Positions 1 through 35,790 of a stretch of DNA of 35,790 nucleotides are shown one piece after another. The stretch is from Psammoneis japonica (lineage: Eukaryota). The notes under the pieces were generated by a model. That model saw nothing but the letters and a program-made list of their open reading frames with translations. It was not told the origin of the DNA and did no database searches. The DNA lies in contig QPGO01000245.1 in the NCBI GenBank assembly GCA_008632985.1, positions 62,001 through 97,790 of the forward strand. The letters run 5' to 3'. Position 1 is the stretch's first letter, and each line of letters starts with the position of its first letter. The position numbers and the translations under genes were made by a program.

Positions 1-1102
1 ACAGGTTGGGATGTTTGTGATTGGCTTTCCGAGACGAGCAATGCGACGACTCGATGGTTGACTTTAAGCTAGCAAGGGCAGGAATGAACTGGATGAAATA
101 ATGGGTCTCACAAAGAGAAGGCCCTACAAGGACATTCAAAGGGACTGCACTGGATCGATTGTTGGGTCTTCAATGCTAATGGGATGATGATTCAAACAAT
201 GATTCCCGTCACTCTGTGCAGCGCGCCCCGTTGCGGATGAATCTTCGTTCGTTGTCAGCGGCGCTAGTCGGCAAGCGCTTTCGTTCAAGGAGCAACTATA
301 TTTGTTCTCGCAAGACCCCCATACGCATAAGTTTAAAATAAAATGCACGCCAGTGACACTGTGTGACAATGTCGATTCCCGCATCGAACCTCAAATAATA
401 TAAGGAGTAGAGTGGGGTTTATTTGGGAAGACACGTAACGTGATTGCAGGTATCAAGAATTGTTACACACGTTGCACTCCCGGTGAAGGTATTACGATTG
501 TTTGGCCACAATTTCAAACGGCGCTCTACGTGCCGTGACGGAAATTACTCATATTGCTCAAACGGTCCACCAACATCAACATTTGTGTTGACAGCATGAG
601 CGGCGTTCTTCTTGTTTGCGATGGGTATCCACACCATTGGATCAAGTAATTTTTCCTTGAGCTGCCGCATCATTCTACACCTGCGCGAGAGAATAGACTA
701 GCGTTTAAACCCTCCCTTTCTATGTGTCTTGATCATACAGATGGACACTAATCGAGGTATTTTCAGTAGCATCACTCATTTCTTGAAAAATTACCAGGGT
801 ACAGTACTCTCTAACTTGAATATAGTTCTCAACACTTGCTACCGGTATACCGTGCTTTCCGACTAGCTCAACTAGGGATGTTTCACGATAAATCTTGTCC
901 TATACATTTCCGCTCTAGACTAACTAATAAGATGTATCCCCAAAACGCTAATAAATTAACTAATCAAGATTCTAATATGCCAGTTGCATTCTCTCCCACC
1001 TAGTATCTAACAAGTTGGCGGGTTGAGCTTTGCAAAAAGCCAAAAAAAGGATTCAATCCGCTCGAGCACATGGTCTACTCTTTTCCGCATCTCCAATACC
1101 CA

Positions 1103-1978
1103 TTAGAGACCAGCAGCCTGTCTCTCTTGATAGAATTTTGACATGTCAATTACCCTAGTTCCACCAATCTCCACCGGCACGTCGTGTTTGCCGAGCTCAT
1201 ATAGCTGCAGTTGTCGCAGGAGATGTTCGGGAGTGCCAGTATGGAGCAAGACGCGCTTCTCAAGGCGTTTTCCGAGCAGCATGGTGACGAGCGGCCACAA
1301 GTACTTGACCCACTTGGGCGGATGAACGACATGATAGGCTGAGAGACGAAGGGGAATGGCTCCTTTTAAGGAGCCCGCCAGGCGGAGAAACTTGGGGTCA
1401 TGTTGCTTGCTGAGATTGACCTTGGCAGGATAATTCAGCACAATCATGCCTTTTTTCTGCGTTTGTGGATTTTCAAGAGCAAAATGGGCGAGGTAAAAAA
1501 TGACTCGCAGATAGCTCTCCCGTGTGGTGTCTTGGAGTGAATACTTGTGTAGTTGCTCAAACGCAATGATCCGTCCGTTGCTACCTTGAAAGATATTGAA
1601 CAGACCACTTTCTCGAGCAATTCGATCATCGTCGCTGTCGAGCGTCTCGACTGTCAATGGTTGAAACGCCTTGTCTGGTCCAAACAGTTTGACGCGCACC
1701 TCCCAGTACTTGGCATAGCGAATCGCCGCCAAGGGTGCATTGAATACGTCAGCTCGTAAAAAGATGAGTTTGAACTCCTCCGTCAAGAGTTCTGGACAGC
1801 GTTGCTGAGCTTGCAACAACATCTTTCCGCCATGCTGCAGGCCGTTCGCCGCCGAAACTAGCTTGGCGACTTTTTCGTCAAACTCAGTCAATTTTCTTGC
1901 AATCAGCTGCGGTGTTTCGATCGGGTGTTTCTGACCGTATCGATCCGGAGCCTCGAAAGCGACGTCTTTTGTGACCAT
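1103..1978 (-). CDS. CRAL-TRIO (Sec14/alpha-tocopherol transfer protein-like) lipid-binding protein
   Basis: Intact 291-aa ORF. FLRADVFNAPLAAIRYAKYWEVRVKLFG resembles the CRAL-TRIO N region; QKKGMIVL...GAIPLRLSAYHVVHPP...VPVEIGG matches the CRAL-TRIO core and end. Confidence 0.85.
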   Translation of the reverse strand: MVTKDVAFEAPDRYGQKHPIETPQLIARKLTEFDEKVAKLVSAANGLQHGGKMLLQAQQRCPELLTEEFKLIFLRADVFNAPLAAIRYAKYWEVRVKLFGPDKAFQPLTVETLDSDDDRIARESGLFNIFQGSNGRIIAFEQLHKYSLQDTTRESYLRVIFYLAHFALENPQTQKKGMIVLNYPAKVNLSKQHDPKFLRLAGSLKGAIPLRLSAYHVVHPPKWVKYLWPLVTMLLGKRLEKRVLLHTGTPEHLLRQLQLYELGKHDVPVEIGGTRVIDMSKFYQERQAAGL

Positions 1979-2602
1979 GTTGCTGTTACGACCGCGGTCC
2001 GGGGACGGCAGCAGTTGGACGAAAAACCAAAAAAATTGCGCAGTCTGGAGGGCAGGTTCTTGAGCTGACGGCGTGTGGGTAGTTTTGAGAATGACGATGG
2101 AGGACCTTATTAGCAGACTAGAAAACGCTTGTGAGTTCCATCCACGGCGTCGTCAACGCCAGAGGCACTAAATGAGGAAGAAAGGCTAGAGAGGAGGACC
2201 ATACGGTAGAATAAGCGGTGGATGCATGTTGATGACATTGAAGATATCATGTGATGATACTGTAATGTTGGATGTTGGTGCCTCTCTCATGTCCCGCCAA
2301 AAAAGGAAATCGATAGAATCCTATTCATAATTGTATAAGATGAATGCTTAATATCAATTTTTTATTCTTCTATTAAATTTTGAATAATTCATTGACAAAA
2401 TAACCCTTCATTCACTAAGGAAACATTCTTTCGGCGAGAAATTGACGTGTTTCCGTTCACATTGTTTTTATTGTTTTGCGGACGAATGCCCTTCATGGGC
2501 GAGACGCGACCCTACTGTTACAGTATACCCACTGCATTACAGTACATGTAACATCGAGGAAGAGCATACAGGAGCCCTACTACTTACTCTGTCGCAAAAT
2601 AG

Positions 2603-3619
2603 ATGAACGCCAGAGGACCAGTATTGAGAATGCCGAGTCACTCGTTCTGGGGTGTCTTTGCTCGCACGTTCCTGTCCTTGTTGTTGCTCCTTGAGGTTGC
2701 AACAGCATCATCACGAGTTGCTCTCGCGAGAACTAGCGGTGCTTTCTTAACCGACGCGCATGGTGATGCCGGAGGAGTGTTTTGGAGAAAAAAGGATTCG
2801 AGCAGTGGCAGAGCCTTTCGTGAAACGCCACAATTGATTGCGAGGAAACTACGAGATTTCGACCGGCTCGTCTTGGACCTGCCCGAACACAAGAAAACAC
2901 ATGTTCAGACCGCCAGTCGCCATCCTAGCATCACGAGCAGACAAGTTAAACTCGCCTTTTTGCGGTGCGAAGACTTTGATACTGCAAAGGCCGTCCGTCG
3001 GTATTGCTCCTACTGGAAGAAACGAGTCGAAATCTTTGGAGAGAAACGCGCCTTTCAGCCACTGACAATACACAACATGCGAGAAGACGAAGCGGCGTTG
3101 CAACAGGGGGTTGTATCCGTCATTGAACGACGCGGGGCCAAAAGCAATTACTTGTACCTACGTGGCTCCAAAGCAGACAAGTCCAAGTACAACAGCATGA
3201 ATCTTGTGCGGTCGATCTGGTACGCGGCACACGCGCTCATTGAAGATGAACAAGTGCAGAAACAAGGGTTGATCATTGTCGATTACGCAGAGGGGACCAA
3301 ACTATCCGAAGTTGATCTGAATGTGGGAAAACTCATGAAACAATCTATTAATGAATGTTTGCCTCTCCGAGTCGTGGCACATCACTGGTGTAATCCACCG
3401 TCGTGGGTCAACTCCATGCAACCAATGGTGCGTGCCTTTACGGGAGAGCGAATGCGAAATCGACTGCACATCATGCACACGGGAACGCCCAACCAAGTGA
3501 GTAACACACTGCAGCGCAAGTATGGTTTTCGGAAAGAGGAACTGCCTCCCGAAGTCGGTGGATCCTATCCACTGGATGTACGTGCATGGTTGACGAGACG
3601 ACTCTATGCCGGAAAATAG
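2603..3619 (+). CDS. CRAL-TRIO protein, paralogue of 1103-1978, with possible N-terminal signal peptide
   Basis: Intact 338-aa ORF sharing ETPQLIARKL with the neighbour, plus FLRCEDFD...YWKKRVEIFG, QKQGLII, LPLRVVAHHWCNPP and LPPEVGG. Hydrophobic FLSLLLLLEVATA near the N-terminus. The start could be the second Met (2630). Confidence 0.85.
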   Translation: MNARGPVLRMPSHSFWGVFARTFLSLLLLLEVATASSRVALARTSGAFLTDAHGDAGGVFWRKKDSSSGRAFRETPQLIARKLRDFDRLVLDLPEHKKTHVQTASRHPSITSRQVKLAFLRCEDFDTAKAVRRYCSYWKKRVEIFGEKRAFQPLTIHNMREDEAALQQGVVSVIERRGAKSNYLYLRGSKADKSKYNSMNLVRSIWYAAHALIEDEQVQKQGLIIVDYAEGTKLSEVDLNVGKLMKQSINECLPLRVVAHHWCNPPSWVNSMQPMVRAFTGERMRNRLHIMHTGTPNQVSNTLQRKYGFRKEELPPEVGGSYPLDVRAWLTRRLYAGK

Positions 3620-4192
3620 AAGTTGTGAGTTAACTTTGCGGGAGAAATACCATTCTCGTAGACCTGAGATGTAAATAAAGTTAGAGACTGGTAGGAAGCC
3701 TTTGAGGCTTTCTGCTTTTATTAGAGTTAGTAGTATTTAATACTAGCTACTTAGCACTCTATTTAATTTCGCCGAATAGATCGTGACAGATCGAGCGGCT
3801 GTTATTAATACGAAGTGGCAGTAATGATGGCGAGAGTAACGCCGTAGCCTCTGCCGAAACAGTTTAGAAACAGCATTTACGTAATTTGTGAAATCAAGGT
3901 GCGGTCTACATGGAACAGTGAGCTCTCTCTCTAGCTAGAGAAGGAGGAAACAAATTTGTCACGTTGAAAGGCCATCTATCTTAGTACCGCGATTTATCTA
4001 CCACTAACTTGGTCTGTTTTGCGCTTTGATCGAATCAAGATATGAAAATGTATCACTTGTGATTTTAAAACCGGCTTGTTTGCGTGTGTGAGATATATAA
4101 AGGACACTTCGACATCATGAATACAACACATATCTTTTGGGGCTGCGAGAAGTGGTCTAAGTTTGCTTGGTTTTCATTCTCTCTCAATTTCA

Positions 4193-5522
4193 TCAGCCCA
4201 TTATCATATCCACCAATGTTTCATCATGTGCAAACTCATCATTCATTGGCAGACTGGGGATGTCGCCTCCTCCAGACATGAACATGTTGTCTGAGACTGG
4301 TTGTTTGCGATGCTCGCAAAAGTCAGAATCAATGTAGTAAAATTGCTTGCCTTCAAAGTACATTTGATCACAATCCTGTTCCTCATCGTCCTCTCCAAAC
4401 GGTGGAGGCGGAGGACAGTGAGGATCATTGAGAATCCAGTTACTCGGAACCAATCCCTCTCCCGAGAACGTCGCTTCGGGACTCATGGAAGGCGTGACGG
4501 GTACAGGAGGGCCCGATGGTACTTGGTCAGAATCGTTGAGCATCCAGTCACTCGGCACCATCTCCTCGCCCGTAAGCGCCACCTCGGGACTCAAGGACGG
4601 AGTGACGGGTACTGGAGGGGCAGATGATACCACTTGGTCTGGAGTAGCTTCAGGCCTAATATTCTGCGGGGCCTTGGTGATACCCGGAAGAAAACTATCA
4701 TCGTTTGAAGAACAAGTCACGATACCGGATTCATCAGGCCAGACAACATGCGCGATGTTCTCTTTCTTAACCTCGTTGCTATTCTTGCGGGGCGTGGGAG
4801 TTTTCTTCTTGTTCGTGAACCGATCCCTGGTCTTGCCTCTTCTGGGCGGAGCGTTGTCGTTGGTCTTGTCCTTGTTTGAAGCAAAGGGCGATTCTGGTAG
4901 AGGAGGCATGTAGTAGAAGTTCGGCTCGGTGTCTGGAGAAGACGCCGCCTTGAATCCGGTCCCCTTGACACGAGTACGAGACATTTTCTTGCACAAAAAA
5001 TCTTTTCCACGAAGAAACAGGCAATGGTAATAAGCGCCACGGTCCGGTCCCGATGTGAGTCGATTAAATCCGTACTGTAAAGATTGAGAGAGAGCCGGAG
5101 CAGTGAGATAGGCATATAGTGGTGATAAAGCTGAAAAGCATTGGATAGCGACCCTGACTCACTAAATTAAGTTGTCTTTGAAAGCTGGTGAGCTTCGATT
5201 GCTTGAAGTACTTCGGCATCACTTTCGACACAAACTCCTTGGGCTTATGAAGCAAAAAGCATCGCCCGTGTGGCTGCCATGAAACAATGTGTGAGTGCCC
5301 GTCCTCACGGTCTGCTTCTTCCAACATTTTGTGTAGTTTGATTGGAAATGGAACCGCGACGCCACCACGTGGACCGCGTCTCTTTTTCTTCTTTACCGCA
5401 CGTACTTCATCATCTGACGACCCCGTGTCATCAGATACGATATCTAAATTCTGATCCAACGCATGATCGTGGTAACTGTGGTTCACAACCTGCCGCTTGG
5501 ACGAGCTTCTATCCAGAATCAT
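4193..5522 (-). CDS. Heat shock transcription factor (HSF-type DNA-binding domain), 2 exons: 5522-5163 and 5074-4193
   Basis: Exon 1 encodes HSYHDHA...RGGVAVPFPIKLHKML...IVSWQPHGRCF...YFKQSKLTSFQRQLNL. After a GT-AG intron the frame continues YGFNRLTSGPDRGAYYHCLFLRG and joins ORF 4193-4996 in frame. Start codon inferred. Confidence 0.9.
5075..5162 (-). other. Spliceosomal intron (88 bp) in the HSF gene
   Basis: Minus strand tta|GTGAGT...ctttaCAG|tac. Removing it restores the conserved RQLNL-YGF motif. Confidence 0.9.
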
Positions 5523-5965
5523 GATGAAAAGGAACAAGAGCGAGCGCTCGTGTTACATGAATAACAACATGTGCAATGGCGAATAATGCGCTCCGTCTTA
5601 TCACTACACAACACAAGACAAAGAACACAAAATCGGGGTTCGCAAAACAAACCTGATCTTGGATTTCAAAATCGTGTAGGATGCAGTACAATCCTACGTT
5701 GGTGCAAATTCATGGAGGAGAGGCGCTGTCAACACTCCGCCCATCAACATAGATCATTGAGATTTCCTCAGCATCAAAGATTTGCATTGAAATACGAGTG
5801 ACATGGTGATAGGAATCATAAGTAAAGCTAACCAATCAAGTTCCATTACGACAAGTTACTTAGGGGAAACACATTCTGCAGAATTCGGATTTCGTTCTTT
5901 TGTGATGAGAGGGAGGAGAAACAATTGTGGAATTTGAACATTATCTACAATGCTTTTAATGTTTA

Positions 5966-8900
5966 ACATTGTCGATTCGACGTCACAGGGAACAGCAAGG
6001 AACCGTCAACGGGGTTCGCCACTGGACGCGTCATGCTCTTGCTGATGGGCATTCACGAATGCCACGATCCAAAACAGGAGTTTCTCCGTGAAAATCGGGG
6101 TCTTGTTGCCCTCCTGCCTCGACGCGACGACAAGGAGATCGTTGTTGCCAATCATCCCTGGATTTTGTTGGTGTCACACACAGGCAGTTTTCACATGACA
6201 GCAGCAGGAGGAAAACAGATTTAGAGATTTAGCTGGAAGGTGCTGGTTGTTCTGTGCTGTGTGGCACAGCTGCTCCAACCAGCCAGCCTGCCCACATGCC
6301 CCGCTTGCTGCTTGTGTCTGGCTCGCTCTGCTGCCACATGAGCAAGCTGCTCATGTGTGCTTTCCAGACAACAACGGGCAACCTGGGTGCACAAAACACA
6401 CAGTCAGCTGTGCCAAAACAAAGTGCAGCTGGCAGGGGTTTGATGTGCAGTGGGTCAGCTGTGGCTTTGCACATCTTCTCCTCCTCTCTTTTTAGAAAAA
6501 GAGTGGGTGGGGCATGAGACAGTGCAGCTTCTGTGGCAAGAACTGGTGGATGGCCCAGGCAGCCAAAAAAGAGCAAGCTTTTGTGGGGGGTCCACAATTG
6601 TGTGTGCCAAAAGCCGTTGCCAAAAACTCATGGCCCAACCAAGCCACACACCAACAAGCAAAAACAGCAGAGAGAGAAAGAGAGAGAGAAAAAGAAAGAG
6701 AGAAGCCAACCCTGCTGAGAAGGAGTTCCTGGTGGATGGTCAGGGCACATGCCAAAAGTGGCAGACTTGCCTGGCAACTTGTGCGGCACAGCTCTCCTGT
6801 GGTGCACACATGAAGACATCTCAGCTGAGGAACCTCCTCTGAATGCTGAAATGTTCCCCACTGCACCAGCTCTCTGGCCAGTCTCTCACAAGATCAGAGC
6901 ACCTCAAGCCCTGCAAAGTTGGAAGCTTCCGAGGCCAAATCAACTTGAAACATTTGTTCTGACAGCTTGTCTCTGCAAGAGCAAAGGCTTGATTCCTGAA
7001 AGTGCGCACTTGCTGGGGGTGTTGAAGGAGCAAAGCTTCTTTGCTTGCCTGCCTGCTGAAAGTCTGTCTCTGGACACTTTGCTTGTGCAACACCATCCAC
7101 TGCCTCCATCTGGGTTGCATGCTCATCTGTGTGCTTCCAGATGGCTGGGGCACAAGTCTTGTTCTTCTTGTCAAAGAACAGCTTGCAGGCGCCAGATGGC
7201 TGAAGTGACCCCTGTGGGTGGGGCAGCCATGGCTGCCAGATCACCTGGGGCAGTGCCCACATCTTTGGAAACAGTGCAGTGGCTGCCAGGTGCAAACTTT
7301 CTTGCTGTTGACTCCAGTTTGCAGAGAAGCTGAACCTCTCATCCCTCATCTCTGCTGGGAAGTCTGTGGCGCAGTTGTTCTTTGGAGCTCCCAGATTGTT
7401 TTGGCCCAAGGAACCTCCTCTGTGGTGGTTGGAAAGCAGGCCCCCCAGAGCTCATCCATTTTCACCAAAGTTTGGAAGTCAAAAGGCTTGTGCTTCAAGA
7501 AGCAGAACAGGAAATGAGCAGTTGGTTTGACCAGCCAGAGAAAAAACAACTTGGTGGGCACAGGGTGGCAGTCCATTGGGAACAAGGGTTCATCACTTGC
7601 TGAAGCTGATGAAGAGCACGGTTGCTCAGGCTGTCCTCCTCTCCATTGCCAGGGTGCACACAGGCAACAAGGAGGGTGCTGAATGCCATCACAGAAGAGC
7701 AGGTTCTCCCAGATGAGCAAGGAAACTTTGATGGCACCAGGCGAGCAAAGAACAAATCTTTGGATTCCACAGCCACCACATCCTTTCACAGCTCTTGCTT
7801 GTCATGCATGCCTGCCAGGGAACATGGGTGACCAACAAAAAATTTGCACCCAAGCACTTCATGTCTCTGGTTCTTGGTTGCATGATTTGCAGAGCAGGGG
7901 TCCACAGTGTGTCTGCTGCTGGAAATGGGATGGTGTGGTTGATGTCTTGTGTCCACTCCTGGAGGCCTGCACAGGGCCCCTGTTTTCATGGGCGCAAAAT
8001 GCTGAGTTGTTGATGGAGCACATGGGTTCAGACTGGCGCAACCCTGGCTGCACAGAATCTGAATGCAAGCAAGTTGCTGATCACAACAAGAGCACAAAAC
8101 AAGACTGCTCTTTGGCTGCCACAGCCATCTGCAACATGTTTTCATGCCCAACCAGAGGGTCAACTGACAAAAAGCAAAATTTTTACACCTGTGGCTGCAC
8201 TCTCCACAGAAGCCACAATTGCTCAAAAAATCAACCAAGGTGTTCACTGCAATTGTTCCTCTGAAAAATGCACCCAGATTGACAGTCAACCATTGATTTG
8301 CAATGTTGTGATTTGTGGCCAGCATCTTGCTCAGAGTTGGCTCATTTGCTTGGAATGGCTTTGCAGCTCAATTGCCCATTGCATGTTTTTCTTTGGTGTT
8401 TCTGCTGCATCAATTGTCTCTTCATTGCACAGGGCAACACACAACAACTTAGCCTTCAGCCAGTCTGTTGTTTGCATGACATGGCACACCCCTGACACAA
8501 TCCATTGTGTCCTCCTTGTTGCATGTGAGACAACAGCAAAAAGACTCTCCTTTCAAAATGAGCTGCTCATTGAACCAACCCCTTTTGACAAACAATGCAG
8601 TTGCAAACTTGAGTCCTCTCCTTGCCTCTGTCCAGTGTCAATTTTTGCTCCAGAGCTTGACTCACAAAACATCAAGCAGCCCCCACAATGGCCATGTCAT
8701 CATTTGCCCAATGTCATCACCCATGCTTCCTGTTGCCACAAATGATCACAACCAACTCAACCCTCATTGTCACATTGCAGTTTGACAAATTCCAACATCA
8801 GCCCTGTTTGCAGCAGCATGGGTCAATCTGTGCTTCATTCAAGCCCCACTTTGAAGCTCTTCTTGGTTGACAAAAAGTGCGGTTCAAACATTTTTTGGGT

Positions 8901-11096
8901 TGCCAAGTCATTGGGGCACCATCATAGCTTCACTTTGCTCGTTGCACTCAGCCCCAGCTGCAGTGTGTTGAGGATTTCTGCCGGTGAGCACCAAGTTGTG
9001 TCTGCTGTCTGCGCAGCTCTTCCTTGTTGCTCTGTGAATGCAACAGCTTTGTCTCTTGCAAAAAACTGCAGAGGGTCACTTGGATGCCATGCTTGCTGAA
9101 GAGCCGGTGGCAATTTGCTTGTTGGAGAGAAAATTGGGTGCTCTGCATGCACCTGACTCTAGGACCTGGGCTGCATGACCAGAAGTTGCAACCAAGTCTT
9201 TGGTGACAGAAAACTCATTTGCTGTTGAGACTTTGTGCAAAGGTCAGTGCAGATGATTAACTCCACATTGCAGCAACTGTGTGGTTGCCAAGAACAGCCA
9301 TGCAGACTTGCTCAACAGCTCACGGCAGGAAAGCTTGACAAGGCTGCAAGCCACCAAAAAATTGTGTGGCGTGCAATTGGCCAAGCTCAGTCTGTTTCCA
9401 ACAAAGAGAGACTTGTTTCAAAATGCCAACGCAAATTTCTCTGCATTCTCCTCAAGCCATTTTGCCACTGCAAAACAACTCCACATCTTTGGCATTCCCA
9501 GTGCATTGTGTGTTGAAGCTTTGCTCACACCCACCACTGCCACTCAGTGACCAAACCATTGGACAAGTCACTCTGGAGTTTGGAAATTCAAGTCTGCTGC
9601 TGTTGGGGACAAGGTGATGCACAGGGCCACAACCACAGCAACAAGATCAACCTTTCCATGCTCAGCCACAGCTCTCAAAGTCTTGCCTGGGATCTTCCAG
9701 ATGCCACCAGCATCCTCAACCTGTTTTGGGGGGTTGATTGGCACTGTCATGGGGTCCTTTCACTCTGGAGTTTGGAAACCCAAGTCTGCCACTGCTGTTG
9801 TGAACAAGGTGACATGGGGCCACAGTGCCACAACATCAGCCTTGCAGCGCCAACCAAAGTTCTCTCAAAGTCCCACCTGGGGCTCATTGTCCTCTGCTTG
9901 CAGTTGTTGTTGGGTTGGCTGGTGCCATCATGTGATCTTTGCACACTCTGGAGTTGGGAAAGTCAAGTGTGCTCTCACACCTGCTGTTGGGGACAAGGTG
10001 ACATGGGGCCACAGCACCACAAGATCAACCTTTCAATGCCCAGCCACAGCCCTTTGGGTGTTGTCTGGGATCTGCCCAACACCAGCACCAGCACCAGCAC
10101 CCTCAGTTTGCAGCTGTCATGTTTGTTGGCACCATCACAGGGTCTTGCAATGCCCAGCCATCACAGCTCTTAAAGTGTCACCTGGTGTCTGCCAGATGCT
10201 GCCAGTGTCCTCAGCTTGCAACTTGTGATGCAGCAAAACCGCTGGCTTCTGAAGCAGAGTGTTGTGCACTGTGGCTGCACAAATCTCAGCTGGAACATGG
10301 TCCACAAGTTCTCTTTTTTCTGGCACTGCCTCGCTGCATTTCTACAAACTTGACTTTTGAAATGGCCTCATCTTGCAAGACTGCCACAAAGGACAGTCCT
10401 GCCAGGCAACCCTGCAGAGTCAAGGCGATGCCCTCCCCCTCTGGCTTTGTGGCTGCCAGCAGAGGCTGACTGCCTCTTGTCAACTGATGCCCTGCACTGG
10501 GCAGCCCTGTCCAATGTCCACCTTGCTTGCATTGCAAAATTCATTCTTCTTCCAACTGGCAGACACAAGTGCAAGTTTTGTGCCACTGCCTCGTTGCTGT
10601 TGTCAATTGACTTGATGCCAAAGCCCACACATCTGCCTGTCCAGTGCCACCGACACTGTTGTCCTCGGAAGCAAATGCAAGCTTGTTCTTGCTGCCACCG
10701 AGAAACTCTGTTTTGTTCAAGTCATCATTCTCAAGTCTGGTGGCAGGAGCACCTGTTGGACAACCAGATGCCGATGCCACTAACACCTCATCAGCAGCAC
10801 ACAAAAACTGAAATTGACAGTCTTCACTTTTCTCACTCTCGCCAAATTATGATCTGCTTTTCTACTTCTTCTGGACTTCAATCTTGTCAAACCAATCTTA
10901 CCAAGTCAATCTTACCAAATTGATCTTGTCAAATCGCCGCCGCTTCTCAGCCATTCGATTCATCGATCTTGTTCCTCAAGATCGATTGCGGCATTCGTGG
11001 TCGGCTCCGATTTCTGTGGTCATCGGTGGCACGACCCTTCACTCGTGACCGGGACCCAATCACTTGAGTCCCGCTTGAGTCATGTTCCGCGACAAG
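5966..11096. other. TpA- and CpG-depleted, TG/CA-rich decayed repeat block 1
   Basis: TA is nearly absent throughout and CG is scarce in the core (~6150-10930). Contains the 190-bp unit array and Tyr-poor spurious ORFs on both strands. Confidence 0.85.
9569..10222 (+). repeat. Diverged tandem array of ~185-190-bp units (about 3.5 copies)
   Basis: cactctggagtt..gaaa..caagt...ctgctgttg.g.acaaggtga...gggccaca recurs at 9569, 9761 and 9944. The same family occurs at 31261-32160. Confidence 0.85.
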
Positions 11097-12486
11097 TACC
11101 TACTTGAATAATGGCTACAACAAGGTGGCGAAAGGAAAAGAACGCGTTGCATTCATCGATGATGAAATTCACATTGGAGACACGACGCTAAAGATTCAAG
11201 CACTTTGAGGTAAAAATCTACCTTTGATGATTCGGCGGCGACGGAAGGATCCGTTGGCGGTCAACTTAGATATGTAACGGAATGATACAGTAGTACGTTA
11301 TATAGTAGGCCATTTTTCTTTCATACTTATTATGCTTGGGTCATCATCCCACCACTTTGGTCAGCTGATGCCTTCAACGAAGAATCATGGGGCTAGGAGG
11401 AAAGCGCGAACCCTGAGAGACGCGTGCTGCTATTTACCTTGTCGTATAATTGTGCGTCACACCATGCGGTTGACATCGTTTGCTGACTACCAGAATTCAT
11501 CAGTGGTTGTAACGTACTGTACAGATGACGCAGTGTCTGTAACGAAAATGAAAGGGAGCGACGAAAACGGGGTGCTTACTATACGCTTGCATCATGCTTT
11601 AGGTTTTCTTCCACCTTGAGGCTCTCCTTGAAGATCGGTTGCAATCCACTTCTCAGCGGCCTCGATGTTGGCCTTGCTGTGGGAGTTGCATTCTTCCACA
11701 AAACGACCTTTATCTCAGAGCTGTCCGTTCTGGACTTAGCTGCCACACGGAGGAAATCTGGGGTGAAAGGAGTAGACATCATGCTCCGACACGTCCATTG
11801 TCAGTGATGTCACGGTCCGTAATATGTTGCAGTAGGAGTCCCTCTCCATCAATTTCAATGCCCGTGGGAAACAACAGGAGGCTGTAGGCACCAATCAGTT
11901 TCCCATCGTCCACCGAGTTCTAAAGAAACGTATCCGTGGCTTTTTTCTCTACAGTATAGTCGGACGAGAGCGCATGTGCAAGCTTTCGAGGGCACCCGGG
12001 AGCCTTTTTCAAGAGCGACTTGGTGAGATACCGAGTGGGTTGAACTACCTGAATCGATTCTGAACAAAGATCCAGCATGACAGCGCCTGCATGTCCCCCT
12101 GTACCTTAAGAACGGTCCAATCTTGAAATCAACACGTCTCATAGCTAGGTGCAGTGCAACAGCATCGGGGTAGACGGCGACGCCGTGGTTCAATGACAAA
12201 CCCAAGACGCGGTGTCTGCCGCGATTTCCATAAAAAGAGAACAAGTGTCAGCTTTCGTCCACAGCATCTCACAATGATGCCAAGTTACCTCGTTCTTTAA
12301 ACTCAAGACACAGTGTCAGAGAAAGAGCAAGCACAGCAACACGACAAAGAAGAGTGCTGAACTTCGTGGGACGACATTGTTTTTGCGCCAACCCACACGG
12401 TCTAAAACAAGGTCATGAAGCGAGTCTTGCGTCAGGACGAGACGAGACAATGCCTTTCGAGAGAAGAACCTACTGAAGATACGAAA

Positions 12487-12880
12487 TGAATGAATAAACA
12501 TCAAAGTATGGGTCGGTGTTTGTCACAAAATGCCGATACGAGACCACACGATTGCGACCGATATTCCTCGCCACAGATCAAACACACAGCATAGACAAGA
12601 CAGGGGATACTTTTCGTATGTACAATAAAGAGATACCAGCAATGCTACGCAACAGAGCAGGTGTATTGAACGAATAAACATCGAAGCATGGGTCGTCACA
12701 ATTTCCTATTTTGCGGTGTTTCCAGTCAATGTGATTGCAACATTTCTCGACAAAGATTAAACACACAGCATACCCAAGACAGATTATATTTCTCGTATTT
12801 ATGATAAAGAGACACCAGCAATGGGCGGCAACAGAGGAGGTGCAATGAACGAATAAGCATCAAAGTATGGGTTTGTCGCT
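12487..12880 (+). repeat. ~180-bp tandem repeat (about 2.2 copies), not TA/CG-depleted
   Basis: tgaaYgaataaRcatcRaagYatgggt starts at 12487, 12667 and 12846. The internal aaacacacagcata..caagacag...ataaagagaYaccagcaatg segment is repeated twice. Confidence 0.8.
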
Positions 12881-13132
12881 CAGAAATGGCGAAGACAACC
12901 GCGAAATGACCCCATTTTGATTTATACACAACGACAACTCCGTTTCTCGCCAAACCAAGGGCCTTACATAACAATACTGTAAGGACTCCTAAAAGTAACA
13001 CCCATGTCTTAATGAACGAAAACGATCAAGAATAGCTCAAACAAGGCAGAGTGTGGGTCGGCGCGCTGCTGCTTGATTGGCGAAAGTTATCACACGCACG
13101 CACGAAAAACCAACAGCTAAAAAAATCGCACC

Positions 13133-16100
13133 ATGGCAGGAAGCAAACGCCGTACCTCTGGCGTGAAGAATCAAGGTTCTCCTCGCAAGGGTATGAACAA
13201 GAAAAAAGGTAAAGGACAAGATGGTCAAATAAATCAAACGATCGAACGATCCAATGAGACTAACGAGGAGGGTAACCAATTGGCACAGATGCCGACGAAC
13301 TCCAGTGCTAATTCTACACGCAAAACACACGTGCCAAGAAAACACGGGAAACAATCGTCACACCCCATGAACACAATACAAAACCCCAAAAGAACGTGGT
13401 CCACCACCACAACGACCTGCGACATTGGTAAAGCCGGGAGCAGACCTTTCAGACAAGAAACCATTCATATTCTCCTCTTCTATCAGTGTGCCAGCACCAC
13501 CGCAGCAGCAACCGGCGCAAAGGCCATACCTTCAGCCGTGGCGAAAGTGTGGCAGAAGCAGCAGAAGCAGTATCAACAACAGCAATACCCCAAACAGCAG
13601 CAACAGCAGCAGGATGTCCACTACGGGCCCAAATTCGTCCAATGCCGCAGCAACGAAAACCGCCACAGCATCGCTATCCTCAACAGATGGATCAACGTCG
13701 CTACCAACAGCAGCAATATACGTTCAACATCAACAGCAACTTGAAGCTCGCCAAAAGCGGAAACCAAGATGGAAAGCGTTATGGAACCGTGTAAGGGGTT
13801 GGACGAGTTGGCCAATTTGGAGGATACCATATCTCACAATGCAAAACGCTTGCTTGCGTCTTCGTCATCCATGATATCAAAGAGCGCTACAATAAGCAAG
13901 ACGAAGAAAAAGCAAGAACCGCCACATGCAACGACATTTGCTTCAGATCCAAATACAAAGAATTGGAATGATCGCATGGCTGGTAAAAAGAATGTGATTC
14001 GGGCTGGTGCATCGTCCACGCCGCCCGCCCTCGGGCCATCAACATTCTCCACCCACCGCGGTAACTTTCAACCAAAACGCAACAGCCAAGCCACGTCCAT
14101 ACCCAAGTATTCAATGTACTACTCTACTGAGCAGCCCAGTAAGATGGCCGTTGGAGGAATGGTGGGATCAACCAAGGAGCAGCAGCAGACTCCAAATGCT
14201 CTCAAGCCTTCCAGTCAGACCCCGTCAAAGCCGCTCCCCCATCCCAGCAGCAGGAAGCAGCCGGATCATAGACAGATCTCTTCTGCCATTGATGGTTGGT
14301 CTTCTTCACCAGACACCTCACGTAGTACCTTTTCATACGACTTTGATTCTCTAAAGTTCTTGTCAAAAATTGTCGGTGCCATTCCGTCTCCGATGCGTTC
14401 CTTCAAGAGGCGGTCGTCTTCCTCTCTTTTGCCGCTAAAGCATGGAAAGATAGAGATGAAGTTGATAGATTGGAATCATTGTATCCACGAAGTACCAAAG
14501 AAAAGTGGCGAGAACGTCTGTTTCCATTTAGTGGATAGCAGACGAGTACGGATAACACATCGAAACGACGACCATGGAAAGCACTTTATAGGCACTCGAA
14601 AATTTCATCAACAACAATGACGGAGCCCTTGCAAGAAGCTTTGAGTCTGTACAACCATGGCAAAAAAGGAAGCCTATCGCTCTTGTCCACGCAAGATGCA
14701 CGTACCTGTCACGCTATCGGGCGTCATTGCGCCTTTTCGGATATGCTGTGTCTTGGAATGATTCTTTTGCGTAATCCGTGAGATGACGCCGTTTGTTCAG
14801 ACTCTAAACATCCCAACTCTCAAGGAGCTTGACAGTTCATCGTTTCTGAGCTCGTTACAGAGCGCCTATTTAGACGGGTTGACGAATTCATGGGCGCCAT
14901 TTGCTCTAATTGCGGCGTTTCTTGTATTTGCCAACAACTCCATCGAATGGAATCCGCAGATTCAAAGGGTGGCTTTCGAGGCTGGCGACTCGGCAAGGGA
15001 TTTGACGCTATACAGCCAATTGTATTTGCGTTTAATGTCGTCCTTGCCACTACAACGAAACGTATTGGAGTGGTCGCGGTGGACCGCAGGTGCTCAGGCG
15101 ATTGCCATGGTGGCGTCTTGACGTCTTTCATCCTTTATCTTTTTGGCTCTGGTCGGCCTTTGCATTGTTACGGTATCGTTTGTTTAACCAGTACTGGCTG
15201 CAATCGTTTTTGCTTTTGGCGAAGTATTGAGCTTGCCACAGTGGAGATCATGGCCAGTGCCGTGGGCAGACCTGAGGTCCGAAACAAGACATGTTTTCAA
15301 AGGCTTGAGTGATACAATCTTGCCTTTCTTCGGAATCGAAAACGCGAGTAGCTTTCGGAAAGTGCACCCGAAGAAACTTCTATTTCATATATCAGTAGTG
15401 GTTGCTCTGTTGTCATTGTCGCGGTTTCCTGATTTGGTGTTACAACGGAAACGTTTGAAAGCGCAATGGACTCTACCGACGACGATGAAATGGAGGACGA
15501 AGCTGCCGCATCGCTGCTAGCCAGCAGCACCGAGAATCTGAACAAGCTGGGTGTTACCAGCGCATCAAGGTTGACTCTCCAAGCCGAGCCTGGTACTATC
15601 GAAGGCACTCTTGAACGGTGGCATAAGCTGAAACAGCAATCTGATGGGGTCGGAGTCTCAGCTAACTCGCTCAAGTCGCTTCTTAAACTTGCTGGGTACT
15701 CAGTTTCTGCTGGACTGCTACTTGCGACCCCGCTTTTACTTTATATGGCGCTTGGCATGTCCCAGTCATCTCTACCCGGACTCGATTCAACGTTGGTAAA
15801 TCTGTCCGTTCTCCTCTTTTTCAGCTGGTGGCTTGTATGGAACGCGTTAGGGAGCTTGTTGAATGGAGGTGTCGTCCTCTATCCAGTAAGCGCATTGTAC
15901 AAGACTCTTGTTGATACTGTTGGGGAGATTTCACAATTAAAGTCGGCAAAAGGTGACATCCAGATAGCTGCAATGGTATCGCCTACCAAGGGAATAGCTG
16001 CGTCCGATATTTGGGCTGCTCACACTGCCAAACGTGCTTGGGCTGTGCGTGGCGCGAACATCTCATGCCGTAATGGAGAAGTGTTAGTCTTGCTCGGAAA

Positions 16101-16982
16101 TGATGGCGCCGGAAAGACCCGTTTGTTGACAGCCTTGGTGGAGCCCATGGTCCAGCCTCCGAAGCGATCTCAATCAACGACGAAAGTCCGAGGCTCGTTG
16201 AGTGCCGGTGGCATTGACGTTGCAAAATGGGACAGGATTCAGCTGAAGAAGCGTCTTGGAGTGTCTTTAATAGACGTCCGCACTGTCACTGATCTTGCCA
16301 AGTTTATGTCAGGCTCACTCTCGAAGAGATACTAGAGCCTTTCGACAACGGGCGCAGCATGGCCGAACCTCACAGCACAGGAGGTCGAGAACGCAGCGCC
16401 ATGGCCCTGGCTATGAGGGCAGTATTTGTATTGTTTTCAGGGTGAGACGAATTCACGGTAATTCTTAAGCATCGCGCCAACTGTTTTGTGCGTATTCAGA
16501 TTACTGGCGTTTCGGCTTCGCTATTGCCGCGGCTCCCTTCAAAACTCTCGACGGTCGTCTCTGCAAACGAGGATGAGCTACAGCCATCAGCACTGCGACC
16601 GCCGGCTAGTGCATTGTCTCCTTCGGAGTGGTCAAAAGTTCTGCTCACCAAAGTTCTAGCTCAGGCGACACACGACAATGACAACCAAGCCAAATCACAC
16701 AATTCGGTTGACAAATGTTTGTTGGGATCTATATTGTTTCTCGATGATGTTACAGCATCAATGTAAGAAGCAGAAGAGGCCAGATTCCTAGCTGCGCTGC
16801 GACAGACGGGTGCTGCGATAATCTTGTCTTCTCACAAGTGGGCAAGAGGACGGCGTTCAGACAAAGTCGCTGTTATCAAGGACGGAGCGATTGCGGAGAC
16901 TGGTGCGCACCATGATTTGCTCAAAGTTGGTCCACAGAAGGGCATATACGCGGCTCAGTGGTATTCCATGGGCACAACATGA
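13133..16982 (+). pseudogene. Fragmented gene for a membrane protein with C-terminal ABC-type ATPase domain
   Basis: Consecutive ORF pieces in shifting frames: Q-rich N-terminus, hydrophobic segments, Walker A GNDGAGKT (~16096), degenerate signature LSPSE, Walker B ILFLDD, then SSHK and DKVAVIKDGAIAETGAHHDLL ending at TGA 16980-16982. Frameshift near 16315, in-frame TAA at 16764-16766, probable intron remnant ~16420-16499. The 5-prime extent is uncertain. Confidence 0.7.
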
Positions 16983-17774
16983 ATTGGAATGCACAAGTAT
17001 AGTTTGCTCGGCATTTGCCAAAAGATTCGCCAAAAGATTGGACAAAAAATTGGAAATTTCGATTCTCAGTCGCGGATACCCGTCGTTTAGTCGTGTCGTA
17101 AAAAGGGTCTGTATTCGGCAGAAGCAGAGAGGCAGAAAGTTGTTAGCATCGGGCTGGGCGGTTGGTGCATTGATTGGGGCCACGGTAGGATTCCTAGTCG
17201 GAGGACCACTCATCTCGTGACCTTGGTGGCTGGAACACAACACTCGGACTTTCCGGCAGCCAACATCAACGGAGTTGAATCAGCACGTTATGGGAAGCTC
17301 GGAGTATCGCTTGGAGCAGAGCTGTTGGAATCATTAACTCGTACTCTTTACATTTGGTGCAGCGCTGGGATAAATGGTCGGTTTATTGCGAGGATTTAAT
17401 CACGGCAGTTTCTGTGAAAACCATTGTAGTTACAATGGATTGCACTAGGGCCCTAGCAATTGGTCTTCCGTGGTTCGGGTGGACAATGAAGGATATACTA
17501 CAGTGAACCGGCAATGATAAAACACTGTTAATCTGGACGATTGTGCCTACACAAATACTTCTAAATGGAACGTATCGTTTGTTTTTAAATGTGCATATTT
17601 CTAACGTTACATATAATTCTGGAAGGTGTCTTTCGCTCCCTCGTCCCTGCAAATCTTCGGTATCAACGTGTTAAATCAGCTACGATGGCTTTTTGCTTAC
17701 TCAGAAAGAAGTAGCACCACCGCAATGAGTCTGGTACCAGATGATACCCGCTGACCGCACGTTCTCCAAAATCT

Positions 17775-18695
17775 TTACAGTTTCAAGGCCTGCATCTTCT
17801 GCACGAGCTCAAGCATTTTGGTTTCCATTTCCTTGGCGTCTTTTTTTGCCTGAACGTGGTTTCGAAATGCGTTCTGAATCTTTTTCGCCGCGACTTCCCT
17901 GAGTCCACGTTGGAGCTTGAGACGATTTGCCATTCCTTGAAGAGAAGTGCTGCCATACTGTCGTAGTTCCTCCTGGAGCTTGAGGTGGCGATTCAATACT
18001 TCGATTTTGCGTTCACGTTGGAGCTTGAGACGATTCACCATTCCTTGAAGAGAAGTGCTGCCATACTGTCGTAGTTCCTCCTGGAGCTTGAGGTGGCGAT
18101 TCAATACGTCGATTTTGCGTTCACGTTGGAGCTTGAGACGATTCACCATTCCTTGAAGAGAAGTGCTGCCATACTGTCGTAGTTCCTCCTGGAGCTTGAG
18201 GTGGCGATTCAATACTTCGATTTTGCGTTCACGTTGGAGCTTGAGACGATTCACCATTCCTTGAAGAGAAGTGCTGCCATACTGTCGAAGTTCCTCCTGG
18301 AGCTTGAGGTGGCGATTCAATACTTCGATTTTGCGTTCACGTTGGAGCTTGGTCGCAAGCTTCTCTTTCAAAAACCAACCTCGGATGACGGTATAAATGG
18401 TAGAAAGGACGGGAAGGCGAATGGTCGCACTAGTCTTCTTCAAAAACCAAACTTGGATGACAGCATGAACGGTAGAAAGGATGGGAAGGCGAATGGATAG
18501 ACCTTTCATGAAGAACGCTTTTACTTTTGAGACTTTCGAAACGACGCGTCGGAAAATCAAGAAAACCAGGACGGCCAAGCTCTTCGTCAAAACGAAGACG
18601 CAGAACAAAGCGAGAGGGATTTCCATGCCAATAGAAGCAACAAGAACCGCCATAATGGCGATCTTGAGCATAGCGAAGAGAAGGTAAGCAGTCAT
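17775..18695 (-). CDS. Hypothetical membrane-anchored protein with four 36-aa coiled-coil repeats and an IQ-like motif
   Basis: Open frame (ORF track 17775-18722, first ATG at 18695). Hydrophobic N-terminus, 2x 24-aa repeat, 4x KLQRERKIEVLNRHLKLQEELRQYGSTSLQGMVNRL, then AAKKIQNAFRNH. Confidence 0.6.
   Translation of the reverse strand: MTAYLLFAMLKIAIMAVLVASIGMEIPLALFCVFVLTKSLAVLVFLIFRRVVSKVSKVKAFFMKGLSIRLPILSTVHAVIQVWFLKKTSATIRLPVLSTIYTVIRGWFLKEKLATKLQRERKIEVLNRHLKLQEELRQYGSTSLQGMVNRLKLQRERKIEVLNRHLKLQEELRQYGSTSLQGMVNRLKLQRERKIDVLNRHLKLQEELRQYGSTSLQGMVNRLKLQRERKIEVLNRHLKLQEELRQYGSTSLQGMANRLKLQRGLREVAAKKIQNAFRNHVQAKKDAKEMETKMLELVQKMQALKL
17906..18351. repeat. Near-perfect 108-bp coding tandem repeat, ~4.1 copies
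   Basis: ttcacgttggagctt recurs at 18012, 18120, 18228 and 18336 (period 108). Confidence 0.95.
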
Positions 18696-19548
18696 GGTGA
18701 CAATACTTGCTCTATCGATCACAACAACAGAGAAAGTGAGACGATTTCTGTTCTGATCAGCGTGCAGCGTGGACGTGGATCGAGCAGGAGACCTTCGTTG
18801 GTTTGACGTCTGTTCTATTTAAAAAAACATATGTCCATTAATATAGTTATATTCCGTTGTCCAAACCGTGCTCATTGGCCACGATTGCTCTCAGTTTGGC
18901 CCAAAGTGAAGAATACAATGATCAATGAACATATAGATATATTTAACAAACAAACTACACTCTTCTGATACTGGAACTAAATTGCATCGATTTTGGTCGG
19001 ATGAGTCAGATGTCGCATCATTCATTGTTGCGGTGTAACTGCTACACGGCATGATGAGATTCGCGATGCCGACATCCCCTCTCTAGAGCACCACTCTAGC
19101 TAGCTAGAGAGAAGTTGAAAGCTGAGCATTGCCACAGCTGTTTGAGAAAGGCTGCGTCATTTACCCCCCTGTGTTTCGATGATCGACGCAGCAGTCCAGT
19201 CTCTTGATGCATGTGAGGACGCATGAGTTGCCGCTGGATGATTTGGCCGAAACCCAGTGCAACAAGTGCCAGCATCTTGACGATGAAGAAACAGATGACG
19301 AAGATGCTGCTCATGCTGCTGCTGCGTTTGACAGTCTCCCAATGGAGTTGTTGAAAGATGAAATTTGCCGGATGGAGAGAGTCAGATGCAATGTGCGCTG
19401 CTTGTCAAATCTGGGCGATCATCATCCATCCTCTGGGCTCGGCGCAAAAGTGCAAAGACCTGCTTCATGTTGTGCCAGCATCTAGACACAAGAACAAAAA
19501 AGCCATGGGAAAGGCAAGAGGTCAGATGCACAACACGAGAGCAAGTGG

Positions 19549-20867
19549 GATGTGTTTTCATCCCAGGTGAGAAACTTTTGGACACATCACGAGGTTTTCT
19601 ACGTGTTTCTACATGAGACACACATTTAGCACCAAAAATCTTAGTAAAAAACGAGCTCCATGACAGCAAAAATATATTTTTCCATGTCTCGAACCACAAA
19701 CCACAATTCGCGCAAACCGAAAATGGCACCATGCCGTCGCCATGAACTCGTCCATTCTTGCACCAACGGATGTTGTGACTGAGAAGGCAAGAATGCCGAG
19801 ACAGGTCAATGAGACAACGCTCAATGCGATGATGTGGTTGAAAATTTGATCTTTGTTTTTTGTTGTGCCTCATGGACAGCCTTTTGACTCATGACATTTT
19901 TGATGCCTCTTTCTCTCTTCCTCAGCTTGCGAAGCAGGATTCTCATCAACGCGCTGCTCCATCTGCTTGACACCAGATGCTGACAACGAAGAATGTTTCC
20001 ATGACACGTTGCTGTGATTCTTACAATGTGTCGTCCGCACTTTGAGTCGTCATGGACGACGCTTTTTTGGGTCGTGCGACAACATCAGATTTCGCCACCG
20101 ACAAGAGAATCGTTGTGTGTTCGGTTTTGAGGGTGTGTGAGGATAAAGAATCTCAGATGCAAGTGTGACAGTTTCATCATTGTAAAGTGGAACAATGCCA
20201 TTAGCGACATCTCAGTGTTGCAGCCATTTTATTTCATTCTAAGATAGAACTGGTCATTTTGAGCGGTGAAATTTTGTCAACATTTCATCTTTAACTCTGC
20301 TTGGGCACATCAAATCACATGACAACTGGACACACATTGAACTTTGACGCTGCTGTTTCAATCCTGTTGTTTTATTCACTCAAGCATCCCACACAGGTCG
20401 ACAAATCAGTCGATCTTTGAAATGGCCGATCGCGCAAAAAAATCACGTGCGAAGTCAGTTCCCCCGATTTTTCTCATGCAAACAACGGAGTTAGAATGCC
20501 GTTCTTTTTTGGCATGAGCTCTTCACACAATGAACAATGCGTGCATTCTTTCAAAGCAGTCAGATTCGGTGAAAGAAACAGTGGAGTGGTCTCTCAAATG
20601 CACCAGAATGACAACAACGAGCAGATGGCTGTCAGTTTCACTCCAAAAAATGCCGCTTTCGAGACAGCGCTTTTCTTGCACGCACCCTTCAACCAATGAG
20701 AATGACGGCTGGCTTTTCAAAATAAACATGTCTGTGGAAAGAAGAAACGAAAAATCGGGGGAAAGTCCAGTCAGATTTGCTCGCACAAAAAGCACGGCGA
20801 CGGAAAAGGGACAGACGAAACGTCTCACCTCCGCATGCGCGTTTCTCACCTGGGATGAAAACACATC
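19549..20867. mobile_element. Non-autonomous TIR DNA transposon, 1319 bp, 27-bp perfect TIRs, 4-bp TSD (GTGG)
   Basis: gatgtgttttcatcccaggtgagaaac (19549-19575) is the exact reverse complement of 20841-20867. GTGG lies at 19545-19548 and 20868-20871. An uninterrupted homologue of the flanks lies at 33196-33360. No recognisable transposase. Confidence 0.9.
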
Positions 20868-21801
20868 GTGGCTTGCACAGCAAACAACAAACTGGCACTT
20901 TCCTTTTGAGCTTTCTTTGTTTTTTTTTGAAACTCAGACAAGTTGACAAAAACAGCTGAGGAGGATGAGAAACAAAGTGCTGCAATGTTGCACACCATCA
21001 GAGGCTGCAATGTGGTGGTTTCCACTTTCCTTTGTAATTTTTTAATGTGCATTGTTAAAAGTGGTGACAAGGAGAATGTTCAAACAATGCCAGCAAAAGT
21101 GCCCAACAAAATGCAGCTGTTTTGTGCATTCATCTGATGTCTCATGAACTTTTCTTGCACAAGCTTCAATCAAATGCATGCAATGTTTAATTTAATTGGG
21201 GTTGAAATCTGTGTTTTGTGGTGCATGGTTTGGTTTCCTTTTGACTGCAATCAATTTGAACTTGGTTCTAACTTTGTCCTCCTTGCTCACATGCCTCTGT
21301 CTTTGCATGTGTGCAGTCTGCTGTGCATGCAGTGCTTCATGCTCACACGTGAACCACCTTCATTTTTCTTCATGTTTCCCAGATTTGCACAGCCTGTTGA
21401 TCTGCGGTGTTTTCAGCATGTTTTTGCATGCGCAATTTTCTGCACACTTCACAACAGTGCACCCTCTCCCCAAAATTTGAAAACAAGAGCGTGCACTTTT
21501 GTGATTCAGTGGATCCTGCTTGTGGTTGCAAATCTGCAAATTGGCAACCAGCCATGGCAGTGAAAGACTTTGCCCCATTGGCAGATGACAGCAGCTCAAT
21601 GTGTGGTGAAACCTGCTGTCCTTCTGGCTGGTCAAGATGGGTTTTGATTTGGGCGCAGCTTGAGTTTTGTGATTGCGAGTGTGCTGTCATGAATCTGCCG
21701 CATCCAGAATGCTGAGCTGCTGTTGTGTTGTTGTGTGCATGCATGTCACAAAATTGCTTTTCTGTGGCATTGGTGCAATCGTGTGTGTCAGAGTTTTGCA
21801 T

Positions 21802-22114
21802 CCAGAATCATCACAAGTTGCCGCAAATGACACTCTTCAAACAAGGCATGCACAAAAAGAGGTTCATTGGGGTTTTTGATGTGCTTGCTGACAATGCATC
21901 CATCTTCTCCAATTTCCGCATCTAGATCAAGAAAGACTGCAGGTGGTGCTTGTTCCTGCAGCTCTCAGAATCACATGCATAAAAAGTTCTTTGTGCCACA
22001 TGTGGCACTCTTCAAAAAAGGCATGCACAAAAAAAGCTCTGTTGGTTTTTGATGTGTTCACTTGTGTTGCATCCATCTTCTCCAATTTCTGTGTCCAGAT
22101 CCAGAAAGACTGCA
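21802..22114 (+). repeat. Two diverged ~172-bp tandem units
   Basis: cactcttcaaa.aaggcatgcacaaaaa...tttttgatgtg...tgcatccatcttctccaatttc...agaaagactgcag occurs twice. Confidence 0.85.
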
Positions 22115-22431
22115 GAGGCAGAGAGTGAGGAAGCAACCCCACTGGAGGTTGCCTGGGTTGTTGGGCTTGTTTTTAAAGGCTTCCCAAGTCTCTCCACTGT
22201 TTCTGGTCCCCACTGCAAACACATGTCATTGATGAACCATCCACAGCACAGGAGGTGCGGGGTGAACTTGGTCATTGCCACATGACTTTGTCATTCATGC
22301 AGTGCCTTGCACAGTGTGGCACACATGCAGGCCATGATTGTTCCCACAGCTGATCCCAGCAAGTGCGCTCTGTGGCACCCAAGATGTTTTTTGCTTGCTC
22401 ACATGCTTTTTTCTGTGTTTTCTTTGAGTTG

Positions 22432-22992
22432 CAGGGGTGGAGCTGGGTGCTCGATGTCTTGCACCTCACACCAGCTTCCACATTTGCTTCAGAATCAGTG
22501 GCCCCGGATGCACCAATGCACCGGCAAGTGTGTGTTGTGGTTCATTTTAGTTCATCTACATTGTGCTCTCACAATGTGCTCCATGCTTTTCAGCAATGAA
22601 CAAGGTGGATCAGAGCAACAGCACTTCTGCTGCAAACTTGCCTGCTCCAGAATCAGTGGTGTTGGACACACTGGTGAGTCCATGTTGCCGTTCCTGTGGG
22701 TTGTGTTGGTTCATCTGTGTTGCACTCTCACAACATGTTCCACTCTTTTTGGCAATGAATGAGGTGGAGAACAGAGCAGCGGCACTTCAAGAATGGAGCA
22801 GCAGCTCCTGCTGCAAACTTGCCTGCTCCAGAATCAGTGGCACTGGATGCACCAGTGAGTCTGTGTTGCCCCTGTTCCTGTTGGCAATGTTGGTTCATCC
22901 ACATTGTGCTCTCACAATGCATTCTGCACTTTTTTGGCAATGAAAAAGGCTTCAAGAAAGTGAGCTGCAACTGCTGCTGCAAACTCCAGGGT
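22432..22992 (+). repeat. Dispersed repeat copy A, made of three ~160-bp subunits
   Basis: Colinear with 26667-27254. Subunit contains cagaatcag...gttcatc...ctctcacaa...gcaatgaa; both copies end at ctgcaaactccagggt. Confidence 0.9.
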
Positions 22993-22994
22993 TC

Positions 22995-23861
22995 CAGCGA
23001 CTGCCTCCAGAGATTGGGTGTTTGACAAAACTCAAAGTGTTGAACCTTGGATGTTGTAAGAGACTGACTGAGTTGCCTGATGAGATGGGACAATTGACAA
23101 GCTTGAAGGAATTGCAATTGAGCAACTGCTTGAAGCTTGAATGATTGCCTCATGGTTTGATTCGGCTGTTGCATCTAGAGCAGTTGAAATTGGGCAATTG
23201 CATTTCCCTCACTCAGCTGCCCCCGGGAATTGGACAGTTGCATCAGTTGGAGGTCCTCAACCTTGATTGTTGTTTCAGTCTTGCTGAAATTCCTGTTGAG
23301 ATTGGTCAGCTGTCCAAGCTGAAAACTCTCTCCTTGCGTGGCATTTTGCATTGCACACGAGAATTCTTGGAAAGCATTTGCACAAGCAGTCTGTCGAATC
23401 TGACAAACTTGGATTTGTGCAGTTGTTGTGGTCTTGCAGAGCTGCCTCCTGCAATGGGATCGCTTCGAAACCCAGAGGAGCTGGATGTGGATGGCTGTAC
23501 AAATTTGACTCACATTAGCAAAGAGGTTCTATCACTGCCGAGTCTCAAAAGTCTCGGATTGCGGGGTTGCACTGTGCTCACCATTTCACCCAAAGAAATC
23601 CGCGAGGCTTCGTATTCGGTTCAAAACGTGTACATGTCCGCCCGTGCATCCCAAGATGAAATAGACTGCTACTGTGAAATGAACAAGGCCGGACGACACC
23701 TGCTGCGTCGAGAAAATGGAATTCCTGACGCTCTCTGGCCGCACGTCGTGGAGGGTCGTCGGAGCGACGATAACTTTGTGTTTTGGTTCTTGAAGCACAA
23801 CCCGAACTTTGTCAAGAAAGGAGTTGGAAAAAGAGGAACCAGGAGAGCTCGCGAGGAATAG
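22995..23861 (+). pseudogene. 5-prime-truncated leucine-rich repeat protein pseudogene
   Basis: Frame reads QRLPPEIGCLTKLKVLNLGCCKRLTELPDEMGQLTSLKELQLSNCLKLE*LPHGL..., with plant-NLR-like ~24-aa LRRs and an in-frame TGA at 23142-23144. Ends with NKAGRHLL...ALWPHVV...VFWFLK and starts right after repeat copy A. Confidence 0.85.
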
Positions 23862-24807
23862 TAAGTTTTTGTGGATGTTTTGAAAACATGTAGTGGTCTC
23901 AGTACGATGACGGTAGATGTTGTGTAGACTAGCGCCATGTAGCTTGCTATAGACGAACTAGCTAGACCCAATGACTTTCCTCATTGATGCCATTCAGATT
24001 GTAGCTGTGCTCTTTGTATTCAACCAATACTTTGCCCAATGCAACCATTTTTCCGTGAGAAGTTGACGTATCGTATTGCCATCCAACAAAAGAACACACT
24101 ACTTCAAACACTTGCTACGGGTATATCGCACGGACCTCTCATTGTCTCGTCGGCCCGAAAGCCACGTTGCGTTTCCCGACTAGTGTGTGTCTCCGCAGGG
24201 ACGTTGTTTCACGGTAAGAATGGTTCGGAAATGATCCAGGTCAGGGCACGATAGCCGCAAAATCACTAGTGCGTAAGTTGTGTAGTAAATGCGTAGCGAT
24301 AGTGCCGTAGATGCACTCTATACTATCCTTTAAGTTTTTGATGGACGCCATTCAAACGGTAGCTATGCGCCTTCTTACATATCAGATGCCTTGGTCAAGC
24401 AGAGAGCTACTTACTTGGGAACTTTCCTTTTCTTGAATCTTGCGCCGCCTCTTTCGACGATTGGACAAATCCTATCTACAGTACAGATTCATCCAAGCGT
24501 ATACGGTATGTCAACTCGTGATGAAAGCTGCTGTGAGCATTTGTAGCGATTTATTTCAATCACAAATAGATTACCTGGGCAGAGTTAGGGAACAAGACTT
24601 CAAGCTTAACGCTCTTACGTACGAGATGAGACTATCCCAACGATACCAGCTCATGTACACCACTGTAAAAACCGATACGGCCTTTTAAAATGAAAAATTC
24701 CAAAAGGAGCGTAATAAACTCTGTTGTTTGCAATGAAGAGGTAGTATTTCCTTTCATGACAGGCTTCAAGCTCATACATAAGAGCGGCCCACAACTACGG
24801 CTCCTCG

Positions 24808-26559
24808 TCATCGCTTTAGTCGACCAAAATTCAACGCGACAAACAAAGTAACCATTAAAAAGACCGACAAGATCCAAAACGTGGGATACGCCCACTCTTC
24901 CGATAATTCTGGCATGTGAGTAAAATTCATTCCGTACACCCCCGTCAAGAATTGTGCGGGCAAAAACACGGCTGAAATGACAGTTAGAGCGTACAGGGTG
25001 GAATCCATTTGCTGCGACTGGAACTTGTCAGCATCGGAATCGACAGACTCGCAATCCACAATAAGTTGCTTGACCTCTTCGTCGGCGCTCTCCAAGTTAT
25101 CAAGCACATCTCGGAGGTACACGGTAACTCCGTCCTTAATGGCGTCGTCTTCAATCATGTGCGTTAGTAGTCTCGTAAAGGGCTTGAGTCTCCGACCCAT
25201 CTTTTCCAGTTCGCTCCTGAGCTTGTGAATGCGCTTGAGGTTTCGATAGCTATTTTTCTTTTCTAAAAAATCCCTTTCTTGCTCGATTTCATGTCTCATC
25301 TTTTTCACAATGGGATGGATCAAATCCACAGCTTCGTCCAGGAGAGCATAAGTCAGATATTGCGCATCGTATTGTCTCAATTTGGAGTAACTCTTTTCCA
25401 GCTCGTGTTGAACCCGTTGCCAAAGATGGTGCTTGAACCTACTACTGCTCATGTCTGAAGTTGCAGCATGGACGCCATTGTTGGTAAAGGTAATGATTGT
25501 GTCGTCTTTGGGAACATTGACAAAGATACTAACCAGTCTCACGCGTATACTGGTAATGTGCTTGATTCGAGGCTTGTCTCTTATCGTTTCACTACGATTG
25601 GATGGATCCTTTTTGCATTTTTGAAACCACCTACGGATCAATACAGGAAAAAAGCATAGAATCGCCTCGACTGTTTTCCGAAAGGATGACGCAGCACCAG
25701 GGCTAGGGTTTCGTTCCAACGTGGTCCATTCCAAATCAAACACAGGAATCATGATAAAGTAGTGATTGGAATACAATTCTGCCTTGGGTCTTTGAATTTC
25801 CGGTGACAGGGCATCCTCAAGTGCTAATGGATGCAATAGATACTTGATGGCCAAGCGCTTCATGTCCATGGCGGATGCTGCCACCGGCGAAGATGGGTAC
25901 ACATTGATCCATCGAGTCTTGACCCAATCCGCTCTCCTTTGAAAATAAAAATCCCTCGAGTCCATGGTTTCTTGCTGCTGACAATTTCGTAGAGGAGCAC
26001 CTCGATTGAAAACGAGCTTTCGTTCAAACTGAATCGGCTCATAGTCAATCACCTCGAGCGATGGCTCCTCGGGCGGTCCTTCCTCCGACGAGGAACGAAG
26101 AACGATGTTTCGAAGCATAAGAAGACGTATTCCCTCGGAAAATTCTTCAAACGAAATGTCACCGCTCCCATCCAAATCAAGATACTTGACAAGCTGCTGA
26201 AAGCTCGTTTCATCCAACAAGGAAGAATCATGAAGGCCTGCGGTGTGAAACTCGATTCCGTTTCGTAAGGTTTCATACGATATTCTCCCGTCCTTGTCGG
26301 CATCAAACATATCAAAGACGTATTGGAGTCGCTCGGCTGTTAGATCGAGAATGGATTCAAATATGGATTCTTCACCATTCTCATCGCTTATGATTTGTTC
26401 CGACGTGTCGTTATTACTTCCAAGAATCACGTCGGACGATGCGACTGCTGGGTTGACAACTCCCACATGAGAAAGAAAACTTTGCAACGTATCGGGTAAT
26501 CGAGCGGATCCCTCTTCAGCCTGGAGGGTTTCTTCAGCAACAAACTCTCTAGTTGACAT
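24808..26559 (-). CDS. CorA-family Mg2+/divalent cation transporter with N-terminal EF-hand pair
   Basis: Intact 583-aa ORF. EF loops DADKDGRISYE and DLDGSGDISFEE; CorA hallmarks LHPLALED, QRPKAE, YLRDVLDNL, TM1 FLPAQFLTGVYGMNF and MPEL, then TM2. Confidence 0.92.
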   Translation of the reverse strand: MSTREFVAEETLQAEEGSARLPDTLQSFLSHVGVVNPAVASSDVILGSNNDTSEQIISDENGEESIFESILDLTAERLQYVFDMFDADKDGRISYETLRNGIEFHTAGLHDSSLLDETSFQQLVKYLDLDGSGDISFEEFSEGIRLLMLRNIVLRSSSEEGPPEEPSLEVIDYEPIQFERKLVFNRGAPLRNCQQQETMDSRDFYFQRRADWVKTRWINVYPSSPVAASAMDMKRLAIKYLLHPLALEDALSPEIQRPKAELYSNHYFIMIPVFDLEWTTLERNPSPGAASSFRKTVEAILCFFPVLIRRWFQKCKKDPSNRSETIRDKPRIKHITSIRVRLVSIFVNVPKDDTIITFTNNGVHAATSDMSSSRFKHHLWQRVQHELEKSYSKLRQYDAQYLTYALLDEAVDLIHPIVKKMRHEIEQERDFLEKKNSYRNLKRIHKLRSELEKMGRRLKPFTRLLTHMIEDDAIKDGVTVYLRDVLDNLESADEEVKQLIVDCESVDSDADKFQSQQMDSTLYALTVISAVFLPAQFLTGVYGMNFTHMPELSEEWAYPTFWILSVFLMVTLFVALNFGRLKR

Positions 26560-26666
26560 GGCTTATAATCATAATGTGTTGTGCATCGTCGCCATATTCA
26601 CGATGTTGTGCCTCCGCACTCTCCCCATCGCCATCGTCGTGTTCTCGTTTCTCTCGTGATTTTTTT

Positions 26667-27254
26667 CAGGGGTGCGTGCGTGGAGCTGGGTGCTCAACGT
26701 CTTGCACCGTGCACCGGCGTCCACATTGCTCCGGAATCAGCGGCGCCGGACACACCGATGCACCGGCAAGTGTGTGTTGTGGTTCAGGTTAGTTCATCTA
26801 CATTGTGCTCTCACAATGTGCTCTACACTTTTCGGCAATGAATGAGGTGGATCAGAGCAACAGCACTTCTGCTGCAAACTCGCCTGCTCCAGAATCAGCC
26901 ACGTTGGATGCACTGTCAAGTCCATGTTGCATTCCCACAGGTTGTGTTGGTTCATCTGTTTTGTGCTCTCACAATGTGCTCCATGCTTTTTGGCAATGAA
27001 TGAGGTGGAACAGAGCAGCGGCACTTCAAACAATGGAACAGCAGCTCCTGCTACAAACTTGCCTGCTCCAGACTCCAGAATCAGCTGTGCCGGATGCACC
27101 GGCAAGTCTGCATTGCCGCTCCTGTTGGCAGCGACAGTTCACCCACATTGTGCTCTCACAATGCATTCTGCACTTTCTTGGCAGTGAACAAGGTGGCTGC
27201 CAGCAGCAGCACTTCAAAAAAGTGAGCTGCAACTGCTGCTGCAAACTCCAGGGT
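26667..27254 (+). repeat. Dispersed repeat copy B (three ~160-bp subunits), more CpG kept at its left end
   Basis: Direct homologue of 22432-22992; many differences are CG/TG/CA/TA interchanges. Confidence 0.9.
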
Positions 27255-27631
27255 GTTGTCTCTGTCAGCATCATTTGACACAAATGCAAACAACAAAATG
27301 GAGCGTTCATGGTGCAACGCAAAGATTTTAATTTGCAGGTTTTGTGGGGACAGAGGGTGGGCTCTCTCAAGGAGAAAACGTGCCCCTGTTTCATGGTGAA
27401 GCATGATTTCCTCACAGGGAGGGAGGGTCTAATCCCATGGCATAAAAATGTTCATCAATCACAGTTGACATGTTGTTGCCAACTGCAGCCACAACTGTCA
27501 AGGTTTGAAACAACAAAATTTTGCACTGTGACAGATTAAAAAATCACTGGGAGAAAGGTGATCTGGATCACCACAATGCACGCTCTGATGACAAGCAAGC
27601 AGAAGCAGCATCATTGTGCTGCATGGCAAAT

Positions 27632-27873
27632 CTGAAAACTTCTCTGCCATCTTCTGCCAGGGATTTTTGTCATGTCTCACAATGAAAAGCTCCTGTGTCT
27701 CACAAAAACTGACTCTCCAGCCAGACAATGGGGTGGTGGCTCTCAAAGAGCAGAGGGAGCAAAGGCAATGGAATGACAACATGCTGGAACAAGAGCATGC
27801 ACCAAAAGTCAAACATTTTGCCAGCAGGGCAGAAAGCAAACATCACATTGTGAAGGCCAAAATTGCAAAATGC
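27632..27873 (+). repeat. Dispersed repeat, homologous to 33415-33701
   Basis: Shared aacttctctgc...tgccagggatt...gggtggtggctc...gagcaaaggca.tgga.tgacaacatg...cagggcagaaagcaaacatca...ccaaaattgcaaaatgc. Confidence 0.8.
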
Positions 27874-29661
27874 TCTGCTTCACATGGAGCAATGTGTCAT
27901 GTCTTCAAGATCATAGCACTTTTGTCATGGTTTTGTGCTTGAACCCATGTGCCCCACAATGGCAAGTGACCCATTGGATCACAGCATGCTGGGGCTCAAT
28001 CTCAGAGTTGTTGAGCTTGCGTGTGAGGACAGTGTGGCCATGCTGCAGTCTCTGCACATTGTGGATGAATGCGCGCAGCTGACATCTCAAGTTTGGCATC
28101 ATTGTTGCTCAAGTTGAGGACTGAAGTTGTGAGCCAGTGGCCAGGAGATGGCTTCTCTGTGTCCAGAATCTGGCACCAATTCTGTCACTTGGGGCAACTG
28201 TTCTCAAGGTTGGGATCAGATGAAGGCATGGTCTGCCACATGTGCTGGTGACAGGTTTGCCACCTTGTGCAGGCAAAAAGGTGTGATCACAACAGATCCA
28301 GACAAGATGATGCCCACAGTGAGTGGCAAATTGTCCAAGCCAGTCACAGCAGGGAGGGTCTGCATCCATTGCCACAAGAGGAGCTCCTGGTGAGTTGCTT
28401 GAAGCAGCATTCTCCAAGTCAGTTGTGGACAGGGGTCTTGGAAACAGGGGAGCTGTCATGTGTTCTGATGCAGGCAGCAGACCTGGGATGCATGCTGGAG
28501 TTGAGACCCAGAGAAGCTCAAGGTAAAAACCTTGAAATGCAGCCTCACTTGATGTGAAGAGAAAAGTTTGTTCCTGTGTCTGGCTCCAGGGTGCCACCCA
28601 CTGAACATGCAGTTCAAAAGAAGAGCAGTGGGTTTTTTGCCTCTGGCAAAGTGTCACACACACCTCCCAGACATGCTGTGAAACACACCCCATTGCCATT
28701 AAAAAATGGGGGGTCACAAGTCAGCAGCACACACCAGGGGAAATGGAGGTCAGCCAGCTGGAGGCCAGTGGTCAAAAGTGCTGCACTTGCAAGAGTTTTT
28801 GGACAGAGATCAGGCACACACATGTCATCCAAGTCTTCTGTGAGCACAACATGCATGATTTCCATGGTCTGTTCCTGCACTTTGTTGCAAATGGAAGCCT
28901 GCAACTCAGGAACAAGTTGTGTGGCATCATCAAAGCTGTGTGGCAGGGTTGAAAGTTGTGGGGCACCAGGATGTCTGGGTCAGAAGTCAAGTTCAGGATG
29001 AGCCCCAAGACACTTTCTTTGCACAAGCAAAGCTCAGCACAGCTTGGGGAATCATCTGGCTGGTGCATTTCCCCCATGTTCAAACTTGCTGTCCTCAAAA
29101 TCTTGAGAGTTGTCTCCCAGGAGGGGCTCCAGAATTCTTGCAAAGCTGGCTCCTCCAGGTTCTCTGGAAATTGTCCTGTCACTGTCAATGTGCCCTCCAA
29201 GTGTGCTGATCACTGCCCTCTCTTGGCTTCAGTGCAGAGTCATTTTTCCAGAAATCTTGAGCAGTTTCTTGCAGCAAAAAGCAACTTGCCATTGCAAAAA
29301 AGAAGATTCTCTCTGGTTGATGTTGCAAGACTCAGTCATGTGGAGCTGCACATCAGCTGCCCTCAATTCTCTCTCCACAGCCTGCAAACTCAACACCAGG
29401 TTGGGCTGCAAACTGCAAGCAAGCAACGCCAGGCAGAGAAAGCCTCCTTTTGGGGGTGAAGAAAAAAGGATTGGCAAGATCCCCAGCTGTGCAAGATGCA
29501 AACACCCACACACAAGCTCTTCCAGATGGAAAATGCAATGCCAGACAGTTGCCAGCAAGCTGCCTTTCCATTGTGGTTGCCCTGTGGGCACAAAGCTTTC
29601 TGCTCATCAAATCTTCCAGCAAAAACGTCTGTGTGCACACTTCTGCTGCATGTGCAGCACA

Positions 29662-31194
29662 GCTGGAGCCTGGCAACCTGGACACTGGCTGGGCTGAGCA
29701 TCTGCCCTTGAGTGCTCTCAAAAATCAACTGGGTGCCAGATGGTGCTCACACAAAAGAGCGCTCCTCTGTTGGCAAACATGCCAAGGAGCAAAGGGCCCA
29801 GCCCCAACAGCAAGCTGAGCAACAGAAGAGCTCTCAGACCAGAGTGTGATGAGAAGGAAATGTTGAGTCAAAAGCATTGCTCACCTTTTGGAGCAATGCT
29901 CATTTTCAAAGCACTGGCATTGTGTGAGCAGGTGCTGTCTGCAAGTCACAAGGGCCTGCACCATCCTCTGCTCTGTCAGCTGTGAAGCTGATGCTGAATC
30001 AGGAGTTGGTTGTTTTTTGTGCCAAAGGATGCCAGCTGACTTTTTGCATGTCCAATGCTGGCTGCACTCAGTGTGGCAAATTGAGAGGTGAAAGCAATGT
30101 TGTTCCAACCATCAGTCATTGTGCTTTTCACTGATGAAGAAGACCAGCACTGAGGCTCTGCTGCAGCTGTGCTCTTCACAGCTTTGTCATGTCCAAAGCT
30201 CAAAGGACTCTGCCAGGCTCCTTGAGCTTCAATGTTGGGGGATCTTCTCAACTGCACAACAAGTGAGAGAAAGTTGGCACTGACAACATGCTGAAAACAA
30301 GCTGCTGATGGACAACCCCATGAGCTTCAAGCAGCAATGGGCACACTTCTTGATCCCAGGAAAAGTGAAAAAGTGTGCTCTGTCACAAGCACTGGCTTTT
30401 TGGCATGCACTGACAGTGGAAAAGAAAAAGAAAAAGCAAGAAGCACACAGACAAGGAGAGCCAAGAAAAATTGCTTTGTCTTTTTGCTGAGCAACAAAAG
30501 CTCTGGCTTGCCCAAAGCTTGGCAAGCAAAAAATCACAAATGAGAAAAAAAGAGTTTTGTGACACAAAAGAGCTGGCAGAGAAAAAAGGATGGTGAGCAG
30601 GCCTTTGGACACAGTGGGGCAATTTTTGGAAAAAAGACAGCACCCCCACAGCAAGGCCGCCCCACATGTGTGCAAGTGAGTGCTTGGGCCATGGGTGCAC
30701 ATGCTGCATGCTGTGCAGAGTTTGCATGGCAGCATGATCACAGGGAAAAAGCTCCCCTCCTTGCCCCCACTGCATGATCTAAAGGCCTGATGGCAAGCAA
30801 GAGATTCCTGGCTGGAGCCTGGCAACCTTGATGCTGGCCAGGCTGAGCAGCTGCCCTTGAGTGCTCAAAGATCAGCTGGGTGCCAGAAGGCACTTGCACA
30901 AAAGAGCGCTCCTCTGCCAGCAAACAGGCTGAGGTGCAAAGGGCCCAGAGCCCCAAAAGCAAGCCAAGCAATGTCTGGCAGAAGGGCTCTCAGACCAGTG
31001 TGCAACAAAGAAATGTTGGACCAAAATCATTGTTCACTTTTAAAAGAGCAATGCTTGTTGGCAAAAGCACTGACATTGTGGGAGCAGGTGTGCAACCACA
31101 GCTTTTTCCAACACGTCTCATCTGTCCTCTGCCATGAAGCCAATGCTGAATCACAAGTTGGTTGCTTTTTTTGTTGAAGGATGCCAGTTGACTT
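29662..31194 (+). repeat. Diverged ~380-bp direct repeat pair (29662-30042 and 30811-31194)
   Basis: gctggagcctggcaacct...ctgcccttgagtgctc...acaaaagagcgctcctctg...ctctcagaccag...ggatgccag.tgact in both copies, with many TG<->CA swaps. Confidence 0.85.
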
Positions 31195-31260
31195 GTCAAA
31201 ATGTCTGATTTCTGTGTTGCGCATTCCAAATGATCACAAAAGCCAATGCAATTTTTCCAA

Positions 31261-32160
31261 TCATGGAGCACTGTGGCTGGGCATTGCAAGGTTGATCTTC
31301 TGGTGTTGCTGTGGCCCCATGTCACCTTGTCCACAACAGCAGCAGGTTTGATTTTCAGACTCCAGAGTGCAAGGACCTCATGCCAGCACCAACCATCCTC
31401 ACATGCAACAGGTGGTGTCTGGTGGGTCCCAGGCAACAATTCAAGAACTGAGGTTGGGTGCTGTTGCAAGGCAATTCTTGTGGTGTTGTGCCCCTTGTCA
31501 CCTGGTCTTCAACAGCAGCAGAGAGACTTTGGCTTCCAAACTCCAGTTGCAAGCTACAAGCTGAGTGTGCTGGCAGTCTCTGGTGGGCCCCAGGCATGAC
31601 TTTAAGAACTGTGATTGAGCACTCTTGCAAGGTTGCTTTTGCAGTGTTGTGGCCCCATGTTGGTGCTGTCATGGGATCCTTGCACTCTGGAGCTGGGAAA
31701 GTCAAGTCTGCTCCCTGCTGCCAGGGACAAATTAAAGAACTGCCTGGGATCTCCAGACACCACCAATGCCCTCAGCTTGCAGCTGTTGAGTTGATGAGTT
31801 GTTGCCACCATGTGGGGTCATTTCACTCTGGAGTTTGAAAGCTCAAGCATGCTGGCACTGTTGGGGACAAGGTGACATCATGGGGCCACAATGCCCCACA
31901 ACATCAATCTTGTTGCAGCACCCAGCTGCAGTTCTCAGGGTGTCACCTGGGATCCACAATGAAATGCTGCCAGTGCCCTCAGCTTGCTGTTGTCAGGTTT
32001 TTTGGCACCATCACAGGGGTTCCTTCATTCTGGTGCTGGGAGTTTGCAAATGTTGAAGTGTGCACCTCTGGCTGGCTGGGAGAACAAGATGGGGTTGCCA
32101 CAACTGTGCAACTCACTGACCCTGCACTGCTCAGTGCTCAACCACAGTTCTCAACATGTC
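31261..32160. repeat. 190-bp unit family: inverted units (31261-~31660) followed by direct units (~31660-32160)
   Basis: gtggccccatgtcaccttgtcc...ctccagagtg (31311-31369) is the reverse complement of the 9569-10222 unit. Forward cactctggag occurs at 31683 and 31824. Confidence 0.8.
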
Positions 32161-32446
32161 ATCAAGTCTGTGCCAAGCTGCTGGAAACAAGGCAACATGG
32201 AGCCACAACAGCACATGACAACAGCACTGGCAAGGGCAACACTGGCTCATTGGGGACAAGGGGTGCCAGCAGGGGGGGCACTGCTGCTCTGGCTCTTTGC
32301 AGACACACATCCAGTGCCGTGGCCATGCTGGCCCGGTCAACCTCTTGCTCAACCAGCTCCCTTTCTACAACCACCTGCATGACAACTCCATGACCTCTTC
32401 TAACCTCCTGCCTGCAAGTTTCAACCACAGCGACAATGCAACAGCA

Positions 32447-32828
32447 GCAGCAACAAAGGGTGTTGTGCATGTGTGGGCTGGACTGCTGCAAAGATCAGCT
32501 TCAACAGCAGCCCCCCCAGATGCAAACAAACAAGCTGTGTGGAGCAGTGCAAATGCAAAAGTTTCATTCTTGGCAAGAGCCAGCTGACACAACAAAAGCT
32601 GAGATCTCAACCTTCTTTGTGCACGATTTGGTTCACGTGCAGCTGGAACACGTCTGCAGCAACAAAGGGTGTTGTGCATGTGTGGGCTGGACTGCTGCAA
32701 AGATCAGCTTCAACAGCAGCCCCCCCAGATGCAAACAAACAAGCTGTGTGGAGCAGTGCAAATGCAAAAGTTTCATTCTTGGCAAGAGCCAGCTGACACA
32801 ACAAAAGCTGAGATCTCAACCTTCTTTG
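32447..32828 (+). repeat. Identical 173-bp direct duplication (32447-32619, 32656-32828) with a 36-bp spacer
   Basis: Base-for-base identical on manual comparison. Confidence 0.95.
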
Positions 32829-33195
32829 ACAACAGATGCAACTGCACCTGATTGAAGCAATGTTCAACATGTCCAGCTGCCAGACAATCAGGAGCTCACA
32901 CACAGCACCAGGAGCAATGAAAACCAATGGAGCAATTCATTTCAGTTGATTCAAACAATTTAAACTGCTTTCAAGAGCCAATGCTTTGAAATGCTTTTAA
33001 AGAAAGATCCTTGCAAAATGACACAGGCAATGATTGCCAAGCTGACTGGCTTGGCCCCATGGCAAAAAGGCACATTGCTGCCACACAAAACAACACAAAA
33101 AAAAAACACCAGATCACACCCAAGCAGCTTATGAACAATGACAACATTGAAGGAAGGTGCCAACAAACCCAGGACTCTGCATGTGACAACAAAGA

Positions 33196-33360
33196 AAAGC
33201 CCAGGGAAAGGCAAGAGGTCAGATGTGTGACACAAGAGCAGGCAGCTTGTGCAGCAAACAACAAGCCAATGCTTTCCTTTGCACTTTCTTTGTCTCTTGA
33301 AACTCACACAAGCCAGCAAAAACAGCCAGAGACAAGAAACAAATGCTGCAAAATTGCACA
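33196..33360 (+). repeat. Uninterrupted (empty-site) homologue of the repeat split by the TIR element at 19549-20867
   Basis: gggaaaggcaagaggtcagatg...gagca matches 19507-19543 and runs directly into cttg..cagcaaacaacaa...ttgaaactca.acaag, which matches 20872-20995. Confidence 0.85.
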
Positions 33361-34110
33361 CAGGCAAGCAGAAACAGCAGCATTGTGCCATGCTTGCCAA
33401 AGAAATGTGTCAAACTGACAACTTCTCTGCACTGTTTTTTGCCAGGGATTGTGCTGTCATGCCTCACAGTGAAAAGAGGGGTGGAGCATGACTTGATGCC
33501 AGCACAGCAAAAAATGCCAAGAAGCAAGATGGGTTGCAAGAAGAGACAATGGGACAGATGGCAGGGTGGTGGCTCAAAAAGCATGGAGAGAGCAAAGGCA
33601 GTGGAGTGACAACATGGGCTGAGAGCATGTGCCAAACAACAAACACTGCCAGGGCAGAAAGCAAACATCAGCACACGCTGGAAACCAAAATTGCAAAATG
33701 CAAGCAAATTGACAAACAAATCAAATCAAATGCTGGCATGATCCAGTCAACAACAAACAACAACAATTGAGATCCACAACTCAGGTGTGTGTGCACAGAA
33801 ATGAGCCATGTTGCACTTGTTGTTGTTTCCCACTTTGTTGATTTGGTTGACAACTGACAACCCAGCATTCACAACATTGTTGCACAGCTGTTGGGTTCAA
33901 GCTGATCATGTCAAGAGCCTGCACATTGTGAGACCAAATTTCCTCAAGTCTGGTTTCCCACTTTGCTGATTTGGCCAATTGTGAAAATCCATTTGCTCAC
34001 AATGAAGAAGCACCATTTGACAAGAGCACAAGCTTCTTGTCAAGCAAGTTTCAACTCTGAACAAGAGCAGCTGCATTTTTGTCAGACAGCTGTCAAGAGT
34101 GCAGCACCCA

Positions 34111-34549
34111 TGAGCAGTGATCACCTCCATTTTGTGGGAAAAAACTGTCAAACATTTAAGTGGACAGACATGTTTCAATGGTCACATCTCTGCTGCAAAC
34201 CCTGTCATCCGAGCAAACCCTCAGTGCCTTGCCCCCCCTTTTTGCATGTGAGAAATTTGGTTCTGCCATGTGTTTTCCCCAGAAACTCGTGCTCAGTCAT
34301 TTGGCATGGACTTGGCACGAATTCCACATGGAATTTGCACCAAGTCTGTGCCATTTCTCTCAGACCGCATTTTCCGACAAAGAGAATGAGTGAAACGAAT
34401 TCCTTGCACAACACACAAAAAGGGGGGGTGAGGCACAGAGGGTTTGTTCAGATGACAGGGTTTGCGGCGGAGACATGATCATTGAAACACATCCATTCAC
34501 TCAATTGTTTGACATTTTTTCCCCACAAAATGGAGGTGATCACTGCTTG
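34111..34549. mobile_element. Foldback/MITE-like palindromic element (~440 bp)
   Basis: ~140-bp outer arms (agcagtgatcacctccattttgtggg... / ...ccccacaaaatggaggtgatcactgct) plus an inner 52-bp palindrome at 34302-34353 on nearly the same axis. No TSD identified. Confidence 0.75.
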
Positions 34550-35268
34550 TCCTTGGCTGTGCCCACACGAGTGGAAGACTTGTGCTGCAGCCCCAACCAC
34601 TGCCCCCCCTCCCTGCAGGCTCAAGGCACCCTGAGACACATGTGGGCATGACTCCTGCAACCAATTTGGTGGCAACAAAGTTCCCTGAGGAGGTGCTCAG
34701 CATCTGGGGTGCCACACATGACAAAGCTGGCTGGCAATGAGAAATGATGACACTGGACTTCCATGCACCACTGCTCTTTGCCTGTGCTGGTGCTGCTCAA
34801 TGGGGGGTCACAAGATGACTCAGCAAAACTTTGCACTCTTGTCTTTGCCAGCTTTTTGACCTGGTCTTCAGGGAGCTTTCATTTTGAAACATCAAACCTG
34901 AGGACTTCACTCTCAGCATTGCCCACACTTCTGGCAACAGAACAGCACCAACAGAGTCTCTGTGCATGAACATCAGAAGGCAGCAGACCAAGTTTGTGCT
35001 GGAGGGTCTGCATGTGTCAACTCCAGCTGTGAAGGACAAGTGTTTTGTTTGCTGGCAATGAGGAGCTTGGGAGGCATTCATCTGGACAGAGTGTCAGCCC
35101 CACACCAAACCCCCCCCCCCCCCCCCCCAACACGTGTCAGACTGTGGCTCCTGCACTTCAGCTCAACCATTTGCAGACTCTGTGTTCCACATGGAGCAAT
35201 GTGTCATGGCTCCAAGATCAGAACAGGAGGTGATCACTGCTTGTCCTCGCCCGTTTCTTTGAAATGAC

Positions 35269-35400
35269 TAGAGACTACCGGGTAGGATAACTTTCTCTAC
35301 TCTATGTAGCTCTAGAGAGCTAGAGAGTTGGAGTAGCTACAGGCTAGCTCTAGCGTAGAGTTTACCGTAACTACTAGAGAAGTAGCTTTAGTATATAGAG
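35269..35400. other. TA-rich (CTAG/GTAG/CTAC) low-complexity tract at the edge of block 3
   Basis: About 23 TA dinucleotides in ~130 bp. Confidence 0.7.
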
Positions 35401-35790
35401 AGAGGATCTATCAAACAAACATACATCTCGATCGTCTGGCCAAAAGCCATGGTGAGGACTTGTCCGGTGCCGGGGCCATCACAGTTGGCTTCTTTGTCCT
35501 CCCGCCAACAGGTAAATCTGCCTTGGTGCTGCGGTCGACCGTATTACGAGCGCAAAGTTTCCACCCTCAGCAGTTGTCACCGTTTCTTCCTGCTTGTATA
35601 AGTTACAATCTCTCCCACCACAGCACAGAGTGTTGAGAAGAAGGCACAGCCGAGACTGACTTCTTCTAGTTGGACAAGTTTTTATGATGGCAGAATTTTC
35701 GCAAAACCCCATAAGCGATAGCAAAGTGACAAATAGCGTCCACTGCGTCCGTCGCAGCAGCTCCACGGAGGTCAACTTCGAGCCACTCTT

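Follow-up and report, generated by a model that had tools for sequence, protein, structure and literature searches.

A TpA-free, CpG-retaining rim at the edge of a doubly depleted block suggests two mutation processes of different reach

At the left edge of a block of DNA depleted in both TA and CG, the two depletions begin at different places, raising the question of whether one mutation process or two shaped the block. Within the window (the whole 35,790-nucleotide stretch analysed here), the original prediction was that about 255 bp at 5966–6221 are free of TA and hold about 17 CG at 5971–6145, after which CG collapses. Counting confirmed these points: the TA at 5964 is followed by the next one 258 bp further on, at 6222; the CG at 5973–6140 number exactly 17; and beyond 6140 only sparse CG remain (6302, 6324, 6375 and 6615). 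In 176-bp bins around 5965, the TA counts were 4, 9, 4 and 12 to the left, 0 in the rim and 2, 0, 1 and 0 to the right, and the corresponding CG counts were 14, 11, 6 and 4, then 17, then 1, 2, 1 and 1. At the rim, the limits of TA and CG are thus both abrupt, step-like rather than graded. The last part of the flagged interval, from 6141, lacks TA as well as CG and is therefore part of block 1 proper, so that the TA-free, CG-rich DNA is confined to 5965–6140 (Table 1).

The sole two TA of 5965–6492 are carried by the AGATTTAG duplication; both stand in the context TTAG, a resistant one, and the contigs of run X1, an independent set, have G at 6230, in the second of them. Across the flagged interval, TG and CA number 45, against approximately 36 expected at the background rate, an excess that is not significant by itself. 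We conditioned the chance test on the region's own purine/pyrimidine (R/Y) skeleton, a feature left unchanged by transitions. From the 62 Y-R steps of this skeleton, 11.2 TA and 14.3 CG are expected, whereas 0 and 17 were observed. For the rim core, the skeleton predicts 7.4 TA and 9.5 CG, with a probability of 3e-4 of finding no TA. The rim core is single copy by its X1 depth (~55), and no second copy at 80% likeness or more was found in X1. An independent X1 contig of 4,663 bp covers 5300–6781 with 10 base differences from the window; since it spans the junction of flank, rim and block, this junction is not an assembly join. The ATG of the HSF-type gene, at approximately 5525, is 440 bp away from the rim.

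Table 1 Features of the window around the flagged stretch and the other depleted blocks
Feature	Position	Strand	Basis or content
HSF-type gene, first coding exon	5064..5525	-	Pfam HSF_DNA-bind, E=1e-15; translation with first Met
TA-only rim, core of the flagged halo	5965..6140 (176 bp)	.	0 TA, 16-17 CG, 25 TG/CA; change points 5965 and 6141; HMM TA-only segment
Rest of the flagged interval	6141..6221	.	No CG between 6140 and 6302, no TA until 6222; first 81 bp of block 1
AGATTTAG as a perfect tandem duplication (8-bp unit)	6217..6232	+	Sequence reading; TA at 6222 and 6230
Block 1	6141..10847	.	TA and CG depleted, TG/CA doubled
CG-only stretch, the sole one in the window	10848..10934 (87 bp)	.	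HMM
Large TA-only zone left of block 2	19163..20867 (1.7 kb)	.	HMM, change points; interrupted by a TA cluster at 19600-19675
Block 2, doubly depleted	20868..23336	.	Segmentation
TA-only margin, right edge of block 2	23337..23497	.	161 bp, 0 TA, 5 CG; HMM
TA-only margin, left edge of block 3	26596..26764	.	169 bp, 0 TA, 18 CG; HMM
Block 3, doubly depleted	26765..35247	.	Segmentation

The window contains three blocks, in which the observed-over-expected ratios of TA and CG are 0.05 and 0.10, against 0.62 and 1.00 in the background, while those of CA and TG are raised from 1.15 to 1.82 and 1.87. TA, CG, TG and CA together make up 24.2% of all dinucleotides in the background; the corresponding values for the blocks, the rim and the large TA-only zone are 24.0%, 24.3% and 24.1%, and the G+C content of the blocks (0.44–0.58) is similar to that of the flanks. 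In an alignment of 549 bases, two copies of one repeat (22437–23000 and 26680–27250) show 57 transitions against 12 transversions, and their R/Y identity is 98% over 205 bp, compared with a nucleotide identity of 82% over a 614-bp BLAST match. Thirteen sites are CG in one copy and TG or CA in the other, and TA is likewise found opposite TG or CA; in addition, the window's CA at 10790, TG at 10810 and CA at 10843 are CG, TA and TA, respectively, in most of the paralogous X1 contigs. The presence of CG or TA in repeat copies and X1 at the window's TG/CA sites indicates that the blocks were made by transitions, and the 14 dinucleotides at which one copy has TG and the other CA indicate that the copies mutated independently. 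These sequence comparisons show a mutational rather than a native origin of the blocks; the composition of the blocks, the nesting of the two losses and the context signature common to the blocks and the TA-only zone are likewise shown by the present data.

The left 2 kb of block 1 are single copy (X1 depth ~55 up to ~8.1 kb), and a high-copy repeat occupies 8.2–10.4 kb, with X1 depth peaking at 4,577 (9992–10195). A 14-bp tandem repeat at 10878–10935 (Tandem Repeats Finder), with TA inside its unit, lies partly within the CG-only stretch. A runs test of TG versus CA in the blocks gave z values of −0.2 to 1.5, indicating no long single-strand tracts. A mixture model of TG/CA flank contexts for the share derived from TA was not identifiable, its weights being unstable even on the background control. 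In a Pfam search of the blocks, the TA-only zone and their edges, which covered 152 ORFs (17 of at least 150 residues and 135 of at least 70), no credible family and no transposon or viral domain was found; matches to Tab2-like_N and Tertiapin were sub-threshold (E ~0.009) and were treated as noise. Scans of viral_contigs with two block ORFs and the rim frame confirmed 0 relatives, and a metagenome scan with an ORF of the high-copy repeat gave one weak locus of ordinary composition (L001, 28% identity over 61 residues).

TA-depleted and CG-depleted territory was segmented by HMM, and the edges were also placed by maximum-likelihood change points with support intervals. Across the window, nearly all of the CG-depleted territory (15,746 bp) is contained in the TA-depleted one (17,815 bp). 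TA-only DNA amounts to 2,156 bp in six pieces, every one at a block edge, and CG-only DNA to 87 bp. The support intervals of the rim's change points for TA (5965–6012) and CG (6129–6180) do not overlap, and the predicted outreach of TpA loss beyond CpG loss at this edge is thus upheld, with an offset of 176 bp. The further idea of a systematic offset of about one nucleosome is not supported in this form: the TA-versus-CG offsets at the six block edges are +176, −87, +1192, +161, +169 and +21 bp, with 161–176 bp at only three edges, almost none at one and a reversal at another, and the support intervals are disjoint only for +176 and +1192. The three offsets near 165–175 bp, whose intervals are wide, are suggestive; no nucleosome-scale periodicity was seen in the residual CG or TA.

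The large TA-only zone left of block 2 retains 19 TA of 76 expected and 77 CG of 95 expected. Being poor in TA and still retaining CG, it indicates that TpA loss can proceed without CpG loss; an R/Y-coded self-comparison of the window gave just two short matches for this zone. The margin at the right edge of block 2 lies within an LRR-type ORF (23145–23861, plus strand, with LRR Pfam matches) that is itself partly inside the block. The margin at the left edge of block 3 lies 46–214 bp upstream of the ATG of a CorA-EF-hand gene, and from 26661 onwards it consists of the repeat, whose block 2 copy has TG or CA at CG kept here (R/Y identity 91–98%).

TA survival in the blocks depended on the flanking bases (RTAY 0 of 203 expected, mixed 16 of 337, YTAR 29 of 127; p=1e-14). 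The same classes in the TA-only zone gave 2 of 26.7, 10 of 36.5 and 7 of 12.9 (p=0.02), and this alike rank order points to the same mutator in TA-only DNA. TAA and TAG make up 74 of the 90 strand-wise trinucleotides of residual TA in the blocks, compared with 43% in the background, showing TAR to be a poor substrate. Residual CG in the blocks falls within GCGC, CCGC or CCGG in 44% of cases, compared with 18% in the background; CpG decay in vertebrates is slower in G+C-rich flanks. The window has TG or CA where X1 has CG at 6344, 6353, 7020 and 7254, and TA where X1 has CA at 8450; of the 17 single-contig differences listed for 5300–8925 between window and X1, 7 set CG or TA against TG or CA. 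These differences suggest that TpA/CpG mutation is recent or may still be continuing.

We consider it probable that 5966–6221 is the outer rim of a domain in which TpA loss reaches further than an independent loss of CpG. Throughout the domain 5965–10847 (~4.9 kb) of this diatom-like nuclear genome, A:T to G:C transitions would have left TpG or CpA in place of nearly every TpA. CpG would have been erased, from 6141 inwards only, by an independent second process of C to T change, most likely deamination of 5-methylcytosine in a silenced, methylated domain, so that the footprint of CpG loss would be nested in that of TpA loss, with a different extent. The rim, free of TA with its CG kept, accordingly reads as DNA in which TpA mutation was as heavy as in the block interior, with no CpG decay. 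Lack of methylation may explain why its CpGs persist, given that the 5′ side of the HSF gene faces the rim, and the TpA mutator may be an enzyme-driven change of adenine as in the alga Bigelowiella natans, possibly by a TadA/ADAT-like deaminase. Conversion of TA to TG or CA requires A:T to G:C transitions, of which cytosine deamination is incapable. The contention that the two processes are separable, TpA loss being no by-product of CpG decay, agrees with this chemistry as well as with the nesting, the TA-only zone and the TpA-only mutator of B. natans. Taken together, the different reach of TA loss and CG loss suggests that two mutation processes shaped the block.

The same arrangement could have arisen from a single footprint if one chromatin domain were targeted and TpA lost far faster than CpG, the rim being a recent outward extension in which CG has yet to decay. 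The large TA-only zone is indeed intermediate, with a survival of 0.25 for TA and 0.81 for CG; the window and X1 differ at 5947 (TA versus TG) and 5952 (TG versus TA), at most 20 bp from the rim's outer edge; and the TpA rate described for B. natans is ~1000 times the baseline. However, the rim and the other two short margins, pooled over 127 Y-R steps, are saturated for TA (0 versus 23.7 expected) and yet hold 39 CG versus 29.3 expected, whereas the ratio of CG to TA loss in the zone (~0.15) predicts a CG survival in the margins of no more than about 0.73. The absence of TA from the margins is consistent with block-level exposure (1.33 expected, P=0.26) and not with zone-level exposure (5.6 expected, P=0.004), and TA loss in these margins fits a saturated, block-like state. 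Moreover, the boundaries of TA and CG are sharp steps with no gradient. We therefore regard two speeds within one footprint as unlikely, although it is the rival that fares best.

A quite different account, that 257 bp of ordinary TA-poor, CpG-rich sequence (an exon, UTR or promoter island) simply adjoins the block, natively or by chance, is in our view very unlikely. The ordinary sequence of the window (17.6 kb) contains 771 TA at a mean spacing of 22.8 bp, its longest TA-free gaps being 183 and 180 bp; gaps of these lengths do occur in ordinary ORFs, and a similar local CG density is found elsewhere in the window. However, a gap of at least 258 bp was reached in 0 of 300 first-order Markov simulations of the ordinary sequence, and, when one or two flanking bases were taken into account, the R/Y skeleton of the flagged region gave probabilities of no TA of 4.4e-6 and 3.8e-6, respectively. 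The eight Pfam-supported or long ORFs of the window have 2.5–4.3 TA per 100 bp, with TA-free gaps of at most 183 bp, so that exon status would not account for the TA-free stretch. Of the six frames, the only one open across it (5967–6224, plus strand) scores highest for codon usage; its value, 0.05, lies between the means for coding (0.118) and non-coding (−0.02) sequence. A HMMER search with this 85-residue frame against 1.84 billion representatives gave 2 matches and no credible protein relative; both matches were dismissed as translated tandem repeats, to which the frame aligned in 9 and 5 separate stretches. The six TA-only segments are found at block edges without exception, which also speaks against native sequence. 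The TA-free rim is not due to chance. The R/Y-coded self-comparison of the window revealed no homologue of the rim, and, with no unmutated homologue found, a natively TA-free origin is excluded on statistical grounds alone; from these statistics, we infer that the rim's TG and CA are derived from TA.

A single relaxed mutator, changing adenine after either pyrimidine (YpA) with a strong effect at TpA and a weak one at CpA, such that unmethylated rims gain CpG and methylated interiors lose it, is highly improbable. It would explain why CG exceeds the skeleton expectation in two rims, the core of the present one (16 versus 9.5) and the left margin of block 3 (18 versus 10.6), but CG falls below expectation in the large TA-only zone and in the right margin of block 2 (5 versus 9.2), and the GC-biased changes described in B. 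natans are all on TpA. The CG excess of the present rim could instead mark a natively CpG-rich, promoter-like segment. Least probable of all is that modified bases were miscalled in assembly or that CpG and UpA were selected against in expressed RNA: both dinucleotides are disfavoured in many RNA viruses and cytoplasmic RNAs (PMC3829696), but X1 contigs repeat the block sequence (647 bp with 0 differences; 601, 571 and 1,030 bp with 2–4), depletion to 0.05–0.10 of expectation over 15.5 kb without recognisable genes far exceeds known selective suppression, and the TG/CA discordances between repeat copies represent independent mutation.

Returning to the nested footprints of two processes, we put forward a wider proposal tentatively and with considerable doubt. 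A diatom-like alga might possess an adenine mutator that is guided by chromatin and specific to TpA, with a ~3–4 fold preference for TAY over TAR, and that acts on either strand independently and saturates silent domains. Its footprint would be set by a signal other than CpG methylation, extending past the methylated core, at some gene-facing edges by roughly a nucleosome and at young domains by over 1 kb. On this view, TA-only DNA would mark the first stage that can be read of a two-step defence, "mutate, then methylate and decay", common to the SAR supergroup (stramenopiles, alveolates and rhizarians), a breadth proposed because the signature is present in both Rhizaria and Stramenopila. TpA-directed hypermutation was reported only in 2026, from mutation-accumulation lines of one rhizarian alga, and the rim at 5965–6140 is a place where TpA loss and CpG loss can be separated. 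Should the same nesting be found across the genome, CpG methylation would not be what recruits the TpA mutator; TA only lost, both lost or neither lost would provide a simple sequence read-out for staging silenced domains; and the signature (TpA, TAY over TAR, no strand clustering) could be matched to candidate deaminases. Since TGA is the only stop in the blocks, they contain many long false ORFs, which matters for annotation.

Among known systems, fungal repeat-induced point mutation (RIP; PMC9998398, PMC2621366) resembles the window as a saturating, context-specific, transition-only process that marks whole domains and mutates repeat copies independently. Flanking unique DNA is affected in both. 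RIP leaks into adjacent single-copy DNA. However, RIP turns C into T, for the most part in CpA, so that TpA arises and G+C falls, whereas in the window TpA is destroyed, CpA is gained, the contexts are CpG and TpA, and G+C stays near 0.5. The direction of change is thus not that of fungal-type RIP. As for its target, duplicated sequence, the repeats of the window are independently mutated, but the rim and the DNA from 6222 to ~8100 have single-copy depth (at 80% likeness or more).

In diatoms, transposable elements carry CpG methylation, which in Phaeodactylum depends on DNMT5a (PMC9998398). Deamination of 5-methylcytosine shares with the blocks the replacement of CpG by TpG or CpA, seen here in the CG ratio, at the 13 discordant repeat-copy sites and at the four X1 CG sites, and this replacement would correspond to the decay of a presumably methylated domain. 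The same reaction is unable to remove TpA, and the CpG footprint is here narrower than that of TpA loss. Adenosine deaminases, converting A to I (read as G) beside a 5′ U or T, would yield TpG from TpA, as seen here. According to Table 1 of PMC10661471, ADAR prefers 5′-UAG and TadA/ADAT2 5′-ACG after U33; TAR as a poor substrate is the opposite of the ADAR preference and closer to the UAC of TadA.

Literature searches yielded no diatom report of TA/CG-free or RIP-like blocks, and the only close case found is a preprint on B. natans, in which integrated NCLDV and virophage DNA is described as undergoing TpA-specific hypermutation (Mettrop et al., bioRxiv 10.64898/2026.01.13.699255). In its mutation-accumulation lines, two hypermutable regions acquired 231 changes, of which 230 were A>G or T>C; every one of these GC-biased changes was on TpA (10.64898/2026.01.13.699255). 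Both systems convert TpA to TpG or CpA, depending on the strand, in discrete multi-kb domains, which in the window are sharp-edged by HMM, change points and 176-bp bins. The long-term signature in the preprint, TpA depletion with CpA and TpG enrichment in clusters of 1-kb windows, many of the affected sequences being unannotated, is also like that found here. The hosts differ, a rhizarian there and a diatom-like stramenopile here, as does the evidence, measured de novo mutations there and composition and comparison here. Depletion is near total in the window (TA ratio 0.05), compared with a Rho of 0.45 in the B. natans NCLDV region, and is accompanied by near-total loss of CpG; the terms CpG, 5mC, boundaries and flanks have 0 occurrences each in the preprint text. 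B. natans targets integrated viral DNA, whereas the 152 ORFs of the present search gave no viral or transposon domain, and such targeting of foreign DNA is thus not demonstrated in the window. At the level of sequence, the type of TA change and its sharp confinement to domains would match hypermutation of the B. natans type, and the window appears to represent the saturated end state of that signature in a diatom-like stramenopile, beside CpG decay.

The halo foreseen in the original prediction, free of TA, rich in CG and followed by a collapse of CG, was found exactly as described at the left edge of block 1. Consecutive TA dinucleotides lie at 5964 and 6222, 17 CG fall within 5973-6140, and CG is rare beyond. 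A listing of all TA and CG showed that only 5965-6140 of this rim is both TA-free and CG-rich, while 6141-6221 contains neither. In the ordinary sequence of the window (17.6 kb), TA spacing averages 22.8 bp and no TA-free gap exceeds 183 bp (the next longest being 180 bp); a gap of 258 bp was never reached in 300 Markov simulations. Since transitions do not change the purine/pyrimidine (R/Y) skeleton, it could serve as the expectation for the suspected process. On this skeleton, the 62 Y-R steps (TA, CG, TG and CA) of the rim include 0 TA versus 11.2 predicted (P of no TA, 4e-6) and 17 CG versus 14.3 predicted. Coding status would not account for the missing TA, because eight Pfam-supported or long ORFs of the window carry 2.5-4.3 TA per 100 bp; the sole fully open frame of the rim matched no credible homologue in a search of 1.84 billion representatives. 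One independent contig of sequencing run X1, 4,663 bp long, covers the junction from the flank through the rim into the block and differs from the window at 10 positions. The only two TA of 5965-6492 lie in a perfect 8-bp tandem duplication at 6217-6232 (AGATTTAG x2), possibly left by transposon excision or made by replication slippage; its position 6230 is G in X1 and T in the window.

The TA and CG depletion of the three blocks is mutational, not native. Their observed/expected ratios are 0.05 for TA, 0.10 for CG, 1.82 for CA and 1.87 for TG, and the Y-R total is constant among the background (24.2%), the blocks (24.0%), the rim (24.3%) and the zone (24.1%; a large TA-only stretch left of block 2), which is the outcome predicted by CG and TA turning into TG/CA. 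Two copies of one repeat differ by 57 transitions versus 12 transversions, with TG in one versus CA in the other at 14 sites and CG kept by one copy at 13 sites; in R/Y code the two copies are 98% identical over 205 bp. At 10790, 10810 and 10843, the window has CA, TG and CA, versus CG, TA and TA in most paralogous X1 contigs. TG and CA are randomly interspersed in the blocks (runs test z about 0), so the mutations were single-site hits on either strand, not long single-strand tracts. Over 5300-8925, the window and X1 show at least 17 single-contig differences, and 7 of the 17 listed are CG/TA versus TG/CA sites, which probably represent recent activity. CG in X1 is CA/TG in the window at 6344, 6353, 7020 and 7254, and CA in X1 is TA in the window at 8450; the differences at 5947 and 5952 are at most 20 bp from the outer edge of the rim.

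The TA- and CG-depleted territories were each segmented on their own with a two-state model. They cover 17,815 bp and 15,746 bp of the window, respectively, with an overlap of 15,659 bp. The TA-only territory amounts to 2,156 bp in six pieces, every one at a block edge, versus a single CG-only piece of 87 bp. The two loss processes are therefore separable, with CpG loss nested inside TpA loss within the window, as had been proposed; a regular offset of one nucleosome is only hinted at, by three of the six edges (161-176 bp). In the zone (19163-20867), TA is 19 versus 76 expected and CG is 77 versus 95 expected. The left margin of block 3, 46-214 bp upstream of the start codon of a CorA gene, belongs from 26661 on to a repeat common to block 2, and keeps CG at five aligned sites that read TG/CA in the copy of block 2.

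Blocks, their edges and repeats in the window
Feature	Position	Character	TpA-over-CpG offset	Supports of change points
Block 1	about 6141-10847	TA and CG depleted
Block 1, left edge			+176 bp	disjoint
Block 1, right edge			-87 bp	not disjoint
Block 2	about 20868-23336	TA and CG depleted
Block 2, left edge			+1192 bp	disjoint
Block 2, right edge			+161 bp	not disjoint
Block 3	about 26765-35247	TA and CG depleted
Block 3, left edge			+169 bp	not disjoint
Block 3, right edge			+21 bp	not disjoint
Tandem repeat	17906-18351	108 bp, 4.1 copies, 98% identity; within long minus-strand ORF 17775-18818
Related repeat	4424-4630	108 bp, 1.9 copies; in ORF 4193-5158
High-copy family	9400-10200	summed X1 contig depth 940-4,577 (single copy about 55)
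High-copy family	10600-11200	summed X1 contig depth 320-800 (single copy about 55)
Periodic repeat	9568-10192	roughly 190 bp; many X1 contigs loop or join inside

Two further tracts lie to the right of blocks 1 and 3. The first, 10914-11096, is TA-free and CG-rich (a 184-bp gap between TA 10913 and 11097, with 17 CG), is not TA-depleted according to the HMM, and is part of a repeat with about 8-15 copies; five TA, located within or close to a 14-bp tandem repeat, set it off from block 1. The second, 35269-35422, follows block 3 directly, and here the sequence changes abruptly from TA-free to extremely TA-rich, with 25 TA over about 154 bp; many of these sit in CTAG, GTAG and CTAC words, accompanied by short palindromic runs. 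This second tract may represent a boundary element or the terminus of another element.

The main rival explanation is that TpA and CpG losses share one footprint and proceed at different speeds. In the three short TA-only margins pooled (the rim core, the right of block 2 and the left of block 3), 0 TA were found, compatible with the 1.33 expected at block-level exposure and incompatible with the 5.6 expected at zone-level exposure (P=0.004), while CG was 39 versus 29.3 expected. Saturated TA loss with retained CG thus marks the rim as fully exposed to TpA loss with no CpG decay, arguing that the two losses differ in footprint rather than merely in speed. Block-level TpA exposure without CpG decay also rules out the rim as a faint tail of the block.

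The contexts of residual TA were scored in the blocks (6141-10780, 21035-23336 and 26790-35247) and the zone, and those of residual CG in the blocks. Surviving versus expected TA in the blocks were 0/203 for RTAY, 16/337 for mixed flanks and 29/127 for YTAR (p=1e-14), and the zone followed the same order (2/26.7, 10/36.5 and 7/12.9; p=0.02). Almost all surviving TA have YTAR or half-YTAR flanks: the 45 residual TA include TTAA (16), CTAA/TTAG (10), CTAC/GTAG (7) and CTAG (3), and none is ATAT, GTAC or ATAC/GTAT, versus 30% of background TA. These counts imply a mutation rate of TAY about 3-4 times that of TAR, and a model in which the A of each strand mutates independently at this ratio fits both the blocks and the zone. 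The flank signature links the TA-only DNA to the blocks. Around the residual CG of the blocks, G+C-rich flanks are over-represented (GCGC, CCGC and CCGG, 44% of 89 versus 18% in the background), with TCGA at 1/89 versus 8%.

Outside the blocks, ORFs encode eukaryotic Pfam domains (HSF-type DNA binding, two CRAL/TRIO, CorA with EF hands, and LRR). The CorA-EF-hand ORF is 40-56% identical to its best relatives, among which the named organisms are pennate diatoms (Nitzschia, Bacillariaceae and Pseudo-nitzschia). On these grounds, we treated the window as nuclear DNA of a diatom-like stramenopile. An LRR-type ORF (23145-23861, plus strand) crosses the right edge of block 2 and has its Pfam LRR matches (residues 5-89) in its TA- and CG-poor part, and would therefore be a host-type gene or pseudogene partly within the mutated domain. 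A Pfam search of 152 ORFs in the blocks and the TA-only zone, edges included, gave no credible family, and scans of viral contigs with two block ORFs and the rim frame revealed no viral relatives. With TAA and TAG nearly gone and TGA the sole remaining stop, these regions yield many stop-to-stop ORFs (157 that reach 70 aa or more, most with no family match), a trap for gene callers. The 8.2-10.4 kb stretch of block 1 is repeated at high copy number, with X1 depth peaking at 4,577 compared with about 55 for single copy, and the rim and the following 2 kb are single copy. A 209-bp unit in block 3 (32447-32828; 1.8 copies) has 100% identity, so its duplication postdates the last mutation there.

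Our literature search found no report of diatom blocks depleted in both TA and CG. RIP resembles the present process in logic, but its chemistry is opposite (PMC9998398; PMC2621366). Transposable elements are methylated in diatoms (PMC9998398), and CpG decay of methylated repeats accounts for the inner footprint only. ADAR prefers UAG, opposite to the poor mutation of TAA and TAG here, which is nearer to the UAC preference of TadA (PMC10661471). The closest known case is TpA hypermutation in B. natans, for which a preprint reports two integrated viral regions that together carry 231 mutations, of which 230 are A>G or T>C, with every GC-biased change on TpA, and 124 genomic clusters with TpA depletion and CpA+TpG gain (bioRxiv 10.64898/2026.01.13.699255). 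CpG, 5mC, boundaries and flanks are absent from the text of that preprint (bioRxiv 10.64898/2026.01.13.699255).

Follow-up and report, generated by a model that had tools for sequence, protein, structure and literature searches.

Diatom repeat blocks purged of both TpA and CpG: a footprint suggestive of TpA hypermutation alongside CpG loss

Fungal RIP changes C to T, mainly at CpA, and so creates TpA, and APOBEC enzymes deaminate C in TC or CC of single-stranded DNA, leaving strand-asymmetric G to A changes. For a footprint of hypermutation specific to TpA there has so far been a single report, a 2026 preprint on an alga that is not related to diatoms. Mettrop et al. (bioRxiv 10.64898/2026.01.13.699255) describe there how viral DNA integrated in Bigelowiella natans undergoes de novo hypermutation of TpA to TpG/CpA. 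In two viral insertions, 230 of 231 de novo mutations were A to G or T to C, all at TpA, at a rate of about 6e-7 per site per generation; the local rate, from mutation-accumulation lines, was about 1000 times that of the genome. The same text counts 124 genomic clusters of 1-kb windows depleted of TpA and enriched in CpA and TpG, gives the targets as foreign DNA, of viral or transposon origin, that is not transcribed, and names an ADAT2-like adenine deaminase as the proposed enzyme. It draws analogies with RIP and with APOBEC3. Its Discussion covers ADAR or ADAT/TadA-type A-to-I editing, which changes A to G with a preferred 5' U/T, and it cites amphioxus BjADAT2 and Trypanosoma TbADAT2 as deaminating both A and C in DNA.

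A study of diatoms (PMC9998398) identifies transposable elements as major targets of DNMT5a-dependent CG methylation. Our literature search found no report of TpA hypermutation in diatoms, nor of its co-occurrence with CpG loss. The initial annotation of the locus described here had known of no described mechanism for loss of TpA to TpG/CpA; the B. natans preprint (10.64898/2026.01.13.699255) supplies a described counterpart.

Extent and composition of the purged blocks

The window, a stretch of 35,790 nt from Psammoneis japonica, holds three non-coding blocks at approximately 5965-11096, 19163-23497 and 26596-35268. Their cores (6232-10780, 21035-23497 and 27053-35268) have observed/expected (o/e) ratios of 0.03, 0.08 and 0.03 for TA and of 0.10, 0.19 and 0.07 for CG, while TG/CA o/e is 1.79-1.98. 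The corresponding values for the gene islands (16,702 bp) are 0.61 for TA, 1.02 for CG and 1.14-1.15 for TG/CA. We think it probable that the blocks are old non-coding repeat mosaics that underwent two near-complete transition processes, TpA hypermutation and CpG loss. Situated between genes, they would be composed of dispersed and tandem repeats with a nested TIR transposon.

Block 1 (5965..11096) is a TA-free domain with a CG-poor core at about 6141-10591, interrupted by a short TA-bearing 14-bp tandem repeat (10878-10935) detected in a tandem-repeat scan. Its interval 6232-10780 (4549 bp) contains 8 TA and 30 CG, with o/e of 1.87 for TG and 1.80 for CA, and no Pfam family scored above cut-off in this block. 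Block 2 (19163..23497) varies along its length. On the left (19163-21034) TA o/e is 0.14 and CG is retained (o/e 0.80), on the right (21035-23176) both are scarce (TA 0.08, CG 0.17-0.19), and a margin at 23177-23497, with 0 TA and 6 CG, overlaps the 5' part of an open reading frame (23145-23861, + strand) that matches LRR families. The initial annotation had described all three blocks as short of TA and CG; the o/e values bear this out except for the left part of block 2, where CG remains.

Block 3 (26596..35268) is a TA-free domain with a CG-poor core at 27133-35132 and a sharp right border at 35268. Over 27133-35268 (8136 bp) there are 18 TA (o/e 0.03) and 33 CG (o/e 0.07), with TG at 1.92 and CA at 1.80; gene-island density would give about 350 TA and 459 CG (Poisson P ~1e-122 for TA). 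One TA-free run extends for 2079 bp (28701-30779). Directly beyond the border lies a TA-rich segment (35269..35400) in which CTAG and CTAGAGAG are frequent and some 130 bp hold 23 TA. The earlier TA counts were reproduced exactly: 18 in 27300-35267, an interval with 33 CG, none in 28702-30779, and 23 in 35268-35400.

Pyrimidine-purine (YR) steps account for a fraction of 0.237-0.249 in the blocks and 0.242 in the gene islands. This unchanged fraction, together with the excess of TG/CA, is the pattern expected from pure transitions, and the TG/CA surplus in the blocks equals the combined shortfall of TA and CG. In a simulation that replaced each TA and CG of the islands by a randomly chosen TG or CA, TG/CA o/e reached 1.95, against 1.83-1.88 observed. 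The simulated conversion left unexplained an AT o/e of 0.72 and a GC o/e of 1.34 in the cores, and it does not account for their excess of G+C (0.493 versus 0.457 simulated). These mismatches make the gene islands a poor proxy for the ancestral block sequence. Both strands are affected (TG 517 and CA 524 in block 1; TG 895 and CA 1006 in block 3), and outcomes at neighbouring sites lack strand coherence (44 same, 65 different). Block boundaries are sharp in the TA profile. As TA makes up 0.2% of steps and TG plus CA 23%, an equilibrium argument suggests that the forward rate exceeds the back rate by a factor of about 100 or more.

Among 148 six-frame pieces, no viral or transposon Pfam domain scored above cut-off, and foreign origin is therefore shown for the TIR element alone.

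Different reach of TA and CG loss

TA loss is separable from CG loss. The TA-free domain extends further out than the CG-poor core at each of the six block edges. The left margins of blocks 1, 2 and 3 hold, respectively, 0 TA and 17 CG (5965-6221), 0 TA and 14 CG (19163-19482), and 4 TA and 26 CG (26596-27132).

The same separation is seen in a 1319-bp TIR transposon inside the older block 2 (19549..20867). The element has perfect 27-bp TIRs (19549-19575 and 20841-20867, 100% identical) and a 4-bp duplication (GTGG). It is TA-poor and CG-normal, with 18 TA (o/e 0.18) and 62 CG (o/e 0.95). A paralogue at 33188-33361 lacks the element, its empty site reading GCAG, and contigs from public run X1 contain joints from 20956 to 33357 and from 33249 to 20923. 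The summed word depth of the element in this run is about 10,000, versus about 100-180 over genes. The insertion is later than the conversion of the host block itself, and its CG is still kept. Its low TA could partly be a trait of its family consensus.

TA missing where CG persists, at the edges and in the TIR element, indicates two processes of different reach or kinetics. The first would convert TpA to TpG or CpA, that is, A to G on either strand, over a domain wider than that of the second, extending into the flanks by some hundreds of bases, and would also have acted on the TIR insertion while CG there stayed intact. The likeliest agent is a deaminase, perhaps directed at silenced or foreign chromatin, that turns adenine in DNA into inosine. 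The second would convert CpG to TpG/CpA, most simply by 5-methylcytosine deamination, given the DNMT5-dependent CG methylation of diatom transposons.

A minority possibility, which we hold to be improbable, is that a single chromatin-targeted deaminase system acts on A in TpA and on C (or 5mC) in CpG, so that CpG loss belongs to the same defence and is not passive decay. The two losses do share their products and are comparably deep within the cores (TA o/e 0.03, CG 0.07-0.10). CG accounts for 0.5% of steps against 23%, giving a forward/back ratio of about 46, which exceeds vertebrate CpG decay. ADAT2 enzymes (BjADAT2, TbADAT2) are moreover reported to deaminate A and C in DNA. Against one system, every edge and the nested TIR element lost TA without losing CG, the available B. 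natans preprint text has 0 occurrences of CpG, and the CG methylation known from diatom transposable elements already accounts for CpG loss.

TpA is palindromic, so that A to G and T to C look alike in sequence. It is somewhat less probable still that the change arose on the thymine side, through a modified thymine (hydroxymethyluracil-type) miscopied as C or through biased mispair repair at the weakly stacked TpA, options that the initial annotation had already named. Nothing within the window favours them, and the sole experimental precedent, in its available text, reads the signature as adenine deamination, although without proof. A literature search on hydroxymethyluracil and diatoms returned mainly dinoflagellate work, with no diatom title among the matches listed.

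Paralogous copies and sequencing reads

Most of the block sequence is repeated, as judged by self-comparison of the window and by run X1. Family F1 forms two arrays on the + strand: one at 22408..23020, with about three tandem units of roughly 170-190 bp, and its paralogue where block 3 begins on the left (26648..27275), which has kept more CG; the arrays are 81.6% identical over 614 columns. Family F2, with tandem units of about 190 bp, is common to blocks 1 (9568..10219, + strand) and 3 (31260..32041, units in both orientations). Block 3 also contains a pair of direct copies on the + strand (29662-30042 and 30811-31194, 76% alike) with many CA/TG swaps, YR interchanges making up 22 of its 67 mismatches. 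In a 435-bp palindrome (34113..34547, arms 75% alike) they make up 42 of 95. A perfect tandem duplication of 209 bp (32447..32828, + strand, 1.8 copies, 100%) lies inside the purged core.

Within-window paralogues were compared in 25 alignments covering 5645 columns. CA/TG double transitions occurred 133 times versus 22 for the AC/GT control; other double-change controls were lower (AT/GC 17, CC/TT 14, AA/GG 5, AG/GA 3, CT/TC 1). Paralogues have thus resolved independently to TG or CA at the same site. Among 26 aligned sites holding TA, 2 had TA in both copies and the rest paired with TG (16) or CA (8), never with CG, a footprint of transitions confined to TpA. Sites holding CG were conserved in 10 cases and faced TG in 33 and CA in 24. 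The 948 mismatches include 332 transversions and 347 YR interchanges; the transversions show that the copies are old, an age at which long slow bias and bursts are indistinguishable.

CA/TG swaps alone cannot assign a TA rather than a CG ancestor. A change between TG and CA requires two steps unless the ancestor was TA or CG, and three-state sites therefore bear on polarity. The six F1 units have 15 variable YR sites, of which 3 show TA, TG and CA, 2 show CG, TG and CA, 2 show CA and CG, and 8 show TG and CA only. F2 units have 8 TG/CA sites and 1 site with CG, TG and CA.

We find it very unlikely that, without any dedicated mutator, the blocks were born free of TA and CG or were selected to be so, for instance by avoidance of a nuclease, of stop codons or of TATA-like sites. 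Consistent with such an origin, the families in the cores are equally purged, no F2 unit retains TA, and the TIR element is TA-poor though later than its host block's own conversion. The state is nevertheless common to several unrelated families and to the flanking margins, the YR-step fraction is that of ordinary sequence, one paralogue has TG where the other has CA 133 times, and TA persists at three such sites and in other genomic copies. As the blocks are non-coding, selection at the codon level is inapplicable.

Contigs built from run X1, possibly the same sample as the assembly of the window, had a word depth of about 56-80 and showed 0-3 differences per 507-1556 bp from the TA- and CG-free stretches; the contig over 28382-29937 differed twice. 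The letters of the window are therefore what the reads say. Among the 40 of 1524 differences listed, 18 lay in the blocks. Other genomic copies have TA at a window CA in three of these (20051, 20235 and 26938; 17 of 17 contigs at 20235 and 5 of 5 at 26938) and CG at a window TG or CA in five, and two pairs are CA/TG swaps. Polarity, which we infer at most sites, thus has the support of three three-state sites and three read-derived rows.

The chance that heavily modified CG and TA were systematically misread in sequencing, base-calling or polishing appears slight. Long-read base-callers do err at methylated motifs, and no platform is on record for either the assembly or run X1. Yet the run reproduces the purged core at the depth and accuracy just given, paralogues split between TG and CA although the 27-bp TIR pair and the 209-bp duplication are both perfect, and CG is called normally in the margins and the TIR element, where TA is missing. 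The reads speak against the base-calling concern raised in the initial annotation, but they may be those from which the window was assembled.

In run X1, some 3.5 kb of block 3 has no additional copies at a likeness of at least 80%, by a weak measure. Single contigs of this run match 27732-31193 with 0-3 differences, and the summed depth there is 85-156 versus 108-181 over the CorA gene, contig depth being a weak guide to copy number.

The proposal that a second process, TpA to TpG/CpA, acted apart from CpG decay is sustained by the YR fraction, the TG/CA balance and the 133 versus 22 swaps, and further by the sites with TA, TG and CA, TA in other copies, and zones that lack TA but keep CG. 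Other parts of the initial interpretation fared less well: the process has a counterpart, and repetition is not shown to be its trigger. A role in silencing may be suspected.

Comparison with known systems

As in RIP, dinucleotide-specific transitions ruin silent or repeated DNA in blocks and leak into the flanks. RIP, however, creates TpA, and the diatom blocks lose TpA and gain CpA/TpG. The fungal signature (TpA up, CpA/TpG down) was rejected as the opposite of that found (TA o/e 0.03, CA/TG 1.8-1.9). Decay of 5mC at CpG accounts for CG to TG/CA in the cores and for the sites with CG, TG and CA, but it cannot remove TpA, and the CG-poor cores sit within larger TA-free domains. As the sole cause it was rejected: the CG part fits (57 pairs of CG with TG/CA), but TA was lost too, over a wider domain.

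Editing by ADAR, ADAT or TadA-type enzymes resembles the present pattern in changing A to G with a 5' U/T preference. In their known roles these enzymes act on RNA, whereas the sequence changed here includes a DNA transposon and shows hits on both strands with no coherence by strand, and the change therefore took place at the DNA level. RNA hyperediting of the ADAR type fixed by reverse transcription does not fit, with TG close to CA (517/524 and 895/1006), no strand-coherent runs (44 versus 65) and a DNA-type TIR element affected. APOBEC3 offers a likeness in deaminase-driven, context-specific hypermutation as a defence, a function that may apply here; in the diatom it is TpA and CpG that are hit, and the outcome is symmetric between the strands.

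The closest system is that of B. natans, as described in the available part of the preprint. Its host is a rhizarian and not a diatom. De novo mutations were measured there, whereas the diatom window holds a footprint only. Depletion in B. natans is partial (Rho_TpA 0.45 in an NCLDV region) and here near total (0.03). Viral insertions are the targets in B. natans; the diatom sequence affected comprises non-coding repeats, a TIR transposon and margins close to genes, and the search for viral domains found none. CpG is purged in the diatom blocks and is not mentioned in the available preprint text. When the B. natans thresholds for 1-kb windows, set on that genome and not on a diatom, were applied here, 16 of 35 windows passed, with runs of 5 (6001-11000) and 8 (27001-35000). 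The two systems share the TpA target, the TpG/CpA products and the involvement of both strands. Both form block-shaped clusters, depleted of TpA and enriched in CpA and TpG, in poorly annotated DNA that is silent or, in the diatom, presumably so. The B. natans process can act on unrepeated sequence, and the diatom one may do so, to judge by a weak depth measure.

Loss of TA and CG from the blocks

Dinucleotides were counted across the whole window in 500-bp steps. In the gene islands, the sequence lying outside blocks 1, 2 and 3 (approximately 5965-11096, 19163-23497 and 26596-35268), each step held about 12-43 TA and 19-41 CG, compared to 0-5 TA and 0-8 CG in the blocks, and TG and CA together rose from about 50-87 in the islands to 100-125 in the blocks. 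Observed/expected ratios (o/e) in the block cores, their CG-poor interiors, were 0.03-0.08 for TA, 0.07-0.19 for CG and 1.79-1.98 for TG/CA, against 0.61, 1.02 and 1.14-1.15 in the gene islands. The core of block 3 (8136 bp) contained 18 TA and 33 CG, where about 350 and 459 were expected from the 16,702 bp of gene islands, with their densities of 0.043 TA and 0.056 CG per base. These islands consist mostly of coding sequence and represent the ancestral sequence of the blocks imperfectly. The longest TA-free runs were 2079 bp (28701-30779, block 3) and 1690 bp (6494-8183, block 1). These counts confirmed the observation in the initial annotation that the repeat blocks lack both TA and CG, and its TA tallies were exact on recount (18 in 27300-35267, none in 28702-30779 and 23 in 35268-35400).

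The letters were compared with contigs derived from a public sequencing run, X1, in which 88% of sampled words of the block 3 region were present. The platform of X1 is not on record and the run possibly represents the assembly's own sample, so that it provides no test of another chemistry. Contigs with a word depth of 56-80 matched the purged sequence of block 3 closely, with 3 differences over 27518-28398, 2 over 28382-29937, none over 29923-30407, 31970-32476 or 33372-34070, and no differences but 1 gap over 30609-31695. The reads themselves thus carry the TA- and CG-free sequence. Contigs of a second run, X2, covered the window only in places, within the gene islands and at block edges, and a third run, X3, gave none. 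No RNA run was among those listed as containing words of the region.

The blocks are non-coding. A Pfam search of 148 of the 154 six-frame block pieces of at least 70 aa (6 were omitted, at 23278-23515 and 26553-27275) gave a match above curated cut-offs for a leucine-rich repeat (LRR) ORF at the edge of block 2 alone, other matches falling below, and an Rfam search at gathering thresholds gave none. The many block ORFs of 150-240 aa are expected from sequence that has lost TAA and TAG.

The blocks are mosaics of repeats common within and between them. Family F1 occurs at 22408-23020 and 26648-27275 (81.6% identical), family F2 at 9568-10219 and 31260-32041, in both orientations, and a direct pair at 29662-30042 and 30811-31194 (76% identical). 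Block 3 also holds a 435-bp palindrome (34113-34547) and, inside its purged core, a perfect 209-bp tandem duplication (32447-32828, 1.8 copies, 100% identical). The identity of the latter may reflect how little substrate is left (no TA and few CG), or a very recent origin.

Transitions at TA and CG

Transitions preserve the purine/pyrimidine pattern of a sequence. Pyrimidine-purine (YR) steps made up 0.237-0.249 of steps in the blocks and 0.242 in the gene islands. When all TA and CG of the gene islands were converted at random to TG or CA in a simulation, TG/CA o/e reached 1.95; the observed values were 1.83-1.88.

Paralogous copies were compared in 25 alignments (5645 columns). There were 133 adjacent CA<->TG double transitions, as opposed to 22 of the mirror type AC<->GT, 17 AT<->GC and at most 14 of every other type, an excess that independent changes of an ancestral CG or TA in each copy would produce. 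Conservation was lowest for TA: among 26 aligned TA sites, 2 were TA in both copies, 16 were paired with TG and 8 with CA. Among aligned CG sites, 10 were conserved, 33 were paired with TG and 24 with CA. Three of the 15 variable all-YR sites in F1 units showed TA, TG and CA, and 2 showed CG, TG and CA; since TG and CA are otherwise two steps apart, such three-state sites point to a TA or CG ancestor. The 948 paralogue mismatches included 332 transversions and 347 YR interchanges. The copies are old, and their spectrum fits a long steady bias and bursts alike.

Other genomic copies were examined in the read-derived contigs. Transitions accounted for 972 of 1464 X1 differences from the window, totals that carry no sequence context. 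Among the 40 of 1524 differences listed, we used the 18 rows in the blocks and left aside 18 outside them and, in the LRR margin, 4 with transversions. The window had CA where other copies had TA at 3 places, 20051, 20235 (17 of 17 contigs) and 26938 (5 of 5 contigs), and TG or CA where they had CG at 5; the remaining block rows comprised 2 CA<->TG swap pairs, 5 transversion rows and 1 other transition. The polarity of the TA and CG changes rests on few sites. The initial annotation had proposed that a TpA->TpG/CpA process operates in addition to CpG loss, and the transition-only signature together with the paralogue and copy comparisons supports this, as a footprint.

Within the blocks, TA made up 0.2% of steps and TG plus CA 23%. 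If these proportions are at equilibrium, they would require TA->TG/CA changes to proceed at about 100 times the rate of the transitions by which TA is recreated. Both strands were equally affected (TG/CA counts of 517/524 and 895/1006). Strand-coherent runs of TG or CA, as expected of an enzyme acting processively on one strand or of an RNA intermediate, were not seen (44 with the same orientation, 65 with different ones); adjoining sites changed independently of each other.

Some features of the cores are not explained by conversion of TA and CG, namely low AT (o/e 0.72, versus 0.93 in gene islands), high GC dinucleotide (1.34 versus 1.05) and a G+C content of 0.493, compared to 0.457 after simulated conversion of gene-island sequence. 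The cores may have experienced a weaker A:T->G:C bias beyond TpA, or may have had a different ancestral composition. The 38 TAs surviving in the cores (6232-10780, 21035-23176 and 27133-35268) lay mostly in T-TA-A, with a 5' T in 21 of 38 (136 of 718 in gene islands) and a 3' A in 25 of 38 (181 of 718); the most depleted trinucleotides were TAT/ATA and TAC/GTA. This context may reflect a flanking preference of the mutator for TA followed by a pyrimidine, or the way in which new TAs originate.

TA-free domains wider than the CG-poor cores

The TA-free domain extended beyond the CG-poor core at all six block edges. On the left, the TA-free and CG-poor limits were 5965 and 6141 for block 1, 19163 and 20868 for block 2, and 26596 and 27133 for block 3; on the right they were 11096 and 10591, 23497 and 23162, and 35268 and 35132, respectively. 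Margins, the TA-free edges, retained CG: 5965-6221 held 0 TA and 17 CG, 19163-19482 held 0 and 14, and 26596-27132 held 4 and 26, with Poisson P for TA within 1e-5 to 1e-6 in each.

Nested in block 2 at 19549-20867 is an element of 1319 bp, bounded by perfect 27-bp terminal inverted repeats (TIRs) and with a 4-bp duplication (GTGG). That it was inserted is evident from a paralogue at 33188-33361 without the element, and X1 contig joints connect its two flanks. Summed read depth was about 10,000 over the element, compared to about 100-180 over genes. As no Pfam domain was found in it, the element resembles a non-autonomous DNA transposon; a search of viral contigs for the 27-nt TIR gave no matches. 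Both copies of the target duplication already read GTGG, where the empty-site paralogue has GCAG, so the element arrived after its host block had been converted. Its CG o/e was 0.95, but its TA o/e was 0.18. The DNA type of this element, the strand symmetry and the independence of neighbouring sites argue against an origin of the footprint by RNA editing and retrocopying.

TA loss is thus separable from CpG decay and is no by-product of it. From the block edges, the margins and the TIR element, the TA process is wider or faster than the CG process, or both. For CpG loss there is an ordinary candidate cause, as the available part of one study describes diatom transposons as major targets of DNMT5a-dependent CG methylation (PMC9998398).

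The LRR ORF (23145-23861, + strand) has its first 350 bases inside the TA-free margin of block 2. This margin (23177-23497) holds 0 TA and 6 CG, and the part of the product that it encodes is without tyrosine. X1 and X2 contigs of 80-90% likeness to this region suggest a member of a multi-copy family, and the ORF may be a gene partly affected by the TA process.

Between blocks 2 and 3 lies a 584-aa EF-hand/CorA ORF with 126 related proteins at E <= 1e-3. Its best named relatives are from diatoms (Nitzschia inconspicua 44%, Bacillariaceae 45%, Pseudo-nitzschia 42-43%), and the best match overall is 56% identical. This points to a diatom source that lacks close relatives among the proteins searched. 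A metagenome scan with this protein for diatom loci kept 80 loci, all bacterial-type CorA at 23-32% identity, and was uninformative.

Several other features were observed near the blocks. Block 3 ends sharply on the right, and the 130-bp segment that follows (about 35269-35400) has 23 TA, is rich in CTAG, GTAG and TAGAG, and is opposite to the block in composition. About 20 consecutive C occur within the block at 35110-35130, 140 bp from its right border. The octamer CTAGAGAG occurs at 2186, 3927, 19079, 19104, 26545, 35312 and 35320, 7 occurrences against 0.53 expected, a number attained in 0 of 100 shuffles. Five of the 7 lie no more than about 100 bp from an edge of a block, either the left edge of block 2, the left edge of block 3, next to the CorA start, or the right edge of block 3, and the octamer is possibly a promoter or boundary motif. 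A 108-bp tandem repeat at 17906-18351 (4.1 copies, 98% matches) lies within a 347-aa ORF (17775-18818, - strand) and encodes in-frame 36-residue units with weak, coiled-coil-like Pfam matches; a similar 108-bp repeat is found at 4424-4630 (1.9 copies, 80%).

Relation to known hypermutation systems

Diatoms are a lineage distinct from rhizarians, ecologically dominant, and genetic tools exist for them. The same signature in a diatom as in a rhizarian suggests that TpA hypermutation is widespread. The enzyme, targeting signal and function of the TA process are matters that we infer. One speculative and rather unlikely reading gives diatoms a two-base analogue of RIP, in which a single heterochromatin-targeted deaminase system erases A in TpA and C in CpG, acts on TpA first in new insertions, and reaches some hundreds of bases into adjacent genes and promoters. 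Such a system, if common to rhizarians as this reading holds, would be ancient in the SAR supergroup, and the purged blocks would be a permanent, readable record of all DNA that the genome ever silenced.

It can now be asked which deaminase or base modification accompanies the signature among diatoms, what marks the target, and whether leakage mutates neighbouring genes. TA- and CG-free blocks mislead gene finders, because TGA is the sole remaining stop and long ORFs appear spuriously; such blocks might also be used as a simple marker by which to recognise silenced DNA.

Fungal RIP is excluded by the dinucleotide o/e of the blocks, as it runs the opposite way. The initial annotation knew of no described mechanism, a statement overtaken by the single report of TpA-specific hypermutation, a preprint on the rhizarian alga Bigelowiella natans (Mettrop et al. 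2026, 10.64898/2026.01.13.699255). According to its available text, 231 of 302 nuclear single-nucleotide mutations in mutation-accumulation lines fell in two integrated viral regions, where 230 of the 231 were A->G or T->C, all at TpA and yielding TpG/CpA, at a rate of about 6e-7, some 1000-fold above background and in some lines only. That text also describes 124 genomic clusters of 1-kb windows depleted in TpA and enriched in CpA+TpG, and its authors propose an ADAT2-like DNA adenine deaminase with a RIP-like defence role. When the B. natans thresholds were applied to the window, 16 of 35 1-kb windows passed, in runs of 5 and 8. No account of TpA being lost from the repeats of diatoms came up in our literature search.

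Judged from its sequence signature, the block footprint would belong with this very recently described kind of hypermutation. The two differ in that the available preprint text mentions neither CpG nor diatoms, whereas CpG is lost too in the diatom blocks, and in that a TA o/e of 0.03, compared to the 0.45 given there for the NCLDV region of B. natans, is a far clearer footprint. New here are the diatom host, the near-saturated depletion, the nesting of CG-poor cores in wider TA-free domains, and the extension of the process to a DNA transposon and to gene-proximal margins.

Follow-up and report, generated by a model that had tools for sequence, protein, structure and literature searches.

Flank-selective loss of TpA from repeat-derived DNA blocks suggests strand-by-strand transition hypermutation

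Three blocks of the 36-kb window (the whole stretch of DNA analysed, 35,790 nucleotides) are repeat-derived DNA that has lost nearly all of its TA dinucleotides, and the TA sites that survive show a flank bias that is real and far beyond chance. The pattern is probably the result of a transition hypermutation of TpA and CpG in repeat blocks, with a flank-selective, strand-by-strand attack on TpA for which adenine deamination is the candidate chemistry. The blocks contain 65 TA in 17,600 bp, whereas the gene islands contain 778 in 18,190 bp; the 65 survivors of this one window are the sample used throughout, and the 778 TA of its gene islands are the baseline of the chance tests. At 27001-35000, 19 TA are observed against the ~508 that base composition predicts, and CA/TG in the depleted blocks reach 1.6-2.3 times expectation.

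Block 1 (6001..10800) is depleted of both TA and CG, retains 11 TA (8 YTAR, 3 mixed and 0 RTAY) and has ~190-nt repeat units, in both orientations, in common with 31266-32041. Block 2 (19201..23400) retains 32 TA (16 YTAR, 14 mixed and 2 RTAY); its left part (19201-21000) is TA-depleted with CG near normal (19 TA, 75 CG), and its right part (21001-23400) is depleted of both. The k-mer depth is 1579-9720 over 19188-22751 versus 60-80 in unique parts, and block 2 includes a high-copy, TA-poor, CG-rich element with terminal inverted repeats (19549..20867; 27-nt arms 100% complementary; depth 4169-9720), other copies of which differ from this one at 20096-20097 (TG instead of CA). A leucine-rich-repeat ORF (22944..23858, forward strand; Pfam LRR families, E=3e-10 and 1e-6) starts inside block 2, and TA and CG are sparse to ~23400, within this ORF. 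In block 3 (26601..35268, from 200-bp bins; 22 surviving TA), TA and CG are both nearly erased, except that 26601-26800 retains 19 CG per 200 bp, yet only 2 TA. The longest TA-free run of block 3 is 2080 bp (28700-30780), and the block ends abruptly on the right: beyond a final TA-free run (34157-35269), TA recurs at intervals of ~6 bases.

A transition signature is present between repeat copies. The segment 22408..22992 (forward strand; ~170-nt tandem units) is a heavily mutated paralogue of a second copy at 26648..27254 (forward strand), with 81.6% identity over 614 columns, and the two differ mainly by transitions, many of them CA versus TG at the same dinucleotide. In the paralogue alignments, 140 YR positions have CA in one copy and TG in the other versus 895 that are concordant; 28 TA versus CA/TG pairs and 59 CG versus CA/TG pairs are also present.

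The 18 TA of 27300-35267 comprise nine TTAA (at 27329, 27537, 28700, 31041, 31603, 31733, 32961, 32998 and 34157), three CTAA, two CTAC, and one each of ATAA, GTAA, TTAT and ATAG. A recount agrees with the original prediction that 15 of them carry a T on the 5' side or an A on the 3' side and that the exceptions are ATAG (27914) and two CTAC (31555, 32366); at the ATAG site (27914..27915), the public-run contig has CA (T>C at 27914, depth 62.1 of 62.1). The same flanks occur at 298 of the 778 island TA (Fisher p=2.6e-4), and the TTAA share is 9/18 versus 43/778 (p=3.4e-7). When the three blocks are pooled, 47/65 survivors have a 5' T or 3' A (p=1.3e-7 against the same island count), 17/65 are TTAA (p=4.6e-7) and only 2/65 are RTAY, versus 236/778 in the islands (p=9e-8). 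Taken separately, blocks 1, 2 and 3 give 8/11, 23/32 and 16/22 for a 5' T or 3' A, the first of which bears out the similar bias claimed for block 1. The TTAA excess holds against both TA-rich, mostly non-coding island bins (6.6% TTAA) and TA-poor bins (4.2%; both p<=1e-5), and T_A flanks make up 6.3% of YR sites in the blocks when their own composition is the baseline. Additionally, A occupies positions +2 and +3 of the survivors in 57% and 41% of cases, versus 27% in the islands.

Survival was taken as surviving TA relative to flank-matched YR sites, with the unmutated repeat represented in every such figure by the composition of the islands or of the block YR sites rather than by ancestral sequence. 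On this scale, TTAA survives at 0.57 (17 of ~30 expected) and CTAA/TTAG at 0.30, followed by ATAA/TTAT (0.09), CTAC/GTAG (0.07), GTAA/TTAC (0.06), CTAG (0.06), ATAT (0.05) and ATAG (0.04), and neither ATAC/GTAT (0 of 128 expected) nor GTAC (0 of 71) survives at all. Sites with one protective flank leave 30 survivors versus ~242 expected, and the VTAB class leaves 18 versus ~506. The NTAN classes are thus unequally depleted in the blocks of this window: the data reject a flat, flank-blind survival model (deviance 91.3, df 9, p=9e-16), which upholds the earlier argument for an enzyme or mark over drift insofar as it calls for a context-selective process, but not for a symmetric mark. Every change in this process is a transition and thus keeps a flanking base purine or pyrimidine as it was; by sequence logic, moreover, a pyrimidine on the 5' side can be no part of another TA or CG. 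Flank selectivity of a TpA-directed mutational process is regarded as very likely.

Among five parametric models, a per-flank model has the best AIC (260.3, within 1 unit of the saturated 10-class model at 261.1), with log-survival coefficients of +1.69 for a 3' A, +1.16 for a 3' G and 0 for C/T; a purine/pyrimidine rule follows at 263.9. Additive per-strand exposures are 0.27 for A, 1.27 for G, 2.52 for C and 2.76 for T. In the deep zones the per-strand model fits (deviance 8.0, df 6, p=0.24), whereas the flat model does not (83.3, p=4e-14). Applied to the pooled data, the per-strand model fits imperfectly (deviance 13.9, df 6, p=0.03): CTAC over-survives its prediction (9 observed versus 4.1), and the A-tract bias at +2/+3 falls outside a one-neighbour rule. 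On balance, a strand-by-strand form of the flank rule is slightly favoured.

The original prediction was instead that VTAB is a symmetric target; the rival built on it has duplex VTAB recognised as a symmetric site (e.g., by a methyltransferase acting on both strands) whose marked base mutates with the strand resolved randomly. VTAB is indeed the most depleted group, a VTAB model with two classes outperforms the null (likelihood-ratio p=2.7e-8), and log-additive flank effects also suit duplex recognition through independent half-site contacts. However, its AIC of 291.8 is ~30 units worse than the per-flank or purine/pyrimidine models, and the classes are heterogeneous within, with CTAA at 0.30 versus GTAA at 0.06 and CTAC at 9/122 versus ATAC/GTAT at 0/128. 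VTAB is thus not a uniform class (ATAC/GTAT/GTAC, 0 of ~199 expected; CTAC/GTAG, 7%), nor is a lone T or A flank protective, as had been supposed, unless the other flank is also of the favourable class (5' pyrimidine or 3' purine): ATAA/TTAT and GTAA/TTAC survive at 9% and 6%, against 7% for CTAC/GTAG. The survivors are strand-symmetric (15 TTAB versus 15 VTAA), and such symmetry was read as pointing to an enzyme or a symmetric mark; given that TA equals its reverse complement, this symmetry is automatic under any strand-blind process and is no evidence for such a mark. Symmetric 6mA at ApT in the VATB context is found in ciliates, green algae and early-diverging fungi, and it, too, involves an A/T dinucleotide that is self-complementary and shows a preference for certain flanks. 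The parallel drawn with it holds as an analogy only, since here the dinucleotide is TpA, RTAY is sensitive while YTAR (especially TTAA) is spared, and the evidence is of mutation rather than of a mark. We know of no TpA-specific symmetric adenine mark in eukaryotes, and a symmetric VTAB site is considered unlikely.

That the flank decides which base changes is partly shown. Observed/expected ratios in the blocks are 0.73 for AT, 1.34 for GC and 0.88 for GA, with a YTGY/(YTGY+YCAY) share of 0.66. When island sequence is evolved forward in simulation, flank-blind product choice, as a symmetric VTAB site would entail, gives 0.92, 1.08, 1.08 and 0.52 and misses these shifts and the YTGY excess, whereas a per-strand rule for each of the two processes gives 0.81, 1.29, 0.97 and 0.64. 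CA/TG that arose from CpG confounds this evidence of product asymmetry: in a joint fit, per-strand attack on TA gains only 3.5 log-likelihood units, and the fitted CpG parameters, in which CCG is the most sensitive, are contradicted by the CpG survivors. In the TA-only zones, no product asymmetry is seen (YTGY share 0.526 versus 0.531 in islands), as a symmetric site would allow, but with only ~36 lost TA the power is low. Position 20235 in the 19549..20867 element runs against the per-strand rule, in that other copies have T (TTAT, a TA) where this copy has C (TCAT, a CA).

CpG in the blocks is at 3-29% of expectation, with a matching TpG/CpA excess. At 19201-21000, 6001-6200 and 26601-26800, TA is lost with CG near normal, which makes the two losses separable; in these TA-only zones, TCG is not depleted (62/216 strand-symmetrised CG counts versus 606/2014 in islands). 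In the blocks, the loss is greatest at TCG, AT-type flanks lose more than GC-type flanks, and CCGG is over-represented 2.8-fold among surviving CpG. CpG loss would thus be a second process that can be told apart from TpA loss and follows its own flank rule, with TCG most sensitive and GCGC/CCGG least.

In the proposed mechanism, two transition processes (TpA to CpA/TpG and CpG to TpG/CpA) would be near completion in repeat-derived blocks of a nuclear genome with genes resembling those of a pennate diatom. The flank bias of surviving TA would reflect the substrate preference of the TpA process: the A of T-A may be converted readily before a pyrimidine, several times less before G and about ten times less before A, with a hit on either strand sufficing to lose the site. 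RTAY, favourable on both strands, would be wiped out; one A or G flank would slow the loss; and TTAA, which reads T-A-A on both strands, would largely escape. For the enzyme and its chemistry, we infer a TadA/ADAT2-type deaminase requiring a 5' T, which would turn DNA adenine into hypoxanthine, then read as G. Adenine deamination as the chemistry of the attack is put forward tentatively. In the natural tRNA substrate of TadA and ADAT2-ADAT3, a U precedes the target A. Reported adenine-deaminase contexts do not match the T-A-Y rule: in DNA, amphioxus ADAT2 deaminates A as well as C, and its C target, TCG, is the most CpG-depleted context here, but its DNA adenine context is GAA (PMC10354150, as far as available), and UAG and UAA are often targeted in fungal A-to-I mRNA editing (PMC11156358, likewise).

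An attack on thymine would leave the same trace, because A to G on one strand is T to C on the other and the rule "A then Y" is identical to "T after R". In this alternative, the T of R-T-A is enzymatically modified (e.g., by a TET/JBP-type dioxygenase that oxidises it to 5-hydroxymethyl- or 5-formyl-uracil), mispairs with G and becomes C. 5-formyluracil does mispair with G, and dinoflagellate 5hmU is reported chiefly at TpA and TpC. The sole experimental precedent for TpA hypermutation is read by its authors as adenine deamination, itself a hypothesis, and a separate cause would still be needed for the CpG process; thymine attack is rated as rather improbable.

It is very unlikely that flank selectivity is absent and that the survivors are new mutations, slippage products or relics of ancestral TTAA and T/A-tract richness. 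The survivors do lie in A/T-tract surroundings (57% and 41% A, as above), and the blocks are slightly richer in AA/TT (1.25 versus 1.14). However, T_A-flanked YR sites are not enriched there (6.3% versus 8.8% in islands), which indicates that no large pool of converted TTAA exists. New TA would mirror the flanks of deep-zone CA/TG (~6% T_A, ~23% R_Y), whereas the 44 deep-zone survivors include 16 TTAA (36%) and 0 RTAY; slippage alters run lengths and cannot make a T-A junction, and the bias stands under both the TA-rich non-coding and the TA-poor baselines.

Modified bases cause systematic long-read errors, but it is scarcely credible that the blocks arose as an artefact of assembly or base calling in which modified repeat DNA is miscalled and TA and CG are read as CA/TG, since the Logan contigs of one public DNA run (depth ~60-80; the only run holding the stretch, probably the assembly's own sample and thus not independent biology) reproduce 27518-34070 in 495-1556-nt pieces with 0-3 differing letters each, paralogues differ as CA versus TG at 140 positions, which a systematic miscall would not yield, and the sharp block edges coincide with repeat structure.

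Among known systems, ascomycete repeat-induced point mutation (RIP) and a RIP-like hypermutation at TCG in some basidiomycetes are likewise transition hypermutations of repeats in a di- or trinucleotide context, with sharp regional limits and spill-over into adjacent DNA (PMC2621366, PMC3318451, in the parts available). TCG is likewise the context of greatest CpG loss here. RIP converts CpA to TpA, raising TpA and lowering GC, whereas here TpA is destroyed, CpA/TpG accumulate and GC is near 50%, exactly the opposite direction for this dinucleotide. The 5-methylcytosine deamination of methylated transposons also combines CpG loss with TpG/CpA excess, more at AT-type flanks, but it covers the CpG half only, and the TpA process runs alone in the TA-only zones.

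The closest known case, as described in the available text, is Bigelowiella natans, in whose mutation-accumulation lines de novo TpA-to-TpG/CpA hypermutation affects integrated viral DNA only, with an ADAT2-like candidate proposed (Mettrop et al., bioRxiv 10.64898/2026.01.13.699255). Both cases feature almost exclusively A-to-G and T-to-C changes, all of them at TpA and yielding TpG/CpA, together with a confinement to foreign or repeat DNA and an adenine deaminase as the proposed agent. They differ in that B. natans is a rhizarian, whereas the genes here are diatom-like, and in that its NCLDV region is only ~1.8-fold TpA-poor, whereas TA here is at 0-10% of expectation. The words CpG, flank, context, trinucleotide and diatom do not occur in the available main text of that report (bioRxiv 10.64898/2026.01.13.699255). 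Relative to B. natans as that main text describes it, the co-depletion of CpG, the flank rule and the diatom lineage are what the present blocks would add.

The part of the window at 27300-35267, which belongs to the third of three TA-depleted blocks (6001-10800, 19201-23400 and 26601-35268; the remaining gene-bearing parts are called islands), retains 18 TA dinucleotides, and 15 of these have a 5' T or a 3' A, exactly as first counted by eye. Among these 15, TTAA occurs nine times, CTAA three times, and ATAA, GTAA and TTAT once each. The other three sites, ATAG (27914) and two CTAC (31555 and 32366), likewise agree with the original description. Compared with the 778 TA of the islands, which served as the reference set in Fisher tests, both the share of sites with a 5' T or a 3' A (15/18 versus 298/778, p=2.6e-4) and the share of TTAA (9/18 versus 43/778, p=3.4e-7) are clearly raised. 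The same bias recurs in each block, and over all blocks the difference from the island TA is highly significant for TTAA (17/65, p=4.6e-7), for a 5' T or a 3' A (47/65, p=1.3e-7) and for RTAY, of which two sites remain (2/65 versus 236/778, p=9e-8). These statistics are based on a single 35.8-kb window, with 18,190 bp of islands and 65 surviving TA, and on one public DNA run.

The flank bias is stable whether TA-rich island bins, TA-poor island bins or the blocks' own flank spectrum of pyrimidine-purine (YR) dinucleotides is taken as the baseline. YR sites flanked by T and A account for 6.3% of such sites in the blocks and 8.8% in the islands, so they are not over-represented, and slippage is unable to create a T-A junction. 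The NTAN classes therefore remain unequally depleted, with high significance, when A/T tracts and slippage are taken into account, and the proposal of a context-selective agent rather than drift is upheld.

The depletion itself is nearly complete and sharply bounded. Approximately 508 TA and 481 CG would be expected at 27001-35000, and the counts are 19 and 35, respectively; across the blocks, TA stands at 0-11% of expectation and CA/TG at 1.6-2.3 times expectation, with a GC content near 50% (0.45-0.54). The longest run without TA is 2080 bp, whereas in the islands the median TA spacing is 13 bp and TA has an observed/expected ratio (O/E) of 0.5-0.85. The block edges are abrupt, and beyond 35269 TA is back at about one per six bases. 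Directly outside two of the edges, at 19084-19105 and 35269-35400, lie TA-dense stretches rich in CTAG and CTAGAG, which may be a feature of the boundary or belong to a different element that is unmutated; 35112-35129, near the right edge of the third block, is a stretch of about 18 C. The losses of TA and CG are not everywhere coincident: 19201-21000 contains 19 TA but 75 CG, and CG is likewise kept in 6001-6200 and 26601-26800. Two processes are therefore involved, and the erasure of TA runs ahead of, or independently of, that of CpG.

To describe the flank rule, the ancestral TA of each flank class was estimated by multiplying the xYRy count of the blocks by the fraction of xYRy that is TA in the islands, and survival is the observed count divided by this estimate. 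Survival is 0.57 for TTAA, 0.30 for CTAA/TTAG, 0.09 for ATAA/TTAT, 0.07 for CTAC/GTAG, 0.06 for both GTAA/TTAC and CTAG, 0.05 for ATAT and 0.04 for ATAG/CTAT, and no site survives of the 128 ATAC/GTAT and 71 GTAC expected. The target had been proposed to be VTAB (not-T, T, A, not-A). This rule is better than no rule (p=2.7e-8), but it is outperformed by a model with independent flanks, in which the 5' base is taken as its complement (AIC 291.8 versus 260.3), and neither of its classes is uniform: survival ranges from zero (ATAC/GTAT and GTAC) to 0.07 (CTAC) inside VTAB, and from 0.06 (GTAA) to 0.57 (TTAA) among the supposedly protected sites. In the independent-flank model, a 3' A contributes +1.69 and a 3' G +1.16 to log survival, with C and T at 0; a rule in which a preceding pyrimidine and a following purine protect gives an AIC of 263.9, and the saturated model 261.1. 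Transitions, the only changes involved, leave a purine flank a purine and a pyrimidine flank a pyrimidine, and no other TA or CG can include a 5' pyrimidine, so mutation of the flanks does not explain the ranking TTAA > CTAA > CTAG. The bias extends to positions +2 and +3, where A makes up 57% and 41% compared with 27% in the islands, and the surviving sites are typically junctions of a T-tract with an A-tract; the CTAC exceptions are CTACA in eight of nine cases. The target is more accurately described, for either strand, as T-A with the 3' preference Y > G >> A; TTAA is nearly immune and RTAY fully erased.

Strand symmetry of the surviving sites had been read as a pointer to a symmetric base mark, with the VATB context of 6mA as a loose parallel. 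Neither argument holds: the survivors divide into 15 TTAB and 15 VTAA, which is uninformative because TA is self-complementary, and 6mA in the VATB context differs from the present case in both dinucleotide and flank rule. Nothing here favours a mark. What matters instead is whether the flank influences which base is mutated. If the A of T-A is attacked on each strand according to its 3' neighbour, the exposures fitted in the deeply depleted zones are 0.27 for A, 1.27 for G, 2.52 for C and 2.76 for T, and the model fits adequately (deviance 8.0, df 6, p=0.24; flat model, deviance 83.3). The products can also be compared with forward simulations from island sequence. In the blocks and islands, respectively, O/E is 0.73 and 0.93 for AT, 1.34 and 1.05 for GC, and 0.88 and 1.13 for GA/TC, and YTGY makes up 66% and 53% of YTGY plus YCAY. 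Flank-blind decay of TA and CG yields AT 0.92, GC 1.08, GA/TC 1.08 and YTGY 0.52, whereas a per-strand TA rule together with a Y-C-G bias for CpG yields AT 0.81, GC 1.29, GA/TC 0.97 and YTGY 0.64, which supports a flank-directed choice of the mutated base, although CpG-derived products confound the comparison. A joint fit of the CA/TG products places per-strand attack only slightly ahead, by 3.5 log-likelihood units, and with CpG parameters that clash with the spectrum of CpG survivors. In the zones depleted of TA only, the YTGY share is 0.526 and no product asymmetry is seen in this low-powered test. Among the 40 listed of the 231 places at which the window and the run differ, 27914 (ATAG in the window, ACAG in a run contig) agrees with the per-strand rule, and 20235 (TTAT in other copies, TCAT in the window, a change from TA to CA) is contrary to it. 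Taken together, attack on TpA strand by strand is the likelier reading.

The CpG process leaves a fingerprint of its own. In total, 92 CG are present in 15,400 bp of depleted DNA and 1007 in 18,190 bp of islands, and the loss is accompanied, as methylation-driven CpG decay would predict, by a reciprocal gain of TpG/CpA, visible both as the excess of CA/TG and as 59 positions in paralogue alignments at which CG is opposed by CA or TG. Among the survivors in 6201-10800, 21001-23400 and 26801-35200, GCGC (3.2-fold), CCGG (2.8-fold) and CCGC/GCGG (1.6-fold) are over-represented, whereas ACGA/TCGT (0.53) and TCGA (0.26) are scarce, a spectrum that fits a faster loss in AT-type surroundings, especially at TCG. 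In the TA-only zones (19201-21000, 6001-6200 and 26601-26800), TCG is not depleted. The CpG survivors obey a different flank rule from that of the TA survivors.

Copy number and paralogy reveal that the blocks are mutated repeats. The depth of the public run reaches 1579-9720 over 19188-22751 and 740-2134 over 31068-32849, compared with 60-80 for unique DNA; contigs from this run (495-1556 nt, depth 60-80) match 27518-34070 with zero to three differences each, and 28098-31067 is single-copy at a likeness of at least 90%. Tandem units of approximately 170-190 nt are common to different blocks, and a 600-nt segment occurs twice in the window. The 1.3-kb element at 19549-20867 is bounded by 27-nt terminal inverted repeats that match perfectly, with GTGG at both outer sides, and its k-mer depth of 4169-9720 (unique DNA, approximately 60-80) corresponds to about 100 copies. 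It is poor in TA and normal in CG, and is possibly a young DNA transposon of very high copy number that has already lost its TA and may therefore be immune. In the paralogue alignments, 140 YR positions oppose CA to TG and 895 are concordant, and TA is opposed by CA or TG at 28 positions, in pairs that are few and redundant; discordance of this kind is to be expected if the copies inherited TA or CG and each converted it to CA or TG on its own. A Pfam scan of the block ORFs (22 stop-to-stop ORFs of at least 120 aa and 127 of 65-119 aa) found no transposon or viral domain, its matches being a leucine-rich repeat at 22944-23858 and a single match at chance level, and the 168-aa ORF at 19385-19888 had no protein match at E<=0.01. 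The leucine-rich-repeat ORF (plus strand) starts within the second block, shares approximately 600 nt upstream with 26648-27254 and overlaps depletion that reaches about 23400, which suggests a spill-over into gene-like sequence. A palindrome of 435 bp (34113-34547), with arms approximately 75-85% complementary, is the site of an unusual concentration of CG survivors (nine in 34201-34600). Within the hypermutated third block, 32447-32619 and 32656-32828 are an exact direct duplicate of 173 nt (100% identity), and this duplication postdates the mutations.

The window is eukaryotic, with ordinary genes similar to those of pennate diatoms. The best matches of a CorA-type Mg transporter bearing EF-hands, encoded on the minus strand at 24808-26559, are 44-56% identical to it, and every named one in the protein search is from Nitzschia, Bacillariaceae or Pseudo-nitzschia. 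In metagenome contigs, the same protein finds 80 loci of distant CorA relatives at 23-32% identity, none from a diatom and probably bacterial, as judged by identity alone. CRAL-TRIO proteins are encoded at 1103-1978 and 2603-3619, and an island of normal composition contains an ORF (17775-18722, minus strand) in which tandem repeats of 108 nt (36 aa) share 96-98% identity. Among the public sequencing runs, one DNA run, probably of the assembly's own sample, carries the stretch, and none of RNA is listed. A second run of the same sample, which may be RNA or another genotype, covers only gene islands and none of the depleted blocks over 18000-35790, and its contigs differ from the window in several places; a further run matches no part of it.

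Searches of the literature for depletion of TpA, or for its hypermutation, in algae including diatoms gave one relevant match, a preprint on Bigelowiella natans (bioRxiv 10.64898/2026.01.13.699255). In mutation-accumulation lines of this alga, two integrated viral regions mutate approximately 1000 times faster than the rest, almost only by A->G and T->C and always at TpA, and the de novo TpA mutations of the lines number 231; the genome contains 124 clusters poor in TpA and rich in CpA and TpG, and an ADAT2-like deaminase is proposed as the agent (bioRxiv 10.64898/2026.01.13.699255). The window shares the change of A:T to G:C at TpA, as seen indirectly in the TA deficit, the CA/TG excess and the paralogue differences, and its confinement to repeats, with sharp edges, depths of up to 9720 and ordinary genes spared. 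It differs in belonging to another lineage, in being near completion, in its coupling with CpG erasure and in the added flank fingerprint; the words flank, context, trinucleotide, diatom and CpG do not occur in the main text of the preprint, and its supplements may hold flank information. The amphioxus ADAT2 is a single TadA-type enzyme that deaminates both A and C in DNA (PMC10354150). Its cytosine target is TCG, and the CpG survivors here are scarce at TCGA (0.26); the adenine context reported for it in E. coli, GAA, does not match T-A-Y (PMC10354150). Selection at the RNA level against UpA and CpG, as in RNA viruses, does not explain a near-total depletion in DNA with no coding capacity and with CA/TG discordance between paralogues. 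Fungal RIP, a functional analogue that works in the opposite direction (CpA to TpA), is ruled out as the process itself, as its C->T changes at CpA produce TpA excess and AT-rich repeats, whereas here TpA is nearly absent, CpA/TpG is in excess and GC is 0.45-0.54.

We tentatively propose, as a possible though on balance doubtful reading, that diatom-like algae have a RIP-like defence in reverse, in which a DNA adenine deaminase erases TpA from repeats (T-A-Y > T-A-G >> T-A-A) beside a separable erasure of CpG. TTAA would then be essentially immune to attack, and elements could evade it by losing their TA; the TA-poor element at 19549-20867, with its very high copy number, may be an example.

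The 2026 preprint on one rhizarian alga is so far the only report of TpA-directed hypermutation of foreign DNA, and the window displays the same signature, almost to completion and with CpG erasure in addition, in a second, unrelated algal lineage. It also supplies the first flank rule, TTAA spared and RTAY erased. Candidate deaminases assayed in vitro, and the list of Bigelowiella mutations, can be compared with this fingerprint; the rule also helps to decide between a strand-by-strand enzyme and a symmetric mark, and predicts how transposons could evade the defence. A natural deaminase acting on the adenine of genomic DNA would hold practical interest for base editing, and such algae, if the proposal is true, would be a natural source of DNA adenine deaminases. 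Together with the Bigelowiella case, TpA editing would then be a widespread defence across the SAR supergroup.
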